DNA from: an uncultured Gammaproteobacteria bacterium
GTDB taxonomy: Bacteria; Pseudomonadota; Gammaproteobacteria; DRLM01
Direction: 5' to 3'
Assembly: GCA_963729605.1 (NCBI GenBank)
Contig: CAVSNY010000002.1
Location: 32,001 to 96,000 of the forward strand
Length of the DNA: 64,000 nt
Part shown: positions 1 to 64,000 of the stretch, piece after piece
Layout: every line of letters starts with the position of its first letter
Numbering within the stretch: position 1 is the stretch's first letter
Notes under the pieces: generated by a model
Database searches by the model: none
What the model was told of the DNA's origin: nothing
What the model saw: only the letters and a program-made list of their open reading frames with translations
Made by a program: the position numbers and the translations under genes

Positions 1-994
1 GCAACACCCCGCCGCCGGCGCCGATCTCATAAATGGAAATGCTGCTGGCCCGCACATTGGCGCTGTAAAGATAGCGGCCATTGGGATGCACGCTCACCGA
101 GAAGGGGCCGGTCCCGGAAGCGCTGTTCATGAGATGGCGCAACCCGCCGTCGTCTTGATTCAGCGCGAACACCGCCACATCGTCGCTGCCGAAATTGGCG
201 CTGTACAAATGGTGTTGGAGCGGCGACAGCGCCAGGGCGTAGGGGTAGAGCGGCGCGGGAAATTCGCCGAGCGGCAGCAAGGCGCCGCTGTCGCGGTCGA
301 TGCGGAAGCTGAGGATGGTACTGGCGATGCCGTTGGCGATGTAGAGATAACGACCGTGTTTATCCACCGCGATGGCGCTGGGCTGCGCGCTGGTCGCCAC
401 CGTGGCCAGCGGAGTCAGCGCGCCGCTGTTGGTGTCGATGCCGAACACCTCGGCGGTATCCGACAGATAATTCGCCACATAGGCGTAACGGCCGCCAGGC
501 CCGATGGTGATGGCGAGCGGGTAGTCGCCGGTGGCGTAGATCCCGATTTCATGCAGTCCGCCATCGCCGGCGACGCGGTAGGCGGAAAGACTGTCGTTAT
601 AGGCGTTGGCGACATAGAGAAAGCGGCCGTTCGGCGTTATCGCCACGGCCTCGGGTATCGCCTGAGTGGCGGCATCGGGGGGTTGGTGAGTGAGGCCGCC
701 GGTCGCCGGGTCGATGGCGTAGACCGCCACCGTGTTGTCATGCAGGTGCGTGACATAGAGATAATCGCCGCCGGGGTGTATCGCCAAGGCCCGCGGCCCC
801 GCGCCCGCCGCTACGCTGCCCAGCGCGATCAATCCGCCGCTGCGGTCGTCGATGAGATAAGTCGAGAGGGTGTTGTCGTAGAGATTCGCGCTGTACAAGA
901 ACCGCGCGCCGGCTCGAGCCTCGGCGCCGCCCGCCGCAACGTTGAAACTCAGCAAGCACAGGAGGCATAAGCAAATCGTGCAGCGAACGCCCAT
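1..994 (-). CDS. Secreted lactonase-family (6-phosphogluconolactonase-like) beta-propeller protein, truncated by the window start
   Basis: Not in the ORF track because it runs off the edge. My translation begins MGVRCTICLCLLCLLSFNVAAG (signal-like), followed by repeats such as HPGGDYLYVTH, TPNGRFLYVAN and HPNGRYLYSAN. The listed + ORF 86..970 is its antisense shadow. Confidence 0.8.
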   Translation of the reverse strand, partial: MGVRCTICLCLLCLLSFNVAAGGAEARAGARFLYSANLYDNTLSTYLIDDRSGGLIALGSVAAGAGPRALAIHPGGDYLYVTHLHDNTVAVYAIDPATGGLTHQPPDAATQAIPEAVAITPNGRFLYVANAYNDSLSAYRVAGDGGLHEIGIYATGDYPLAITIGPGGRYAYVANYLSDTAEVFGIDTNSGALTPLATVATSAQPSAIAVDKHGRYLYIANGIASTILSFRIDRDSGALLPLGEFPAPLYPYALALSPLQHHLYSANFGSDDVAVFALNQDDGGLRHLMNSASGTGPFSVSVHPNGRYLYSANVRASSISIYEIGAGGGVL

Positions 995-1424
995 CGGGAT
1001 GCCATCCGTTTTGAATGATTGCCGCGGAAAACGCTGAAAATCGCTCCATGAATTTTCGGGGCCGAAAAACAAAAATGTGATTTTTGCCTTCTTCAATTTC
1101 CAGTCATGGCAGCGATTGGCGGGTGACGGCGGATCTTTTGCGCCGCACGGAGGCTCTACTAAATCAGAGGTTCCTTGGGTTAAGTATAGTTCGCGCGCGG
1201 GGCGGCGCGATTTTGTCCGGGCGCTTGATCATCCAAGTTGCTCAAGCAAGCACGGTACGCCTGATTGGATCGTATGCAAAAGCCGACTATAGTTGTTAGA
1301 GCAACCGTGCGTTGCAAATCGTTCCACCCGACCTGCATTCCTTGAATTTCAGGCTGAGATCGTTAATGTCTCTTGCGCCGTGGTTGCCGGCGCGATGACG
1401 GTTATCGTAAAAAGGAGATGAGCC

Positions 1425-1727
1425 ATGGTTAAACTGGGTTTGTTTGTCCGACTGGAAGCCAAACCGGGTAAAGAAGCGGCCGTCGAGGATTTTTTGTGCG
1501 GCGGATTACCGGTGGTCGAGCAGGAGCCGGCGACCACCGCCTGGTTCGCGCTGCGTTTGGGGCCGAGCAGCTTCGGCATTTTCGATGTCTTCCCCAATGA
1601 GGCGGGCCGCCAGGCGCATCTAGCGGGCCGGGTTGCCGCGGCCTTGATGGCCCAGGCCCCCGACCTGTTGGCGCAAGCGCCGGTCATCGAGAAGATCGAG
1701 GTGCTCGCCGCCAAGCTGCCCGGTTAG
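1425..1727 (+). CDS. ABM-family (antibiotic biosynthesis/quinol monooxygenase-like) protein
   Basis: 100 aa with LEAKPGKE...EPATTAWFALRLGPSSFGIFDVF pattern; AGGAG RBS upstream. Confidence 0.8.
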   Translation: MVKLGLFVRLEAKPGKEAAVEDFLCGGLPVVEQEPATTAWFALRLGPSSFGIFDVFPNEAGRQAHLAGRVAAALMAQAPDLLAQAPVIEKIEVLAAKLPG

Positions 1728-1898
1728 CGCGTTTGCGCATACCGCGCCGTCTGCCGTTGTCGGCGCATGAAGCGGCATGTAAAACTGCCGTGCTGCTACG
1801 GCGCGGCGGTGGCGGGATTGCGCGGCGCCGAGGCCGAAGGCGTTGGGTCTGCGCGTATTGATTGAACCCTGAGTATTCAATGAGTCCTGGAGAAAATA

Positions 1899-2543
1899 AT
1901 GGCGGTTGAACCCCGGCTCCGCATCGATGTGTGGAGCGATTATGTGTGTCCGTTCTGTTACCTGGAGTTGCCGGTGCTTGACCGCTTGCAGGAGACCTTC
2001 GGCGCCGAGTTGCAAATCCATTGGCGGGCGTTTGAACTCAGACCCGAGCCCGTGCCCACCCTCGATCCAGCCGGCAATTATCTGCGCGACATCTGGGCGC
2101 GCGCCGTGTATCCGATGGCGGCGCGGCGCGGCATGACATTGCGCCTGCCGCCGGTGCAGCCGCGCAGCCGGCGGGCCTTGGAGGCCGCGGTGCACGCGCG
2201 CGAACAAGGCGGTTTCGATGTCATGCACCATGCCTTGTTCCGCGGGTTTTTCGAGGACGGCCGCGACATCGGTCAAACCGAAGTCCTGCTGGAAATCGCC
2301 GCATCGGTGGGAATGCAAATCGAGCCTCTGCAACAAGCGCTGGCGGAGGGACGCCACACCGCCGAGGTCTTGCGCGACCAGCGGCTGGCGAACGACCTGG
2401 GCGTGTCCGCCGTCCCGACTCTGCTGTTGCGCACGTCGGGCGCGGAATGGCGCGACGCGCTTCCGCTGAGCGGCGCCCTGTCCTACGAACATGTGTTCGG
2501 GGTGGTGGAGAATCTGCGGCGCGGTGAGGTCGCAGCGCGTTGA
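1899..2543 (+). CDS. DsbA/FrnE-family oxidoreductase
   Basis: N-terminal IDVWSDYVCPFCY (CxxC), FELRP, and GVSAVPT cis-Pro loop. Confidence 0.85.
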   Translation: MAVEPRLRIDVWSDYVCPFCYLELPVLDRLQETFGAELQIHWRAFELRPEPVPTLDPAGNYLRDIWARAVYPMAARRGMTLRLPPVQPRSRRALEAAVHAREQGGFDVMHHALFRGFFEDGRDIGQTEVLLEIAASVGMQIEPLQQALAEGRHTAEVLRDQRLANDLGVSAVPTLLLRTSGAEWRDALPLSGALSYEHVFGVVENLRRGEVAAR

Positions 2544-2732
2544 ATGGCGGCCGGCGATGAGCGCCACGTGATCCGCTGCCGACGCATGGCCGGCATGTCT
2601 TTACTTGCGGGCCCTGCGATATGCGGCATGTCGTCACGCAGGGTAGATGGCGCATTGCCTGCGTGAAATGAAATTACAAAGGGCCGGGTGAACAAGCTCG
2701 GCTCGTTAATTGCCGAGGGCGTCGATGACTAT

Positions 2733-2826
2733 CCCCTCTCCCGCGGGCGGGAGAGGGCCAGGGTGAGGGGGTGAAGCAAGAGTGCCGCGCGGGCGCCGCA
2801 ATGCTACACCGATGCGCCCTCACTCC
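2733..2826. repeat. REP-like palindromic element (CCCTCTCCC/GGGAGAGGG type)
   Basis: CCCTCTCCC-GCGGGC-GGGAGAGGG hairpin, then GGGTGAGGG that can pair with CCCTCACTCC near 2817; lies between convergent genes. Confidence 0.55.
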
Positions 2827-2918
2827 ACGGCTACGCCCCCTCGCGCCGTTCTCCACCGCGGGGGTTACATCGGCCATGCCGTCGCCGGCCTACTCGCGGC
2901 TACCGCGCCTCGCCGGGA

Positions 2919-5084
2919 TCAAGACACCGCCTGCAATTTGGCGTAGGCCAACACCAGCCACTTGCTGCCCGCGGCGGCGAAGTTGACCTGCACGCGCGCG
3001 CTGCTGCCCTGGCCTTCGTAATTGGTGACGACACCTTCGCCGAATGTGGCGTGCATCACGTGTTGTCCCAGCCGTAAACCGCCGGGTGGGTTTTCCGCCG
3101 CCGGCGCCGCGTAATTCGTTAAACCGGCCGGCGGTGAGATGCGCGCGTGCGACCGCACCTCGCGTATCAATTCCGCCGGAATCTCGCTCAAAAAACGCGA
3201 AGGACGCGGAAAGGTTTCACTGCCGTGCAGACGGCGGCTCTCGGCGTGGGTGAGATACAACTCGCGCTCGGCGCGGGTGATGCCGACGTAACATAAGCGT
3301 CGCTCTTCTTCGAGCCGGCCCGGTTCCTCGATCGACATCTGATGCGGAAATAAACCTTCTTCCACGCCGCAGATGAACACCAGGGGAAACTCCAGGCCTT
3401 TCGCCGAGTGCAGCGTCATCAACTGCACGCAGTCGTCCCATTGATTGGCTTGGCCTTCGCCCGCCTCCAACGCGGCGTGGGTGAGAAACGCGGAAAGCGG
3501 ATCGAGTTCGCTGTCCTCCGGCGCGGGGAATTGCCGCGCGGCGGTGACCAGCTCTTCCAGGTTTTCCACCCGCGCCTGACCGATCTCGCCCTTTTCCTTG
3601 CGGTAGTGGTCGAGCAGGCCGCTGTGATGAATGACGTGTTCAGTCTTGTCGCCCAGCTCCAATTGCGCGGTGTCGGCGGCGAGGCGTTCGATGAGATCGA
3701 CGAATATTTTTAGCGCCGAACTGGCGCGCCCCGTCAAATCGGTAGTGGCGAGCAGCATGCGGCAAGCACTGAACAGCGGGATCTGTTTTTGCCGCGCGAG
3801 ATCGCGCACCGTCGCCACCGTGCGTTCGCCGATGCCGCGGGTCGGCGTGTTCACCACCCGCTCGAACGAGGCGTCGTCGTCGCGGTTGGCGATGAGGCGG
3901 AGATAGGCGAGGGCGTCCTTGATTTCGGCGCGCTCGAAGAAACGCAGTCCGCCGTAAACGCGATAAGGCATGCCGACCGCCAGCAGCGCCTCTTCCAACA
4001 CCCGCGATTGCGCGTTGGAGCGATAAAGAATCGCCGCCTCGTCGCGGCGGTTGCCTTCCTCCGCCCAGCGCCGCAGACGTTCGACGATGAAACGCGCCTC
4101 GTCGAATTCGTTGAAGGCCGCGTAGAGCAGGATGGGCTCACCTTGTTCGCCGCGGGTCCACAGCTCCTTGCCGAGGCGGCCGCTGTTGTGACCGATCAGC
4201 GCGTTGGCCGCCTCGAGTATGGTGCGTGTCGAACGGTAATTTTCCTCGAGGCGCAACACCCGCGTGCCGGGAAAATCCTTGCTGAAACGCTGAATGTTTT
4301 CGATGCGCGCGCCGCGCCAGCCATAAATCGATTGATCGTCGTCGCCCACCGCGAACAGATAACGCGATCGCCCGCCAGCAATCGCAGCCAGGCGTATTGC
4401 AAGGTGTTGGTGTCCTGAAACTCATCGACCAGAATGTGCTGAAAGCGCTGGCGGTAGTGGGCGAGCAGCGCGGTGTTGTCGCGTAATAACTCGTGCGCGC
4501 GCAGCAGCAACTCGGCGAAATCCACCAGTCCGGCACGCCGGCAATTGTCCTCGTAAGCCTGATAAATGCGCAGCATCTGGGTCGTGAAGAGGTCGCCGCG
4601 GGCGTCGACGTGCTGCGGGCGCAGGCCCTCCTCCTTGCGGCCGTTGATGAACCACTGCGCCTGTTTGGGCGGCCACTGGGCCTCGTCGATCTCCAAGCTC
4701 TTCAGCAGGCGGCGGATCAACGCGGTATTGATCGTCGGAATCGAGGATTTGAAAGGTCTGCGGCAGATGGGCCTCGCGCCAGTGCGCGCGCAACAAACGG
4801 TGCGCGAGGCTGTGGAAGGTGCCCACCCACATGCCGCCCACCGGGATACCCAGCAGTTGTTCGGTGCGGCCGCGCATCTCGGCGGCGGCCTTGTTGGTGA
4901 AGGTCACCGCCAGCATGCCGTAGGGCGAGGCGCCCTCGACGCGGATCAGCCAGGCGATGCGGTGCACCAGCACGCGGGTCTTGCCGCTGCCGGCACCGGC
5001 GATCACCAGCACCGGCCCGGCCGGGCTGGTCACCGCGTCGCGCTGGGCATCGTTAAGGGGGTCGAGCAGATCGGAAACATCCAT
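2919..5084 (-). CDS. uvrD: DNA helicase II, split by two frameshifts (probably sequencing errors)
   Basis: Motifs AGAGSGKT, TFTNKAA, LVDEFQDTN, VGDDDQSIYGWRG, LMTLHSAKGLEFP and EEERRLCYVG are spread over three ORF pieces; +1 base near 4721, -1 base near 4362. Confidence 0.93.
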
Positions 5085-5249
5085 GGCGGGCATTTTAACA
5101 GATGCGGCGGGGGTGCCGGGGATGCGTTGAGTGTGAGGAGGAGAGGGTTGTTGGGCATTATCCCGCTTCAATCTTTTGAGTGGCAGGCCCGCATGCTGGG
5201 GGGGTGTGGGGGAGTGACGGAGCGATGCAGAAGCTTGCCCGATACCCAA

Positions 5250-5921
5250 TTAAAGCGCGTTCTGCAATAGGCTTTTTGCGACACTCTCGACGAGGCTGAC
5301 CTTGCCGTAAATTAGCTCACTATGTGCGCTGTCAGTCCTGTCGAGCATTAGGTAGGGTATCCCGAGATAGTCACAGTAGAGTTTTAATTGAGGCTTGTCC
5401 GGTTCGCCCGCATGAGCGACTAGGTGGCGAACTAATTTGCACTCGGTTCTCGGATTTGGGGGAAGGCTCGCGTCTTTATATTCTGGGTAGTCGCTAGACT
5501 CCGGAAAAGATAACTCGATAATTTGAAATAGAAGCATGATCTTTGTCATCGGGTCTTCTGCGGCTGCCGCAAGTGCCCAAAGTCGTAGTTGGATTGGAAG
5601 GATGTAGTTCCACTTCTGCGGTCCAGTTCCAGCCGGGATTGCTCCATGGATGGCCCAACTTAGCCGAAGATCGGCAGTGACACTTTTGGTCAACATTTGC
5701 GCATTCAAGCGAACGCAGGTTAGGAAGAAGAGCCGATCAAGTTCTCGATCAATCAAGTACTGTGCCGTCTTGTCCTCCTCTTGCGGTGTAGTAATTGCGA
5801 TGTATGTGCCGTCGTCTAGCGTATCGACGGTCATCGACTCCGGTAGTATCGAGCGCAATGACCGCAGATCGACGTCGAGTTTCTCACCCTTATGTATGAG
5901 ACGGAAGCGTGTTACTGGCAT
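5250..5921 (-). CDS. Hypothetical protein with a putative HEPN (RxxxxH) motif
   Basis: 223 aa; helix KIMLLFQIIE followed by RHLVAH, as seen in ApeA/MauJ-like HEPN proteins. Confidence 0.5.
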   Translation of the reverse strand: MPVTRFRLIHKGEKLDVDLRSLRSILPESMTVDTLDDGTYIAITTPQEEDKTAQYLIDRELDRLFFLTCVRLNAQMLTKSVTADLRLSWAIHGAIPAGTGPQKWNYILPIQLRLWALAAAAEDPMTKIMLLFQIIELSFPESSDYPEYKDASLPPNPRTECKLVRHLVAHAGEPDKPQLKLYCDYLGIPYLMLDRTDSAHSELIYGKVSLVESVAKSLLQNAL

Positions 5922-6074
5922 TGAAAAAATACCGCATCAATTTTGGCTCGCGGGCTGCATTTTTGTAGATATCAACGAGCCGTGCTCAACGTTCGAGGAT
6001 GCTCTTCAAAGCGGCCGTTCAAATGCATCGCCCGCACGTGATCACCTATGCTGTGCCGTATGCACTTGCTAATC

Positions 6075-8453
6075 TCACGGCACATTGGTCACCTGCACGA
6101 CGGCATTAGCCATAGTTATGTACAGCGTGGTGCCGGCTATCGAAACGCCAATTGGCAAATTCAATACGCCGGGTAACGCGCCTGGTACAAACCCTCTTGC
6201 GCCGGCTGTGCCTACAACAGTCGAGACGATCCCTGTTGGGGTGATCTTGCGGATGATGTGGTTGCCGGTATCCGCGACATATACATTACCAGCAGCATCG
6301 GTCGCGATGCCTTTTGGTCCGTTAAAGCTTGCTGCGCCTCCGATACCATCAACGTGCCCTACTACATGAGACGTGCCGGCCAGTGTCGTGACAACCCCTT
6401 CCGAGGTGATCTTACGGATGATGTGGTTGCCAGTGTCTGCAACATAAATATTCCCGTTAGCGTCGGTCGCGATGCCTACAGGAGAGACAAAACTTGCTGC
6501 CGATCCTGTTCCGTCCGCACCGTCACCCACGCAGGACAAATTAGGTCGCCAAGTAAAACCAGCCAAGGTGGTAACATTCCCAGCCGGAGTAATTTTGCGG
6601 ATGGTGCAATTGTAGGTATCCGCTACATAGATGTTGCGGTTAGGGTCTGCAGCAACACCCATGGGTGAGGAAAAACGTGCACTCGGGCCACTGCCATCGG
6701 CACTGCCTGGCCATGGCGGTGAAAAACCGGCAAGCGTCGTAACGTCCCCCGATGGGCTGATCTTGCGAATTGTGCTGTTTCCAGTGTCCGCGATATACAC
6801 ATAACCTGCATTGTCGGTCGTGACCCCACGGGGGGAAGAAAACAGTGCACCTGAAGCAGGGCCGTCGCTATTGCCATTTACCCCTGCCGCACCAGCCAGA
6901 GTTGTAACCGCGCCAGCCGGTGTGATCTTGCGGATCGTATGATTCCCGGTGTCCGCCACATAGATGTTACTGAGGCTATCGGTAGCAATGCCCGCAGGGC
7001 CCGTAAAACGCGCGGTCTCGCCTACACCGTCAGTAGTGCCAGACAAATCGGGGGCACCGGCTAGCGTAGTCGTCACACCAGCCGGCGTAATCTTGCGGAT
7101 AACATGACTGCCTCCATCCGCCACATAGACATTTCCATCGATATCAACTGCAACACCATACGGGCCTCTAAAACTCGCTGTTGCACCAACACCATCAGCG
7201 TAGCCAGCGACGCCGGCGGTACCTGCTAATGTCGTTACGATACCCTCTGAGGTTATTTTGCGAATAGTGTTGTTTCCAGTGTCCGCTACAAAGGCATTGC
7301 CATCGCGATCAATTGCAATACCTGTTGGATTTAGAAACCTCGCCGCTGCCCCAGTGCCATCGACATTTCCTCCGCCTATAGCTCCAGCCAGCGTGGTGAC
7401 AACCCCGGCCTGAGTAATTTTACGGATTTCGTTGTGGTAGACATCCGTGACATAAACATTACCAGCTGCGTCGGTAGCAACAGCGGACGGGATAAAAAAA
7501 GAAGCCGGTGAATGAAGATCGATGTAAGTGGTCCCCGCCAGTGTCGTGACTACTCCCTCTGGCGTGATTTTGCGGATATTATGGTTGCCGTAATCCGCGA
7601 CGTAAATGTTTCCATGAATGTCGGTAGCAATGTCTACTGGCGAATGAAAACTAGCGGCTGCGCCGATGCCATTAGCGCTACCAGTTATACCTGCGGTCCC
7701 CGCCAATGTGGTAACTACACCGAGTGAGGTGATCTTGCGAATGGTGTGGTTGCCCTGATCTGCCACATAGATGTTTCCGCTAGTGTCAGTCGCAATCCCC
7801 GCAGGAATTTCAAAACGCGCGGCGCCGCCAATTCCATCAGCACTACCCATCGCTCCTGCGGAGCCAGCCAATGTCGTGACGACCCCCGTCGGCGTAATCT
7901 TGCGGATAACATGATTTCCTCCATCCGCCACATAAATATTTCCATTTCCATCCGTGGCAACAGCGTGCGGAAGGTCAAATCGCGCTGCTGTGCCATTACC
8001 ATTGGTATTGCCTGCGCCACCCGGATTTCCCGCTAGCAGCGATAGCACTGGAAGCGTTACACAGGTCACGACTATATTTGTGACGTTCGCATCAGCTATG
8101 GCACCGGAGCCATTTGTTATGGTGCAGTTTTGACCCGTCGGCGATATACCAATGGCTACGCCGTATGCGGAGCCGGAACTCAAAGTCGTCGCAAATTGAA
8201 AAGGTCCATCGGCGTTTAGATTGAGCTCATCGTAGCCATTGTTGCGAAACGCGACCGTGCCCTCTAACCCGATATGGTACCGCCTACGGTATAGCTGGAA
8301 TTAGAACCAGCACCGCCGCCGCACGCCGCAAGCCCGAACAACGCAATCAGGATGAGAACTAAGAAACAGCAACTCGTGCGCTGTGACGCTCGCGCACGAG
8401 AGCCGCTGGCTCGGTAGAGAGCCTCGTCCAAGCACACGGGAATTGCATGCATG
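6075..8453 (-). CDS. NHL-repeat beta-propeller lipoprotein; frameshift near 8266 separates the lipobox from the body
   Basis: About 12 repeats of GIATDxxGNIYVADxGNHxIRKITPxGVVTTLAG. The upstream ORF has LIALFGLAAC-GGG and YTVGGTISG, which continues in another frame as LEGTVAFRNNG...GSAYGV. Start codon uncertain. Confidence 0.8.
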
Positions 8454-8644
8454 TCAGAAATAATCGTATTATTTTCATTGTGATATTTTAAGGAAATATA
8501 CCGCGGATGATCGTGATCTCGCAAGGGCAACCCCTTCGCGACGGCGGTGAATTACCGGTCGTTTGCCGCGAGCTGCGGTTCGATCATCCGCTTCGCGCGG
8601 CCTTAACTCCAACGTTGAGCCTGTAGAAAACCCATTTTCGCATC

Positions 8645-9111
8645 TATACTGCTCGCTCAACTGTCAGAAGAGCTTGAGCAGAAAGATGCTGGATCGGCAG
8701 ATCAAAAATCAGTGAGCTCAAGATGAGCGCATCAGACGCTGATGGCGCTCGAAGGTGTCGGCCCCATCAGCGCCAGCGCGCTAGTCTCAGCCATCGGTGA
8801 TGCTCGCCAGTTCAAGAGTGGCCGGGATCTCGCCGCCTGGTTGGGGCTGGTTCCCAGTCAACACTCCAGTGGTGGCAAGGAGCGATTGGGGGCGATCTCA
8901 AAGCGCGGCGACACATACCTGCGCACCTTGTTGATTCATGGAGCACGCGGTGATCAGCAGCTGCGAAAAGAAAGAGGATCTTAAGAGCCAATGGTTCAAA
9001 GGAATCATGGCGAGGCGCAACAAGAATATCGCCACGGTAGCGCTTGCCAATAAAAACGCCCGTGTTATCTGGGCGGTTCTCAGTCGCGGTGAAAATTATC
9101 AGCCGGCCTGA
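8645..9111 (+). pseudogene. IS110-family (IS1111-type) transposase C-terminal remnant
   Basis: GVGPISASAL, LAAWLGLVPSQHSSGGK, ISKRGDTYLRTLLIHGAR; after a frameshift, NKNIATVALANKNARVIWAVL. The N-terminal DEDD domain is absent. Confidence 0.88.
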
Positions 9112-9397
9112 GAGGGTGGGCGCATTGTAAGAAATAGGTTTTGCAGGAGAAGGAGCGTTCCACCACGATTGCAGAGTGAATTGTATTGATGACAACCGGT
9201 CGAACCGGCACGTGTGAAACCTGACTATTGCGTGGGCCCTCTGGAAACAAGGCCGCTAGGGCGATCAGCTACACGTGAGTGGATATTCATTATGGCTCTG
9301 GGTATAAGCACCCTATACAGAAGCCGGATATACGGAAGCAGTCGTACTTGGGTTGTCAGAAAAACAGTTTGTTTGCAAAACGGGAGGAGTCCATATA
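9112..9397 (+). ncRNA. IS1111-type downstream non-coding region (seek/bridge RNA) ending in the right sub-terminal inverted repeat
   Basis: ~285 bp after the transposase stop with nested stems (CACGTGT 9209/ACACGTG 9271, CTGA/TCAG, GGCC/GGCC); ends GGGAGGAGTCCATAT at 9382-9396, typical of IS1111 right ends. Confidence 0.65.
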
Positions 9398-9513
9398 CAC
9401 AATAATCAAAGGGCATTGCGCCCTACGCGCTTAGAGTAACAAACAGAGAACAAGGCGCGGAATAGTGAGGGCATACGCCACGACTTACCTTTTATGTGTT
9501 CCCTAAGTGAGGG

Positions 9514-10623
9514 TTAGGCGATTGAAGTCAGCGCATAGCTGGTGCTTCGACCGCCTCCCGGTTCGCGCACGAGAATACCCCTACTGATGAGGTCGTTGAT
9601 GTCGCGCAAAGCGGTATCGGGCGAAGACTTTGTAAGCTGCGCCCATTTGGAAGACGTCATCTTGCCTTCAAATCCATCCAGCAGTCGATTGACAATTTTG
9701 CGCTGACGCTCATTAAGCGGATGATCTTTGAACGTCTCCCAAAACCGCGCCTTTTGAATGACGCCCGCAAGCGTCTGCTCCGCTCCTTCGATTGCGCGGT
9801 CAAGGCATTCCAAGAACCATTCCAGCCACGCGGTGATATCGAGAGCGCCCTTCTGCGTGGCTTCCAGAACGTCGTAATAGGCTTTGCGCTCAAGCCGGAT
9901 TTGCGCCGACATGCTGTAGAAGCGCTGCGGGCTTTGCTCGGACCGCGCCAACGCCATATCTGCAATGGCGCGCGCAATCCGCCCGTTTCCATCGTCAAAC
10001 GGGTGGATGGTGACAAACCATAAATGCGCTAGGGCGGCCTTGAGCACTGGATCGTGCGAGGTGTCTTCGCCGAACCATTTTAGGAAGGCCGCCACTTCTG
10101 ATTCAAGGCGAGACGCTTTTGGCGCTTCGTAATGCACACGCTCGCGCCCGATTGAGCCGGAGACGACCTGCATCGGACCTGAGCTATCGTCGCGCCACGC
10201 CCCGACGATGATTTTGGTCATGCCGCTGCGCCCGGTCGGGAACAGGGCGGCGTGCCATGCAAAGAGCCGTTCGTCCGTCAGCGGCGCTTGAAATTTCTGG
10301 GTGGCGTCAAGCATCATTTCCACGACGCCTTCGACGTTCCGGTCAGCTGGAGCAAGTGCGCCGATATCCATCCCGAGCCGTCGCGCGATGGACGACCGGA
10401 CTTGTTCCTTATCGAGTATCTCGCCTTCGATCTCGCTGGACTTGAGAACATCCTCCGTGAGGGTGGCGAGGACGGCCTCCGCGCGCAAATCGAATCCCAG
10501 TGCTTCCATTCGCCCAATCAGCCGCCCCTGCCGATGGCGAACTGGTGCAAGGCGCTGAGCCAGCGCCCCTTCGTCCCATCGGAAATTCGGCCAATCTTGC
10601 AATTCGTGGATATACGTCGGCAT
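9514..10623 (-). CDS. Fic family protein (DUF4172 N-terminus, C-terminal HTH)
   Basis: Canonical HPFDDGNGRIAR; N-terminal inhibitory SSEIEG; YIHELQDWPNFRWD start; C-terminal TALRDINDL...GGRSTSY. Confidence 0.9.
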   Translation of the reverse strand: MPTYIHELQDWPNFRWDEGALAQRLAPVRHRQGRLIGRMEALGFDLRAEAVLATLTEDVLKSSEIEGEILDKEQVRSSIARRLGMDIGALAPADRNVEGVVEMMLDATQKFQAPLTDERLFAWHAALFPTGRSGMTKIIVGAWRDDSSGPMQVVSGSIGRERVHYEAPKASRLESEVAAFLKWFGEDTSHDPVLKAALAHLWFVTIHPFDDGNGRIARAIADMALARSEQSPQRFYSMSAQIRLERKAYYDVLEATQKGALDITAWLEWFLECLDRAIEGAEQTLAGVIQKARFWETFKDHPLNERQRKIVNRLLDGFEGKMTSSKWAQLTKSSPDTALRDINDLISRGILVREPGGGRSTSYALTSIA

Positions 10624-10722
10624 TCTCCGCACCTCTTGCGGAGATTATGGCTGATATTCACCGCAAGCCGCAAGGTTAATCTCCGCAAAATATGCGGAGA
10701 TTATGGCCAATATTCGCCGCAG
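10623..10722. promoter_or_regulatory. Tandem (56-bp period) palindromic operator-like repeats upstream of fic
   Basis: TCTCCGCA-N6-TGCGGAGATTATGGC..ATATTC.CCGCA occurs at ~10624 and ~10680. Confidence 0.55.
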
Positions 10723-10989
10723 AGGTAAGGTTTTTGGGTATTTGCGGGTCCACGGGCAAAACTGGCGACAGGCACTCCTACTTATCTTTGCCCCAAGAAA
10801 GGCTGCGCCAGCTATCGCAAATCCAGTCGCCGCACCGATCTCGAAGGGGCTTCGACGCTCTTATTGCGGGGATGCAGCGCTATAGTTCCACGCTGCCATA
10901 GCTCATCCTCGGATGATGTATCCTTCGAATTTAATAGAATTAACTGCAAGAACTTTTGCATTAACATCCGATCCGCATGTAAATGAAGG

Positions 10990-11976
10990 ATGAAAAAATT
11001 GACCGATAAAACTGGCGATGGACTGCTAGAGTCGGCCCCTCTTAGTGATGGGCCACCATTGGCGATAGTGCTGAATTTAAAAGGGGGGCACGACGATGGC
11101 GAGGAGCGTATCGCCCTCATTAGCCACCTGCTCGAAGAAGCAGGACGGCCACATCAGTTATTCACGCCAGACGATCCGACCCAATTGCCCGATAAAATCC
11201 GGCAAGCCGTGGCGTGGGCGTAACAACGCAAGGGTGCCTTGGTGGCTGCCGGCGGTGATGGCACCATTAACTCCGTGGCACATGCCGCGGTGCCCAACGG
11301 CTGTCCTCTAGGCGTTTTGCCGCAAGGTACGTTCAATTATTTTGGTCGGGCACACGGCATCCCGACCGATATCGAGCAAGCCATGCAAATTCTGTTGAAG
11401 GCGAGGCCGCGTCCCATACAAGTGGGTTTGCTGAACGATCGGATATTTTTGGTCAACGCGAGCTTAGGTTTATATCCGAAGCTGCTCGAGGACCGCGAGG
11501 AGTTCAAAAAACACTTGGGGCGCAGCCAATTTGCTGCGATGGTCGCGGCGTTTTGGACGATATTACGCTCGCCTAATGACTGGTTGATTGAATTGGAATC
11601 GGAAGGCAAGGCGGTGATCGCGCATACCCGCACGTTATTCGTTGGCAACAACCAACTGCAGTTGGAGCAAATCGGCATTCCTGAAGCCAGCGAGGTGAAC
11701 CGCGGCAAGCTGGCCGCGGTGATGGTAAAGCCGGCGGGGCGACTTGCGATGTTGGGGCTTACGCTGCGCGGCGCGCTTGGCCGGTTGGGCGACGCGGATC
11801 AAGTGCGGCATTTCGCCTTCACCAAACTCATCGTAAGACCGCGCATAGGTTCTCGAGTACGGCATATCCAAGTCGCTACCGACGGCGAGCTGCTACGGCT
11901 TACGACACCGTTGGTTTTTTCCGTGAGCCCTATCCCGCTGCAGTTGCTTGCGCCACCGGACTCAGGCTCGGCATGA
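10990..11976 (+). pseudogene. Diacylglycerol-kinase (YegS-like) family protein interrupted by an in-frame TAA at 11221
   Basis: ORFs 10990..11223 and 11239..11976 share a frame; AAGGDGTIN, LGVLPQGTFNYF and ATDGE motifs. Confidence 0.75.
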
Positions 11977-12770
11977 CAGTACTGTTGCAAATATCGGATC
12001 CGCACTTCGGGACCGAGCTGCCCGAAGTGCTGGCGGCCTTGAACCGCTGGGTAACCGAACAGCGTCCGGACGTTATGCTCTGGTCCGGAGACATCACCCA
12101 GCGAGCGCGCCGAGAGCAATTCGCCGCGGCCCGGCGTTTTGCCAATGCACTGGCGGTGCCGCACTTATTGGCGATTCCCGGCAATCACGACATACCCCTC
12201 TACAATATGGCGGCGCGTCTATTCCGGCCGTACCATAATTACATGCACAGTTTCGGAGAAGTATTGGAGCCCGAGTTCAATAGCGAAGAACTGCTGATCA
12301 TCGGGGTCAAGACCACGCGCCGTTGGCGGCACAAACACGGCGAAGTATCGCATGAGCAAATCGACCGCGTTGCGCAGCGCCTGCAACGCGCGCAGTTGCG
12401 GCAACTGCGGGTAGTGATGACGCACCAGCCCTTGCATGTGCTTACGGAACGAGAGATCAACAATCGTTTGCGCGGTGCGGACGCGGCGATAACCGCATGG
12501 GCCGAGGCGGGCGCCGACTTGGTGCTGGGGGGCCACATACACTTGCCTTACTGCCGCAAACTCGATATTGCTGCCCGGCCGCTATGGATCGTACAAGCCG
12601 GTACCGCTCTGTCTTCACGCGTGCGGAGCGGCATCCCCAATTCGGTTAACCTCATCCGCTACGAGCCTGCAATGACGCCTTTGCAATGCAATATTGAGCG
12701 CTGGGACTTCGATGCTACGGGGCAATGCTTCAGTCTCATTGAGCGCACCCAGGCCATGCTCGAACGTTAA
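11973..12770 (+). CDS. Calcineurin-like metallophosphoesterase
   Basis: ISDPHFG, SGDITQRA, IPGNHD and LGGHIH motifs; ATGA overlap with the upstream gene. Confidence 0.88.
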   Translation: MTVLLQISDPHFGTELPEVLAALNRWVTEQRPDVMLWSGDITQRARREQFAAARRFANALAVPHLLAIPGNHDIPLYNMAARLFRPYHNYMHSFGEVLEPEFNSEELLIIGVKTTRRWRHKHGEVSHEQIDRVAQRLQRAQLRQLRVVMTHQPLHVLTEREINNRLRGADAAITAWAEAGADLVLGGHIHLPYCRKLDIAARPLWIVQAGTALSSRVRSGIPNSVNLIRYEPAMTPLQCNIERWDFDATGQCFSLIERTQAMLER

Positions 12771-12972
12771 CCCGGCATCTGCCAAGAAACCCCGCGATTA
12801 TCTTGGCGTGGCCTTTTGAGTGACGCTATGAGGCCTTACTTGGAATGGCGCACATAGGGGGAGTTTGTTCAAGCCAGATTTTGGCCGACTGGTGCATGAT
12901 TGTGAGAGACTTGCGCTCTGAAAATTAAAAAGTCCATTTCCCCGAAAGCCCGGCTCGAAGAGCGTGCCAAAA

Positions 12973-14610
12973 TTACAGAATGACGACGTTGGTGGGTTTT
13001 ATGCCATAAACAGACTCAAAAGAGCGCTCGGCGAAGGCCTGAATCTCGTCATCTGTCCCTTTTTGCGAAAGCCAGCGATAGGCATATTTGAACGGACCCG
13101 GCTGCGTGATCCACTGGCGCGTGAGATCAAAAATTACGTTATGCGCATAGAAATCATCGAACGCCTCTTTGATATCGCTCTCGCTGTGCCCGCTATGGAG
13201 CCTTGGATACACGCCGTCATCGTCTTCCTTATCGACGAACAATGCGCCGTGACGGTCAAAAAGCGTCGCGGCATCCTGTGAAACGCGCTGCCCGGCCATC
13301 CAGGCGCCCGGCCAGCAGAAGAACTCCGGGCGAGCAAACTTGTCGCGCATGAACGCAAGAAAATGGGCAAAAATGATTCTGACCGCTACATTGCGCTTCT
13401 CGAACCGGAATGCCGCGTGCTCGGACATCAGCGGGGAAAATTCCGGTAACTCGACCCAGCGAGAAAACTCTCCCGCGACTTCCAGCGGGGAGTGCTCGAT
13501 CATCGCACCACATAGTTTCCGGCTGACCGCGTCATATTCTTCGCGCGAGTATTCCCGGATGGCGTCCATGACTTCAGGGTGTTTGAAGCGGGCCAACCTG
13601 CATAGCCAAACAAAGCGCGCCCCCGGCTCGATATCCGTTATGAAGCTTGGATAATGCACGAGCGGAAATGGAAAACCCGATCCCGGATTAAGCGCCACAT
13701 CGCAGATCAGCAAAAACAGCCCGATGGTGGGGTGATCTATGGAAGGCGGTCGTTCAAGTTCCGTAAAGTGAAGAAAAACAGCAAACGCTTTTCCATAGAC
13801 GCCGTCGAACATCCCCATTTGCTCGGCGGTCTCCATGCCGAGCAAGCCGCCCGTTGCGAAATGAAGATATTGAAGCTGAGCCATGCGGGCCTGACCTTCG
13901 AATATTTCATACGCGCCGATCGGATAAAGCGAGATCGGTGAGCCGTAATAGTACCCTTCCTCTTCCGCCTCGCGGAGCTTGCGAAACGGCTCGCTCCACT
14001 CTTTGGGATGGGGAATGATGCTGAACGCACGGTCCGAGACCGAGGCGATCAGACTGCTGATGTTGCTATACGCAATGCTGTAGGCGTGGCCGAGATTTTC
14101 GAATTGCGGATTCTGCACGATATCGTTTGCCGAAAGCGGGTTAACAGTCAGGCCTCGAAATGCCTCCATGTCGAAATGATTGTTGATTATGATATTGACT
14201 AGGCCGCCCGGTGTTCCATAGCCGCCGCCCGGCAAAACGTCGGCCAGATTGCGGATAGACTTCTTGAACCCGACGCTGACGATAAGGTTCTTGAGATGAT
14301 CGTAATTGGCGTGCGCCTGCGCCGGATAGGTCATGCTTAGCATGAGGCCGTAGGTCGACCCGACATGCTGCCACCAATGAACCGTCTCGTGCAGAAACGT
14401 CGAGAACGCCTGAACGCCTTCGAGATCAATCATCCCGGAATTGACTATGCCGCTGGGCATAGACGTGAGCTTTCGGTGGACAGCTGGCGAGAGCCGCAGA
14501 ACAAACTGAAAGGTGTTGTAGAGCCCATGCCCTTTCAGCGTCGCGGCAAAGAGTCCCTGACTGGCAAGCGGGCTATAATCGTTGAGTAGCTCAGGTTGGG
14601 GAATCTGCAT
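12973..14610 (-). CDS. Uncharacterised ~545 aa protein with HExxH zincin motif
   Basis: FLHETVHWWQH plus a downstream EIFEGQA (possible third zinc ligand). The ATG at 14610 overlaps the end of the upstream gene. Confidence 0.6.
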   Translation of the reverse strand: MQIPQPELLNDYSPLASQGLFAATLKGHGLYNTFQFVLRLSPAVHRKLTSMPSGIVNSGMIDLEGVQAFSTFLHETVHWWQHVGSTYGLMLSMTYPAQAHANYDHLKNLIVSVGFKKSIRNLADVLPGGGYGTPGGLVNIIINNHFDMEAFRGLTVNPLSANDIVQNPQFENLGHAYSIAYSNISSLIASVSDRAFSIIPHPKEWSEPFRKLREAEEEGYYYGSPISLYPIGAYEIFEGQARMAQLQYLHFATGGLLGMETAEQMGMFDGVYGKAFAVFLHFTELERPPSIDHPTIGLFLLICDVALNPGSGFPFPLVHYPSFITDIEPGARFVWLCRLARFKHPEVMDAIREYSREEYDAVSRKLCGAMIEHSPLEVAGEFSRWVELPEFSPLMSEHAAFRFEKRNVAVRIIFAHFLAFMRDKFARPEFFCWPGAWMAGQRVSQDAATLFDRHGALFVDKEDDDGVYPRLHSGHSESDIKEAFDDFYAHNVIFDLTRQWITQPGPFKYAYRWLSQKGTDDEIQAFAERSFESVYGIKPTNVVIL

Positions 14611-15283
14611 CGGTCTTCCCCTGCTTGGTTTTCGCCGCGCTCGCTTTTGGAAACGGGAGAAAGGAATGGCGAACATGAATGGTGTTGCCGCTGCCAGGCC
14701 GTACATGGTCGGTCGAAAAACGTTCGATTGTACTGACCGTCGCGCCGGGAGATGGCGATCCTACCATGCCGACATCAACTTTGTTGGCTTCGATAGCTGC
14801 TTTGACTCGCGACAATGCGAAGTCCGTATCCCCGTCAAGGACATAACCAAGCATGCAACCGACTGGCAGGCCGTCTGCGTATTGCTCAGTGATAAATCGC
14901 TTTAGGCCCTGGTTGACATAGGGCGTGGCGAGGCTTTGCCGTGCCCCATTGTAGGGGACATTTAGGCGTTTGCACTCATAGGCGAGATAGCGCGTGCAGC
15001 CCTGATCGAGAAGAACCGCCAGATCGATTTGCCCCTTGCTGAACGCGAGTCCCTCGGGTGTAAAGCCCTCCGGCTCAAACTGATATGCAAGATGGTGGAA
15101 TATCTGTCTCGCCTCGGAATCTTTGACCAACACGCTTCTGAGGTTGAACGTAATGGCGTCCTCTTCCGGGCTTGGGGGTAGTACGGCGAGACATTCCGGC
15201 CACAACGCGTATATACGCGCCAGTAGTCGGTCATCGATCGAAATGAAGTGCTCTGCCCAATGGCTCGGATCCCCAACCACCAT
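14591..15283 (-). CDS. Putative PD-(D/E)xK restriction-endonuclease-fold protein
   Basis: EEDAIT...GQIDL...YLAYECKRL...QGLKRFITEQYA...GCMLGYV. ATG overlaps the MTase stop (TAATG). Confidence 0.6.
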   Translation of the reverse strand: MVVGDPSHWAEHFISIDDRLLARIYALWPECLAVLPPSPEEDAITFNLRSVLVKDSEARQIFHHLAYQFEPEGFTPEGLAFSKGQIDLAVLLDQGCTRYLAYECKRLNVPYNGARQSLATPYVNQGLKRFITEQYADGLPVGCMLGYVLDGDTDFALSRVKAAIEANKVDVGMVGSPSPGATVSTIERFSTDHVRPGSGNTIHVRHSFLPFPKASAAKTKQGKTDADSPT

Positions 15284-18200
15284 TACTGAGCGCTGCCCCG
15301 CTTCTTGGGTGAGCCCAAATAATCCTGAAGGTCGAGCGCGATAGCGTGCGCGTCTGCAAGCGCCGATGAGCGTAGCCAAAACCGCTTTTGCATTGGTTTG
15401 ACGATATAAAGATCATCACCCTCAAAAATCCTGAAGTCCGGCATGACCTGGAAGTTTCCAGGCAGCGGCTGGTGAATGCTCTCAAACAACTTCGCCAGCA
15501 CGTCGCGAACGGCCGAGTTATTGACCTCTCGATAAGCAGTGATCGCTTTTTTCTTTCGAAGCGACAACCGGACCACTGCAAGATCAGCGTTATGCGCTTC
15601 CAAACTCACGTCGATGGCGCGCTCCTCGCGCAGCCATCCGGTCAATGCGTGTACCAAGGCATCGGCATACGCTATCCGCTCTGTCGCAGAAGATGTTTTC
15701 CAGATCGCGGGCAAGCTGCCCTGATGTGGCTGAACGGCAGGAAGAATAAACTCGACCTCGTCTTCGATGAGCGTAACTTCATCCGGAGAAAGACAGAAAT
15801 ACTCGTAAGCGCACGCATCAACCTTGGCGAAAACCTCGGAGCCACCGCCTTGAAGAGCGAACTCACTTTGCGCGGCGTTTAGCGCTAAGTCGACAATGCC
15901 CACCAAAGCCTTTGCTGCTTTGCGTGCTCGCTCAGGTTCTGGAAGATCGGATGGCTCCGGAAATGGCAGCCGCATCAACTCGGCTTGCTGGACCTCTGGA
16001 CGATCCGAACCGAGCGAAGCCGTGCCATGAAACGCAAACCAGATCGCTACCTTGCTGTTAAGCAGTGCAGCCAAAATCTTTGCTCGGCGCTCGCATCCCT
16101 GCGGAACCACGATTGCCTGAATAATGTGCTGGAAGGTAAGCGGCTGCTCGACATAGCTGGCACGCAATCGCTTCGACACGACGCTCACGCCGCGAGGTAC
16201 AAGAACTCGCGGACCTTTTTCAAACCCTCTTTCGAAGCCTTTTCTCCGTACGCGGGAGGAATGCCAGGGAGTGAGTCCGGCGACACCTTGAGCCAACGGC
16301 TGAAACTGCGCGATCGGAAGATCGGGCTGCTTAGATACGTAGTCGCTCATGTGATACGAGCTGCCACTGGACGCATTGTATGGCTGGTAACCTTGCCCGA
16401 TCATCCAGCCATCAGCAGCATCTGTCGCCCTGCGGCTCTGGCTTCCGAAGTCGGTGATCAGATCGCCGAGTGTCGGCAGCCGTGACAGGTATGCGAAGAG
16501 CTTCGCGTCGGGCTCTGACATCCACAGGCGGCGCTTGAATATCAAAGGGTCCGATAGCGCCGCCTTGGAGGTAATGAAGCTCTTGTCTGCGCTGCTGAGT
16601 GTAATCAGCCGCTTCACCTTTAGGTTCAGATCAGCTTTTGGCGCCCAATATTCGAAGCGGTACAACGCCTGCCCCGGCGCTGCGTTCCCGAAAATTATCA
16701 ATGTTGCGGGCCGGATTGCGCCGTCGAAGAGCTGAAAACGCAAGTCGGCAAAATTGATGACCCGGCGAATCCGGGCTTTCTCAATCAGCCTGTTCCGCGC
16801 GTCAACGGACGTGTCTGCATGATTATGCAGAAAGCCCATTGCCGGAAGAAGGAAGGCGACCACACCGTCCACGCTAAGATGTTCGATCGATTTCCATGTA
16901 AACGCCCAAGCGTCTTCTTTTCCTGGCATCGGGAGATGGCGCTGCGCGCACCATTGCATCGATGAGCGATTAGGGCCTCGGCGGCTCGTCCAGGGCGGAT
17001 TGCCTATCACCACGTCAAAACGCGTCCTATCCGGCTCGACACTGAAGAAGTCCTGACACCGCAGGGTCTTGCCCCATAACTCAGGCAGGACTTTTCCGCG
17101 CTTTATGAGCTGGCGGATATCGGGCGGACTGACCTGTTCGAGCAAAGCGATGTAAAGAGAGAAGACAGCAACCCGCACGGCGCTGCCATTCAAATCCCAT
17201 CCGTTCAGGCGGGCCAGAATATTCTTGAGGCTGTCCCAACGGATGGTGCGCGCTTTGTGCGTTTCGCGCCAGTGTTCACAAAGGCGCTGAAACGAACGAA
17301 CGAGAAAAACACCGGAGCCACACGCCGGGTCTAGAAACTCTCCCTTGTCTCTGACGCCACCGGGTAGCGTTTCCCAAACTTGAGAGACGACGGTATCCGC
17401 CAAAAACATTGGCGTGTAGTACGCTCCAGTCTCTCTTCTTTCGGCCTCTCGTTCACCGAGGAACCGATCATACACGGCACTGATGAGCTCGATGGGGATA
17501 TGCTTGAAATTGTAGCCCCAAAACCGGAGCTGGCCAGCAGCCATTTCCTCTTGTCCTAGCCGGAAGCGCTCTAAAACGGCCAGGTGCTCGCGGGAAACGC
17601 GCGGCGGATGTGCATTCGGTTCAAACGAGCACGGCGCAACGAAGAGGTCGCCATTGAAATCCTGCCTCAAGGCATCGAAAAGTCGCTTGAGCGCGGATAC
17701 GCTTCCGGAGAGAAGCAATGCTGAAAAGCTTTCGACGCCTACGCCAGCCGCGTCTTTGAAGTATTCTTTGCCGATGATCTCCCGGTCTTCCAGATAGGCA
17801 ATGAACATCGCTTGTATAAGCAATGCCTGCGCGGCATCTGATGAAAGCTTAGCCTCGCACAAGAGGCCATGAGCGCTGGTCAGATTTTCAAGGAGAACTT
17901 GATCGACGCGCTCCTTGGGTTTGAAAAACTCGGCATGCTCTTCCCAGAACCTGCCGGATTCAGCACCATAGATCATGTTCTTGAGCGCCAAGGCGTCGGC
18001 GGTCGCGCTCAGCGTCTTCACAAGGCAGCGCCGTTCAAACTCGTCTCCGGGATTTGAATAGGGCGTGCAAGAAAGAGAGAATGCGCGAACGGTGTCGCTC
18101 GTGATAACGAGTAGCAGGCTGGCGAGACCCTGATTCCAAAGTGCGGCATGCAGACTGATAATCTGATTCCGGTCGTACTGCTCAAGATTTGCGATGACGA

Positions 18201-18390
18201 TCGTGGGCACGCCTTGGACGCAGAAGACGGCTGATGCGCCCAGCCCCTCCAGTGTCGCGCGGATCGCGCCTGCGTGTGGGCTGTTTCGAACCGTCTCCAC
18301 GTTTTCATAAAGTTCCGGCGCGTCCCGGTCAGTGAGATCGAGGCGCTTCTTCCAGATGTCTTCTAGTCTGCGTGAGCGAATGGTGGTCAT
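15283..18390 (-). CDS. Large N6-adenine DNA methyltransferase with target-recognition region (type IIG/Eco57I-like architecture)
   Basis: GAYYTP, LDPACGSGVFL (motif I), VIGNPPW (motif IV), and a TaqI-C-like LAALLNS...LMRLPFP region; 1035 aa. Confidence 0.85.
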   Translation of the reverse strand: MTTIRSRRLEDIWKKRLDLTDRDAPELYENVETVRNSPHAGAIRATLEGLGASAVFCVQGVPTIVIANLEQYDRNQIISLHAALWNQGLASLLLVITSDTVRAFSLSCTPYSNPGDEFERRCLVKTLSATADALALKNMIYGAESGRFWEEHAEFFKPKERVDQVLLENLTSAHGLLCEAKLSSDAAQALLIQAMFIAYLEDREIIGKEYFKDAAGVGVESFSALLLSGSVSALKRLFDALRQDFNGDLFVAPCSFEPNAHPPRVSREHLAVLERFRLGQEEMAAGQLRFWGYNFKHIPIELISAVYDRFLGEREAERRETGAYYTPMFLADTVVSQVWETLPGGVRDKGEFLDPACGSGVFLVRSFQRLCEHWRETHKARTIRWDSLKNILARLNGWDLNGSAVRVAVFSLYIALLEQVSPPDIRQLIKRGKVLPELWGKTLRCQDFFSVEPDRTRFDVVIGNPPWTSRRGPNRSSMQWCAQRHLPMPGKEDAWAFTWKSIEHLSVDGVVAFLLPAMGFLHNHADTSVDARNRLIEKARIRRVINFADLRFQLFDGAIRPATLIIFGNAAPGQALYRFEYWAPKADLNLKVKRLITLSSADKSFITSKAALSDPLIFKRRLWMSEPDAKLFAYLSRLPTLGDLITDFGSQSRRATDAADGWMIGQGYQPYNASSGSSYHMSDYVSKQPDLPIAQFQPLAQGVAGLTPWHSSRVRRKGFERGFEKGPRVLVPRGVSVVSKRLRASYVEQPLTFQHIIQAIVVPQGCERRAKILAALLNSKVAIWFAFHGTASLGSDRPEVQQAELMRLPFPEPSDLPEPERARKAAKALVGIVDLALNAAQSEFALQGGGSEVFAKVDACAYEYFCLSPDEVTLIEDEVEFILPAVQPHQGSLPAIWKTSSATERIAYADALVHALTGWLREERAIDVSLEAHNADLAVVRLSLRKKKAITAYREVNNSAVRDVLAKLFESIHQPLPGNFQVMPDFRIFEGDDLYIVKPMQKRFWLRSSALADAHAIALDLQDYLGSPKKRGSAQ

Positions 18391-18851
18391 CGTCCACCCC
18401 TCTTGAGCGAACGCGCGCTGCGCTGACGGGGCGGCGTGGTCCTAAGAGGCACATTCGCCTGTCCATTGAGGAGATCAGATTGAAGCAACTGGATGAGCGG
18501 CTCCAGCGCACACACGACGATCAGATCAGCGTCCGGCAACCGGGAATCGCATACAGCCACGCAGGAAGCTTGTTGCAGGTCGATGACGAAATGTTTGCCG
18601 CGAAGCCCTTTCCAATCGGAGCTATTGCAGACCTGAAAAATCGCCGGAGCTATATTAGAAAGGTGTCCGATTCGGACCCCGATTGTATCAGTAAGTCTTC
18701 TCAGAGCCGCTGAGGCGAGAACGTCACCCGGCGAAAAACTCGGCGCGTGGCCACGTCCGTTTGCAAATGCGGGAACCACCCGCTTCCAATGGCGAAATGC
18801 CTCTTTGGAAAGCCCCACTGTGTCCCGTAACTGACCTGGCGTGTAAAACAA
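18387..18851 (-). CDS. MerR-like/HTH DNA-binding protein
   Basis: FYTPGQLRDTVGLSKEAFRHWK helix-turn-helix pattern; its stop overlaps the MTase ATG (ATGA); TTG start. Confidence 0.6.
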   Translation of the reverse strand: MFYTPGQLRDTVGLSKEAFRHWKRVVPAFANGRGHAPSFSPGDVLASAALRRLTDTIGVRIGHLSNIAPAIFQVCNSSDWKGLRGKHFVIDLQQASCVAVCDSRLPDADLIVVCALEPLIQLLQSDLLNGQANVPLRTTPPRQRSARSLKRGGR

Positions 18852-18875
18852 GTTGCCTGCACCTTGTTTGAGTGT

Positions 18876-18917
18876 TGTTGACCCCCAACTATGAATCAGG
18901 GGCGGTTAACAGGTCAA
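18876..18917 (-). promoter_or_regulatory. Putative sigma70 promoter with overlapping inverted repeat for the four-gene operon
   Basis: TTGACC-N18-CATAGT on the minus strand; TGTTGACC/GGTTAACA arms flank the -10. Confidence 0.35.
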
Positions 18918-18961
18918 TCACAAGCTCTTTTTTGTTCAGGGGCGCGGGATAAGTAGGGTTC

Positions 18962-19335
18962 CAAAGGGCGCAACGAGATCGAGACACAAATCGAAACCCT
19001 TCTGGATTGCATCATGGAGGGCTAGAGCGAAACCCTTTTCGCCAGCTATGAGTGGCGGATCGAAAAGCGTGAACGCGAAAAGCTGCTTCTGAATGAAAAA
19101 CTCAGCGCTCATGCCAAGCCACGCCCAAGACCATCGCAAGAGTTCGAACCCGCGCTGGGATCACTCAAAAACCCAATGAGTCTGTGGCGTTCGCACGATC
19201 TCGCTCGCAAGCAAGCGGTGGTGAAGATGCCGTTGCCGAGCGTCCGGCGTACAAAAACAAAATCGGTGTTCGAACCCCAATTTATGCCAGTCCTGTCAAT
19301 GCACTAGCTGCAATCTTAGACGGGAAAAAGCAAAA
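18962..19335 (+). pseudogene. C-terminal remnant of a large serine recombinase reading into the tRNA 3' end
   Basis: Translation EIETQIETLLDCIMEG*SETLFASYEWRIEKREREKLLLNEKL...LKNPMSLW...KQAVVKM/AERPAY..GVRTP resembles the C-termini of tRNA-targeting serine integrases; contains a stop and a frameshift. Confidence 0.6.
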
Positions 19336-19412
19336 TGGCGCGCCCGGCGGGATTCGAACCCACGACCTTTGGCTTCGGAGGCCAACACTCTATCCAGCTG
19401 AGCTACGGGCGC
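19336..19412 (-). tRNA. tRNA-Arg(CCG)
   Basis: GCGCCCGTAGCTCAGCTGGATAGAGTGTTGGCCTCCGAAGCCAAAGGTCGTGGGTTCGAATCCCGCCGGGCGCGCCA; 77 nt, anticodon CCG, encoded CCA. Confidence 0.97.
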
Positions 19413-19685
19413 GTTATTTGACATGGAACGGGGGCCGTTCCCCCGCAGCGGGGTTGCCTTGGCGGCCTCGCGCCATGAGGCGGTGCGGCGCGCGAGTCGA
19501 GCAGGGGCTGCGGGCCGCTAAGGATACCCGCTGGGTCCTTTGCCGTCTACAGCGTGAGGGGCGGGCGAGGCCGATGTTCACTGAATGCGGCCGTCGCAAG
19601 CCGTTAGCGGAGATATTGAACAGATGGGCCGTGGTTGCCGCGTCGCGCCATCCTCCGGCGTAACGGCCAATCAAGTAGCGCGCCG

Positions 19686-20888
19686 TCAACTCGCGCTTAT
19701 ATAAACCTGTTTTTCCCAGGCGTGGGCGAGGGCCGCGCGCAGTTGCGCCGGGCCTACTTCGCGCAGGCGCGCCAGACGCTCCTCCAGGCTGGGGTGGTTT
19801 TGCAGGTAGATGCCTTCGCGGGCCAGGCGTTCCATGCTGGCCTCCGGGTCGTCGTCTTCGATGAGCAGGCCGGCCTCGACATAACGGCGGGTCATTTCCA
19901 GTTCATCGTGGCTCACGTCCTTCGCCAGCAATTCCGCCACGGTGTCTTCCACGCCTTGCCGGCACAGGTCGGCCTTTTGCGGGTCGCACGCGGTTTGGAT
20001 CAGCCACAGGCCGGTGTCGGAGTAAGGCTCGAGACGGGAGTGGATGCCGTAGACCAGGCCGCTGTTTTCACGCAGGGCTTGAAACAGGCGCGACGAGCCG
20101 CCGCCGCCCAGCAGGTGATTGGCCATCACCGCCGCGTAGTAATCGGGCGCAGTGGGCGTGGGGCAGGGCAGTAGCCACAATAACGGAGTTTGTTCGCCGC
20201 CGCCTTCCTCGACATAACGGCCGGGATGGAAGACCGGCGGCCGGGTCTCGGCCGGCGCGGCGGCGGGCAGGTCGGCCAGCTCTTGAGCGGCCGCCACCAG
20301 CGCGGCGTGATCGACTTCGCCCACCGCCACGATGTACAACCGTTCGCCGCTCAAGATGCCATTCAAATAACCGCGTATCCCGGCGGCGTCGGCCGCGGCC
20401 AGTTGTTCGCGTTCGCCCAGCACCGGCCGGCCCATGGGATGGTCGCGCCAGGCGCGGGCGATGCCGAGTTCCTCCAGCGCCTCTTCCGGGCTGTCCTCCA
20501 CCATGGCCATTTCCTGGAACACCACCTGTTTTTCCACGGCGAGGTCGGCGTCGGTGAAACGCGGCCGGCGCAGCATGGCGATGAATAAACGCAACAGCTC
20601 GGGCACATCGCCGGCGGGCACCAAGCCGTGATAGGCGGTGAGCTCGCGGCCGGTGAAGGCGTTGACCTGGCCGCCCATGGCGTCGAAGCGGCGGGCCAGG
20701 GCGGCGGCGTCGAGTTCGGCCGTGCCTTTGAACAGCAGGTGTTCCAAGAGGTGGGCGTAGCCGGATTCGTGGTCGGCCTCGTGGCGGGTGCCGTTGCGCA
20801 GCCACACGCCGAGGGCGGCGCTGTGGCGCTGGGGCAATTGACGGGTGATGACGCGGACGCCGTTGGGTAATTGGGTGCTTGCTATCAT
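19686..20888 (-). CDS. M16 family (pitrilysin/insulinase) zinc peptidase
   Basis: LPNGVRV, inverted zinc motif GYAHLLEHLLFKGT, VNAFT, and LGGGGSSRLFQ. Confidence 0.9.
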   Translation of the reverse strand: MIASTQLPNGVRVITRQLPQRHSAALGVWLRNGTRHEADHESGYAHLLEHLLFKGTAELDAAALARRFDAMGGQVNAFTGRELTAYHGLVPAGDVPELLRLFIAMLRRPRFTDADLAVEKQVVFQEMAMVEDSPEEALEELGIARAWRDHPMGRPVLGEREQLAAADAAGIRGYLNGILSGERLYIVAVGEVDHAALVAAAQELADLPAAAPAETRPPVFHPGRYVEEGGGEQTPLLWLLPCPTPTAPDYYAAVMANHLLGGGGSSRLFQALRENSGLVYGIHSRLEPYSDTGLWLIQTACDPQKADLCRQGVEDTVAELLAKDVSHDELEMTRRYVEAGLLIEDDDPEASMERLAREGIYLQNHPSLEERLARLREVGPAQLRAALAHAWEKQVYISAS

Positions 20889-21029
20889 GGACTGCTCGTT
20901 GCGGCGGGTTGAGTACGGCTGAAGCGGGTGTGAAGGTATTGTAGCGTGACGGAGGCCGCGCGCCACAGCGCGCGGCAGGTCTTTCTTGCTTATTCTCGAC
21001 AACGGATGATTTGACGAGGGATCGAACAG

Positions 21030-21120
21030 CTCCTTCCCTCTTGCAGGGGGGGCCCGGGATGGGGGTCGAGGTGGCGGAAATCGAGACCTTTGGCCCCCAC
21101 CCCGACCCACTCTTTGGAAG
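21030..21120. repeat. Degenerate REP-like palindromic element
   Basis: CCCTCTTGCAGGGG...GGGATGGGGGTC...GGCCCCCACCCC; similar layout to the element at 2733. Confidence 0.35.
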
Positions 21121-21244
21121 GATCGGCGTGTTCACCATGGCCAGCGAGTCCACCATCTCGATGACCGGTTTAATACGAGGAACCATGTCTCTCCGCCAAT
21201 CTCGATGGGACTTGGCATCATCGCGTTCGTGGAAAATTTCGTCC

Positions 21245-22048
21245 TCAACAGGACTTGACCGCCAATTTCGCGCGGAAGTCCTCGGTCGCGGCCCGCGCGG
21301 CGATGATCGCCGCCAGGTTTTGCACACAACCCTTGCCGAGCGGGATGTCGTAGGTGATGGTGGCGCCGTAGGCGTCCGGCGCCTGCAAGTCGCGGCGCAC
21401 CTTGTCGAAGGTCAACACCCGGGTGCCGAGTTCGAAGGCCTCTTTTATATCGTGGGTGACCATGAAGATCATCATCTGATTTTCCCGCCACAGATTCAAA
21501 ATCAGCTCGTGCATGTCGGCGCGGATGCCGGGGTCGAGGGCGCCGAAAGGTTCGTCGAGTAATAGAATCTTGGGTTCTTTCACCAGGGCCTGGGCGATGG
21601 AAAGGCGCTGCTGCATGCCGCCCGACAGCATGGCGGGATATTTGTGGCGCGCCTCGAACAGGCCGACCGCTTGCAGCGAGGCCTCCGCTTGGGCGATGGC
21701 GCGGCGCCGCGCGGCGCCGAACAAACGGCCGAGCAGCGGCGAGGCTTGCAGTTCCAGGCCGAGCAGCACATTGCCCAGCACGGTTAAATGCGGGAACACC
21801 GAATAACGCTGGAAGACGATGCCGCGATCGGGGCCCGGTTCCGCGGGCAGCGGTTTGCCGTTGAGCAGCAGTTCGCCGCGCGAGGGGGCTTCTTGCCCCA
21901 GCAATAAACGCAGAAAGGTGCTCTTGCCGCAACCGGAGGCGCCGACGATGGTGCAGAATTCCGGGCCGCTGACCTTGAGGTTGACCCGTTCGAGTATCGT
22001 CTGGCCTTGATATTCCTTCCAGAGATTTTTGATATGCAGCGTGTTCAT
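21245..22048 (-). CDS. ABC transporter ATP-binding subunit (guanidine/urea-carboxylase-associated type)
   Basis: GASGCGKS, LSGGMQQR, LLLDEPFGALDPG. Confidence 0.9.
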   Translation of the reverse strand: MNTLHIKNLWKEYQGQTILERVNLKVSGPEFCTIVGASGCGKSTFLRLLLGQEAPSRGELLLNGKPLPAEPGPDRGIVFQRYSVFPHLTVLGNVLLGLELQASPLLGRLFGAARRRAIAQAEASLQAVGLFEARHKYPAMLSGGMQQRLSIAQALVKEPKILLLDEPFGALDPGIRADMHELILNLWRENQMMIFMVTHDIKEAFELGTRVLTFDKVRRDLQAPDAYGATITYDIPLGKGCVQNLAAIIAARAATEDFRAKLAVKSC

Positions 22049-22050
22049 GC

Positions 22051-22863
22051 TCAGGTTTTCGGCGCCCACGGAAACAACCGGCGCGACAATACCCGCAGCA
22101 GATAATCCGACAAAAAGGCCAGCAGGGTGATCCACGCCACATAGGGCAGGATGGTGTCCATGGCCAGATACCGGCGCAACAAAAAGATCCGGTAACCGAG
22201 GCCGCTTTCGGCGGCGATGGCCTCGGCGGCGATCAGGAACAGCCAGGCCGAGCCCAGCGTTAAACGTACCGCGTTGAGCAAACGGGGCAGGATTTGCGGC
22301 AACACCACCCGCCAAATCACCTGCCAGGTGGAGGCGCCGAGCGTCTGCGCCTTGATGATTTGCTCGTGCGGTATATCGCCGACCCGCAGGTGCAGCTCAC
22401 GCATGATGCAGGGCGCCACGCCGAGCACGATCAGCATGATCTTCGATAATTCGCCCAAGCCGAAGATGATGAACAGGATCGGCAGGATGGCCAGCGGCGG
22501 GATCATCGACAACACCGCGATCAACGGCGACAGGCCGGCGTTGAAATAAGGAATCACGCCGGTGGCGATGCCGAACATCAGACCAAGCAGGGCGCTGATC
22601 GCCACCGCCAGCAGCAGGCGCTGCAAACTGGCGGCGGTGTCGGACCACAATTGAATTTCGCCGGTGCGGCGGTTGGGCTCAAACGCCGCTTGCACTATCG
22701 CTTCCTTGAGGCTGCCCAACGACGGCAGTAACTTGTCGTTGGGATTCTCCGCGAGACGCAGATCGGACGCGATGAGATACACGATGACGATGAGCAGGAA
22801 AGGCAGCGCGCTGAGGGACAGCGCGCTGAAACGTCCCGGTTGCTGATTGAGCAAACGCCGCAT
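22051..22863 (-). CDS. ABC transporter permease
   Basis: NPNDKLLPS, IPPLAILPILFI, KAQTLGAS, and GLGYRIFL..RYLAMD. Confidence 0.9.
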   Translation of the reverse strand: MRRLLNQQPGRFSALSLSALPFLLIVIVYLIASDLRLAENPNDKLLPSLGSLKEAIVQAAFEPNRRTGEIQLWSDTAASLQRLLLAVAISALLGLMFGIATGVIPYFNAGLSPLIAVLSMIPPLAILPILFIIFGLGELSKIMLIVLGVAPCIMRELHLRVGDIPHEQIIKAQTLGASTWQVIWRVVLPQILPRLLNAVRLTLGSAWLFLIAAEAIAAESGLGYRIFLLRRYLAMDTILPYVAWITLLAFLSDYLLRVLSRRLFPWAPKT

Positions 22864-22866
22864 GGT

Positions 22867-23946
22867 TTACAACTTGCCTTGCGCGGCCATGTCCATGTAA
22901 TCGGCGGTGAAGCGCAGCGTGGTGTTTTTGGTGTTGCCGAGCGTCTTGCCGCCGGGGAAACTCATGCCGACGTGATCGACACTGCGCGCGCCTTCGCCGA
23001 GGATGCCGTGCTCGAAGGAAAAGCGCCGCACTTGATCCATGGTCTTGATGAGCGCGGGGCTTTTAGCGAAGGTCACCGCGTCGGCCGGCGCGTAAAACAT
23101 CTTGGTGGTCGCCAATTGTTTTTCATAACCGGCGAGGTCGGTTCCCGACGCGACCCCCATGGCGGTGCGAGCCGCTTTGCCTTTGGCGTCGTTGCGCGAC
23201 ATGAGGGCCATGGTCTCGTACCACGCGCCGGCCAGCGCCTTGCCGAGCGCGGGGTTGGCGTTAAGCGTCTTGGTATTGACCACCAGCAGATCGATGATCT
23301 CGCCGGGAATATTGCTGGAGTCGAAGACTTTTACCGCGCCGGGCATGGCGGTCACTTCACTCAGTTGCGGATTCCAGGTCACCACCGCCTTGGTATCGGA
23401 CGCGGCGAACGCGGCGACGATGTCGGCATCCGAGGTGTTGATCACTTTGATGTCGCGTTCACTCAGCTTCACGCTTTCCAAGGCCCGCGCCAGCAGATAA
23501 TGCGAGACCGAGAGTTCCACTAGATTGACCGGCCGGCCTTTGATATCGGCCAGTCCCTTGGCCTTTTTCAAGACGATCCCGTCGTTGCCGTTGGAAAAAT
23601 CGCCGACGATGAGCGCGGTGGAATCGACGCCGCCCGCGGCGGGTATGGTCAGCATGTCCATATTGGTCATCACGCAGGCGTCGAAGGCGCCGGCGGTGTA
23701 TTGATTGATGGATTCGATATAGTCGTTGATCTGCACGACTTCGATCTCGATGCCGTATTTGTCCGCCCACTTTTTCACGATGCCCTGTTTCGCGGCGTAA
23801 TCCCACGGCATCCAGCCGACGTAAATCGACCAGGCGACGCGGTATTTATGCGCCGGAGCGGCTTGGGCGGTGGAACACACCACGGCCGCGCTCAAGGCGA
23901 GACTAAAAATAAAAAATTTGCTGAAGGTTTTGCTGAACGTTCGCAT
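22867..23946 (-). CDS. Guanidine ABC transporter substrate-binding protein ('putative urea ABC', urea-carboxylase-region family)
   Basis: Signal peptide; AWSIYVGWMPW, QINDYIESINQYTAG, MTNMD, GDFSNGNDG; lies downstream of a guanidine-I riboswitch. Confidence 0.85.
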   Translation of the reverse strand: MRTFSKTFSKFFIFSLALSAAVVCSTAQAAPAHKYRVAWSIYVGWMPWDYAAKQGIVKKWADKYGIEIEVVQINDYIESINQYTAGAFDACVMTNMDMLTIPAAGGVDSTALIVGDFSNGNDGIVLKKAKGLADIKGRPVNLVELSVSHYLLARALESVKLSERDIKVINTSDADIVAAFAASDTKAVVTWNPQLSEVTAMPGAVKVFDSSNIPGEIIDLLVVNTKTLNANPALGKALAGAWYETMALMSRNDAKGKAARTAMGVASGTDLAGYEKQLATTKMFYAPADAVTFAKSPALIKTMDQVRRFSFEHGILGEGARSVDHVGMSFPGGKTLGNTKNTTLRFTADYMDMAAQGKL

Positions 23947-24061
23947 GGCACACCTCTATTATGTTATCGCTAGGGTCGCAGAGTTTGTGTGCCGGGGCGG
24001 GCGCGGTGCACGGACCTGTACGAGGCGGCCCGGCGGCTGCATTGAACGCAACACCGCGGCA

Positions 24062-24166
24062 CTCCTCCCGGGCTTTTGTCCCGCCGTGTATCCGGCCCTG
24101 TCAGGAGGCGGACTGCATCCCTCGGACCAGCCGCCCCGCCTTCGCGGGGCCGGAACCCTAGATGCT
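24062..24166 (-). ncRNA. Guanidine-I (ykkC/yxkD) riboswitch
   Basis: CTAGGGTTCCG...CTGGTCCGAG...TACACGGCGGGACAAAAGCCCGGGAG on the minus strand. Confidence 0.93.
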
Positions 24167-24177
24167 GGTTTGCACGG

Positions 24178-24194
24178 TGCAAGCGGTGTGCCGG
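24178..24194 (-). promoter_or_regulatory. Sigma54 (-24/-12) promoter
   Basis: CCGGCACACCGCTTGCA; the predicted +1 falls at the riboswitch 5' end. Confidence 0.65.
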
Positions 24195-24357
24195 TTCCAG
24201 CGCAATGCGGTCCGCGCAAAAACGGGGCGGGTGCCAAAAGGTGAAAAAGCGATCAGCCTATCGCGACTTGCGCGCAACGGGGTGGGCGCGGCGCTCGCGA
24301 TCATACGAAGCGGCGCGCCGTCTTGGCCCGCGGTCGCGGTGCGTGTTAGTGGTTTTA

Positions 24358-24405
24358 TGCGACAATATGGGGCGTTCACATCGTCTCATGATCCTTAATG
24401 GGGCA
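24358..24405. promoter_or_regulatory. Tandem NtrC-like boxes shared by the divergent promoters
   Basis: TGCGACAATATGGGGCG and TGATCCTTAATGGGGCA, 31 bp apart; degenerate matches to TGCACCA-N3-TGGTGCA. Confidence 0.4.
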
Positions 24406-24546
24406 ATTTTACAACCGTTCATTCGGAAGCCATTCCGGACGCGGCTGTTGGACGCGAGTGTCCGCGCCGCGCAAATCGTTTTGCGCATAACGTGTTTCAA
24501 CAAGCGGCTTTCGTGGACGGTGATAGTGCGGCCGGTTTCACTTGCA

Positions 24547-24563
24547 CTGGCATATCGCTTGCT
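24547..24563 (+). promoter_or_regulatory. Sigma54 promoter
   Basis: CTGGCATATCGCTTGCT. Confidence 0.7.
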
Positions 24564-24619
24564 CTATGTTTGGCGAGTCCGAGGGTCGCGGCCGTGTTGA
24601 AGCGGCGGCGCCTCGTTAT

Positions 24620-24712
24620 GACAACTAGGGTTCCGGTTCGGTGACGAATGCTGGTCCGAGGGTTGTCGGCCTCTATGGAGAGGTTACACGGCGGGATAAA
24701 AGCCCGGGAGAT
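24620..24712 (+). ncRNA. Guanidine-I (ykkC/yxkD) riboswitch
   Basis: GACAACTAGGGTTCCG...CTGGTCCGAGGGTTGTC...TACACGGCGGGATAAAAGCCCGGGAG. Confidence 0.93.
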
Positions 24713-24768
24713 TCGTCGGTCTCTCACGACTCTTATTCACGCGTTTAACCGAACGATGGAGGATCATC

Positions 24769-25959
24769 ATGTTTATCCAATCCCGTAAACACAGCGCTTT
24801 TAATGCCGGCGGCGCAAAACGCCGCCACCATCCCAGCTTCGATAAGACCCAGCTGCAAGGCTGGAAGATGATGCACAAGGAGGCCGAACTGCCGCACGCC
24901 GGCTGGGACGCCGAAGAAAAACGCTGCCTCGAACTCGGCCTGCAAGGCGCCGACAGTATTCAAGACAAATCCATCCCGACCTTCGCGCGCGGCGAGCTGC
25001 CGCATTTCGCCGGCATCAATACCTTCATGAAGGCGCCGTATATCGAAGACGTGAAGGATGTGGGCAAGTTCGACGTGGCGGTGATGGGCGTGCCCTTCGA
25101 CGGCGGCACGACGTATCGTCCCGGCACGCGCTTCGGACCCCAGGGCATACGCCGCATCTCGGCCCTGTACACGCCGTACAATTATGAAATCGGCGTGGAT
25201 CTCCGCGAGCAGATGTCGATGTGCGACATCGGCGACGTGTTCACCATCCCCGCCAATATCGAAAAGACCTTCGACCAAATATCGAAGGCGACCGCGCACG
25301 TCTTCGCCAGCGGCGCCATGCCGATCATTTTGGGCGGTGACCATTCGATCGGCTTCCCGACGGTGCGCGGCATCGCGAGCCAGACCGACAAGAAGATCGG
25401 CATCATTCATTTCGACCGGCACGCGGACATCCAAGAGAAAGACCTCGACGAGCGCATGCACACCACGCCGTGGTTCCATGCGACCAATCTGCCCAACGTG
25501 CCGGCGACCAATCTGGTGCAGATCGGCATCGGCGGCTGGCAGGTGCCGCGTCAGGCCGTCAAAGAGGCGCGCAAGCGCGACACCACCATCATCACGATGA
25601 ACGACGTCGAGAAGCTCGGCCTCGACAAGGTCGCCGAGATCGCGCTCGAGATGGCGTGGAAGGATTGCGACGCGGTGTATCTGAGTTTCGACATCGACTG
25701 CGTCGACGCCGGCTTCGTGCCCGGCACCGGCTGGCCCGAGCCGGGCGGATTTTTGCCGCGCGAAATTTTATATCTGCTCGGCCTGGTGGCGAAGGAAGGC
25801 ATCTGCGGCATGGAGGTCGTCGAGGTCTCGCCGCCCTACGACATCTCCGACATCACCTCGCTGATGGCGATGCGCGCCATTGTCGACGTGCTCGGCACGG
25901 TGGTGGCCCACGGCAAGATGGGTTCGCACCGCCACATCATCCGCGGCTGGGGCGCCTGA
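24769..25959 (+). CDS. gdmH: Guanidine hydrolase (guanidinase; arginase/ureohydrolase family)
   Basis: GGDHS, HFDRHADIQEKDLDERMHTTPWFHAT, SFDIDC, PGTGWPEPGG and a long N-terminal extension, as in Sll1077-type enzymes; directly under a guanidine-I riboswitch. Confidence 0.85.
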   Translation: MFIQSRKHSAFNAGGAKRRHHPSFDKTQLQGWKMMHKEAELPHAGWDAEEKRCLELGLQGADSIQDKSIPTFARGELPHFAGINTFMKAPYIEDVKDVGKFDVAVMGVPFDGGTTYRPGTRFGPQGIRRISALYTPYNYEIGVDLREQMSMCDIGDVFTIPANIEKTFDQISKATAHVFASGAMPIILGGDHSIGFPTVRGIASQTDKKIGIIHFDRHADIQEKDLDERMHTTPWFHATNLPNVPATNLVQIGIGGWQVPRQAVKEARKRDTTIITMNDVEKLGLDKVAEIALEMAWKDCDAVYLSFDIDCVDAGFVPGTGWPEPGGFLPREILYLLGLVAKEGICGMEVVEVSPPYDISDITSLMAMRAIVDVLGTVVAHGKMGSHRHIIRGWGA

Positions 25960-25965
25960 ACCGGA

Positions 25966-25997
25966 GGGCGGCGGCCGGCTTTCGGGCGCCGCCCTTT
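25966..25997 (+). terminator. Hairpin, putative terminator
   Basis: GGGCGGCG...CGCCGCCC followed by TTT. Confidence 0.45.
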
Positions 25998-26415
25998 CCG
26001 TCTCTCCTTTCGCGGGCGGCCACGGTCGCGGGCGGGGCCGTATCATTCGGAGCCGCCGGTACCCTTCGGTATCATCCCGGCTGCGTCCCGCCGCTATCGT
26101 GACCTGTCTTTGATTTTAATAGGCTTTTGCAACAAACCGACTTCCCCTCTCATTCCTCCCGGACGACGGGCCTGGCCGGCCAAGCGCCTCCGTTCGGCGG
26201 CAAGGTCAACTTCGTCACGGTAACGTCCGTTACATTAAGGCGACGATATTCGCTGTTTACCGTAGATTTTGCCATCGGCGATCGCCGGCCCCGCCGCGAA
26301 TTTTTTGTTGAGCACCACAGGCAAAAAACCCAATATAACGGAGATAGGTTTAAAGGAATGCCGCCTATTCAGGGTGCCAGGTTGCTGGGCCGCGTGTTTT
26401 CGTGAAGGAGAAGGT

Positions 26416-29214
26416 TTGGACATCATTTTTCAGTTTTACGGGTTGTGGTTTTTATTGCCCGGTTTGCTGATTCTTGTTTGGCCCAAACACGAGAGCGAAT
26501 ACGGCCTTGCGAAGATTTTTTGGCTGCTCGGCGCCTTCGGCGTCACCCAGGGATTGATTGAATGGATGCAGGCGTGGCGTCAGGCGCAGGTCACCGCGCC
26601 CCTGTTGGATATCATCGAACCGTGGTTATTGTTGGCGTCCTGCCTCTTCCTGTTTGAGTTCGGCCGGCGTCTGCTGCGTTCTTGCCTGACCGCGGAGTCG
26701 CTGGCCGGGCTGCCGGGCCGGATTTTTTCTCCCTGGGTCTACGTGTTCTTATTGGGCGGCATCGCTTACGCCGGCCAGGCCGCGGACCGGAATCCCCACG
26801 AAACCTTATTGTGGGCGTACCGGCTTGCCGGATGGATCGGCGCGGTGTTGACCGGCAGCGGCTTCTTTTTGTATTGGCATCGCCGCCTAAAATTACCGGC
26901 CGACGATCCGGACTATCACCGCGTCAAAGCGGCCTTCCACATGCTCGCCGCCGCCTTTGTCGGCTATGGTGTGTGGGGCGGGCTCGCCGGAAGCGCCGGG
27001 TCAAGCCTCGCCGCCGCCGAGTTGGCCGGGCCGGCATTGTTCGAGGTGCTGCCCTTGTCGGCGCAGATCGCCATGGCTCTGGTCGCGGTTCTGTCCGCGG
27101 TGTCCATCGTTTATATCCTGCGGCTCTTCGACCATGAATCCCGCAAGCGCTTCCAGGTGCTGCGCGCCAGTTCGGAGCAACACGAGAAATCCCTGAGCCA
27201 CACCAGCCGCCATTATGAAGTCTTGCTCCACACCGCCAGCGACGGCATCCATGTGCTGAATCTCGACGGCGATATCGTCGAGGTCAACGAGGCCTTTTGC
27301 CGCATGCTCGGCTACACCCGCGAGCAAATGCTGGGCATGAACGTCGTCGATTGGGATACCCATTTTTCCCCAGCCGAACTCAAGGTGCGGATTCCGATGC
27401 TGATCGACAAACGCACGGTGTTCGAAACCAGCAACCGCCGCAGCGACGGCCGGATCATCGACGTCGAGATCAGCACGGTCGGCGTCACCATCGACGGCCA
27501 GACCTTGCTGTATTGTTCGTCGCGCGACATCACCGACCGCAAACATGTCGAAGAGCAGCTGCGATTGGTGGCGCGGGTGTTCGACCGCGCCGCGGAAGGG
27601 GTAATGATCACCGATGAAAACCAAACGATATTGACGGTGAACGACGCCTTCACCACGGTGACCGGTTATACGCGCGAAGAAGTGATAGGCCAGACCCCGG
27701 CCATCCTCCAGTCCGGTAAACAGGCGCCGGACTTTTACAAAAACATGTGGACGGACCTGCGGGCCAACGGCTGGTGGCAGGGTGAAATCTGGAACCGCCG
27801 CAAAAACGGCGAGCTGTATCTGGAGTGGCTGTCGATCAATTCCGTGGTCGATGAGGCGGGTCAGGTCATCAATTACATCGGCATGTTCAGCGACATCACC
27901 CTCATCAAGGAATCGCGGCAGCGCATGGAGTTTCTCGCCACCCACGACGAGTTGACCGATCTGCCCAATCGCACCCTCTTCAAAGATCATCTGCGCCTCG
28001 CCTTGGCGCGCGCGGCGCGCGCCGGCGGCCGCCTGGCGCTGTTGTTCGTCGATCTGGATAATTTCAAGATGATCAACGACACCCTCGGCCATCAAGAGGG
28101 CGATGCCTTGCTCAAACAGGTGGCGGTCCGTCTCAAGGGATGTATCCGCGAGGTGGACACGGTGGCCCGTTTGGGCGGCGACGAGTTCGTGGTCTTGCTG
28201 GAGATCGAACACCGCAACGACGCCGCCATCATGGCCAAACGGATACTCGAGGCCTTCTCCGCCAGTTTTATCCTGCAAGAGCAGGAATGCTACATCTCGC
28301 CCAGCATCGGCATCAGCCTGTTTCCCGAGGACGGACCCGATCCGCTGGTGCTGATGCGCCACGCCGATACCGCGATGTACCGCGCCAAGGAGCGCGGCAA
28401 GAATACCTTCATGTTCTTCACCGCCGACATGGCCGAACAGATCAGCCGCCGCATGACCATCGAAAACGCCCTGCGGCAGGGTTTGGCCAACCAGGAATTT
28501 TTTCTGGAATATCAGCCCCAGATCCGTTTGCGGGACAACGGCATGGCCGGCGTCGAGGCGCTGTTGCGCTGGCGTCATCACGGTGAGGTCCGATTGCCGC
28601 GGGAGTTTATCCAGATCGCCGAAGAGTCCGGACTGATCGTCGATATCGACGAATGGGTGCTCGACGAGGTGTGCCGGCAAATGCGGGTGTGGGACGAGTC
28701 GGGGCTGCCGCCGTTCTGGGTCAGCATCAATCTCTCGGCGCGCCACTTTCGCCGGCCGGATATCGTGGTCCGCCTCACCGGCATCGTCGCGGCCAGCCGC
28801 GTCTCGCCCGAACGCCTGTGCCTGGAAATCACCGAAGGCGTGTTGATGGACGTGGACAGTGCCAGCCACATGCTCAACAAACTCAACGAGGCGGGTTTTC
28901 GCATCAGCGTCGATGATTTCGGCACCGGCTTCTCCTCGCTGTCCTATCTCAAACGCCTGCCCATCCACGAGGTGAAGGTCGATCGCGGCTTCGTGGACGG
29001 CATCGCCAGCGACCCGGACGACCGCGCCATCACCACCGCCATCATCGCCATGGCCCGCGGCCTGGGCCTGCGCACCGTCGCCGAAGGCGTCGAAACCGAG
29101 GTGCAGGAGGCCGAACTGAAAAAGCTGCGCTGCGATATCGGTCAGGGTTATCTTTATTCCAGACCCTTGTCGGCGGCGATGTTGAAGGAATGGGTGCTGG
29201 AGCGCAGAAAATAA
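26416..29214 (+). CDS. Membrane-anchored PAS-PAS-GGDEF-EAL protein
   Basis: Multi-TM N-terminus, two PAS/PAC domains, intact GGDEF, VEALLRW and DDFGTGFSSL. TTG start after GGAG is inferred. Confidence 0.88.
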   Translation: MDIIFQFYGLWFLLPGLLILVWPKHESEYGLAKIFWLLGAFGVTQGLIEWMQAWRQAQVTAPLLDIIEPWLLLASCLFLFEFGRRLLRSCLTAESLAGLPGRIFSPWVYVFLLGGIAYAGQAADRNPHETLLWAYRLAGWIGAVLTGSGFFLYWHRRLKLPADDPDYHRVKAAFHMLAAAFVGYGVWGGLAGSAGSSLAAAELAGPALFEVLPLSAQIAMALVAVLSAVSIVYILRLFDHESRKRFQVLRASSEQHEKSLSHTSRHYEVLLHTASDGIHVLNLDGDIVEVNEAFCRMLGYTREQMLGMNVVDWDTHFSPAELKVRIPMLIDKRTVFETSNRRSDGRIIDVEISTVGVTIDGQTLLYCSSRDITDRKHVEEQLRLVARVFDRAAEGVMITDENQTILTVNDAFTTVTGYTREEVIGQTPAILQSGKQAPDFYKNMWTDLRANGWWQGEIWNRRKNGELYLEWLSINSVVDEAGQVINYIGMFSDITLIKESRQRMEFLATHDELTDLPNRTLFKDHLRLALARAARAGGRLALLFVDLDNFKMINDTLGHQEGDALLKQVAVRLKGCIREVDTVARLGGDEFVVLLEIEHRNDAAIMAKRILEAFSASFILQEQECYISPSIGISLFPEDGPDPLVLMRHADTAMYRAKERGKNTFMFFTADMAEQISRRMTIENALRQGLANQEFFLEYQPQIRLRDNGMAGVEALLRWRHHGEVRLPREFIQIAEESGLIVDIDEWVLDEVCRQMRVWDESGLPPFWVSINLSARHFRRPDIVVRLTGIVAASRVSPERLCLEITEGVLMDVDSASHMLNKLNEAGFRISVDDFGTGFSSLSYLKRLPIHEVKVDRGFVDGIASDPDDRAITTAIIAMARGLGLRTVAEGVETEVQEAELKKLRCDIGQGYLYSRPLSAAMLKEWVLERRK

Positions 29215-29336
29215 TCGGGTCAGCCGCAGATGCGTGCGCCGGCTTTAAAAAACTTGCCGCTGCCACGGCGCCGCTGGCCCGCATCTTATAAACTCTCTCC
29301 GCATATCCATCGCCGCCCGACCTAAATGGCGATCAC

Positions 29337-29517
29337 CGCACCGTCGAAGTGCGGCCATTTTGCATACGCGCAATAATGAGGCGTAAGCTACGGTTCGTTT
29401 CGGATCGGGACGGCATGGAGATCGCGGGACACGGTGGAAAAAACCAGCGGGCATAAGTCGATTCCACGTGAGGGTGAGACGTTGGCGCGAGCGGATTTCA
29501 TTGGCATACGCCTTGCT
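29337..29517 (+). promoter_or_regulatory. NtrC-like boxes plus sigma54 promoter for the urease operon
   Basis: CGCAC-N7-GTGCG at 29337, a second box at 29367, and TTGGCATACGCCTTGCT at 29501. Confidence 0.65.
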
Positions 29518-29694
29518 CGACACTTTTGAAAATCGGGGATGAAATGAATCTGAAAAAAGCGGTTGACCGCGGGCTTCACGGCGATCACGAAGGAGAATCA
29601 GCGTCTGCGCGTCCCGGTCGAAGCCGGCCGGCCAGTGAGTTCGTTCCGCACCCGCTCATGCTCCGCGTCTTTTGTGACCCCCGCGGTTGTTAAG

Positions 29695-30540
29695 ATGATG
29701 CAGCCGCAAATACACGGGCGGAGCGGCGATGCCTGGCGCGCGCGCCTGGACTTGAATTTCGAGGCGCGCGGCGGCCGTACCTTGCTGGCGGCGCGCGCCC
29801 ATCACGGACCGCTGCGGGTGCAGCGGCCGTTTTATCCCGAAGGCGAACGGGTCTGTCACGTTTATATATTGCATCCGCCCGGCGGCATGGTGGGCGGCGA
29901 CGAAGTGGCGATCGACGTCGCGGTGGGCGCGGGCGCCTCGGTCTTGCTCACCACCCCCGCGGCGGGTAAGTTTTATCGCAGCAGCGGCGCCGTGGTGCGG
30001 CAAAGCCACCATCTTCGCGTGGCGCAAGGGGCGATGCTGGAATGGTTGCCGCAGGAGGGCATCGTCTTCGACGGCGCTCATGCCGAGTTGTCCACGCGGG
30101 TGGAGCTGGCCGAGGGCGCGGGCTTCATCGGTTGGGAGATCCTGTGTCTAGGCCGGCCCGGCGCCGGCGAACGGTTTACCCATGGCGCGCTGCGGCAGCG
30201 CGTCGAGCTGTGGCGGGAAGGTGTGCCTTTATATATCGAGCGCGCCCGCTATGAGGAGGGTGCGGCCGCGCTCACCGCGCCGTGGGGTTTGGCGGGTTGC
30301 GCGGTGAGCGGCAGTTTATGGTGCGTCTGCGACGGCGAAGAGTTGCTGGCGCGGGTGCGCGAGGCCGTGGCGCCGGCGGCGGGGCTGTTCAGCGCGACCC
30401 GGCTGGACGGTGTGCTGCTGTGCCGCTACCTTGGCGACCACGCCGACGAAGCGCGCTGCTGTTTCGAGACCGTTTGGCAGGTATTGCGGCCGGCGCTGCT
30501 GCAACGTTCGGCCTGCGCGCCGCGGATTTGGGCGACGTGA
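29695..30540 (+). CDS. ureD: Urease accessory protein UreD
   Basis: GPLRVQRPFYPEG, LHPPGGMVGGD, LEWLPQE, PRIWAT. Confidence 0.92.
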   Translation: MMQPQIHGRSGDAWRARLDLNFEARGGRTLLAARAHHGPLRVQRPFYPEGERVCHVYILHPPGGMVGGDEVAIDVAVGAGASVLLTTPAAGKFYRSSGAVVRQSHHLRVAQGAMLEWLPQEGIVFDGAHAELSTRVELAEGAGFIGWEILCLGRPGAGERFTHGALRQRVELWREGVPLYIERARYEEGAAALTAPWGLAGCAVSGSLWCVCDGEELLARVREAVAPAAGLFSATRLDGVLLCRYLGDHADEARCCFETVWQVLRPALLQRSACAPRIWAT

Positions 30541-30740
30541 TCGCTGATCGTCGCGGTGGAGAAAGCGAGCATGGCCTGCTTTAATCAAGGGCGATGACAG
30601 AAGGAAGCTCTGAATGATTCCATGCTGGAATTTCTCGGAATACGGGCCTTGGAGCCGGGTGGGAACCGCTGAATCATTGCGGGTTCCTGAGGTGGATTTT
30701 ATTTGGCGTCTTGACGGCGCATAGATTTTAAGGAGCAGGC

Positions 30741-31043
30741 ATGGAGCTGACCCCGCGGGAAAAAGACAAGCTGCTGTTGTTCACCGCCGCGCTGCTCGCC
30801 GAACGGCGCAAGGCGCGCGGTTTGAAATTGAATTATCCCGAGGCGGTGGCCTATATCTCCGCCGCGATTTTGGAAGGCGCCCGCGACGGCAAGACCGTGG
30901 CGGAGATGATGAGTTACGGCGCGACCTTGCTCAGCCGCGACGAGGTGATGGAGGGTGTGGCGGAGATGATCGCCGAGGTGCAGGTGGAGGCGACCTTCCC
31001 CGACGGCACCAAGCTGGTGACGGTGCACAATCCCATAGTGTGA
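30741..31043 (+). CDS. ureA: Urease gamma subunit
   Basis: [12 protein letters not shown]...[17 protein letters not shown]. Confidence 0.97.
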
Positions 31044-31182
31044 AAAACCCGACGCGGAGGCGCAAAGATCGAAACCGTGAAAAAGACGGCTGAAGCGACG
31101 GGCGGAGTCGGAGCGCGCAGCCGGACGGAGCAGAAAAAGACGTTCTGCACTTTTGCGTCGAATGTTAACGGAGGAGAACCGC

Positions 31183-31496
31183 ATGATCCCAGGCGAAATG
31201 GAGACGATGGACGGCGAGATCGAATTGAACGCGGGCCGCGCTATGGTGCGCGTCGTCGTCACCAACAGCGGCGACCGGCCCATACAAGTCGGTTCGCATT
31301 ACCACTTTTTCGAAACCAACCGCGCCTTGCAGTTCGAACGTGAGCGGGCCTGGGGCAAGCGCCTCAACATCGCCGCCGGTACCGCGGTGCGTTTCGAGCC
31401 GGGCCAGCGCCGCGAGGTGGAGCTGGTGGACTACGCGGGCGAACGCCGCGTCTATGGATTTCAGGCCAAGGTGATGGGCGCGCTGGAGAAACAGGC

Positions 31497-31500
<4 letters not shown>
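31183..31500 (+). CDS. ureB: Urease beta subunit
   Basis: [29 protein letters not shown]. Confidence 0.96.
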
Positions 31501-33200
<1,700 letters not shown>

Positions 33201-33226
33201 CGATGGAATCGAAGCGAGAGGCTGAC

Positions 33227-33655
33227 ATGTTGCATATCACAGAACGTATCGCCGACCCCATTCCCTGCAATACCTCGCTGACCCTGCCCTTCGACTTGCG
33301 GCAGAAGAGCCGGCAACGCGTGCAGTTGGACGACGGCCGCGAGGCGGCCTTGATATTGCCGCGCGGCGTGGTGTTGCGGGGCGGCGATAGCCTGCGCGCC
33401 GACGACGGCGAGTTGATCGCGGTGCGCGCCGCGGTGGAGGCGGTGTCCACCGCATCCAGCGATGATGCCCGGCTGTTGGCGCGCGCCGCTTATCATCTGG
33501 GCAATCGTCACGTACCGGTGCAGATCGGCGCGGGCTGGCTGCGTTACGGCCGCGACCACGTGCTGGACGACATGCTGCATGGTCTGGGCTTGGAGGTGCG
33601 GCACGAGGAATCGCCCTTCGAGCCGGAGTCCGGCGCCTATCAGCATGGACACTGA
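33227..33655 (+). CDS. ureE: Urease accessory protein UreE
   Basis: RQKSRQR, AYHLGNRH, FEPESGAY; very short His tail. Confidence 0.9.
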   Translation: MLHITERIADPIPCNTSLTLPFDLRQKSRQRVQLDDGREAALILPRGVVLRGGDSLRADDGELIAVRAAVEAVSTASSDDARLLARAAYHLGNRHVPVQIGAGWLRYGRDHVLDDMLHGLGLEVRHEESPFEPESGAYQHGH

Positions 33656-34334
33656 ACTACATTCTCGCGACGGCGGCTTGTTGCGCCTGTTGCAATTGAC
33701 CAGCCCGGCCTTGCCCATCGGCGCCTTCGCCTATTCGCAAGGGCTGGAATACGCGGTACAGGCGCAATGGGTACATGATGAAACGTCGGCGCAGGCGTGG
33801 ATCCTCGGTGTGATGCGCGAAGGCGTGGCGCGTTTGGACGTACCGGTGCTGGTGCGTTTATATCGCGCCTGGTCGGTGAACGACGAGGATGCGCTGGATT
33901 ACTGGAGCGACTATCTGCGCGCCAGCCGCGAGGCGGCGGAGCTGCGGGAGGAAGACCGCCAATTGGGCATGGCCCTCGCCCGCTTGTTGCGCGATTTGGA
34001 AATCGCGGAGGCCGCGCCGTGGCTGACCCGGCCGCAAGCCAACTTGGCGACCCTGTTCGCCTTGGCGGCGGTGCGCTGGAATATTTCTTTGCGGGACGCC
34101 GTGAGCGGTTATCTGTGGTCGTGGACCGAGGCGCAAGTGGCGGCCGCCGTCAAGCTGGTGCCGCTGGGACAGACCGCGGGACAACGCATCCTGTCGCGTG
34201 CGGTGCTGGAGATTCCCGCGGCCGCGACGGCGGGATGGTCTTTGAGCGACGACGAAATCGGTTACGCCGCGCCGCGCCTCGCCATCGGCAGCGCGCTGCA
34301 CGAGGGCCAGTATTCGCGTTTGTTTCGGTCGTGA
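33645..34334 (+). CDS. ureF: Urease accessory protein UreF
   Basis: LQLTSPALPIGAFAYSQGLE, KLVPLGQTAGQ, HEGQYSRLFRS. Confidence 0.93.
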   Translation: MDTELHSRDGGLLRLLQLTSPALPIGAFAYSQGLEYAVQAQWVHDETSAQAWILGVMREGVARLDVPVLVRLYRAWSVNDEDALDYWSDYLRASREAAELREEDRQLGMALARLLRDLEIAEAAPWLTRPQANLATLFALAAVRWNISLRDAVSGYLWSWTEAQVAAAVKLVPLGQTAGQRILSRAVLEIPAAATAGWSLSDDEIGYAAPRLAIGSALHEGQYSRLFRS

Positions 34335-34483
34335 ACGGATTGAAGCGCGGAGAAGGGCAAAGTTTGTAAGTCGGAATAGGATAGATGATGGGTGGGGCGC
34401 GTCCTTGGTTTCGTCCCGCTTCACTGTCTCCCAAACATTCCCTGCCCTCCATGGTTATCAAATATTATTTTGGAGATGAAGCG

Positions 34484-35116
34484 ATGACTCAATCCGTATT
34501 GCGCGTCGGTGTCGGCGGCCCGGTGGGTTCGGGCAAGACCGCCTTGATGCTGGCGCTCTGCCGCAGCCTGCGCAGCCGTTATCAAATCGCCGCGGTGACC
34601 AACGACATCTACACCAAGGAAGACGCGCAGTTCCTCACCCGCCACGAGGCGCTGAGTCCGGAACGGATCATCGGCGTCGAGACCGGCGGCTGTCCGCACA
34701 CCGCCATTCGCGAGGACGCCTCGATGAATCTCGCCGCCGTGGATGAATTGTGCCGGCGTTTTCCCGATTTGGATCTGGTGCTGATCGAGAGCGGCGGCGA
34801 CAACCTCAGCGCGACCTTCAGTCCCGAGTTGTCCGATCTGACCTTGTACGTGATCGACGTGGCGGCCGGCGATAAAATTCCGCGCAAGGGTGGTCCCGGC
34901 ATCACCAAATCCGATCTGCTGGTGATCAATAAAATCGATCTCGCGCCGCACGTCGGCGCCTCGCTGGAGGTGATGGATCAGGATGCGCGGCGCATGCGCG
35001 GCGCTAAGCCCTTTGTGTTCACCAATCTCAAAACCGGCACCGGCCTGGAGCTTGTGCAAGACTTCATCATCCGCGCCGGCATGTTGAGTTTGAACGGCGA
35101 AAAAATTTTCGCATGA
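34484..35116 (+). CDS. ureG: Urease accessory GTPase UreG
   Basis: [27 protein letters not shown]. Confidence 0.97.
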
Positions 35117-35120
35117 ACAA

Positions 35121-35247
35121 CGCACCAAAATTAATTCCCGACGCGGCGCACTGCCTCATCCTTGGTCGCAGTTAACGTCGCACCTCTCTCTCGTAATCGA
35201 TAAACGCTTGAAATGCGGATGCATTGGCTTTTGGCATGGAGCATGCA
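35121..35247 (+). promoter_or_regulatory. NtrC-like boxes plus sigma54 promoter
   Basis: CGCACCAAAA at 35121, a second box at 35152, and TTGGCATGGAGCATGCA at 35231. Confidence 0.55.
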
Positions 35248-35321
35248 AAATCCTGTTCGCATAGGTTTGGGGATGGGCATGCATCATCCGTCATAAGCAA
35301 AGTGATTTCGATAACGAGGAG

Positions 35322-36071
35322 ATGATTTCAATGAAATTGTGTTTTTCAAAAAAGCTGACGACTCTGGGCATGATGTCCGTCCTGGCGGGCGTGGCCTTGA
35401 CCGCGCCCACGACGGCTAGCGCGGACCTGACTGGCAATATTGGCGTATTTTCCAAATACGTCTTGCGGGGCATCACCAACACCACCGAGAACGACAACAC
35501 CACGGTACAAGGCGGCTTCGACTACAGCCACGCCAGCGGATTTTACGCGGGTTACTGGGGCTCCAACCTCGGCTACGGCAACGGCACCACCGCCACCGGC
35601 TTCGAAAACGACCTCTACGCCGGCTACGCCGGCCAGGCCGGCGACGCCAGCTACAGCCTCGGCCTCATCCAATACTACTACATGGAAGTCGAAGACTCCG
35701 ACGGCCTGGAATTCGTCGGCAGCGTCGGCTACGGCCCGATCAAGGCCGGCTTCAAATACCTCACCAACGACGTCGCCTGGGGCAACACCGGCGACATCTA
35801 CTGGACCGTGGATTATTCAGCGAGCCTGCCCATGGACTTCGGTTTCGGCGCGAGCCTCGGCTACTACACCTACGAAGATAGCGGCGACTTCATCGCCAGC
35901 TCGGCGAAAGACTCGGCGTTCCGGCATCTCAACCTCAGCCTCTCCCGCCCGATAGGCGATACCGGCGCCAACATGAACGTCACCTACGTCATCGGCGGCG
36001 AAGACCGCCAGGGCAACGACCAGAAAGACGCCCTGGTCCTCGGCATCACCTACGGCTTCGAGGTGAAGTAA
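35322..36071 (+). CDS. TorF-family putative porin, copy 1
   Basis: Signal peptide; SKYVLRGI, VQGGFDYSHASGFYAGYWGSN, ENDLYAGY. Confidence 0.8.
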   Translation: MISMKLCFSKKLTTLGMMSVLAGVALTAPTTASADLTGNIGVFSKYVLRGITNTTENDNTTVQGGFDYSHASGFYAGYWGSNLGYGNGTTATGFENDLYAGYAGQAGDASYSLGLIQYYYMEVEDSDGLEFVGSVGYGPIKAGFKYLTNDVAWGNTGDIYWTVDYSASLPMDFGFGASLGYYTYEDSGDFIASSAKDSAFRHLNLSLSRPIGDTGANMNVTYVIGGEDRQGNDQKDALVLGITYGFEVK

Positions 36072-36103
36072 AGAACATCACGTGGCCGGCTTCCCGCCGG
36101 CCA
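35406..36103 (+). repeat. ~700 bp near-identical direct repeat, copy 1 (copy 2 is 9220 bp downstream)
   Basis: Line-by-line match with 44626-45323; in the coding part I saw differences only near 35417 and 35717. Confidence 0.95.
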
Positions 36104-36159
36104 CGTTGTATTCGCGGATCGTCGGTCGAGCCGGTCCTTTCATTTTAGGAGAACAGGTC

Positions 36160-37386
36160 ATGCCTGAAACATTAATCAAAGTCGATTTATCCAAGGCGCC
36201 GGAGGAGCAGAGCGCGGTCATTCACAATCGCTGGCATCCCGATATCCCCATGACGGCCTGGGTCAAAGCCGGCGCCGAATTCCGCGTCGAATGCGTGGAC
36301 TGGACCGGCGGGCAAATCGCCAACAACAACAGCGCGACCGACATTCGCGACGTCGATCTCACCAAGGTCCATTATCTCAGCGGCCCGATCGGCGTCGAGG
36401 GCGCCGAGCCCGGCGATTTGCTGGTGGTGGATATTCTGGATCTAGGCACGCTGGCCGAATCCGAGTGGGGCTTCACCGGTCTGTTCGCCAAGGAGAACGG
36501 CGGCGGCTTTCTCACCGATCATTATCCCGAGGCGCGCAAGGCCTGCTGGGATTTTCACGGCATCTATACCACCAGCCGCCACATTCCCAAAGTGCGTTTC
36601 GCCGGAATCATGCACCCCGGTCTGATCGGTTGTTTGCCTTCCGCCGAACTGCTCGCGCAATGGAATAAACGCGAGGCGGAGTTGGTGGCGACCAATCCGG
36701 AACGCGTGCCGCCCCTGGCGGCCTTGCCTTACGCGCCCACCGCGGTGATGGGCGGGATGAAAGGCGCTGCCGCCGCGGCGGCGGCCAAAGAGGGCGCGCG
36801 CACCGTGCCCCCCCGCGAACACGGCGGCAATTGCGATATCAAGAATCTCTCGCGTGGTTCCAAAGTGTATTTCCCTGTCTACGTCAAAGGCGGCGGCCTG
36901 TCGATGGGCGACATCCATTTCAGCCAGGGCGACGGCGAGATCACCTTTTGCGGCGCCATCGAAATGGCCGGCTACATCGATATTCACGTCGATGTCATCA
37001 AAGGCGGCATGGCCAAATACGGCATCACCAATCCGATCTTCCAGCCTAGCCCGATGGAGCCGCGTTACAGCAATTACCTCATCTTCGAAGGCATCTCGGT
37101 GGACGAGGCGGGCAAGCAATATTATCTGGACGCCCACGTCGCTTATCGCCGCGCCTGTTTGAACGCCATCGAATACATGAAGAAATTCGGCTACACCGGC
37201 GAGCAGGCCTACGCCATTCTCGGCACCGCGCCGGTGGAAGGCCACATCAGCGGTATCGTCGACATCCCCAATGCGTGCGCGACGCTGTGGCTGCCCACCG
37301 ATATCTTTGAGTTCGACATGAAGCCGAATGCGTCCGGCCCGATCGCCCATGTCGGCGGCGGCGTGGATCTGGCGCGGGTTGCTTGA
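36160..37386 (+). CDS. fmdA: Formamidase (acetamidase/formamidase family)
   Basis: HNRWHPDIP, DWTGGQI, PPREHGGNCDIK, GDIHFSQGDGE, IVDIPNAC. Confidence 0.93.
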   Translation: MPETLIKVDLSKAPEEQSAVIHNRWHPDIPMTAWVKAGAEFRVECVDWTGGQIANNNSATDIRDVDLTKVHYLSGPIGVEGAEPGDLLVVDILDLGTLAESEWGFTGLFAKENGGGFLTDHYPEARKACWDFHGIYTTSRHIPKVRFAGIMHPGLIGCLPSAELLAQWNKREAELVATNPERVPPLAALPYAPTAVMGGMKGAAAAAAAKEGARTVPPREHGGNCDIKNLSRGSKVYFPVYVKGGGLSMGDIHFSQGDGEITFCGAIEMAGYIDIHVDVIKGGMAKYGITNPIFQPSPMEPRYSNYLIFEGISVDEAGKQYYLDAHVAYRRACLNAIEYMKKFGYTGEQAYAILGTAPVEGHISGIVDIPNACATLWLPTDIFEFDMKPNASGPIAHVGGGVDLARVA

Positions 37387-37434
37387 CCAGGCAAACCCGC
37401 GGCGGCGTCGCATCCAGTAGAGGAGTTTTGAGCA

Positions 37435-37746
37435 ATGCCTTTGTACGAATATGTCTGCGATCACTGCGGCCCGTTCACGGACTTCGCCAAGATGGCCGAT
37501 TCGGCCCGGCCGGCGGATTGTCCCGAATGTGGAAGCGCGGCGCCGAGGATCATTTCGGCGCCGCGCCTGGCGATGGTCTCCAAATCCACTCGCGCCGCGC
37601 ATGAACGCAATGAGAAAAGCGCGCATGAACCGGTGATGGCGAAGAAGGGCGCCGGCAAGTGCAGTCATAGCGGTCCTTGCAATCATGGTCCGGCCAAGGC
37701 GGCGCCCGTCAAAACGCCGCAACGTCCTTGGATGTTGGGCCACTGA
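37435..37746 (+). CDS. fmdB: FmdB-family zinc-ribbon protein
   Basis: MPLYEYVCDHCG...CPECG...NEKSAHEP...RPWMLGH. Confidence 0.9.
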   Translation: MPLYEYVCDHCGPFTDFAKMADSARPADCPECGSAAPRIISAPRLAMVSKSTRAAHERNEKSAHEPVMAKKGAGKCSHSGPCNHGPAKAAPVKTPQRPWMLGH

Positions 37747-37814
37747 AAGGGCCAATGACGGTTTGAGAAAATTCAAACCGGTTCGACCAAAAATTCAGAA
37801 TGTCTCCTGAGTTG

Positions 37815-37844
37815 AACGGCACCCTAATAAGGTGCCGTTTTTTT
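37815..37844 (+). terminator. Rho-independent terminator
   Basis: AACGGCACC-N7-GGTGCCGTT followed by a T run. Confidence 0.75.
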
Positions 37845-37873
37845 ATGCGCCGTAGAACGACGGCGATAATTCG

Positions 37874-38142
37874 CGCACCATCGCGCGGCGATGCGCCCTC
37901 TCTCCTGCACCACGATCTCCAGGTTGTTTTGGAATACGCGGCGGATCCGAAAAAATATCGACGCACCTTATTCATCCACGTGTTCGCGCAAAATGGTTCG
38001 CGCGATTCGCGAGGTCCATAACTTATTGAAGCCTTGCAACAAGCCTCGGCGAAGAGCGCGTTTTATTAGTGCGCGCGGCCCGTGACTCATGAGCGAACGC
38101 GAGCGGCAGAATAGTTCAGCGGCGAGTGGCATACAGGTTGCA
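37874..38142 (+). promoter_or_regulatory. NtrC-like half-sites plus sigma54 promoter
   Basis: CGCACCA (37874) and TGCACCA (37906); GTGGCATACAGGTTGCA at 38126. Confidence 0.65.
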
Positions 38143-38233
38143 ATCTCAGTATCGCCAAGGTGCTCAAGAAGAAAGTCTCTTGCTGAGAGACGGCGTACTC
38201 GGAGCGAAGCAAAAACTTTTGTAGGGGGTAACA

Positions 38234-39469
38234 ATGAAGCAACATGAATTTATCGGTGGGTGGCGACGGTCGTTGGCGTTGACGCTGGGTCTATGCTTCG
38301 CCGCGGCGTCGCAATCCTTCGCCGCGCCGCCGACCGCGCAGGTCAACACCACGGGACTGGCCGTGACGGACAAAGAGGTCACGGTGGGCATTCTTCACTC
38401 GCTGACCGGCACGATGTCCATCAGTGAAACCGGTTCGGTCGAGGCCGAGAAATTGGCGATCGAGCAGATCAATAAAATGGGTGGCGTGCTCGGCCGGCAG
38501 ATCAAGATCGTGCAGGAAGACGGCGCCAGCGACTGGCCGACCTTCGCCGAAAAATCCAAGAAGCTTTTGGTGCAGGACAAAGTGGCGGCGGTGTTTGGTT
38601 GCTGGACCTCCGCGTCGCGCAAGGCGGTGTTGCCGGTGTTCGAAAAAGAGAACGGCTTGTTGTACTACCCGACCTTTTATGAAGGCCTGGAGCAATCGAA
38701 GAACGTGATCTACACCGGTCAGGAAGCCACGCAGCAGATCCTCGCCGGTTTGGACTGGGTGGCCAAGGAGAAAGGCGCCAAAACCTTTTACCTGATCGGC
38801 TCCGACTACATCTGGCCGCGCACCTCCATGAAGATCGCCCGCAAGCATATCGAGAACGTGCTCAAGGGCAAGGTGGTCGGCGAGGAATATGCGCCGCTCG
38901 GTCACACTCAATTCGGTTCCGTCATCAACAAAATCAAATTGAGGAAACCCGATGTGATCTACGCCGCGGTGGTGGGCGGCAGTAACGTGGCCTGGTTCAA
39001 GCAGCTCAAGGCCGCCGGTATCACCGGCGACAAGCAGACGCTGCTGACGATCTCGGTCACGGAAGACGAGGTGCTGGGCATCGGTGGTGAAAATCTGGTG
39101 GGCTTTTATTCGGCGATGAAATATTTCCAGAGCCTGGACAATCCCAATAACGCCGCCTTCGTGAAGGCCTTCAAGGAACGCTGGGGTGCCGACAGCGTGA
39201 TCGGCGACGTGACCCAGGCCGCGTATCTCGGTCCCTGGTTGTGGAAGGCCGCGGTGGAAAAGGCCGGCAGCTTCGACGTGAACAAGGTGACGGCGGCCTC
39301 GCCCGGCATCGAGTTGAAGACCGCGCCGGAAGGTTACGTCAAGGTCCATCCCAATCATCACTTGTGGAGCAAGGCCCGTATCGGTCAGTGGAAGGCCGAC
39401 GGTCAGGTGAAGCTGGTGTATGAATCCGCTTTGATCGAGCCCAATCCGTTTCCCGCGGGTTATCAATAA
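38234..39469 (+). CDS. urtA: Urea/short-chain amide ABC substrate-binding protein (UrtA/FmdD-like)
   Basis: GILHSLTGTMSISE, DGASDWPTF, FGCWTSASRK, YPTFYEGLE. Confidence 0.85.
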   Translation: MKQHEFIGGWRRSLALTLGLCFAAASQSFAAPPTAQVNTTGLAVTDKEVTVGILHSLTGTMSISETGSVEAEKLAIEQINKMGGVLGRQIKIVQEDGASDWPTFAEKSKKLLVQDKVAAVFGCWTSASRKAVLPVFEKENGLLYYPTFYEGLEQSKNVIYTGQEATQQILAGLDWVAKEKGAKTFYLIGSDYIWPRTSMKIARKHIENVLKGKVVGEEYAPLGHTQFGSVINKIKLRKPDVIYAAVVGGSNVAWFKQLKAAGITGDKQTLLTISVTEDEVLGIGGENLVGFYSAMKYFQSLDNPNNAAFVKAFKERWGADSVIGDVTQAAYLGPWLWKAAVEKAGSFDVNKVTAASPGIELKTAPEGYVKVHPNHHLWSKARIGQWKADGQVKLVYESALIEPNPFPAGYQ

Positions 39470-39550
39470 GGGTAGTGCTTCGGCGCCGGCGGAGACCGGC
39501 GCCGAATTTCCAAGAGCAAACGGTTAAAAATATGTCCGAGGGGGCTAGCC

Positions 39551-40477
39551 ATGTTTGATGCGTACACTACGGCGGAACTGGGCAATATCTTCGTCATGCA
39601 GGGTTTCGCGGGCTTGAGCCTGTTCAGCGTGCTGCTGCTGATGGCTTTGGGTCTGGCGATCATCTTCGGCCAGATGGGCGTGATCAATATGGCCCACGGC
39701 GAATTCATGACCATCGGCGCCTACACCACGGTGATGTTATCGACCTTGACCCAGCAATATGCGCCCGGCTTTCTTTCCTATTACTTTTTCTTCGCCATCG
39801 CCTTGAGTTTTCTCATCGCCTTCGGCGTCGGTTATCTGGTGGAGCTGGGCATGATCCGCCATCTCTACAAGCGGCCCTTGGATACCTTGCTCGCCACCTG
39901 GGGCTTGAGCCTGATCATGCAGCAAATCTTCCGCTCCTCGTTCGGCGCCCGCGAAGTGAGCGCGACTTTGCCAGACTGGTTGATGGGCTCGTGGCAGCCG
40001 GTGGAGGGCATGGATATTCCGCTCAACGGCTTGTTCGTGATGGGCCTCGCCATTTGCGTGACCCTGGGCGTGGTGTTGTTCCTGTTCCGCTCGCGCTGGG
40101 GTTTGCGGGTGCGGGCCACCACGCAGAACCGCGTCATGAGCGGCGCGGTCGGCATCAATACCACCAAGGTCGATCGCGTGACCTTCGCGCTGGGCTGCGG
40201 CCTCGCCGGCATCGCCGGCGCGGCCTTCACCACCATCGCCTCCACCGGGCCGACCACCGGCTCGCTGTACATCGTCGACACGTTTTTAGTGGTGGTGTTC
40301 GGCGGCGCGCAGAGTTTGTTCGGCACCATCGCCTCGGCCTTCAGCATCGCCCAGGCGCAATCGGTCATGGAGTTCTTCATGGCCAGCTCGATGGCCAAGG
40401 TTCTCACCTTGATGACCATCATCGGGATACTCATGCTGCGGCCCGAGGGATTGTTTTCCATCAAGGTACGCAAGTAG
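39551..40477 (+). CDS. urtB: Urea/amide ABC permease
   Basis: GLAIIFGQMGVINMAHGE, PLDTLLATWG. Confidence 0.85.
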   Translation: MFDAYTTAELGNIFVMQGFAGLSLFSVLLLMALGLAIIFGQMGVINMAHGEFMTIGAYTTVMLSTLTQQYAPGFLSYYFFFAIALSFLIAFGVGYLVELGMIRHLYKRPLDTLLATWGLSLIMQQIFRSSFGAREVSATLPDWLMGSWQPVEGMDIPLNGLFVMGLAICVTLGVVLFLFRSRWGLRVRATTQNRVMSGAVGINTTKVDRVTFALGCGLAGIAGAAFTTIASTGPTTGSLYIVDTFLVVVFGGAQSLFGTIASAFSIAQAQSVMEFFMASSMAKVLTLMTIIGILMLRPEGLFSIKVRK

Positions 40478-40501
40478 CCAACGCGGAGGTAAGCAACGAT
40501 T

Positions 40502-41728
40502 ATGAGCGCGATATACCGAAATCTGCTTGGCGGCCGCTCGGGGCTGATTGGCCTGGCCATCCTGGCCGGTTTGATCTTGGTGGTACTGCCGGCCATGCTC
40601 GACATCTTCCGGCTCAATCTGGTCGGTAAATATCTGACCTATGCCTTCGTCGCGGTGGGGCTGGTGTTGTGCTGGGGTTACGGCGGCATCTTGAGCCTGG
40701 GACAAGGCGTGTTCTTCGGACTCGGCGGTTATTGCATGGCGATGTTCCTCAAGCTCGAGGCCTCGGACCCGCAGAGCACGGCGATTCAAACCACGCCGGG
40801 CATTCCGGATTTCATGGACTGGAATCAGATCACCGCCCTGCCGTGGTTCTGGGAACCCTTCAACAATTTGGGCTTCACCTTGCTGGCGGTGCTGGTGGTC
40901 CCGACGGTGTTCGCTTATCTGATCGGTGTGGCGATGTTTAAGCGGCGGGTCGGCGGCGTGTATTTCGCCATCATCACCCAGGTGATCGCGGCGATCGTCA
41001 CCATCCTCATCGTCGGGCAGCAGGGGTATACCGGCGGCATCAACGGCATCACCGACTTGAGGACCTTGGGCGGCTGGGACATCCGCACTGATTCCGCCAA
41101 ATACATTTTGTATTACGTGAACGCGCTGCTGCTGTTCGGTTGCATATTGATCGGCCGCTACATCACCACCAGTAAATTCGGCCGCTTGCTGCTGGCGATG
41201 CGCGACAAAGAAGACCGGGTGCGTTTCTCCGGCTACGACGTCGCCGACTTCAAGATCTTCGTGTTCTGCGTCGGCGCGCTGTTCTCCGCCATCGGTGGCG
41301 CGATGTTCACCCTGCAGGTGGGGTTCATGTCGCCGTCGTTCGTCGGCATCGTACCTTCCATCGAGATGGTGATTTACACCGCGGTGGGCGGACGCTTGTC
41401 CTTGCTCGGCGCGGTCTACGGCACCTTGCTGGTGAATGCCGGCAAGACCGACTTCTCCGAAAGCTTCCCCGAGTTGTGGCTGTTCCTGATGGGCGGTTTG
41501 TTCATCGCGGTGGTGATGTTCTTCCCCAACGGCCTGGCGGGCATCTATGAGAAATACATTCAGCCCTATTTGTCGCTGCGTTATTTCCGCAAGCGGACGC
41601 CGAATGCGCCACCGCCGGCGGCGCCACCGCCCGCCGCGGCCAAGCGTAACGCATCGTCCAGCGGTGGTTTGACGCCCTCGGCGTTGCCCGGTACCACGGG
41701 ACGGGCCATGAAAAATCAGGAAAGCTGA
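40502..41728 (+). CDS. urtC: Urea/amide ABC permease
   Basis: WGYGGILSLGQG, IPDFMDWN, GVYFAIITQ. Confidence 0.85.
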   Translation: MSAIYRNLLGGRSGLIGLAILAGLILVVLPAMLDIFRLNLVGKYLTYAFVAVGLVLCWGYGGILSLGQGVFFGLGGYCMAMFLKLEASDPQSTAIQTTPGIPDFMDWNQITALPWFWEPFNNLGFTLLAVLVVPTVFAYLIGVAMFKRRVGGVYFAIITQVIAAIVTILIVGQQGYTGGINGITDLRTLGGWDIRTDSAKYILYYVNALLLFGCILIGRYITTSKFGRLLLAMRDKEDRVRFSGYDVADFKIFVFCVGALFSAIGGAMFTLQVGFMSPSFVGIVPSIEMVIYTAVGGRLSLLGAVYGTLLVNAGKTDFSESFPELWLFLMGGLFIAVVMFFPNGLAGIYEKYIQPYLSLRYFRKRTPNAPPPAAPPPAAAKRNASSSGGLTPSALPGTTGRAMKNQES

Positions 41729-41738
41729 GGAGACCGCG

Positions 41739-42481
41739 ATGACCAATAACGACTTCATGCTGTCGGTGGAAGACCTCACCGTGTCTTTCGACGGCTTCAA
41801 GGCGGTGGACGCCCTCAATCTTTACGTCGATCGCAACGAACTGCGGGTGGTGATCGGTCCCAACGGCGCCGGCAAGACCACTTTGCTGGACTTGATCTGC
41901 GGCAAGACCAAGGCCACCGCCGGCTCGATCCGTTCAAAGGCAAGGAGCTCACCAAACTGGCGGAGCACGACATCGTGCGGTCCGGGGTGGGGCGCAAATT
42001 CCAGAATCCGTCCATCTACGAAAATCTTTCGGTGTTCGAGAATCTGGAAATCTCCTTCCCGCGCGGGCGCGGCGTATTCGGTTCGCTGGCCTTCCGCCGC
42101 ACGCCGGATGTGGTGGAGCGGGTCGAGGCGGTCGCCGAGGAGATTTTCCTCGTCGACCACCTCGACATGGAGGCCGGTCTGCTCAGTCACGGCCAGAAAC
42201 AATGGCTGGAGATCGGCATGCTGCTGATCCAGTCGCCGGAGCTGCTGATGCTGGACGAACCGGTGGCGGGCATGAGCGTCAAGGAGCGCGAGTTGACCGC
42301 CGAGCTGCTCAAGCGCATCTGTTTGAACCGCTCGGTGATCGTCATCGAACACGACATGGACTTCGTGCAGCGCATCGCCCACAAGGTGACGGTGCTGCAT
42401 CAGGGCAAGATGCTGGCGGAGGGCAGCATGGAAAAAGTCCAGGCCGACCCGCGGGTCATCGAAGTGTATTTGGGTCATTGA
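41739..42481 (+). CDS. urtD: Urea/amide ABC ATPase; single-base deletion near 41933 (likely sequencing error)
   Basis: GPNGAGKTT in one frame and GRKFQ/LSHGQKQWLEIGM in another; CGTTC should read CGTTTC. Confidence 0.85.
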
Positions 42482-42499
42482 GCGCGAGGAGCAGACAAC

Positions 42500-43189
42500 A
42501 TGTTCGCAGTCGACGGGTTGACGGTGAGTTACGGGCAGAGTGAGGTCATCCACGGCGTGAGTTTCAAGGCCGCCAAAAACGAGACCATCGCCATCATGGG
42601 CCGTAACGGCATGGGCAAGACCACCCTCTTCAAATCCATGATGGGTATCCTGCCTTCCAAGCAGGGCAGAGTGGAAGTGGACGGCGTCGACGTCGCCGGC
42701 ATGGAGAGCCATCGCCGGGTGCGCAGCGGCATGGCCTACGTGCCGCAGGGCCGCTGGATATTTCCTGCCCTTACCGTGCAGGAAAATATCGAGACCGGTT
42801 TGGAGAAATCCAAGACCAAAAAAATCCCCGAGGACATCTACGCGCTGTTTCCGGTGTTGTTCGACATGCGCAAGCGGAAGGGTGGCAATCTGTCCGGCGG
42901 CCAGCAGCAGCAATTGGCGATCGCGCGCGCCCTGGTCACCGATCCCAAGGTGTTGCTGCTCGACGAGCCCACCGAGGGTATCCAGCCGTCCATCATTAAG
43001 GACATCGCCAAGGTGCTCAACGAGATCCGCAAGCTGCGCGAGATCACCATCATCGTCTCGGAGCAGGTGCTGAGTTTCACCTTGGAGATCGCCGACCGGC
43101 TGATCGTCATCGACAAGGGCAAGTTCATCCACGAGGACCTGCGCGCCAACGTGGACACCGCCAAGATCAGCCAGTATCTCTCGGTGTAA
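42500..43189 (+). CDS. urtE: Urea/amide ABC ATPase
   Basis: [29 protein letters not shown]. Confidence 0.88.
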
Positions 43190-43245
43190 CGAGCGCATTC
43201 AACAGCGGCCAACTTTCAATAGAGCTGAGTAAAGGAGAGCTTACG

Positions 43246-44292
43246 ATGCGGCAAGGCGATATTTCTTCCAGTAAAGATTGCGTGGGCGTGGCGGTGGTGA
43301 ATTACAAAATGCCGCGGCTGCACACCCGCGCCGAGGTGTTGGACAACGCCCGCAAGATCGCCGACATGGTGGTCGGCATGAAACAGGGTCTGCCGGGCAT
43401 GGACCTGGTGATTTTTCCCGAATACAGCACCCACGGCATCATGTACGACCCGGGCGAGATGTACGAAAACGCCGCGACGGTGCCGGGCGAGGAGACCGAG
43501 ATATTCGCCGCCGCCTGCCGCAAGGCCAATACCTGGGGCGTGTTCTCGCTCACCGGCGAACGCCACGAGGCCCACCCGCGCAAAGCGCCGTACAATACCC
43601 TGATACTGATCAATAGCGACGGCGAGATCGTGCAGAAATACCGCAAGATCATGCCGTGGTGCCCCATCGAAGGCTGGTATCCCGGCGGCAAGACCTTCGT
43701 CAGCGAAGGCCCCAAGGGCCTCAAGATCAGTCTCATCATTTGCGACGACGGCAATTATCCGGAAATCTGGCGCGACTGCACCATGAAGGGCGCCGAGCTG
43801 GTGGTGCGCTGCCAGGGCTACATGTATCCCGCGAAGGAACAGCAGATCATGGTGGCTAAGGCCATGGCCTGGATGAACAACACCTATGTGGCGGTGGCCA
43901 ACGCCACCGGTTTCGACGGCGTGTATTCCTATTTCGGTCATTCCGCCATCATCGGTTTCGATGGCCGGACCTTGGCCGAATGCGCCGAAGAAGAATACGG
44001 CATCCAATACGCCGAGCTTTCGGTATCGCAAATCCGCGACGCGCGCCGCAACTGGCAATCGCAGAATCACCTGTTCAAACTGCTGCATCGCGGTTACACC
44101 GGCATGATCAACTCCGGCGACGATCCGCAGGGGCTCGCTGAATGCCCGTACGATTTTTATCGCACCTGGGTGCTCGATCCGGCGCAGGCGCGTCGCCAGG
44201 CGGAAGCGATCACCCGCGAGATGCCGGGCACGCCCGAGTGCGTGGTCCCCGGTATCCCCGTGGCGCCAACGGGGCGTAAACACGTGGCTTAG
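43246..44292 (+). CDS. amiE: Aliphatic amidase (nitrilase superfamily)
   Basis: [40 protein letters not shown] (E-K-C triad). Confidence 0.93.
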
Positions 44293-44310
44293 CGGATAGA
44301 TTTTGGTTAT

Positions 44311-44438
44311 TGCACTAATTAGAGGCGCCATCCGGCGTGCGGGCACCGCGATGGCGCGCGCCCGCGCGCCAAACTGATCCATTTTCCTATTAAGAGTTTG
44401 AAATGCCGTCGAATCCATGACGTGGCATGCCTCCTGCT
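44311..44438 (+). promoter_or_regulatory. NtrC-like boxes plus sigma54 promoter
   Basis: TGCACTAATTAGAGGCG (44311), GGCACCGCGATGGCGCG (44342), and GTGGCATGCCTCCTGCT (44422). Confidence 0.6.
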
Positions 44439-44553
44439 ATTGGTTGCGTGACGGCAACGCTGTTGCATATAGGCCGCGGAGTTGTCGGCGTAATTCAGCT
44501 TGGGTGGCTCACGAAGCCGGGCTCAACACACACTTAAGAGGAAATAGGGGATC

Positions 44554-45291
44554 ATGAACAAGAAACTATCTACGCTACTCTCACTCACGCTCGCAAGCGT
44601 TACCGGTACAGCGGCATTGGTCATCCCCACGACGGCCAGCGCGGACCTGACTGGCAATATTGGCGTATTTTCCAAATACGTCTTGCGGGGCATCACCAAC
44701 ACCACCGAGAACGACAACACCACGGTACAAGGCGGCTTCGACTACAGCCACGCCAGCGGATTTTACGCGGGTTACTGGGGCTCCAACCTCGGCTACGGCA
44801 ACGGCACCACCGCCACCGGCTTCGAAAACGACCTCTACGCCGGCTACGCCGGCCAGGCCGGCGACGCCAGCTACAGCCTCGGCCTCATCCAATACTACTA
44901 CATGGAAGTCGAAGACTCCGACGGCCTGGAATTCGTAGGCAGCGTCGGCTACGGCCCGATCAAGGCCGGCTTCAAATACCTCACCAACGACGTCGCCTGG
45001 GGCAACACCGGCGACATCTACTGGACCGTGGATTATTCAGCGAGCCTGCCCATGGACTTCGGTTTCGGCGCGAGCCTCGGCTACTACACCTACGAAGATA
45101 GCGGCGACTTCATCGCCAGCTCGGCGAAAGACTCGGCGTTCCGGCATCTCAACCTCAGCCTCTCCCGCCCGATAGGCGATACCGGCGCCAACATGAACGT
45201 CACCTACGTCATCGGCGGCGAAGACCGCCAGGGCAACGACCAGAAAGACGCCCTGGTCCTCGGCATCACCTACGGCTTCGAGGTGAAGTAA
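44554..45291 (+). CDS. TorF-family putative porin, copy 2
   Basis: Mature protein identical to copy 1; different signal peptide. Confidence 0.8.
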   Translation: MNKKLSTLLSLTLASVTGTAALVIPTTASADLTGNIGVFSKYVLRGITNTTENDNTTVQGGFDYSHASGFYAGYWGSNLGYGNGTTATGFENDLYAGYAGQAGDASYSLGLIQYYYMEVEDSDGLEFVGSVGYGPIKAGFKYLTNDVAWGNTGDIYWTVDYSASLPMDFGFGASLGYYTYEDSGDFIASSAKDSAFRHLNLSLSRPIGDTGANMNVTYVIGGEDRQGNDQKDALVLGITYGFEVK

Positions 45292-45323
45292 AGAACATCG
45301 CGCGGCCGGCTTTCCGCCGGCCA
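44626..45323 (+). repeat. ~700 bp near-identical direct repeat, copy 2
   Basis: Matches 35406-36103, including the downstream GGCCGGC hairpin. Confidence 0.95.
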
Positions 45324-45358
45324 TTTTTCATGGCAGGCAAAAAAATCAAGGGGGCGAA

Positions 45359-46651
45359 ATGAACTCGCGCAAACAAATTTCACCGCTGCGCTGCCTCGTC
45401 GGCGCGGTTGCATTGGGAGTAGTGTCGCAGTGGGCTCACGCGGCGGACACCATCAAGGTCGGTATTCTGCATTCCTTGTCGGGCACCATGGCCATCAGCG
45501 AAACCACGTTGAAGGACACCATGCTGATGCTGATCGAAGAGCAAAACAAAAAAGGCGGCGTGCTGGGCAAGAAGCTGGAGGCGGTGGTGGTCGATCCGGC
45601 TTCCAATTGGCCCTTGTTCGCGGAGAAAACCCGTGAATTGATCTCCAAAAACAAGGTCGCCGCCATCTTCGGTTGCTGGACCTCGGTGTCGCGTAAATCG
45701 GTGTTGCCGGTGGTGGAGGAACTCAACGGTTTATTGTTCTACCCCGTGCAATACGAAGGCGAAGAGTCGTCCAAGAATGTCTTTTACACCGGCGCCGCGC
45801 CCAATCAGCAGGCGATACCGGCGGTGGATTATCTGATGAAGGACGTCGGCGCAAAACGCTGGGTGCTGGCCGGCACGGATTATGTGTATCCGCGCACCAC
45901 CAATAAAATCCTCGAGGCCTATCTCAAGGCCAAGGGCGTCAAGAGCGAAGACATCATGATCAACTACACGCCTTTCGGCCACTCCGATTGGCAGAGCATC
46001 GTGTCCGACATCAAGAAATTCGGCTCGCAGGGCAAGAAGACCGCGGTGGTCTCCACCATCAACGGCGACGCCAACGTGCCCTTCTATAAAGAGCTCGCCA
46101 ATCAAGGCATCTCCGCGGCGGATATTCCGGTAGTGGCCTTCTCGGTCGGTGAAGAAGAATTGTCGGGCATCGACACCAAACCTTTGGTGGGTCACCTCGC
46201 GGCCTGGAATTATTTCATGAGCGTGGACGCGAAAGAGAACGACGCCTTCATCAAAAAATGGCATGCCTTCATCAAAGACAAGAAGCGCGTGACCAACGAT
46301 CCCATGGAGGCCCATTACATCGGCTTCAATATGTGGGTGAAGGCGGTGGAGAAGGCCAAGAGCACCGATACCGATAAAGTCATCGATGCCATCGTCGGCG
46401 TGAAGGTGCCCAATCTTACCGGCGGCACCGCCGAGATGTTGCCCAACCATCACATTACCAAGCCGGTGCTGATCGGAGAAATCCAGGACGACGGCCAATT
46501 CGAGGTGGTGTGGGAAACCGACAAGCTGGTGCCCGGCGACGCCTGGTCCGACTTTCTGCCCGGCAGCAAGGACATCGAGGCGGATTGGGTGAAACTCAAA
46601 TGCGGTAACTACAATACTAAAACCAAGAAGTGCTCGGGACAAAACTTCTGA
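45359..46651 (+). CDS. urtA: Urea ABC substrate-binding protein
   Basis: KVGILHSLSGTMAISE, DPASNWPLF, GCWTSVSRK, YPVQYEGEE, GAAPNQQ. Confidence 0.92.
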   Translation: MNSRKQISPLRCLVGAVALGVVSQWAHAADTIKVGILHSLSGTMAISETTLKDTMLMLIEEQNKKGGVLGKKLEAVVVDPASNWPLFAEKTRELISKNKVAAIFGCWTSVSRKSVLPVVEELNGLLFYPVQYEGEESSKNVFYTGAAPNQQAIPAVDYLMKDVGAKRWVLAGTDYVYPRTTNKILEAYLKAKGVKSEDIMINYTPFGHSDWQSIVSDIKKFGSQGKKTAVVSTINGDANVPFYKELANQGISAADIPVVAFSVGEEELSGIDTKPLVGHLAAWNYFMSVDAKENDAFIKKWHAFIKDKKRVTNDPMEAHYIGFNMWVKAVEKAKSTDTDKVIDAIVGVKVPNLTGGTAEMLPNHHITKPVLIGEIQDDGQFEVVWETDKLVPGDAWSDFLPGSKDIEADWVKLKCGNYNTKTKKCSGQNF

Positions 46652-46663
46652 GGACGCTGTAAA

Positions 46664-46697
46664 GCCGCGGGGATGGATGGCGCATCCCCGCGCTTTT
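46664..46697 (+). terminator. Intra-operon hairpin after urtA
   Basis: CGCGGGGATG...CATCCCCGCG followed by TTTT. Confidence 0.5.
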
Positions 46698-46769
46698 CAG
46701 TGAGGGTTGCCGAGGTTCGATCATGCGCCGGGGTTCATTCGTGCGCAAACTACTGTGGCTGAATTAAGC

Positions 46770-48419
46770 ATGCGACGAGACTTTATTATATCTCTGCTGC
46801 GCGGATGCTTGCGCGTGTTCACCCTGCTGGCGCTGGGCCTGCTCTGTGTCCTGCCGCCGGCTTGGGCTGAAGAAGACACCGCCGCCGATTTCGCGGCGCA
46901 GCTCCAGCAGTTCAAGGAGGGAGGCTTCGATGACAAGGCCCGCATCGTGGCGGCCTTGGAATCTTCCGGCGATGAACGCACGATCACGATTTTAAAATCC
47001 CTGCTGGACGGTGTGCTCTATTATCGCAAGGACGATGAGCGGGTGGTGATCGTCAAGGACACCGAAGACGGTTACCGGTTGACCGATGTGTTGAACGGCG
47101 AATCTTTGGGTGACGTGGAGCGCCGCGACGTCAAAAAAATTCCCATCAATAACGCCCTGCGCCGACAGTTGCGCGGCGCCTTGGCGCGGCTGAGTCTGTC
47201 GCATAAAAGTCCCGCCGTGCGTTTGGCGGCGGTCAAGGAAATCATCAAGGACATCGACGCGGAGACCGTGCCGCTGCTGCGCGAGGCGGTAACTAAAGAA
47301 ACCGACGACAGGGTGCTGGAGGCCTTGCATACCGGCGTGGCGATGATCGATGTCGGCAGCGACGACAAGGCCGTGCGGCTGGCGGCCATTGAAAATCTGG
47401 GTAATACCCTGCTGCCCGAGGCGCGCCAGCATTTGCAGGCGCTGGTCGAAGCGGGCAACGAAGCCGATGCGGAGATCCGGCTCGCCGCGACGCAGGCCTT
47501 GGCGAAAATCGAATCGCGGCGGCAAGTCTACGGGTTTCTCGAAACCGTGTTTTTCGGCTTGAGTTTAGGCTCGGTGCTGTTGCTGGCGGCCATCGGCCTC
47601 GCCATCACCTTCGGCGTGATGGGGGTTATCAATATGGCCCACGGCGAGTTGATGATGCTGGGCGCGTACACGACTTACGTCGTGCAATTGCTGATGCCCA
47701 ATCATATCGAATATTCCCTGCTGGTCGCCGTGCCCGCGGCGTTTTTGGTGGCGGGTTTGACTGGCATCGCCATCGAGCGCGGCGTCATCCGCTTTTTATA
47801 CGGCCGGCCGCTGGAGACCTTGCTCGCCACCTTCGGCATCAGCTTGTTGTTGCAGCAGGCGGTGCGCAGTATTTTCTCGCCGCTCAATCGTTCGGTGGAG
47901 ACCCCGGAGTGGATGAGCGGGTCGCTGGAGATCAATAGCGCGTTGGCGCTTACCTACAACCGTCTCTACATCATTATTTTTAGTTTGATGGTATTTGCTG
48001 CGCTGCTGCTGATTCTGAAAAAGACCTCGCTCGGTTTGCAGGTGCGCGCCGTTGCGCAGAATCGCGACATGGCGAGGGCGATGGGCATCCGCACCCAATG
48101 GGTGGACGCGCTCACCTTCGGTTTGGGTTCGGGCATCGCGGGGGTCGCCGGCGTGGCCTTGAGCCAGCTCACCAATGTCGGGCCGAATCTCGGGCAGGCC
48201 TACATCATCGATTCCTTCATGGTGGTGGTGTTCGGCGGCGTGGGCAATTTATGGGGCACCTTGGTGGGCGCGCTGTCGCTGGGCGTGGTGAATAAATTCC
48301 TGGAGCCGTGGTCGGGCGCGGTGCTGGCCAAGATCCTGGTGCTGATCTTCATCATTTTGTTCATCCAAAAACGGCCGCGGGGTTTGTTTCCGCAAAAGGG
48401 CCGTTCCGCGGAAGGTTGA
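46770..48419 (+). CDS. urtB: Urea ABC permease with HEAT-like periplasmic domain
   Basis: GLAITFGVMGVINMAHGE, PLETLLATFG, RPRGLFPQKGR. Confidence 0.92.
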   Translation: MRRDFIISLLRGCLRVFTLLALGLLCVLPPAWAEEDTAADFAAQLQQFKEGGFDDKARIVAALESSGDERTITILKSLLDGVLYYRKDDERVVIVKDTEDGYRLTDVLNGESLGDVERRDVKKIPINNALRRQLRGALARLSLSHKSPAVRLAAVKEIIKDIDAETVPLLREAVTKETDDRVLEALHTGVAMIDVGSDDKAVRLAAIENLGNTLLPEARQHLQALVEAGNEADAEIRLAATQALAKIESRRQVYGFLETVFFGLSLGSVLLLAAIGLAITFGVMGVINMAHGELMMLGAYTTYVVQLLMPNHIEYSLLVAVPAAFLVAGLTGIAIERGVIRFLYGRPLETLLATFGISLLLQQAVRSIFSPLNRSVETPEWMSGSLEINSALALTYNRLYIIIFSLMVFAALLLILKKTSLGLQVRAVAQNRDMARAMGIRTQWVDALTFGLGSGIAGVAGVALSQLTNVGPNLGQAYIIDSFMVVVFGGVGNLWGTLVGALSLGVVNKFLEPWSGAVLAKILVLIFIILFIQKRPRGLFPQKGRSAEG

Positions 48420-48422
48420 GCC

Positions 48423-49544
48423 ATGCCGAATAAAGGATTATTGCTGCGTATCCTTGAGCACGACACCGGCGGCAAGATTTTTTTATCGCTGCTCGCCTTG
48501 GTGGCGGTGCTGGTGTCGGTGTTGAATCTGGCGGTGCCGGAAGGCTCGCCTTTGCATGTCTCGACCTACACGGTGACCTTGCTGGGCAAATACCTCTGTT
48601 ACGCGCTATTGGCCGTCGCACTGGATTTGGTATGGGGTTATTGCGGCATTTTGAGTCTGGGCCACGCGGCCTTTTTCGCCTTGGGCGGTTATTGCATGGG
48701 CATGTACCTCATGCGTCAGATCGGCGACCGCGGTGTTTACGGCAATCCCGACTTGCCGGATTTCATGGTCTTCCTCAACTGGACGGAGTTGCCGTGGTAC
48801 TGGTTCGGTTTCGATCAATTCTGGTTCGCGATGTTGATGGTGATGCTGGTGCCCGGTGTGCTGGCCTTAGTGTTCGGCTGGTTCGCTTTCCGCTCGCGGG
48901 TGACGGGGGTGTATCTGTCGATCATCACCCAGGCCCTGACCTTCGCGCTGATGCTGGCATTTTTCCGCAATGAAATGGGCTTCGGCGGCAACAACGGGCT
49001 GACCGACTTCAAGGAGATACTCGGTTTTAGTTTGCAGAGCGACGCCACCCGGGTCGGTCTGTTTCTCATTAGCGCGCTCACTTTGGCCGCGGCCTATTTC
49101 GTGGCGCGTTACGTAGTGAATTCCAAACTGGGCCGGGTGGTGGTGGCGGTGCGCGACGCCGAGGACCGCGCGCGTTTCATCGGGTATAAAGTGGAATCCT
49201 TCAAGCTGTGGATCTTCGTCTTCTCGGCCATGCTGGCCGGCCTCGCCGGTGCTTTGTATGTGCCGCAGGTGGGGATCATCAATCCCAGCGAATTTTCGCC
49301 GCTCAATTCCATCGAACTGGTGGTGTGGGTGGCGGTGGGCGGCCGCGGTACGCTGTACGGCGCGATACTGGGCGCGCTGCTGGTCAATTTCGCCAAGACT
49401 TATTTCACCGGCGCTTTGCCCGAGGTGTGGCTGTTCGCGCTGGGCGCCTTGTTCGTGGTGGTGACTTTGTTTCTGCCGCACGGTTTGGTGGGATTGTTGA
49501 AACGTCGGCGCAAGAAGGCGGCGCTTAAGGAGGCGCCGACATGA
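48423..49544 (+). CDS. urtC: Urea ABC permease
   Basis: WGYCGILSLGH, LPDFMVFLNW, GGNNGLTDFK. Confidence 0.92.
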   Translation: MPNKGLLLRILEHDTGGKIFLSLLALVAVLVSVLNLAVPEGSPLHVSTYTVTLLGKYLCYALLAVALDLVWGYCGILSLGHAAFFALGGYCMGMYLMRQIGDRGVYGNPDLPDFMVFLNWTELPWYWFGFDQFWFAMLMVMLVPGVLALVFGWFAFRSRVTGVYLSIITQALTFALMLAFFRNEMGFGGNNGLTDFKEILGFSLQSDATRVGLFLISALTLAAAYFVARYVVNSKLGRVVVAVRDAEDRARFIGYKVESFKLWIFVFSAMLAGLAGALYVPQVGIINPSEFSPLNSIELVVWVAVGGRGTLYGAILGALLVNFAKTYFTGALPEVWLFALGALFVVVTLFLPHGLVGLLKRRRKKAALKEAPT

Positions 49545-50383
49545 ATCCGCTTACATTATTTGGCAACGGCCGGCGCCGCGAGCGGTCGCGCGATAGCGCC
49601 GGCGCGCAGCGGCAAACCGTGACCAGCGGTGCAGTCGACGTCTCTCACGGACCGATTTTGTATCTGGAAAATGTCACGGTCAGCTTCGACGGCTTCAAGG
49701 CGCTCAACGAACTGACCCTCTACATCGACGACGGCGAGCTGCGCTGCATCATCGGCCCCAACGGCGCGGGCAAGACCACCATGATGGACGTGATCACCGG
49801 CAAGACCCGTCCCGACAGCGGCACGGCGTTTTTCGGCCAGACCATGGATCTCACCCGCATGAGCGAATACGAGATCGCCAGCGCGGGCATCGGCCGCAAA
49901 TTTCAAAAGCCCACGGTGTTTCCCCTTCACACGGTGTTTGAAAACCTGGAGCTGGCCATGCGCGCCGACAAGCGGGTGTGGCCGAGTTTGTGGGCGCGGC
50001 TGAACGGCGAGCAGCGTGACCGTATCGCCGAGGTGCTGGAGACGGTGATGCTGACCGATCAACAGGCGCTGCGTGCGGCGGAGCTGTCCCATGGCCAGAA
50101 ACAATGGCTGGAGATCGGCATGCTGCTGATGCAGGATCCGCGGGTGCTGCTGGTCGATGAACCCATCGCCGGCATGACGCATCAAGAGACCGAACATACC
50201 GCCGAGTTGCTCACGGGCTTGGCGGGCAGCCGCTCGGTGGTGGTGGTGGAGCACGACATGGCCTTCGTGCGTTCGATCGCCCGCAAGGTGACGGTGCTGC
50301 ACGAAGGCCATGTGCTGGCGGAAGGCAATATGGACGAGGTGCAGAATCATCCGGCGGTCATTGAAGTGTATCTGGGGAGCTGA
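49541..50383 (+). CDS. urtD: Urea ABC ATPase
   Basis: GPNGAGKTT, GIGRKFQKP, LSHGQKQWLEIGM. Confidence 0.92.
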   Translation: MNPLTLFGNGRRRERSRDSAGAQRQTVTSGAVDVSHGPILYLENVTVSFDGFKALNELTLYIDDGELRCIIGPNGAGKTTMMDVITGKTRPDSGTAFFGQTMDLTRMSEYEIASAGIGRKFQKPTVFPLHTVFENLELAMRADKRVWPSLWARLNGEQRDRIAEVLETVMLTDQQALRAAELSHGQKQWLEIGMLLMQDPRVLLVDEPIAGMTHQETEHTAELLTGLAGSRSVVVVEHDMAFVRSIARKVTVLHEGHVLAEGNMDEVQNHPAVIEVYLGS

Positions 50384-50385
50384 GC

Positions 50386-51081
50386 GTGCTGGAGTTGAGT
50401 GGGGTCAATCAATATTACGGCGAGAGCCATACCTTGTGGGACGTGGCGCTGTCGGTGCCCGCCGGTTCCTGCACGGTATTGATGGGACGCAACGGCGTCG
50501 GCAAGACCACCTTGCTAAAAAGCATCATGGGTCTGCTTCCCGTAAAGTCGGGCTCGCTGTTATTCGAAGGTGAAGAGCTGCGGGGCAAACCCGCCGAGTT
50601 GCGCGCCAGGCTGGGCATCGCCTATGTGCCGCAGGGACGCGACATCTTCCCGCAACTGACCGTGGAGGAAAATCTGCTCACCGCGCGGGCCTCGGGGCGC
50701 GTCGTCGGCAAGCAGATTCCGCCGCATATTTACGAATTATTCCCCGTATTGGCGCAGATGCGCCAGCGGCGTGGCGGTGATTTGTCCGGCGGTCAGCAGC
50801 AACAGCTGGCCATCGGCCGGGCCTTGCTGATTAAACCCAAATTATTGATATTGGATGAACCCTGTGAGGGTATTCAGCCGAATATCGTCCAGCAAATCGG
50901 CGACGTGATTGTCCATTTGCGAAAAGAGTATTCACTCACCGTATTATTGGTGGAGCAAAAACTGCCGTTCGCGCGACGGGTCGGTCAGGGTTTTTGTCTG
51001 ATGGATAAAGGGCGAGCAATAACGTCCGGCCTCATCGAGCAGCTGGATCAGGGGTTAATTGCGGAGCATCTAGCCGTGTAG
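50386..51081 (+). CDS. urtE: Urea ABC ATPase
   Basis: [26 protein letters not shown]. Confidence 0.92.
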   Translation: MLELSGVNQYYGESHTLWDVALSVPAGSCTVLMGRNGVGKTTLLKSIMGLLPVKSGSLLFEGEELRGKPAELRARLGIAYVPQGRDIFPQLTVEENLLTARASGRVVGKQIPPHIYELFPVLAQMRQRRGGDLSGGQQQQLAIGRALLIKPKLLILDEPCEGIQPNIVQQIGDVIVHLRKEYSLTVLLVEQKLPFARRVGQGFCLMDKGRAITSGLIEQLDQGLIAEHLAV

Positions 51082-51143
51082 CCAGCCTTGGAGGCCGGCC
51101 AAGCGCGTAAGTGAAATCCCGCCAGACGTTTTAGAGGAAGTTA

Positions 51144-51165
51144 AGGCCGGCTTTAGGGCCGGCCT
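51144..51165. terminator. Hairpin between convergent genes
   Basis: AGGCCGGC-TTTAGG-GCCGGCCT. Confidence 0.45.
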
Positions 51166-51183
51166 CGATTCCTCAAGCAAAGC

Positions 51184-51432
51184 TTATTGTGCGGCGTTAG
51201 GTTCACCTTCGACCGGCGGCGCCATTTCTTGCTCCGGCGCGGCACCTTCCATGGGCGCGGACATGTCCGAAGGTTCTTCGGTCATGGGCGCCGGCTCGGT
51301 TATAGCAGGAGCAGGCTCTGAAAACTGGTCTGCGGGAGCCACTTGGTTTTCAGGTTGCTCATCGGCCTTTTGCCCGCAGCCCGCGAGCGCGGCAGCCAAC
51401 AATGCGATACCCAAGATAGCAATTTTGCGCAT
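51184..51432 (-). CDS. Small acidic, Pro-rich lipoprotein
   Basis: MRKIAILGIALLAAALAGC lipobox; low-complexity E/P/A tail. Confidence 0.65.
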   Translation of the reverse strand: MRKIAILGIALLAAALAGCGQKADEQPENQVAPADQFSEPAPAITEPAPMTEEPSDMSAPMEGAAPEQEMAPPVEGEPNAAQ

Positions 51433-51747
51433 AAACGTTCCTTTATAAAAGTTCACTCTTACCATTACCCGTATCTGTATGATTACCGACTACCTTTTTA
51501 AAGTGCCGGCGCGCGTATTCTCAGGCTTCACAATAAAATTTGCTATAGCTGACTGGGCTTAGTTCCATAAATATTTTTTTGTTTAACAATCAGTTAATTG
51601 CATCAAGTTGACTAGATAATTTGTTGATTTTGTGTTAGTGCCACGCCGGGTCTTGATGACGCCGATGTGAATGACGGCGTGTGGATGGGCTTGGCGTGAA
51701 TAAAAAATGGTTGATTCATTTTGGGATAGAGGCAGGAGGATATTGCG

Positions 51748-52077
51748 ATGAATAAAGCGGTATGGCTGGGTGTTTTGTCGTGTGTGGTGATGACGGGGTG
51801 TTCATGGGTGAAGTTGACGCCGGGCGGCGAAAAGGTGCGTGTGTTGGATGCGGCGGAAGTGTCGACCTGCAAACATCTGGGCGATAGCACGGTGTCGTTG
51901 TTATCGCAGTTGGCGGGCATCAATCGCAATGAAGAAAAAGTTCAAATCGAACTGAAGGCCTTGGCGCGTAATGCCGGCGCGGAGATGGGCGGCGACACGG
52001 TGGTGCCCGTGTCGGCGGTGACCGATGGCAAGCAAATGTATGCCGTGTATAAATGTATCGGGGTTACCGCGCAATAA
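51748..52077 (+). CDS. DUF4156-like lipoprotein
   Basis: MTGC-SWVKLT lipobox; CKHLG, ARN..AEMGGDT, VYKC. Confidence 0.75.
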   Translation: MNKAVWLGVLSCVVMTGCSWVKLTPGGEKVRVLDAAEVSTCKHLGDSTVSLLSQLAGINRNEEKVQIELKALARNAGAEMGGDTVVPVSAVTDGKQMYAVYKCIGVTAQ

Positions 52078-52148
52078 ACGCGGCGGTGCGGTGGATGGAC
52101 CGATCTTTTCGCGCTGGCAGACACGGTAAGATTCACTGGTTTTGCCGC

Positions 52149-52177
52149 AAAAAGCGGGTAGCGAATGCTACCCGCTT
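52149..52177 (-). terminator. Rho-independent terminator
   Basis: AAGCGGGTAGC-GAAT-GCTACCCGCTT with an A run on the left (U tail on the minus strand). Confidence 0.65.
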
Positions 52178-52189
52178 CTCCGCCGGTTA

Positions 52190-52288
52190 TCACGGGCCGG
52201 GGGCGAACCACACCAGATTGGCGATTACACCGATCGAGGCCACTACACTCACCGCCAAAAGTAATAAAGTCCATTGATTGCGGGTCAT
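52190..52288 (-). CDS. Putative 32-aa single-pass membrane peptide
   Basis: MTRNQWTLLLLAVSVVASIGVIANLVWFAPGP, then TGA TAA; AGGGGA RBS upstream and a terminator immediately downstream. Confidence 0.5.
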   Translation of the reverse strand: MTRNQWTLLLLAVSVVASIGVIANLVWFAPGP

Positions 52289-52417
52289 GACTTGTTCCCC
52301 TTGCTGCTGATGATGCGGCACAAGTGCCGTCACCGAATTTGCTTGATAGAGTGGAAAATGCGCGTGAGAGTTCCGTTCATCAACGTTGGCGGCACGTGAT
52401 TTCTCATCGCCGAAAGT

Positions 52418-53269
52418 TTAACCGCCGATCCCCGCCATGAACGCCGGCGCGACCAAGGCCGCGCGATGTATGTCGGCGCTGTAATAATCGGTGGCGAAAC
52501 TTTTTTGCGCCGAGTCCGCTTCGCGGAATTGTTTCGGATCGACGCCTTTTCCCGCGAGGGTCGCGCTCCACCAGCCGGAAGGATAGACGCATTGCGGAAA
52601 ATAAATCGTGCGGGTGTGGTCGAATCCCGCCGCGCGCATCGCGCCGTGCATGGATTCAATCAGCGTCTTGTGGAATAACGGCGATTCGCTTTGGCCCACC
52701 AAGATCCCGCCCGGGCGGAGGGCGCGGTGGCAGTTGCGGTAGAAGGCCTCGTTGAACAGGCCTTCCGCCGGGCCGACCGGATCGGTGCTGTCGACGATGA
52801 TGACGTCGAGGCTCTCCGGCGCGGCGTCTTTCAGCCATTGTATGCCGTCGCCGAAGTAGAGGTGGGCGCGCGGATCGTCGTTGGCGCTGCACAGCGCGGG
52901 GAAATATTGTTCCGAGAGACGGGTGACGCGCTCGTCGATCTCCACCTGCCAGGCCTCTTCCACGCCCGGATGTTTGAGCACCTCGCGCAGCGTGCCGCAA
53001 TCGCCACCGCCGATGACCATCACCTTTTTCGGGGCGCGGTGGGCGAACAGCACCGGATGGCTCATCATCTCGTGGTAGAGAAAATTGTCGCGGTCGGTGA
53101 GCATCACGCAGCCGTCGATCACCATCAGCTTGCCGAAGCCTGCCGTGTCATAAATCTCGATATGCTGGTAGGGCGTCTGCTCGTCGTGGAGCTTGGCCTT
53201 GATTTTAAAAGAAAAGGCCGCCCCGTCGGCGGGATAGATTTCGGTGAACCAGGTGTTGTCCAGCGCCAT
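52418..53269 (-). CDS. speE: Spermidine synthase (polyamine aminopropyltransferase)
   Basis: YHEMMSH, IGGGDCGTLREV, IVDSTDP, YPSGWWS. Confidence 0.95.
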   Translation of the reverse strand: MALDNTWFTEIYPADGAAFSFKIKAKLHDEQTPYQHIEIYDTAGFGKLMVIDGCVMLTDRDNFLYHEMMSHPVLFAHRAPKKVMVIGGGDCGTLREVLKHPGVEEAWQVEIDERVTRLSEQYFPALCSANDDPRAHLYFGDGIQWLKDAAPESLDVIIVDSTDPVGPAEGLFNEAFYRNCHRALRPGGILVGQSESPLFHKTLIESMHGAMRAAGFDHTRTIYFPQCVYPSGWWSATLAGKGVDPKQFREADSAQKSFATDYYSADIHRAALVAPAFMAGIGG

Positions 53270-53402
53270 GATGTGCGGCTCCTCGGCAGAGTGATCAAAG
53301 AGCGGCTAAAGATACAGGATGGCCGTCGCCTCGCCAATAAGCGCGGGGAGGCGAATTTCTTTATAATCGCCGTTCTTTCACCCAGCATGAGATGACAGGC
53401 CG

Positions 53403-55289
53403 ATGGCAGCGTGGGACATTCAGCAGGCAAGGGACACCTTCAATATCCCGCATTGGGGCGGCGAGTATTTCGATATCAACGACGAGGGGCATCTGCACGT
53501 GCGGCCTCGCCGTAACAGCGAACACCCCGGTATCGATCTGTTCAAGCTCAGCCAGGAGGCGCAGGCGGCGGGCCAGACCTTGCCGCTGCTGGTGCGTTTC
53601 TCCGACATTCTGCACGACCGGGTCGATACCCTGTGCGGCGCCTTCGCGCAGGCCATGCAGGTGGCGGGTTATCAAGGCCGCTACACCGCGGTCTACCCCA
53701 TCAAAGTCAATCAGCAGAAGAGCGTGGTGCAGGAAATCCTGCGCGACGGCGATCGGCGGGTGGGCTTGGAGGCGGGCAGCAAACCGGAGTTGATGGCGGT
53801 GCTGGCCTTGTCGCGGCCGGGCGGTGTGATCATCTGCAACGGCTACAAAGACCGCGAATACATCCGGCTCGCCCTCATCGGCAAACGGCTCGGTCATCGT
53901 GTTTATATCGTGGTGGAAAAACTCTCCGAATTGGCCGTAGTGATCGAGGAGTCGCGCAAACTCGACGTGGTGCCGCTGCTGGGTGTCCGCGTCAGGCTGG
54001 CCTCCATCGGCGCCGGCAAGTGGCAGAACACCGGCGGCGATAAATCCAAGTTCGGTTTGTCGGCCGCGCAGACCCTCGCCGCCGTGGAGCAATTGCGGCA
54101 GGCCAATTTGCTGGACTCCCTGCAATTGATGCATTTTCACCTGGGTTCGCAAGTGGCGAACGTGCGCGACATCCAGCGCGGCGTGCGCGAGGCGGCGCGT
54201 TATTACGCCGAATTGCATCGCCTCGGCATCGATATCCGCTGCGTGGACGTGGGCGGCGGCTTGGGCATCGACTACGAAGGCACCCGTTCGCGCAGTTATT
54301 GCTCGATGAACTACAGCGTGCAGGAATACGCCAACAACGTCATTCACACCTTGTGGGAGATCTGCGAACAGCAGGGCCTGCCGCATCCCGACGTGATCAC
54401 CGAATCGGGGCGGGCCATGACCGCCCATCACGCGGTGCTGATCACCAACGTCATCGACATCGAGCGGGCGCCGGTCGAGTCCGCCCTCGCCGCGCCCGGC
54501 GAGGACGAGCCGCATATCGTTCACGACTTGTGGCAGGCGCTGCAAAACCTCAGCATCCGCTCGGTGCTGGAGGTCTATCACGACGCCGAACATTGGGTCG
54601 GCGAGGCGCAAGCCATGTATACCCACGGCGTGTTGACCTTGGCGCAGCGCGCCCGCGCCGAGCAGTTGTTCTTCGCCATCTGCGCCAAGGTGCGCGGATT
54701 GCTGAAACCGGAGAGCCGCGCCCATCGCGAGTTGCTCGACGAATTGAACGAAAAACTCGCCGATAAATATTTCTGCAACTTCTCCTTGTTTCAATCTCTG
54801 CCTGACGTATGGGCCATCGATCAGGTGTTTCCCATCATGCCCCTGCATCGTCTCGCCGAACGTCCCGAGCGGCGCGCGGTGATTCAGGATCTCACCTGCG
54901 ACTCCGACGGCCGCATCGATCATTACGTCGATCGCGAAGGCGTGGAATCGAGTTTGCCCCTGCACGAAGTGCGGCCGGGCGAGCCGTATTTGATCGGGGT
55001 GTTTCTGATCGGCGCCTATCAGGAAATCCTCGGCGACATGCACAACCTGTTCGGCGACACCGACGCGGTGAACGTGGAACTCACCGCCGACGGCGGTTAT
55101 CGCCTGGTGCAGCCGCAGCGCGGCGACACCGTCGATGAATTGTTGCGTTACGTCCATTACGACATCGACGAGCTGTTGGCGAGTTATCGCGCCAAGATCG
55201 CCGCGGCGGAGTTGAGCGTCGAACAGCGCCGGCTCTATTTCGAGGAACTGGAGGCCGGTTTGCACGGTTATACCTACTTGGAAGAATGA
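53403..55289 (+). CDS. speA: Biosynthetic arginine decarboxylase
   Basis: YPIKVNQ, LEAGSKPEL, HFHLGSQ, TCDSDG, GAYQEILG. Confidence 0.96.
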   Translation: MAAWDIQQARDTFNIPHWGGEYFDINDEGHLHVRPRRNSEHPGIDLFKLSQEAQAAGQTLPLLVRFSDILHDRVDTLCGAFAQAMQVAGYQGRYTAVYPIKVNQQKSVVQEILRDGDRRVGLEAGSKPELMAVLALSRPGGVIICNGYKDREYIRLALIGKRLGHRVYIVVEKLSELAVVIEESRKLDVVPLLGVRVRLASIGAGKWQNTGGDKSKFGLSAAQTLAAVEQLRQANLLDSLQLMHFHLGSQVANVRDIQRGVREAARYYAELHRLGIDIRCVDVGGGLGIDYEGTRSRSYCSMNYSVQEYANNVIHTLWEICEQQGLPHPDVITESGRAMTAHHAVLITNVIDIERAPVESALAAPGEDEPHIVHDLWQALQNLSIRSVLEVYHDAEHWVGEAQAMYTHGVLTLAQRARAEQLFFAICAKVRGLLKPESRAHRELLDELNEKLADKYFCNFSLFQSLPDVWAIDQVFPIMPLHRLAERPERRAVIQDLTCDSDGRIDHYVDREGVESSLPLHEVRPGEPYLIGVFLIGAYQEILGDMHNLFGDTDAVNVELTADGGYRLVQPQRGDTVDELLRYVHYDIDELLASYRAKIAAAELSVEQRRLYFEELEAGLHGYTYLEE

Positions 55290-55429
55290 AGTCGCTGTAA
55301 GGCGCGGGATGATCGCCGGTTATTACCAGGCTAGCTCAGCCGTTGCCGCGAACCGGGCCGGTTTGGCAGATCAGGACCGATTGTGGCATGATGCTTTTCA
55401 CTATAAGAAACGCTATAAGGTGTGACGCC

Positions 55430-55975
55430 ATGAAAAAACTCGTTGCGCTGACATTGCTGACCTTGACGCTAGCCGGACTATCCCGCGCGGCGTCGGCCAT
55501 CGATTTCAATGTCGATATGAAAAAGGCGTATTACGGGGTGGCGATGTTCAATCCCACCTATAAAACCAACAGCAGCGACCATCGCTCCACCGGCTTGGTC
55601 GGACGGTTGGGTTATGACATCAGCAAACATTTCGCCCTCGAAGCGCACGTCGCGACGACCATCGGTTCGGAAGCCGCGGCCGATCCCGCCAAAGGTGAAA
55701 TGCAGATGTCCAATTTATACGGCGCCTTTCTGCGCGCCAACACCCAATATGGTTTGAGCCGTATTTATATATTGGCCGGTTATGCGCACGGCACCCGCAC
55801 GATCAGCACCCCTCAAAGCGCGTTCGAAGACGACGACAGCAACAAAGCCTTTGGTTTCGGCGCCGAAATCTCCGACGACGGCATGTTCAGCCTCGCCTTG
55901 GAGTGGATCAGATATTTCGACAACCGCCATTACACGTTAGAGGCGTGGAATCTCGGCATCGTTAGCCGCTTTTAA
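55430..55975 (+). CDS. Outer-membrane beta-barrel (OmpA-like/porin family) protein
   Basis: Signal peptide, GRLGY...FALE strands, C-terminal Phe. Confidence 0.7.
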   Translation: MKKLVALTLLTLTLAGLSRAASAIDFNVDMKKAYYGVAMFNPTYKTNSSDHRSTGLVGRLGYDISKHFALEAHVATTIGSEAAADPAKGEMQMSNLYGAFLRANTQYGLSRIYILAGYAHGTRTISTPQSAFEDDDSNKAFGFGAEISDDGMFSLALEWIRYFDNRHYTLEAWNLGIVSRF

Positions 55976-56214
55976 GAGCGCCGCTGGTTAAACAATCGGC
56001 ATGGGCCGGGCAGTCATGCATTGTGAATGTGCGGATCCTTGAATCATCCCATCCTGAATGCCGGGTTTCTCGAAACGCGCGGCGTGTTCCAGCCGCTTTT
56101 GGGGCTTTCGCGGATTATCGCGCGCCCCTTTCTCCCGCATACGTCTTGCTCGCATCCGTACGCTGATTATTCCGAGTAATCAGGCGCGGCCAAGCCTGGC
56201 GACTCATCCGCGTA

Positions 56215-59200
56215 TTAATCGCGCCAAGTCAGACCGCGTATGCCGCTATAACCGGTGGTGCCGATGACATTGCCCGCGCCGCTGCCGGTGTTAATGGTGA
56301 CGAGCTGCGAAGTGGTGTCGTTAAATCCGTATAGAACAGCGCCATCGGGGTCGAAGGCCAGCGCGGTGATGCCGTCGTAACTCACGGCGGCCACCGCGCT
56401 GCCGGCGCCGGTGCCGGTATTGATGGTGATGAGTTCGTAAGTGTACGGGCCCGCGCCGGTGCCGCCGATGCCGTAGAGCGTGTTGCCGTCGAAGGCCAGC
56501 GCGCCGGGGACGTCATCGAAACCGATGGCGCCGACGCTGCCGGCGGCGCCGGTGCTGGGGTTGATGGTGAGCAATTGTCTGGTGGCGGTGTTCACCGCGT
56601 ACAAGATGTTGCTGTTGGCGTTGAAGGCCAGGCCTTCGACGCAGCAGGTGATGCCCAGATTGCCGATCGGCGTGCTGGTGCCGGTGGTGAGGTCCACGGT
56701 GACGAGTTTGCCGTCGTCGGTGTCGTTGACGATGGCGTAGTAAACGCCGCTGTTGGGATTGTAAGCGAGGCCGCTGACCGCGCCGAGGCCCAGTTGCCCT
56801 TTGGTGGTGCCGACGCCGCTGCCGGTGTTGAGTTGCAGCAGGCCCAGTTGATTGGCGCCGTAAAGACGGCCGTTGGTTTCATCATAGGCCAGGGCGCCGG
56901 TGACATCCTCGTGCAACACCCCGTTCGCCGGCCCTACCGCGCTGCCCGCTCCGGTGTTGGTATTGATGGTGATGAGCCGCGGCGTTTCGCCGGCGGGATC
57001 GGTGTTGATGCCGTAGAGAATATCGCCGGACGCATTGTAGGCCAGGCCTTCGACGTCGCCGAAGCCCAGGTTGCCCACCAGCGTTTTGGTGCCGTTCGTG
57101 GTGTCGAGCCGATACAGTTGATCATCGGCGAGATCGCTGGCGTAAAGCCTGTTGTTATTGGGATCGAAGGCCAGGCCGCGCAGATTGCCGGCGGGAGTGC
57201 CGATCTGGGTGGCCGCCGCCGTAGCGGTATCGATGCGATATAGGCGGGTGCCGGCGACGCCGTACAATATTTCGGCATTGGGATCGTAAGCCAAATCATA
57301 AAGAGTGCCGAAGACGCCGCTGATCTCGGCGATGGAGGTGGCGGTGCCGGTGTTGGGATGGACTTTTACCAAGTATTGTTCGCCGAGCGGATTGCTGCTT
57401 ACCCCGTAAAATAGCTGGCGGATGGCGTCGTAGGCCATGCCGCGCAATTGGCCGCCGGTGTTGTCGCCGAGGCCGGTGAGTCGGTAGTTCTCGCCCGTGC
57501 CGCTGATCTCGTCGATGACGATCAGTTGCCGGGTATCGCCGTCAAAACCGTAAAGCGTGTTGCTGACCATGTCATAAGTGAGGGCCGTCACGTCCCCGTA
57601 GCCCAGCGGGCCGACCAGGGTGGTGGTGGCGCTGGCGGTGTCGATCGTATACAGCTGACGCATACTGGTGGAGACGCCGTACAAAATAAAATTATTGGCA
57701 TCGAAGGCCAGCACCGGCAGGTCGGCGACACCAGAAAAGATGCCGATGGGCGTGGCGACGCCGCAGGTACTATTGAGGGCACAGCCGCTGGAGATGTCGA
57801 TGCTCAGCAAACTATTGGTCGCGACATCGCTGCCGTAGAGCAGCACGCCTTGGATGTCGAAGGCGAGGCCTTGCACATTGGTGCCGAAATCGCCGATTTC
57901 GGTGGTGACGTTGGTGATGGTGTCGTAACTGTAGAGGGTCGTGCCGTCGCTGCCGTAGATGAGGCCGTTGTTGGAGCTGAAGGCCATGCCCTTGCTGATG
58001 GGCGTCGGGCCGACCACGCTGCCGGTGCCGGTGTAGAAATTGATTTTCAGCAGTTCGCCCTGCGAGACCGCGTAAAGCGTATTGGCGTTGATGTCGAAGG
58101 CTAGCCCGCTGACGGCGGGGAAGCCGGCCAGGCCCGCGCCGGACAGGCGCAGGGTGACGGCGTTGGCGGGATTGATGCCGAGCAGCAGGCTGCGGTCGTA
58201 GCCCGCGCTGTTGGTCACGGCGCTCGCGATCAGGTTGGGACGGTCGTTGTCGTGCAGATGGATGTGGTAATCGGCGTGGGCGCCCAAGGTCGCGCCGATG
58301 CCGTTGGGATCGGTGAGGCGCAATTCGATGCTTTCCAGCGCTTCGATGGCGCTGTCGTTTTGAATGCCGATCGAGACCATCTGCGTGGTGTTGTCGGTGG
58401 AACCGGTGGGGAAGGTGACCCCGCCGGTCAAGAGGGTGTAATCGGAAATATTGGTGGCGGTGCTCGAAAAACGCGCATTGACGGTGGCGGTAATCGGCGC
58501 GGCCAGACTGACCGGCCCATTGAGGTTCATCCGCACCGGAATGCTGATCACGCCGTCCCCTTCGTGGACCACCGCGTCGCTGCCTATGAAATTCAGTGTG
58601 GTGATCGTGTCGTCGTCGATGATCTCGACGGTGACGGCCCTGACGGTGAGCGCGCTGTATTTCGGGTCGGCGCTGCTGATGCCGTGAGTGATGGTCGCGC
58701 TGTGCGCCCCTTCGATGGCGCCGTCGTTGACGGCGGTCACCGTCACGATTTGTGGGGTGTTCCAATTGGCGGGAGTAAAGGTCAGGGTGGTCGGACTGGC
58801 GGTGATTTGCCCGCCGAAACTCAAGGTGATGGTGGTGTCGCCGGCGGGTTGGCTGGCCAGGACGACGGTGTAGCTGTCGGTCGCGCCGCCCTCGGTGACT
58901 TGCGTGCTGCCGGCGCTTTCCGTGACCGTGACGCCCGCGGTGTCGTTGTCGGTGATGTTGACCGTGACGCTGCCCACCGCGAATTGATGATAACGCGTAT
59001 CGGCGCTGGTGACGTTGTGAACGATGACGCTGCTGTGATTGCCTTCCGATTCCGTGTCGTCGATGGCGGCCACCGTCACGATTTGCGCTTGATTCCAGTT
59101 GGCGGCGGTGAACGTGAGGGTGGGCGGCAGTGTGGTGAGTTGCCCGTCATGAATCATGGTGATGATGACGTCGGCGCTGGGCGCGCTGGTGAGCACCAGG

Positions 59201-59358
59201 GTGTAGGTGTCCGACGCCCCGCCTTCGGCTACGCTGGTGCCGCCGCCGCTGAGGGTCAACGTGATGCCGGGGCCGGCCGGAGCGGATGAACCGGAGCCGC
59301 CCGAGCAAGCGCTCAGCGCGGCCAGCGCGAGTAATAATCCGAATCGTGCCCACGGCAT
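56215..59358 (-). CDS. Large surface lipoprotein with Calx-beta-like domains and beta-propeller repeats
   Basis: LSAC lipobox; two copies of EGGA.D.YT..L...LTFT.ANWN..QIVTV.A..D...EG; a Calx-beta-like third domain; many GLA(F/Y)D....LYG....L..I...TG repeats. Confidence 0.75.
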   Translation of the reverse strand: MPWARFGLLLALAALSACSGGSGSSAPAGPGITLTLSGGGTSVAEGGASDTYTLVLTSAPSADVIITMIHDGQLTTLPPTLTFTAANWNQAQIVTVAAIDDTESEGNHSSVIVHNVTSADTRYHQFAVGSVTVNITDNDTAGVTVTESAGSTQVTEGGATDSYTVVLASQPAGDTTITLSFGGQITASPTTLTFTPANWNTPQIVTVTAVNDGAIEGAHSATITHGISSADPKYSALTVRAVTVEIIDDDTITTLNFIGSDAVVHEGDGVISIPVRMNLNGPVSLAAPITATVNARFSSTATNISDYTLLTGGVTFPTGSTDNTTQMVSIGIQNDSAIEALESIELRLTDPNGIGATLGAHADYHIHLHDNDRPNLIASAVTNSAGYDRSLLLGINPANAVTLRLSGAGLAGFPAVSGLAFDINANTLYAVSQGELLKINFYTGTGSVVGPTPISKGMAFSSNNGLIYGSDGTTLYSYDTITNVTTEIGDFGTNVQGLAFDIQGVLLYGSDVATNSLLSIDISSGCALNSTCGVATPIGIFSGVADLPVLAFDANNFILYGVSTSMRQLYTIDTASATTTLVGPLGYGDVTALTYDMVSNTLYGFDGDTRQLIVIDEISGTGENYRLTGLGDNTGGQLRGMAYDAIRQLFYGVSSNPLGEQYLVKVHPNTGTATSIAEISGVFGTLYDLAYDPNAEILYGVAGTRLYRIDTATAAATQIGTPAGNLRGLAFDPNNNRLYASDLADDQLYRLDTTNGTKTLVGNLGFGDVEGLAYNASGDILYGINTDPAGETPRLITINTNTGAGSAVGPANGVLHEDVTGALAYDETNGRLYGANQLGLLQLNTGSGVGTTKGQLGLGAVSGLAYNPNSGVYYAIVNDTDDGKLVTVDLTTGTSTPIGNLGITCCVEGLAFNANSNILYAVNTATRQLLTINPSTGAAGSVGAIGFDDVPGALAFDGNTLYGIGGTGAGPYTYELITINTGTGAGSAVAAVSYDGITALAFDPDGAVLYGFNDTTSQLVTINTGSGAGNVIGTTGYSGIRGLTWRD

Positions 59359-59654
59359 GCACGGTGCCCTCTGTGATTTTATTCGAGAGTCCATTTCTGC
59401 CCTTTATCGATATAGTTAAGTGGCGAGATAGGCAACGGCTGGCCCGCTATAAAACTTGAGTGTAGCGGCCGCGGCGACAGACCCGGCTAGAGTAGCTTGC
59501 CGCAAGGTACGCCGCAATCGGCATAAGGCTTATATAAAATAAGTTTATGTCCGCCGCTCCATGAAATTAAACGAAGACTTGTGCCGGTGTTTTATTGATC
59601 GGTACTATGACCCTCCGGTAAAGGAAACGCTATGCGTCTCCAATGGAAGGATCG

Positions 59655-60719
59655 ATGAAAAATTTTCGCTGTATCTGCGGTAACCTGCTTTATTTCGAGA
59701 ATACCCAATGCGTCGCCTGCGGACACGTGCTGGGCTATGTGCCGGAACGCGGCGTCTTGAGCGCCTTGGAGCCGGCGGCGGGCGATACCTGGCGGGCCCG
59801 GTCGGCCGATGAGGCGGTTTACCGTCTGTGCCAGAACTACGCGCAGGCCCATGTCTGCAATTGGCTGGTGCCGGCGGCCGATCCCAACCCGTTCTGCCGG
59901 TCTTGCCGTTTGGACCGGATGATTCCGGATCTGACCCTGCCGCGCAATCACACCTTGTGGCATAGGGTGGAATCCGCGAAACGCCGCTTGTTGTACAGCC
60001 TGTACTCGTTGAAGCTGCCGGTGGTGGGTGAGGCTGAAGATCCCGTGAACGGCCTGGCCTTCGCCTTTCTCGCCGACCCCGTACCGGCGGACTCGTCTTA
60101 TGACGATGAACAATTCCGCCAAGTGCTGACCGGCCACGATCACGGTTTGATCACCCTCAATATCGCCGAGGCCGACCCCGGCGCGCGCGAGCAGATGCGC
60201 GAAGCCATGAATGAACGCTATCGCACCTTGCTCGGCCACTTCCGCCATGAGAGCGGGCATTATTATTGGTTCCGCCTGGTGCGCGACAGCCGCTGGCTGG
60301 GGGAATTTCGCGGCCTGTTCGGCGATGAGCGGCGCGACTACGCCGCGGCCTTGAAGAATTATTACGAGACGGGCAACGAAGGCCGTTGGCGCGAGCGTCA
60401 CATCAGCGCCTACGCCTCCTCCCATCCCTGGGAGGATTGGGCGGAGACCTGGGCGCATTATCTGCACATGATCGATACCCTGGAAACCGCCGAGGACGCC
60501 GGCATGATGATGGGCGGCCGCAAAATCCGCTCGCTGACGTCCGCCCCCGATTTGCAATTCGAGGAATTGCGCGACGACTGGGCGCGCCTCACCCTGACCA
60601 TGAACGCGGTGACGCGCAGCATGGGCATGGCCGATCCCTATCCGTTCGTGGTGTCGGATCACGCCGCCAACAAGCTGCGCTTCGTGCATGATTTGGTGCA
60701 TGAGATCGGCGGGGTCTAG
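59655..60719 (+). CDS. Zinc-ribbon putative metallopeptidase (DUF2248-like)
   Basis: FRCICG...FENTQCVACG, GHFRHESGHYY, HPWEDWAETWAHYLH. Confidence 0.82.
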   Translation: MKNFRCICGNLLYFENTQCVACGHVLGYVPERGVLSALEPAAGDTWRARSADEAVYRLCQNYAQAHVCNWLVPAADPNPFCRSCRLDRMIPDLTLPRNHTLWHRVESAKRRLLYSLYSLKLPVVGEAEDPVNGLAFAFLADPVPADSSYDDEQFRQVLTGHDHGLITLNIAEADPGAREQMREAMNERYRTLLGHFRHESGHYYWFRLVRDSRWLGEFRGLFGDERRDYAAALKNYYETGNEGRWRERHISAYASSHPWEDWAETWAHYLHMIDTLETAEDAGMMMGGRKIRSLTSAPDLQFEELRDDWARLTLTMNAVTRSMGMADPYPFVVSDHAANKLRFVHDLVHEIGGV

Positions 60720-60763
60720 CCGGCGGCTGGAAAACACGCCGTGCCGTTACAACGCGGCGGCGA

Positions 60764-61507
60764 TTATTCGTCCTTCGGTTCCCATTCGAAACGGCTGAGG
60801 CCGTTGAAGGCCCGCCGCAGGCCGTCGTTCCAGCGCCGCTGTATGCGCCGGATCAGCGGTGAATTGGCTTCGAGGGTCAGGTGGCGCTCCATGGCCAGCG
60901 TATCCTTGCGGTAAAACGCCAGTTCCAAGGGCGGTCCCACCGAGATGTTGGAGCGCATGGTGGAATCCAGCGACACCAGCGCGCAACGCGCCGCGTCCTC
61001 CAGACTGGTGTCGGGGGTGATGACCCGATCGAGTATCGGTTTGCCGTATTTCGATTCGCCGATTTGCAGATAAGGCGTTTCCGGCGAGGCGGCGATGTAA
61101 TTGCCCTGCGGATACACCAAGTAAATATCGTGAGCCTTGCCGCGGATCTGTCCACCCAAGATGAACGAAGCCTCGGCGCTGGCGCCGGTCTGTTTCAAGG
61201 CGTCGGCGTGTTCCTGCTGGACGCGGTGGCTGACCGCGCCGATGTAATGGGCGGCGTCGAACAGATAATCCACGCTGTTGAGGCTGACCGGCGCGGCGGG
61301 ATCGTCCAAGTCGCGTTTGAGGGTATTGACCACCGCCTGCGAGGTGGCCAGGTTTCCCGCCGTGAGCAGCACGAAAAAACGCTCGCCCGGTTTACCGAAG
61401 ACGTGCATTTTGCTGTAGGTGCTCACGTAATCCACGCCGGCGTTGGTGCGCGAGTCGGACGCCAGGATCAGGCCGGAGTTGACTTTGATGGCGAGGCAGT
61501 AGGTCAT
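60764..61507 (-). CDS. Anbu proteasome-type Ntn protease
   Basis: MTYC N-terminal Thr, SDSRTNAGVD, AGNLATSQ, QIGESKYGKPILDR, STMRSNISVGPP. Confidence 0.9.
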   Translation of the reverse strand: MTYCLAIKVNSGLILASDSRTNAGVDYVSTYSKMHVFGKPGERFFVLLTAGNLATSQAVVNTLKRDLDDPAAPVSLNSVDYLFDAAHYIGAVSHRVQQEHADALKQTGASAEASFILGGQIRGKAHDIYLVYPQGNYIAASPETPYLQIGESKYGKPILDRVITPDTSLEDAARCALVSLDSTMRSNISVGPPLELAFYRKDTLAMERHLTLEANSPLIRRIQRRWNDGLRRAFNGLSRFEWEPKDE

Positions 61508-61614
61508 GGCGAAAATTCGCTCGTTTATTATGCGGGTCCATCATAAGAGCTGGTGCTGGTTTCGTCCAGCCGCGCTCGCTGGGCAGTGCCGCTGCGGCGG
61601 TGTATAGTTGCCAC

Positions 61615-63063
61615 ATGGCTATACGCTGGAAAGAATACTCCACTCGCGGTTTGTACGATGAGTTGTTGCGCGGGGGCGGACGTCCGCGCGAGGCCGCGGC
61701 TTTTCTCTGCCGCTATCTGCGCACCTTGTCCGATCAGGATTTGCAGGGACGCAAGGCGGCGGCCGAGTTGGCGATGCGCGTGATGGGAATCACCTTCACC
61801 GTGTATTCCGAGCAAGGCGCTTCCATCGACCGGGTCTGGCCCTTCGACATCATTCCGCGGGTGATCGCCAAATCGGAATGGGACCGCATCGAAGCCGGAT
61901 TGAAGCAGCGCGTCCTCGCCCTCAATCTGTTCATTGACGACATCTATCATCAACAGCGCATCGTCAAGGACAAGGTCTTCCCGGCGGAGATCCTGGCCGG
62001 CTCGAAAAATTTCCGCGAGCAATGCGTCGGCGTCAAACCGCCGCTGGGGATTTGGGCGCATATCTGCGGCTCCGATCTGGTGCGCGACAAAGACGGTACG
62101 CTGTATGTGCTGGAAGACAATCTGCGCGTGCCGTCCGGCGTATCCTACATGCTGGAAAACCGCCAAGTGATGAAGCGGATTTTTCCCGAGCTGTTCCAGG
62201 CGGCGGGCATCCTGCCGGTGGATGATTATCCCTCGCAGCTTTACGATTGTCTGGTCTCGCTGTCGCCGCGACCGCTGGCCCAGCCCGAGGTGGTGGTGCT
62301 GACGCCGGGCATCTACAACTCCGCCTATTTCGAACATGCCTATCTCGCCCAGCAGATGGGTGCCGAGCTGGTGGAGGGGCGCGATCTCGTGGTCGGCGAC
62401 GATGACTGCGTGTACATGCGCGCGGTGGAGGGCCTGACCCGGGTGGATGTGATTTACCGCCGCATCGACGACCTGTTTCTCGATCCCGAGGCCTTCGATT
62501 CCCATTCCATGCTGGGGGTGCCGGGGTTGATGCGGGCCTGGAAAAAAGGCAAGGTCGCCCTCGCCAACGCGCCCGGCGCGGGCGTGGCCGACGACAAGGT
62601 GGTGTATGCCTTCGTGCCGGCGATGATCCGTTATTATCTGGATCAGGAGCCGATCATTCCCAACGTCGAAACCTATTTGTGTTCCGATCCCAAGGCCCGT
62701 GATCATGTGCTGGCCAACCTGCACGAACTGGTGGTGAAGCCCGCCAACGAATCGGGCGGTTACGGCATGTTGATCGGCCCGCAGGCGAGCAAAAAGGAGC
62801 GCGCGCATTTCGCCAAGCTCATCCGAAAAGATCCGCGTAACTACATCGCGCAACCGCTGCTGACGCTCTCCACCGCGCCGACCCTCATCGGCAATCAAGT
62901 CGAGCCGCGCCACCTCGACCTGCGGCCGTTCATCCTGTCCGGCCAGCAGGCCTACGTGACCATGGGCGGTTTGACGCGGGTCGCGTTGAAAAAAGGTTCG
63001 ACCGTCGTCAATTCCTCGCAGGGCGGCGGCAGTAAAGACACCTGGATCGTGGACGGAGCGTAG
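61615..63063 (+). CDS. Circularly permuted type 2 ATP-grasp protein
   Basis: GITF.VY, LEDNLRVPSGVSY, NSAYFEH, YRRIDD, VNSSQGGGSKDTW. Confidence 0.92.
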   Translation: MAIRWKEYSTRGLYDELLRGGGRPREAAAFLCRYLRTLSDQDLQGRKAAAELAMRVMGITFTVYSEQGASIDRVWPFDIIPRVIAKSEWDRIEAGLKQRVLALNLFIDDIYHQQRIVKDKVFPAEILAGSKNFREQCVGVKPPLGIWAHICGSDLVRDKDGTLYVLEDNLRVPSGVSYMLENRQVMKRIFPELFQAAGILPVDDYPSQLYDCLVSLSPRPLAQPEVVVLTPGIYNSAYFEHAYLAQQMGAELVEGRDLVVGDDDCVYMRAVEGLTRVDVIYRRIDDLFLDPEAFDSHSMLGVPGLMRAWKKGKVALANAPGAGVADDKVVYAFVPAMIRYYLDQEPIIPNVETYLCSDPKARDHVLANLHELVVKPANESGGYGMLIGPQASKKERAHFAKLIRKDPRNYIAQPLLTLSTAPTLIGNQVEPRHLDLRPFILSGQQAYVTMGGLTRVALKKGSTVVNSSQGGGSKDTWIVDGA

Positions 63064-63065
63064 TC

Positions 63066-64000
63066 ATGCTGTCGCGGGTCGCGGAACATATTTATTGGAT
63101 GGCCCGTTACATCGAACGGGCCGAGAATTCGGCGCGTTTGATCAACGTCACCACTAACTTGGTGCTGGACCTGCCCAAGAAGGTGGCCTTCGATTGGCGG
63201 GCCTTGCTCGACATCACCGGTTACGGCGAAATTTATCAGGCGCATCACGCGGCGGCGGATGAACGCAACGTGGTGCGTTTTCTGATCGGTGACGCGGTCA
63301 ATCCCGGCTCGATCTTGCGTTCGCTGGACAACGCCCGCGAGAACGCCCGCACCATCCGCGACATTATTCCGCGCGAGGCCTGGGAGCAGATCAATCACTT
63401 GAACCTGCGCTGCAAGAGCGATCTCCAGTTCGGCCTGTCGCAGCGCGGGCGTTACGATTATCTGCGCTGGATCATCCTCGGCACCCAGACCATCACCGGC
63501 ATGCTCGCCGGTACCATGAACCACGATTATGGTTATGACTTTTTACGCATGGGCCGTAATCTCGAGCGCGCCGACATGACGACCCGCATCATCGACGTGC
63601 GCTCCGCCAATCTGTTTTCCGAACAGGCCACCGGTCTGTCCCCTTATGAGAATATCCAGTGGATGAGCGTGCTCAAATCACTGACCGGTTATCAGATGTA
63701 TCGCCGTGCGATGCAGGTGCGGGTGCGCCGTCCCGATGTGCTGAAATTTTTGTTCAAGGAAAAAAGTTTTCCCCGCTCATTTTTTCACGCGATCGGCGAA
63801 GTGGAGAGTTGTCTGCGGCACCTGCCTCGTAACGAGGCGCCTTTGCGCCTGGTGACCGCCTTGCAGCGGGAGCTGATCGACGCCGAGCCCGAGCAACTCT
63901 CGCAGAGCGCCTTGCATGAGTTCATCGATCAATTGCAGATTCACCTGGCCGGAATCAGCGAGGAAATCACCGCCACCTATTTTCTGGTCGGCGCATCGCC
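63066..64000 (+). CDS. Alpha-E domain protein, truncated by the window end
   Basis: MLSRVAEHIYWMARYIERAEN, ARENARTIR, GRNLERADMTTR, FPRS. Confidence 0.9.
   Translation, partial: MLSRVAEHIYWMARYIERAENSARLINVTTNLVLDLPKKVAFDWRALLDITGYGEIYQAHHAAADERNVVRFLIGDAVNPGSILRSLDNARENARTIRDIIPREAWEQINHLNLRCKSDLQFGLSQRGRYDYLRWIILGTQTITGMLAGTMNHDYGYDFLRMGRNLERADMTTRIIDVRSANLFSEQATGLSPYENIQWMSVLKSLTGYQMYRRAMQVRVRRPDVLKFLFKEKSFPRSFFHAIGEVESCLRHLPRNEAPLRLVTALQRELIDAEPEQLSQSALHEFIDQLQIHLAGISEEITATYFLVGAS

Follow-up and report, generated by a model that had tools for sequence, protein, structure and literature searches.

Can the target code of an insertion-sequence guide RNA be read from raw sequence, and does such a guide still do anything once its transposase is gone? 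Both questions are raised by a short locus in the window, by which we mean the whole 64,000-nt stretch of DNA that was analysed. A reading of the letters alone (below, the sequence-only reading) had seen there the guide RNA of an IS1111 element, apparently programmed against a REP of which one half lies next door, and had suggested that this guide outlived its transposase and might act in trans. We conclude that the window copy is very probably a decayed, REP-inserted element of the IS1111 family in which a structurally complete two-loop seekRNA/bridge RNA is still encoded, and that the copy is by now presumably inert. The system is the seekRNA/bridge-RNA mechanism already described for IS1111/IS110 elements (PMC11187229, PMC11208160), and the locus itself, as a decayed insertion sequence, leaves the known picture of that system unchanged. 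The target code of an IS1111 guide RNA could, however, be read correctly from raw sequence, and relatives sitting in different targets confirm the reading without an experiment.

The truncated copy and its relatives

By homology to a sibling copy (L002), window positions 8649-9397 are the 3′ ~750 bp of an IS1111-family insertion sequence (Table 1). The homology begins near 8649, within the transposase gene; the 5′ part of that gene and the left element end are missing, and neither the sequence nor the alignment with L002 has a left inverted repeat, a 7-bp left extension or a left REP half at this boundary. Two overlapping open reading frames (ORFs), 8742-8984 and 8938-9111, stand upstream of the non-coding stretch, the first of them matching PF02371, the C-terminal domain of IS110/IS1111 transposases (E 1.6e-24). 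An IS1111 protein was taken to be a DEDD (RuvC-like) transposase with a PF02371 C-terminal domain and the motif GL-P----S/T-G; the protein remnant in the window is the PF02371 part only, with GLVPSQHSSGG present and the DEDD domain deleted. Relative to L002 the gene remnant has 8 substitutions in 461 aligned bases, together with three frame-breaking indels at 8686 (14 bp), 8738 (1 bp) and 8945 (2 bp). The non-coding region, which extends 286 nt from the stop codon at 9109-9111 to the IS end (237-343 nt in relatives), has 9 substitutions in 286 bases and no indels.

Table 1. Features of the truncated element, its RNA gene and the adjoining target, in window positions
Feature	Position	Strand	Remark
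Transposase gene remnant	8649-9111	+	~last 150 codons, including the GLVPSQHSSGGK serine motif
Downstream non-coding region and right IS end (286 nt)	9112-9397	+	end-to-end alignment with 65 related loci
Probable seekRNA/bridge-RNA gene core	9185-9349	+	model R1, 120.7 bits over all 163 positions
Basal stem under target loop (helix 3), 5′ half	9209-9215	+	pairs with 9271-9277
Outer closing stem of target loop (helix 4)	9220-9222	+	with 9267-9269; 2 of 3 pairs form in the window
5′ target guide, TATTGCG	9226-9232	+	complement of top-strand CGCAATA, right of the insertion point
Inner stem of target loop (helix 5)	9236-9238	+	with 9251-9253; both-side changes in 3 of 3 pairs
3′ target guide, TAGGGCG	9257-9263	+	equals top-strand TAGGG plus CG; would pair with the bottom strand
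Basal stem (helix 3), 3′ half	9271-9277	+	pairs with 9209-9215
5′ donor segment, TTCATT	9286-9291	+	reverse complement of AATGAA in the L002 left extension CAATGAA
Inner stem of donor loop (helix 6)	9294-9297	+	with 9322-9325
3′ donor segment, ATATACG	9328-9334	+	equals last IS bases ATATA plus CG
-35-like hexamer, TTGCAA	9373-9378	+	17 nt before TA; a circle would give TTGCAA-17-TACAAT
Right subterminal inverted repeat, GGGAGGAGTCCAT	9382-9394	+	perfect 13-bp inverted partner of ATGGACTCCTCCC, L002 left end
Right terminal extension, ATA (3 bp)	9395-9397	+	IS end at 9397; GTCCAT plus ATA/AGA/ACA in 65 of 80 loci
Right part of interrupted REP	9398-9426	.	CA (consensus CG), CAATAATCAAAGGGCATTGCGCC, CTAC; REP family at 13 genome places

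A DNA search found one further copy in the same genome, L002 at G000:C3, with 97% identity across 723 of the 731 query bases. It has a 307-aa ORF with both PF01548 (the DEDD domain) and PF02371, a 286-nt downstream non-coding region and subterminal inverted repeats that form a perfect 13-bp pair, ATGGACTCCTCCC and GGGAGGAGTCCAT. Its ORF lacks 31 residues (the LVNEIRGLLGEFG... stretch) that are found in all seven aligned relatives, and among 71 uninterrupted ORFs it is the only one shorter than 335 aa, the others having 335-367 aa (median 342). The assembly contains one PF01548 match (L002) and two PF02371 matches (L002 and the window). There is no evidently intact transposase of the IS1111 kind in this assembly, which is 94.5% complete and could have left a copy unassembled. 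A third copy, in a genome of the same genus (G001:C44), retains only the ~last 170 nt of the gene and the non-coding region, the latter with two indels, and its left boundary is not that of the window copy. The 5′ target guide TATTGCG is common to the window and the G001 copy; L002 has TATTGCA. Two derived changes are unique to the window copy, the T at 9291 in the 5′ donor segment and the CA junction (9399).

A family scan over one genome per species gave 558 stretches encoding relatives, of which the best 80 were kept (46-69% protein identity); intact relatives are ~1.33-1.52 kb long. The right end reads GTCCAT followed by ATA (rarely AGA or ACA) at 237-343 nt past the stop codon in 65 of these 80 loci, and the left end has the form (C/T)(A/G)ATGnn-ATGGAC, the overall ends being CAATGRR-ATGGAC...GTCCAT-ATA. 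An inverted repeat of 9-16 bp is present in 66 of the 80, terminal and of the ATGGAC type in 62 and internal in four. IS1111 types are described as having subterminal inverted repeats with a 7-bp left and a 3-bp right extension (PMC11187229). Subterminal repeats of ~11-13 bp, insertion without target duplication and a long non-coding region downstream of the gene are likewise expected of an IS1111 element, and L002 shows all of these. With the PF02371 remnant in the window, and PF01548 plus PF02371, 13-bp repeats and a 286-nt non-coding region in L002, the assignment to IS1111 made in the sequence-only reading stands. A plasmid search with the transposase of an intact relative returned only the label ‘IS110 family transposase’ and no named IS. 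The subfamily is common, since the covariance model R1 (see below) matched 33 of the 149 published genomes of the class that were sampled (35 of 151 with two unpublished ones, the window's own genome being counted in both).

TTGC in the right end and CAAT in the left end are near-invariant across the family, and the spacing that circle formation would create (TTGCAA-17 nt-TACAAT) makes a predicted circle-junction promoter, by analogy with the one described for ISEc11 (PMC11187229). The left-junction dinucleotide is almost always CA (or TA), whereas CG (or TG) stands at the right junction and in three of the four guide segments, so that in most members the second base of the donor ‘core’ is not that of the target ‘core’.

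Structure and guides of the encoded RNA

Non-coding regions of the family (61 distinct sequences) were aligned for structure and folded with RNAalifold, which returned a consensus of 25 pairs in six helices. Standard pairs occupy 97.4% of cells, and only 27-48% once the 3′ partners have been shifted by 1-3 columns. Covariation scores 0.506, versus at most 0.10 in these shifted controls, and none of 500 shuffles attains the observed values. A covariance model, R1, was built from 59 relatives with the window left out (163 positions, 26 pairs). In one and the same search its score for the window copy (Table 1) compares with 125.6 bits for L002, 105.2 for the G001 copy and 89.7-146.7 for five training members, and judged by this model the guide gene of the window copy appears intact. 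In a descriptive sense, then, the guide has outlived its transposase as had been claimed: the RNA gene keeps this score, versus three indels in the gene remnant.

All seven pairs of helix 3 change on both sides and 97.4% of its cells are paired. Helix 6 is paired in 99.6% of cells, with both-side changes in two of its four pairs, and helix 4 in 96.2%, with both-side changes in two of three pairs; in the window helix 4 has a C.C mismatch. The sequence-only reading had closed the target loop by a GGCC/GGCC stem and a CTGA/TCAG stem. The former is real and conserved, being helix 5, whose three pairs all change on both sides. The latter stands in part: its C-G and T-A pairs are part of helix 4, a conserved helix of 3 bp, but the extra G-C and A-T pairs are formed in 48.4% of cells among the 61 relatives, no better than in controls. 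For the donor loop, candidates for an outer closing stem were inspected by eye and did not hold in the window.

Folded as a single sequence, 9112-9399 is no more stable than its shuffles (z = -1.02), and the fold pairs UUGC of one target heptamer with GCGA of the other (4 nt each). This guide-guide pairing was discarded, as it is formed in only 42.4% of family cells and is equalled or outscored in 499 of 500 shuffles. The sequence-only reading had named heptamers lying in paired stems, beforehand, as an observation that would speak against it; since their columns are unpaired, between helices 4 and 5, and the guide-guide pairing is not conserved, the heptamers fall outside the paired stems. 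An Rfam scan of 8300-9700 with E up to 10 placed no model on the guide region, its sole match being a miRNA model whose 19.6 bits fall short of the gathering score of 61.

RNAalifold also gave a long-range helix (helix 1) between 9188-9192 (GATGA) and 9287-9291, in the 5′ donor segment. The column just ahead of the invariant CAT changes in step with its helix 1 partner (GC 44, AU 9) as well as with the left extension, and because of this double covariation the upstream strand seems to mimic the left end and could conceal the donor guide as long as the RNA is unbound.

The two target guides were compared with the flanks of 55 elements with enough flanking sequence (54 after collapsing identical sets) and with 5000 permutations. 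On average 5.52 of 9 positions of the 5′ target guide agree with the right flank in reverse complement (permuted mean 3.06, maximum 3.70), and the 3′ target guide agrees with the left flank plus the first two right-flank bases at 6.81 of 9 (permuted mean 3.63, maximum 4.43). Both observed matches lie above all 5000 permutations, a figure that treats related elements as independent and is not a true probability; the observed mean is lowered because some elements are offset by one base. Flank strings that recur exactly in the guide include TAGCC-CG, TAATC-CG, CAGGC-CG, TGACC-TG, CCTAT-TT and AAAG-CA. Since their columns stay unpaired and, in 54 relatives, change along with the flanks, TATTGCG and TAGGGCG are target guides with a CG core, as had been read.

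TATTGCG stands 5′ of TAGGGCG and the two share the CG at the insertion point. The order described for IS1111 seekRNAs is the top-strand complement first, with the segments overlapping at the insertion point (PMC11187229), and for 93% of IS1111 elements a bridge RNA has been predicted in the right end (PMC11208160). On both strands of the 3.48-Mb genome TAGGGCG occurs 234 times and CGCAATA 509 times; by our own arithmetic the chance of finding both heptamers in the required orientations in a given 286-nt stretch is ~2e-4.

The donor side follows the element ends in the same manner. In 29 of 40 distinct sets the invariant CAT is preceded by the 2 nt expected from reverse complementing positions 6-7 of the left extension (on permutation 8.5 sets on average, at most 18), and TTCATT, a partner that the sequence-only reading had not named, behaves as a donor guide. 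ATATACG, which had been matched to the element end plus a CG core, does behave as one in relatives: compared with the end of the element and the adjoining flank, the 8-nt 3′ donor segment agrees at 7.02 of 8 positions (in permutations 6.28 on average and at most 6.72), and it follows the variant ends AGA, ACA, ATATAT and ATATAG. The family alignment yields a subfamily covariance model and a table of natural guide/target pairs, and these could aid the annotation of such elements and the choice of programmable recombinases.

Insertion into a REP

Besides the two target heptamers and ATATACG, the sequence-only reading had placed CAATA at 9400-9404 and CATTGCGCCCTAC at 9414-9426, and had noted that the junction now reads CA (9398-9399); every one of these positions is right. 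Genome counts bear out the REP that it proposed. The 12-mer GTAGGGCGCAAT occurs 13 times, where 200 composition-matched shuffled 12-mers have a mean of 0.285 occurrences and a maximum of 5, and the genome has 12 exact TAGGGCGCAATA sites and ~22-28 hairpins of the type GGCGCAAT-loop-ATTGCGCC.

Within the genus, each of the three copies abuts the same REP position, GTAGGG^C(G/A)CAATA; the right flank is CG-CAATAACC... in L002 and the G001 copy and CA-CAATAATC... in the window. The left flank of L002 is GTAGGG. If CAATGAA and ATA are counted as part of the IS and the two flanks of L002 are then joined, 43 of 46 positions agree with the REP consensus, nothing being gained, lost or duplicated. Insertion into a REP, as had been proposed, is thereby upheld for the three copies; at the window locus it rests on the right flank and the sibling copies, because the left half is absent and a search with both flanks in five related genomes found no empty site, the sole match being the REP itself in G001.

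In a live element the RNA would bind the DEDD/serine transposase and bring the circle junction and the REP target together. RNA binding and catalysis are taken from published work on relatives, as described in PMC11187229 and PMC11208160; expression, processing, transposase binding and a requirement in recombination belong to what defines a seekRNA. In the target loop the partner of TATTGCG would be CGCAATA on the top strand, and that of TAGGGCG the bottom strand of TAGGG-CG, the guides overlapping at CG, the putative strand-exchange point; in the donor loop TTCATT would match the extension at the left end, and ATATACG the right end followed by CG. RNA-guided recombination of this kind would have inserted the element between GTAGGG and CGCAATA, in one arm of the REP hairpin. 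A later deletion probably took the left end, the left REP half and the ~first 55% of the transposase gene, and three indels then broke what was left of that gene.

By description the closest known case is ISPa11, a REP-targeting IS1111 element with a demonstrated seekRNA (PMC11187229). ISPa11 is reported to target REPs of Pseudomonas aeruginosa, its seekRNA co-purified with the transposase, and like the window element it has subterminal inverted repeats with 7-bp and 3-bp extensions. It differs in REP sequence and host, and the window copy is 5′-truncated with a broken transposase gene. For ISEc11, the same source describes an essential non-coding region that also works when supplied in trans and lends itself to reprogramming (PMC11187229). 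ISEc11 shares with the window family insertion without target duplication and a circle-junction promoter, which is only predicted here; its target is described as a short linear site, in contrast to the REP here, and the window system is known from sequence alone. IS621, of the IS110 group, has a bridge RNA with two loops and with left and right guides that share a core dinucleotide, and its natural targets are REPs, as here (PMC11208160). It differs, in the description given there, in that the RNA is encoded upstream of the gene, in the left end, with the guide order reversed, that the inverted repeats have only 2-3 bp and that the core is CT rather than CG (CA at the left junction) (PMC11208160).

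Fate of the orphan guide

The sequence-only reading went on to suggest that the surviving guide might act in trans. It would do so by loading a related IS1111 transposase, resident or incoming, for GTAGGGCGCAATA REPs, or else by serving as a decoy, and it would be transcribed by read-through or from an unrecognised promoter. The RNA gene does score like those of intact elements and has no indel relative to L002, and its exact target sites persist in the genome. Transposition of ISEc11 is reported to be supported by a non-coding region supplied in trans, and in the view of the same authors seekRNAs are seemingly not rigorously confined to closely related transposases (PMC11187229). A further seekRNA-like locus in the genome, at G000:C3:8914-9088, has no transposase remnant. 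Against this, the sole DEDD match in the assembly is the L002 ORF without its 31 conserved residues, and a scan of 8200-9600 for sigma-70-like promoter sites found none on the + strand, hence none upstream of the guide. Among sequencing runs, the 20 that share sequence with the locus are DNA metagenome contigs, each with under half of the sampled words, and none is an RNA run, which weighs neither way. The non-coding region has diverged from L002 by 3.1%, not below the 1.7% of the dead gene remnant, and conservation of the guide region thus does not exceed that of the dead gene. The non-coding indels of the G001 copy and the derived changes of the window copy in a donor segment and at the junction point the same way. 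With neither an intact partner transposase in the assembly, nor a + strand promoter-like site, nor excess conservation, the suggestion of activity in trans found no support, and we regard it as decidedly unlikely.

A broader form of the idea is that orphan seekRNA genes are kept, and not merely un-eroded, a resident guide steering incoming transposases to harmless REPs or titrating them. The genome has three guide-like loci versus one crippled transposase, and in the genome G075 (see below) fragments with the right end and guide exceed left ends by 15 to 7. If the idea were true, retained orphan guides would amount to control of RNA-guided transposition at the level of the host or the element; we think it decidedly unlikely.

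The third of these loci (L093, on the - strand) scores 85 bits over the full length of R1, and no transposase similarity was detected upstream of it. Its guides were also read against its flank and gave no match; its right end is degenerate.

The fragment could alternatively be a non-autonomous, MITE-like module of guide plus right end, mobilized by a transposase in trans. The precedent is MITEPpu9/ssr9 of ISPpu9, described as the small-RNA gene of a REP-targeting IS110-family element without its transposase, one copy of which in KT2440 carries a 3′-end fragment of the transposase gene (PMC12288879). According to the same source Ssr9 differs in that it is not a guide and is not needed for transposition, and its units keep both end boxes and form circles, whereas the window fragment has the right end only (PMC12288879). 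Copies that are 5′-truncated or transposase-less do make up 10 of 25 assessable seekRNA loci: 13 of the 25 have an intact transposase ORF, two a full-length broken one, five a C-terminal remnant only and five none. These were the best loci per genome, after exclusion of loci from unpublished genomes, one partial match, our genome's own two copies and two more loci with too little upstream sequence; being found through the RNA, this sample cannot show a bias.

One complete genome, G075:C1, has 12 guide-bearing copies of a related IS (L130-L141). Three of them are full-length, three have internal deletions but keep both ends, five are 5′-truncated and one is truncated at both ends; probes for the left end hit seven places, versus 15 for the right end. 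The internal-deletion derivatives (3 of 12) speak for modules of this kind. A general bias towards 5′ truncation was considered and rejected: N- and C-terminal transposase halves were found at 41 versus 48 places in 27 genomes, and at 36 versus 37 without G075. These counts omit the window's own genome, the two unpublished genomes and G124, which matched the C-terminal half only, at four places and 36% identity, its N-terminal half probably lying below the threshold. This balance stands against the module, as do the differing left boundaries of the window and G001 copies and the lack of a left inverted repeat, left extension and left REP half in the window, on account of which the copy is without the sites needed for excision. 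A search of the window's own genome for identical 5′-truncated units at several REPs with a left target half found none. We consider a mobile module very unlikely as an account of the fragment.

One-ended ‘direct transfer’ (bioRxiv 10.1101/2025.10.25.684509) was also tried as a source of truncated copies. It was rejected because the left junction is described there as being transferred first, which misfits copies that keep the right end only.

That the heptamers match the REP by accident, or through a captured REP fragment, in a region that is no guide RNA would suit the want of an Rfam family and the unremarkable single-sequence fold, but it is next to negligible given guide-flank covariation beyond every permutation, a structure backed by covariation and the low joint probability of the two heptamers.

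The window copy is therefore an ordinary case of decay, the relic of a known system; we read it so because the asymmetry in G075 is not general among the 26 other genomes.

The neighbourhood of the relic was also noted. A large gene for an NHL-repeat beta-propeller lies on the - strand at 6075-8530 (a 702-aa ORF with nine NHL repeats), and a frame break near 8183-8264 apparently splits it from an 88-aa ORF with a lipoprotein-type signal (...LFGLAACGGG). On the other side a Fic/DOC-family gene (DUF4172 plus Fic) at 9514-10632, also on the - strand, ends just before the REP, whose hairpin (9410-9424) scored as terminator-like on the - strand, downstream of this gene. Neither the Fic nor the NHL gene was found in five related genomes, and for this reason the locus looks like accessory DNA. 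The flanks of L002 (positions 1-690 and 2851-3726 of that locus) look like another accessory region, with a helix-turn-helix, transposase-like ORF of 107 aa, which we take to resemble orfA of the IS3 family, and a second ORF that is presumably RHS/YD-repeat-like.

Follow-up and report, generated by a model that had tools for sequence, protein, structure and literature searches.

The window, that is the whole stretch of DNA analysed here, comprises 64,000 nucleotides from an uncultured gammaproteobacterium. On its reverse strand four intact genes follow each other with overlapping ends, just as the first-pass annotation of this DNA had described; all its statements about the letters themselves hold. 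The features, in the direction of transcription after the flanking tRNA gene, are:

19336..19412, minus strand: tRNA-Arg(ccg), a landmark at the edge of a low-GC island; context, outside the system
18876..18917, minus strand: promoter-like site TTGACC-18-CATAGT (18917-18888) with an inverted repeat, read from the letters
18387..18851, minus strand: first gene, 154 aa, TTG start; ORF call, intact
15283..18390, minus strand: methyltransferase (MTase), 1035 aa; ORF call, intact
14591..15283, minus strand: presumed PD-(D/E)xK nuclease, 230 aa counted from its ATG; a TTG at 15379 would open a longer ORF
12973..14610, minus strand: HExxH protein, 545 aa, the length of its family; a longer ORF reaches to 14706

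The first gene and the MTase gene share four nucleotides in an ATGA, read in the letters at 18390-18387. In the TAATG at 15285-15281 the MTase stop overlaps the nuclease start by 1 nt. The nuclease stop TGA lies at 14593-14591 and the HExxH ATG at 14610-14608, giving an overlap of 20 nt.

Between 5 and 19 kb the GC is 0.53-0.58, against mostly 0.60-0.67 on either side (the 1-2 kb bin is at 0.58). The earlier picture of a decaying island fits this region only in part: a UvrD-like gene is split in two pieces (2919-4349 and 4422-5249) and a DAGK_cat ORF is partial, covering only profile positions 60-123 of 125, but the ORFs for a Fic protein, a metallophosphoesterase and NHL repeats appear complete. 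No integrase was seen among the 14 flanking ORFs scanned, and no direct repeat of the tRNA end in positions 4000-19420.

Judged by its sequence, the 1035-aa protein is a gamma-class N6-adenine DNA methyltransferase of type IIG/IIL-like build. Pfam finds N6_Mtase (1e-16), Eco57I (1.7e-12) and MmeI_Mtase (6.9e-07), and the motifs DPACGSG (residues 354-360) and GNPPW (463-467) are invariant in 22 relatives. Its layout is an N-terminal domain without catalytic residues, a helical spacer, the core, a target-recognition region and a C-terminal region. The PADLOC model REase_MTase_IIG (PDLC03623) is matched end to end (4.6e-80, residues 12-1027 on profile positions 8-1018 of 1022), in agreement with the type IIG-like methyltransferase and target-recognition regions first proposed. 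Because the MTase alone matches this model over its full length, automatic tools would probably file the locus as type IIG.

The N-terminal domain is where this protein departs from type IIG enzymes. The first-pass annotation had seen no D...ExK there, and the relatives confirm it: within residues 1-120 no D, E or K is invariant in alignments of either 22 or 46 sequences. Pfam MmeI_N has no match in this genome, and when the N-terminus was compared by hhalign with nine MmeI-like N-termini the spacer alone was aligned, at a probability of 14.7%. The helical spacer itself aligns weakly with MmeI-like spacers and has an NG-x-LF-like signature; further, language-model features of residues 1-295 resemble MmeI_N/MmeI_hel clusters. 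Sequence kinship with MmeI is confined to the methyltransferase core (5hr4, E 0.0016). The recognition region has a mean pairwise identity of 0.58, versus 0.56 for the nuclease, and is not hypervariable; therefore the MmeI-like pattern of one nuclease with many specificities is not seen.

The motif lacking in the MTase, ID...YECKRL, was placed by the first reading in the separate 230-aa gene, and there E70, D87 and E103-C-K105 are invariant in 16 sequences with 52-68% identity to the protein of the window. We presume that this protein is a stand-alone PD-(D/E)xK nuclease and the restriction subunit. It has 762 homologues in the protein collection, none of them named except for one 'Mrr domain' label. 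An AF2 model reaches pLDDT 67 and pTM 0.71, with the region around D87 below 50. In a wide VIA search with this model the top four rows are all type II restriction enzymes, namely BglII and BstYI (Z 6.3), OkrAI (5.4) and BamHI (5.2), weak matches since Z 5-6 is within the stated noise range of the tool; N.BspD6I (2ewf, Z 4.1) and its small subunit (2p14, Z 4.0) follow as weaker rows. In a second VIA look OkrAI again ranked first, with Z 5.4. Foldseek against the PDB gave no match at E <= 0.001 and a PDB profile search gave nothing. YugN, the sole Pfam match at E <= 10, was found in 6 of the 16 members with a best E of 0.026 and was taken as chance. A search for longer or fused nuclease-MTase forms found none, which by the tool's own note is weak evidence. 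A complex prediction, run without controls on MTase residues 1-575 of 1035 plus the nuclease, scored 0.00 twice and has no bearing on binding either way.

The two genes belong together. In 77 of 80 nuclease-anchored metagenome loci the MTase adjoins the nuclease, and the other three are cut by contig ends or are fragments. The PADLOC MTase model found three further genomes with the MTase among 400 of the phylum, all with the nuclease directly downstream; in one of them the pair is kept at only 32% and 30% identity. The MTase stop overlaps the nuclease start by 1 nt in 50 of 75 loci and by 4 nt in 6, and the first gene overlaps the MTase gene by 4 nt in 35 of 40. Since the same overlaps recur in relatives, these junctions are beyond chance. 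The conserved unit is thus the 1035-aa MTase with the 230-aa nuclease, and the idea of a split restriction-modification system is supported: the MTase is without a nuclease motif, and next to it there is constantly a separate PD-(D/E)xK gene to which it is translationally coupled.

The cassette formed by this unit travels. It is found on three plasmids, two typed as conjugative and one as mobilizable, and its distribution is patchy, with only 1 of 40 relatives examined carrying it. Genes of defence type lie nearby: both the window and pKUB112 have a Fic gene, and pBel61 encodes a large protein with an Eco57I domain. Pfam and the metagenome neighbourhoods show no ATPase gene as part of the cassette. 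RefSeq labels the three cassette genes 'hypothetical / N-6 DNA methylase / hypothetical', and, in line with the first reading, which recognised no named system, none of the tools used puts a name to the nuclease, the first-gene product or the HExxH protein. A full-text search of the open-access literature found no description of a type IIG-like MTase with a separate small nuclease. What lies next to the tRNA gene is a mobile, unnamed restriction-modification cassette.

Of the 52 cassette loci whose upstream DNA is long enough to judge, 40 have the first gene and 12 do not. Its N-terminus, read from the TTG start, aligns with relatives that start with ATG (17 sequences). The original assignment as a helix-turn-helix (HTH) protein is only weakly supported: MerR/MerR_1 matches occur in 3 of the 17 family members (E 0.013-0.036), and the protein matched neither Pfam HTH_3 nor the PADLOC Control_protein models, so an Xre-type HTH was not found. 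PADLOC in general, PHROGs and a profile search of the PDB gave no match either.

DNA binding is also argued for by what lies upstream of the first gene. Of 34 distinct upstream regions, 25 contain a GGGG-N4-CCCC palindrome, against 34 occurrences in 775 kb overall; it sits at fixed positions, -50/-49 from the start codon (20 occurrences) or -37 to -34 (5 occurrences). In the subclade of the window a split-arm form takes its place. Here an imperfect inverted repeat, with arms at 18911-18899 and 18886-18876, brackets the -10 box of the promoter-like site; it should be noted that the number of such promoter-like sites in the region is not above that in shuffles. We regard the repeat as a candidate operator for the product of the first gene. 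Because a palindrome at fixed position precedes its gene, this product is probably a DNA-binding autoregulator.

The last gene is of a different kind. In its protein H74-E75-x-x-H78, H82 and E238 are invariant, the latter two being candidates for the third metal ligand. The protein is all-alpha and soluble; a membrane protein was considered and rejected, the maximum 19-residue hydropathy being 1.42. Its family makes up 540 clusters at 50% identity, and in a full HMMER search the best 150 of 540 matches are the same family or fragments of it. There was nothing in Pfam at E <= 0.1 (for 16 members, nothing at E <= 10), no match in PADLOC, NCBIfam, PHROGs or 50,697 phage records, nothing relevant in a PDB profile search and nothing by Foldseek against the PDB and BFVD at E <= 0.001. 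The best VIA row in a wide search, a GPCR at Z 5.1, is helical-bundle noise, and the M1 aminopeptidase 1z1w at Z 4.1 is within noise as well. The Atlas search yielded no clusters other than unnamed ones of the same kind.

The HExxH gene does not belong to the cassette. It occurs without MTase and nuclease in 78 of 80 genome loci, the cassette being present in two. From the other side, it is found in 3 of the 80 nuclease-anchored metagenome loci, and 58 of 63 cassette loci with judgeable downstream DNA lack it (at least 600 nt downstream in those 58). In a nuclease tree of 78 rows the five HExxH-linked rows all fall in one clade of eight. The locus thus holds two separate things and not one four-gene system: the HExxH gene is an independent defence-island gene that was joined to the cassette recently, in one shallow clade only.

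Elsewhere the surroundings of the HExxH gene vary. No neighbour family is common to its loci, the largest cluster of ORFs of at least 70 aa spanning 5 loci, and no conserved small partner was found among ORFs of at least 30 aa within 700 nt (largest cluster in 5 of 81 loci). Among immediate neighbours 26 of 144 have a PADLOC match, a count made without a control gene set. They include SIR2-APAZ, a TIR protein, SoFic, type I R/M/S subunits, Old, GajA/B, SduA, BovA and PD-T7-5; some of the models (GajB, HTH models) match housekeeping relatives too. This sizeable family without annotation is so strongly linked to defence islands that it may reasonably be considered as a possible new single-gene system.

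Taken together, the locus is on balance probably a two-subunit restriction-modification cassette that cuts in trans, with a separate HExxH gene behind it. The MTase would recognise the target through its own recognition region and methylate adenine, so that self DNA is marked. Its N-terminal domain may have lost its catalytic residues, or never had them. Because that domain is without an invariant acidic or lysine residue, cutting would most likely be done in trans by the small PD-(D/E)xK protein from the next, translationally coupled gene. Most likely this nuclease would be active only when recruited by the DNA-bound MTase, as in Res/Mod of type III or the heterodimeric type IIS enzymes. The first-gene product would bind the palindrome at its own promoter and set the expression of the whole operon, much like a controller protein. 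The HExxH protein belongs to a large family of solitary predicted metal-dependent hydrolases of about 545 aa, found in defence islands beside many unrelated systems; its gene has landed behind the nuclease gene in one shallow clade and would be co-transcribed there.

Several observations weigh against this explanation: the pLDDT of 67 for the nuclease model, Z-scores in the noise range, the blank Foldseek search, the failure to find a fused form and a recognition region that is not hypervariable. The first gene has marginal HTH matches and is absent from 12 of 52 loci. The 20-nt overlap implies that the HExxH gene is expressed together with the cassette here, so a local functional tie is possible. 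Further, a protein of 230 aa with BglII/BamHI-type rows could be a self-sufficient type IIP enzyme with its own specificity.

The last point leads to an alternative that we consider possible but doubtful, an ordinary type II system. Here the 230-aa protein would be a homodimeric type IIP-like enzyme with its own specificity, the MTase would protect the same site and the first gene would be the controller, with no complex and no recruitment. The size of the nuclease and its best structural rows (BglII, BstYI, OkrAI, BamHI; Z 5.2-6.3) fit, but those scores are within noise. Nuclease and recognition region diverge alike (0.56 and 0.58), as is expected if both keep one specificity, and the failure to find a fused form agrees with this as well. 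However, an MTase of 1035 aa that has an additional N-terminal domain, a spacer like that of MmeI and a C-terminal region greatly exceeds the size that a simple protecting methylase needs. The gene order is fixed, the MTase and nuclease genes overlap by 1 or 4 nt in 56 of 75 loci, and the pairing is kept down to about 30% identity, which points to stoichiometric co-production.

A more far-reaching proposal, which we hold to be rather unlikely, joins two ideas. The HExxH family would be a new kind of metallohydrolase, acting alone in defence or as an accessory to it, with a fold outside solved structures; its gene would be inserted as the last one of unrelated defence operons and be a working add-on in this one. 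At the same time the dead N-terminal domain of the MTase would be the docking site that arms the trans-acting nuclease. The operons entered in this way would be those of TIR, OLD, a STAND-nuclease, type I R, a Gabija-like helicase and the split cassette. Through translational coupling the HExxH protein could become, for instance, a second-line effector that fires when restriction fails. If the proposal is true, a type IIG enzyme has been taken apart into a targeting and a cutting subunit.

It is improbable that all four genes form one system with an HExxH protease as regulator or back-up (abortive-infection) effector, as the first-pass annotation had suggested. The linked arrangement does persist in five loci of one clade; the 20-nt overlap is the same in the window and in one of these (L003), and in another (L084) the genes abut or overlap. 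About 11 HExxH and nuclease homologues agree in longest-contig size, which suggests further linked pairs, and HExxH, H82 and E238 are invariant. Nevertheless, the HExxH gene is on its own in the 78 loci and the cassette in the 58 loci counted above, an outcome that the first-pass annotation itself had named as one that would refute its reading. The nearest HExxH relative of the window's (in L002) has a different defence context, and L085 and L086 lack the gene inside the linked clade itself. In Pfam and PADLOC the HExxH protein matches neither CapP, IrrE nor any other peptidase family. A CapH/CapP-type pair of HTH protein and peptidase, which the first reading had cited as a known arrangement, finds no backing: first gene and HExxH gene occur together in a single locus of the 80 from genomes and a single one of the 80 from metagenomes, and neither protein matches PADLOC, capH/capP included, at E <= 0.1.

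It is more improbable still that defence is not the main role of the pair, which would then either stabilise plasmids and islands as a post-segregational addiction module or serve, through its MTase, mainly in epigenetic regulation. The three plasmids and the patchy distribution speak for this, but the surroundings of the cassette are of defence type. Further, addiction and defence both arise from one restriction-modification activity, so that the purpose would change and not the mechanism.

If the MTase of the favoured two-subunit cassette cannot cut, a widespread class is being mis-described as complete type IIG while an unannotated 230-aa gene does the cutting. The scale of the class is indicated by the 762 nuclease homologues, on plasmids and islands. 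It would show how, in nature, a restriction enzyme can be divided into a programmable subunit for targeting and methylation and a cleavage subunit that can be detached. The conserved palindrome, in turn, is a directly testable control circuit.

How do these genes compare with known systems? Lit and the CapP/IrrE-like peptidases are HExxH zincins in defence. The 545-aa protein differs from them in being all-alpha, in that neither sequence nor fold searches linked it to a peptidase family, and in having no HTH partner gene next to it in other loci. It is like them in its invariant HExxH, its further His and Glu that possibly bind metal, and its residence in defence islands.

Classical controller (C) proteins have an Xre-type HTH and about 80-100 aa. 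The first-gene product is longer, with 154 aa, and has no Control_protein or HTH_3 match but only a marginal one of MerR type. The arrangement, however, is similar: a small gene comes first in the operon, and a conserved palindrome lies at a set distance before its start codon, at the promoter.

In heterodimeric type IIS enzymes (BspD6I, BtsI, BsrDI) a small nuclease subunit without its own targeting joins a large DNA-recognising subunit. There the large subunit is an active nickase and not a methyltransferase, whereas in the cassette it is an MTase and appears nuclease-dead. In type III systems the methyltransferase subunit (Mod) holds the specificity and the separate nuclease subunit (Res) depends on it. 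The likeness is one of working only, an MTase with specificity beside a separate, presumably dependent nuclease: Res carries a helicase/ATPase motor and the 230-aa nuclease has none, and the cassette MTase has a type IIG build and is not Mod-like.

MANTIS / Gao_RL, in the excerpt of its preprint, marks self by methylation with an MTase for short asymmetric sites and has a separate nuclease effector triggered by DNA recognition (bioRxiv 10.64898/2026.09.23.753747). The cassette would share the methylation-based self-marking, and it has a separate nuclease. However, MANTIS as described in that excerpt needs an AAA+ ATPase, a co-regulator and a helicase-nuclease, and the cassette has none of the three; no MANTIS Gao_RL model is among the best 25 of 61 PADLOC matches.

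Closest in build are the type IIG/IIL enzymes of the MmeI, BpuSI and Eco57I families, with which the MTase shares a single large chain, a gamma-class N6-adenine core with NPPW, a helical spacer, and recognition and C-terminal regions. Excerpts of two papers describe these enzymes as having an endonuclease domain at the N-terminus, which is joined to the parts for methylation and recognition (PMC2582602, PMC3185434). Unlike in them, the N-terminal domain of the cassette MTase matches neither Pfam MmeI_N nor the MmeI-like profile. Type IIG/IIL enzymes cut through a PD-ExK in their own N-terminal domain, while the catalytic motif of the cassette lies in a separate gene.

Four intact genes lie on the minus strand of the window, just below a tRNA-Arg(ccg) at 19336-19412. 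The GC content here is lower than in the surroundings: 0.53-0.58 over 5-19 kb, against mostly 0.60-0.67 on the flanks. The four genes are:

18387-18851, minus strand: first gene, 154 aa, TTG start
15283-18390, minus strand: methyltransferase gene, 1035 aa
14591-15283, minus strand: nuclease gene, 230 aa
12973-14610, minus strand: HExxH gene, 545 aa

The first-pass annotation described these as same-strand genes with overlapping junctions, and direct reading of the letters at all three junctions bears this out. The first gene and the methyltransferase share ATGA (18390-18387), the methyltransferase and the nuclease are joined by TAATG (15285-15281), and the nuclease stop (14593-14591) lies beyond the HExxH start codon (ATG, 14610-14608), a 20-nt overlap. 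Below, the first three genes are referred to as the cassette.

The conserved unit is the methyltransferase together with the nuclease. Among 80 metagenome loci fetched via the nuclease, the methyltransferase adjoins it in 77, and the remaining three are contig ends or fragments. Pairing and coupling are constant: measured from the methyltransferase stop, the nuclease begins at -1 nt in 50 of 75 loci and at -4 nt in another 6. A reverse search with the methyltransferase model of PADLOC, a library of defence-gene models, covered 400 genomes of the phylum and found three more with the methyltransferase, each with the nuclease directly downstream. In one of these three (L166) the identity of the two proteins to those of the window is as low as 32% and 30%.

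The cassette is found on plasmids of Mameliella alba (conjugative), Bradyrhizobium elkanii (mobilizable) and Sagittula (conjugative); in two plasmid records its genes are entered as hypothetical / N-6 DNA methylase / hypothetical. Only one of 40 relatives of the window's genome has it, a member of the same genus (98% identity, at a contig end), and it was not found in two other genomes of that genus or in eight of the same family. Given these plasmid locations and this patchiness, the cassette is a horizontally moving module. On the B. elkanii plasmid pBel61 (L163, 7980-12110) the gene directly after the three encodes 1376 aa and is annotated [quoted passage not shown]; genes for an N1pC/P60 hydrolase and then a helicase come next. 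Here a second large system based on methylation may be stacked on the cassette.

The methyltransferase is the only one of the four proteins named by any library (Pfam, PADLOC, NCBIfam, PHROGs). It has a type IIG-like build: the PADLOC model REase_MTase_IIG (PDLC03623) matches end to end, over residues 12-1027 (E 4.6e-80), Pfam gives N6_Mtase (1e-16), Eco57I (1.7e-12) and MmeI_Mtase (6.9e-07), and NCBIfam gives PglX-type matches only, all sub-threshold. Alignments of 22 and 46 family members show two invariant motifs, DPACGSG for SAM and the catalytic GNPPW. Within residues 1-120, the same alignments show no aspartate, glutamate or lysine that is invariant. Of 301 searched genomes, 35 have a match to Pfam MmeI_N, and the window's genome is not one of them. 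When residues 1-300 were compared by profile-profile alignment with nine MmeI-like N-termini, which carry ID...E-x-K, only the helical spacer aligned (residues 171-254, probability 14.7%, E 0.0018). Language-model features of residues 1-295 nevertheless resemble that family, as MmeI_N/MmeI_hel clusters make up 19 of 30 named matches (score 0.94). Taken together, these results fit best an N-terminal domain that is nuclease-like or serves for docking and has no catalytic site; judging by its residues, the methyltransferase would be unable to cut alone.

The catalytic residues of a nuclease are found only in the small protein. In aligned homologues (n=16, from 762 in the protein collection) E70, D87 and E103-x-K105 are invariant, the textbook PD-(D/E)xK set. 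The protein has no Pfam, PADLOC, NCBIfam or PHROGs match, and its AlphaFold2 model is mediocre (pLDDT 67, below 50 around D87; pTM 0.71). In VIA, an all-against-all structural search, the best four rows are all type II restriction enzymes, with Z scores within the noise range of the tool: BglII and BstYI 6.3, OkrAI 5.4 and BamHI 5.2. Foldseek returned nothing at E <= 0.001. Since the structural scores are at noise level and Foldseek is silent, the predicted nuclease function is based mainly on the invariant motif and the company of the gene.

From this we propose that the methyltransferase would recognise its own site and methylate adenine there, and that on unmodified foreign DNA it would recruit or activate the nuclease, leading to a cut. 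The chief alternative would be an ordinary type II system with a nuclease that has a specificity of its own. Room for it is left by the BglII/BamHI-type rows, by the nuclease and the recognition region having diverged equally (mean pairwise identity 0.56 and 0.58), and by the search for fused nuclease-methyltransferase forms, which found none. In the proposal of a recruited or activated nuclease, the product of the first gene would tune the expression of the operon.

The first gene is present in 40 of 52 cassette loci with enough upstream DNA, and is therefore a frequent but not universal part. One of the other twelve has an unrelated coupled ORF in its place and eleven have none. Where present, it overlaps the methyltransferase by the 4-nt ATGA in 35 of the 40 loci. 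The evidence for an HTH is thin: MerR-type Pfam matches come from 3 of 17 members (E 0.013-0.036), the window protein itself has no Pfam match, and neither the PDB profile search nor PADLOC, NCBIfam or PHROGs returned anything for it.

Ahead of the first gene there is a conserved, operator-like palindrome. Of 34 distinct upstream regions, 25 contain GGGG-N4-CCCC, 20 times at -50/-49 from the start codon and 5 times at -37 to -34; all loci together, 775 kb, contain only 34 matches. The subclade of the window has a split version of this element. In the window, an imperfect inverted repeat (18911-18899 / 18886-18876) flanks the -10 box of a promoter-like site, TTGACC-18-CATAGT, of a kind no more numerous in the region than in shuffles. 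We read the repeat and palindrome as a candidate operator, and the first-gene product as a putative autoregulator in the manner of controller proteins. The first-gene product matches neither Pfam HTH_3 nor PADLOC Control_protein, and so falls outside the classical C-protein family.

The HExxH gene is independent of the cassette. It had been proposed as the fourth member of the operon, a regulator or back-up effector, and this does not survive a test of co-occurrence: across 80 genome loci that span many phyla, the full cassette stands beside it only in a Hoeflea MAG (L003). In one more locus (L004) the nuclease adjoins it, at a contig start. Neither a neighbouring ORF family nor a nearby short open frame recurs in more than five loci. 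Of the 144 immediate neighbours, 26 match PADLOC models at E <= 1e-5, a raw count. They include SIR2-APAZ, an SpbK-like TIR protein, SoFic, type I R, M and S subunits, Old, GajA/GajB, SduA, BovA, PD-T7-5 and several PDC candidates. Among the Pfam matches there are also T5orf172, ArdA, integrases, zeta toxin, AbiJ, HNH and others. In our judgement the neighbourhood is enriched in defence genes.

In a nuclease tree of 78 sequences, the five HExxH-linked cassettes fall in one well-supported clade of eight; its other three members are unlinked, as are 55 more rows outside it. Among 71 HExxH proteins placed in a quick tree, the nearest relative of the window's protein (79% identity) is from Brucella gallinifaecis (L002, 6700-12554). 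There the gene is flanked on one side by a T5orf172/MUG113-domain gene and on the other by the gene for an 851-aa SIR2-APAZ protein (short-Argonaute type, PADLOC 4.3e-138). The family occurs in eight plasmid records and in none of 50,697 phage records. From the neighbours, the trees and these records we therefore conclude that the HExxH gene moves by itself, sits in defence islands and was recently captured by the cassette. On the Pantoea eucalypti plasmid pEuc3 (L170, 5989-7650) a homologue with 36% identity has a PAAR-domain gene on one side and, on the other, genes annotated as capsid, phage tail and baseplate proteins. Such surroundings hint at cargo that is injected or belongs to a contractile system, and less at a defence island.

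The protein has at least 722 homologues, which are about 545 aa long and all carry the label hypothetical. A full HMMER search gives 540 clusters at 50% identity; among the matches listed, the best 150 of 540, all are the same family or fragments of it. H74-E75-x-x-H78, H82 and an E238-G-Q-A element are invariant. The model is confident and all-alpha (pLDDT 79.5, pTM 0.85). Foldseek found nothing in PDB or BFVD at E <= 0.001, the best VIA score is Z 5.1 (GPCRs), an M1 aminopeptidase scoring Z 4.1, and the family has no match in Pfam at E <= 10 or in a PDB profile search, nor the protein in PADLOC, NCBIfam or PHROGs. A membrane protein was considered and rejected, the hydrophobicity being too low. 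The HExxH protein may be a metal-dependent hydrolase with a separate defence-related role.

At the far edge of the island, in high-GC DNA, a UvrD-type helicase is split over two minus-strand ORFs (2919-4349 and 4422-5249). Of the N-terminal domain profile, positions 1-113 are found in the upstream ORF and 246-271 in the downstream one, which also has the C-terminal domains. The middle is missing, so that either the gene is broken or the assembly is wrong here. Within the island, decay shows most clearly in a diacylglycerol-kinase-like ORF (11239-11976, plus strand), probably truncated N-terminally, as only positions 60-123 of the 125 in DAGK_cat are matched. The low-GC DNA also encodes a 702-aa NHL-repeat beta-propeller protein (6075-8183, minus strand), in whose gene a 143-nt unit is present nine times, mostly at a spacing of 165 nt. 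A Fic/DUF4172 gene (9514-10632, minus strand) is whole; a homologue matching PADLOC SoFic is a neighbour in another relative's locus (L014), and a Fic gene is also located upstream of the cassette on the Mameliella plasmid pKUB112. Two 42-nt direct repeats (10624-10721), alike in 81% and spaced 56 nt, lie at the Fic start and immediately upstream and are possibly an operator pair. Elsewhere in the window, ARAGORN reports a tRNA-Pro(ggg) (58269-58361, plus strand) of 93 nt, longer than usual, with its anticodon at position 38.

In our search of open-access papers we found no description of a methyltransferase with a separate small nuclease in this arrangement. The cassette is not MANTIS/Gao_RL, because that system needs two ATPase-type partners and a helicase-nuclease (bioRxiv 10.64898/2026.09.23.753747). 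Nor does the methyltransferase qualify as type IIG, whose defining feature is a nuclease site within the same chain. Going by its genes, the cassette would work like a type IIG enzyme taken apart, or like a type III system without the motor.
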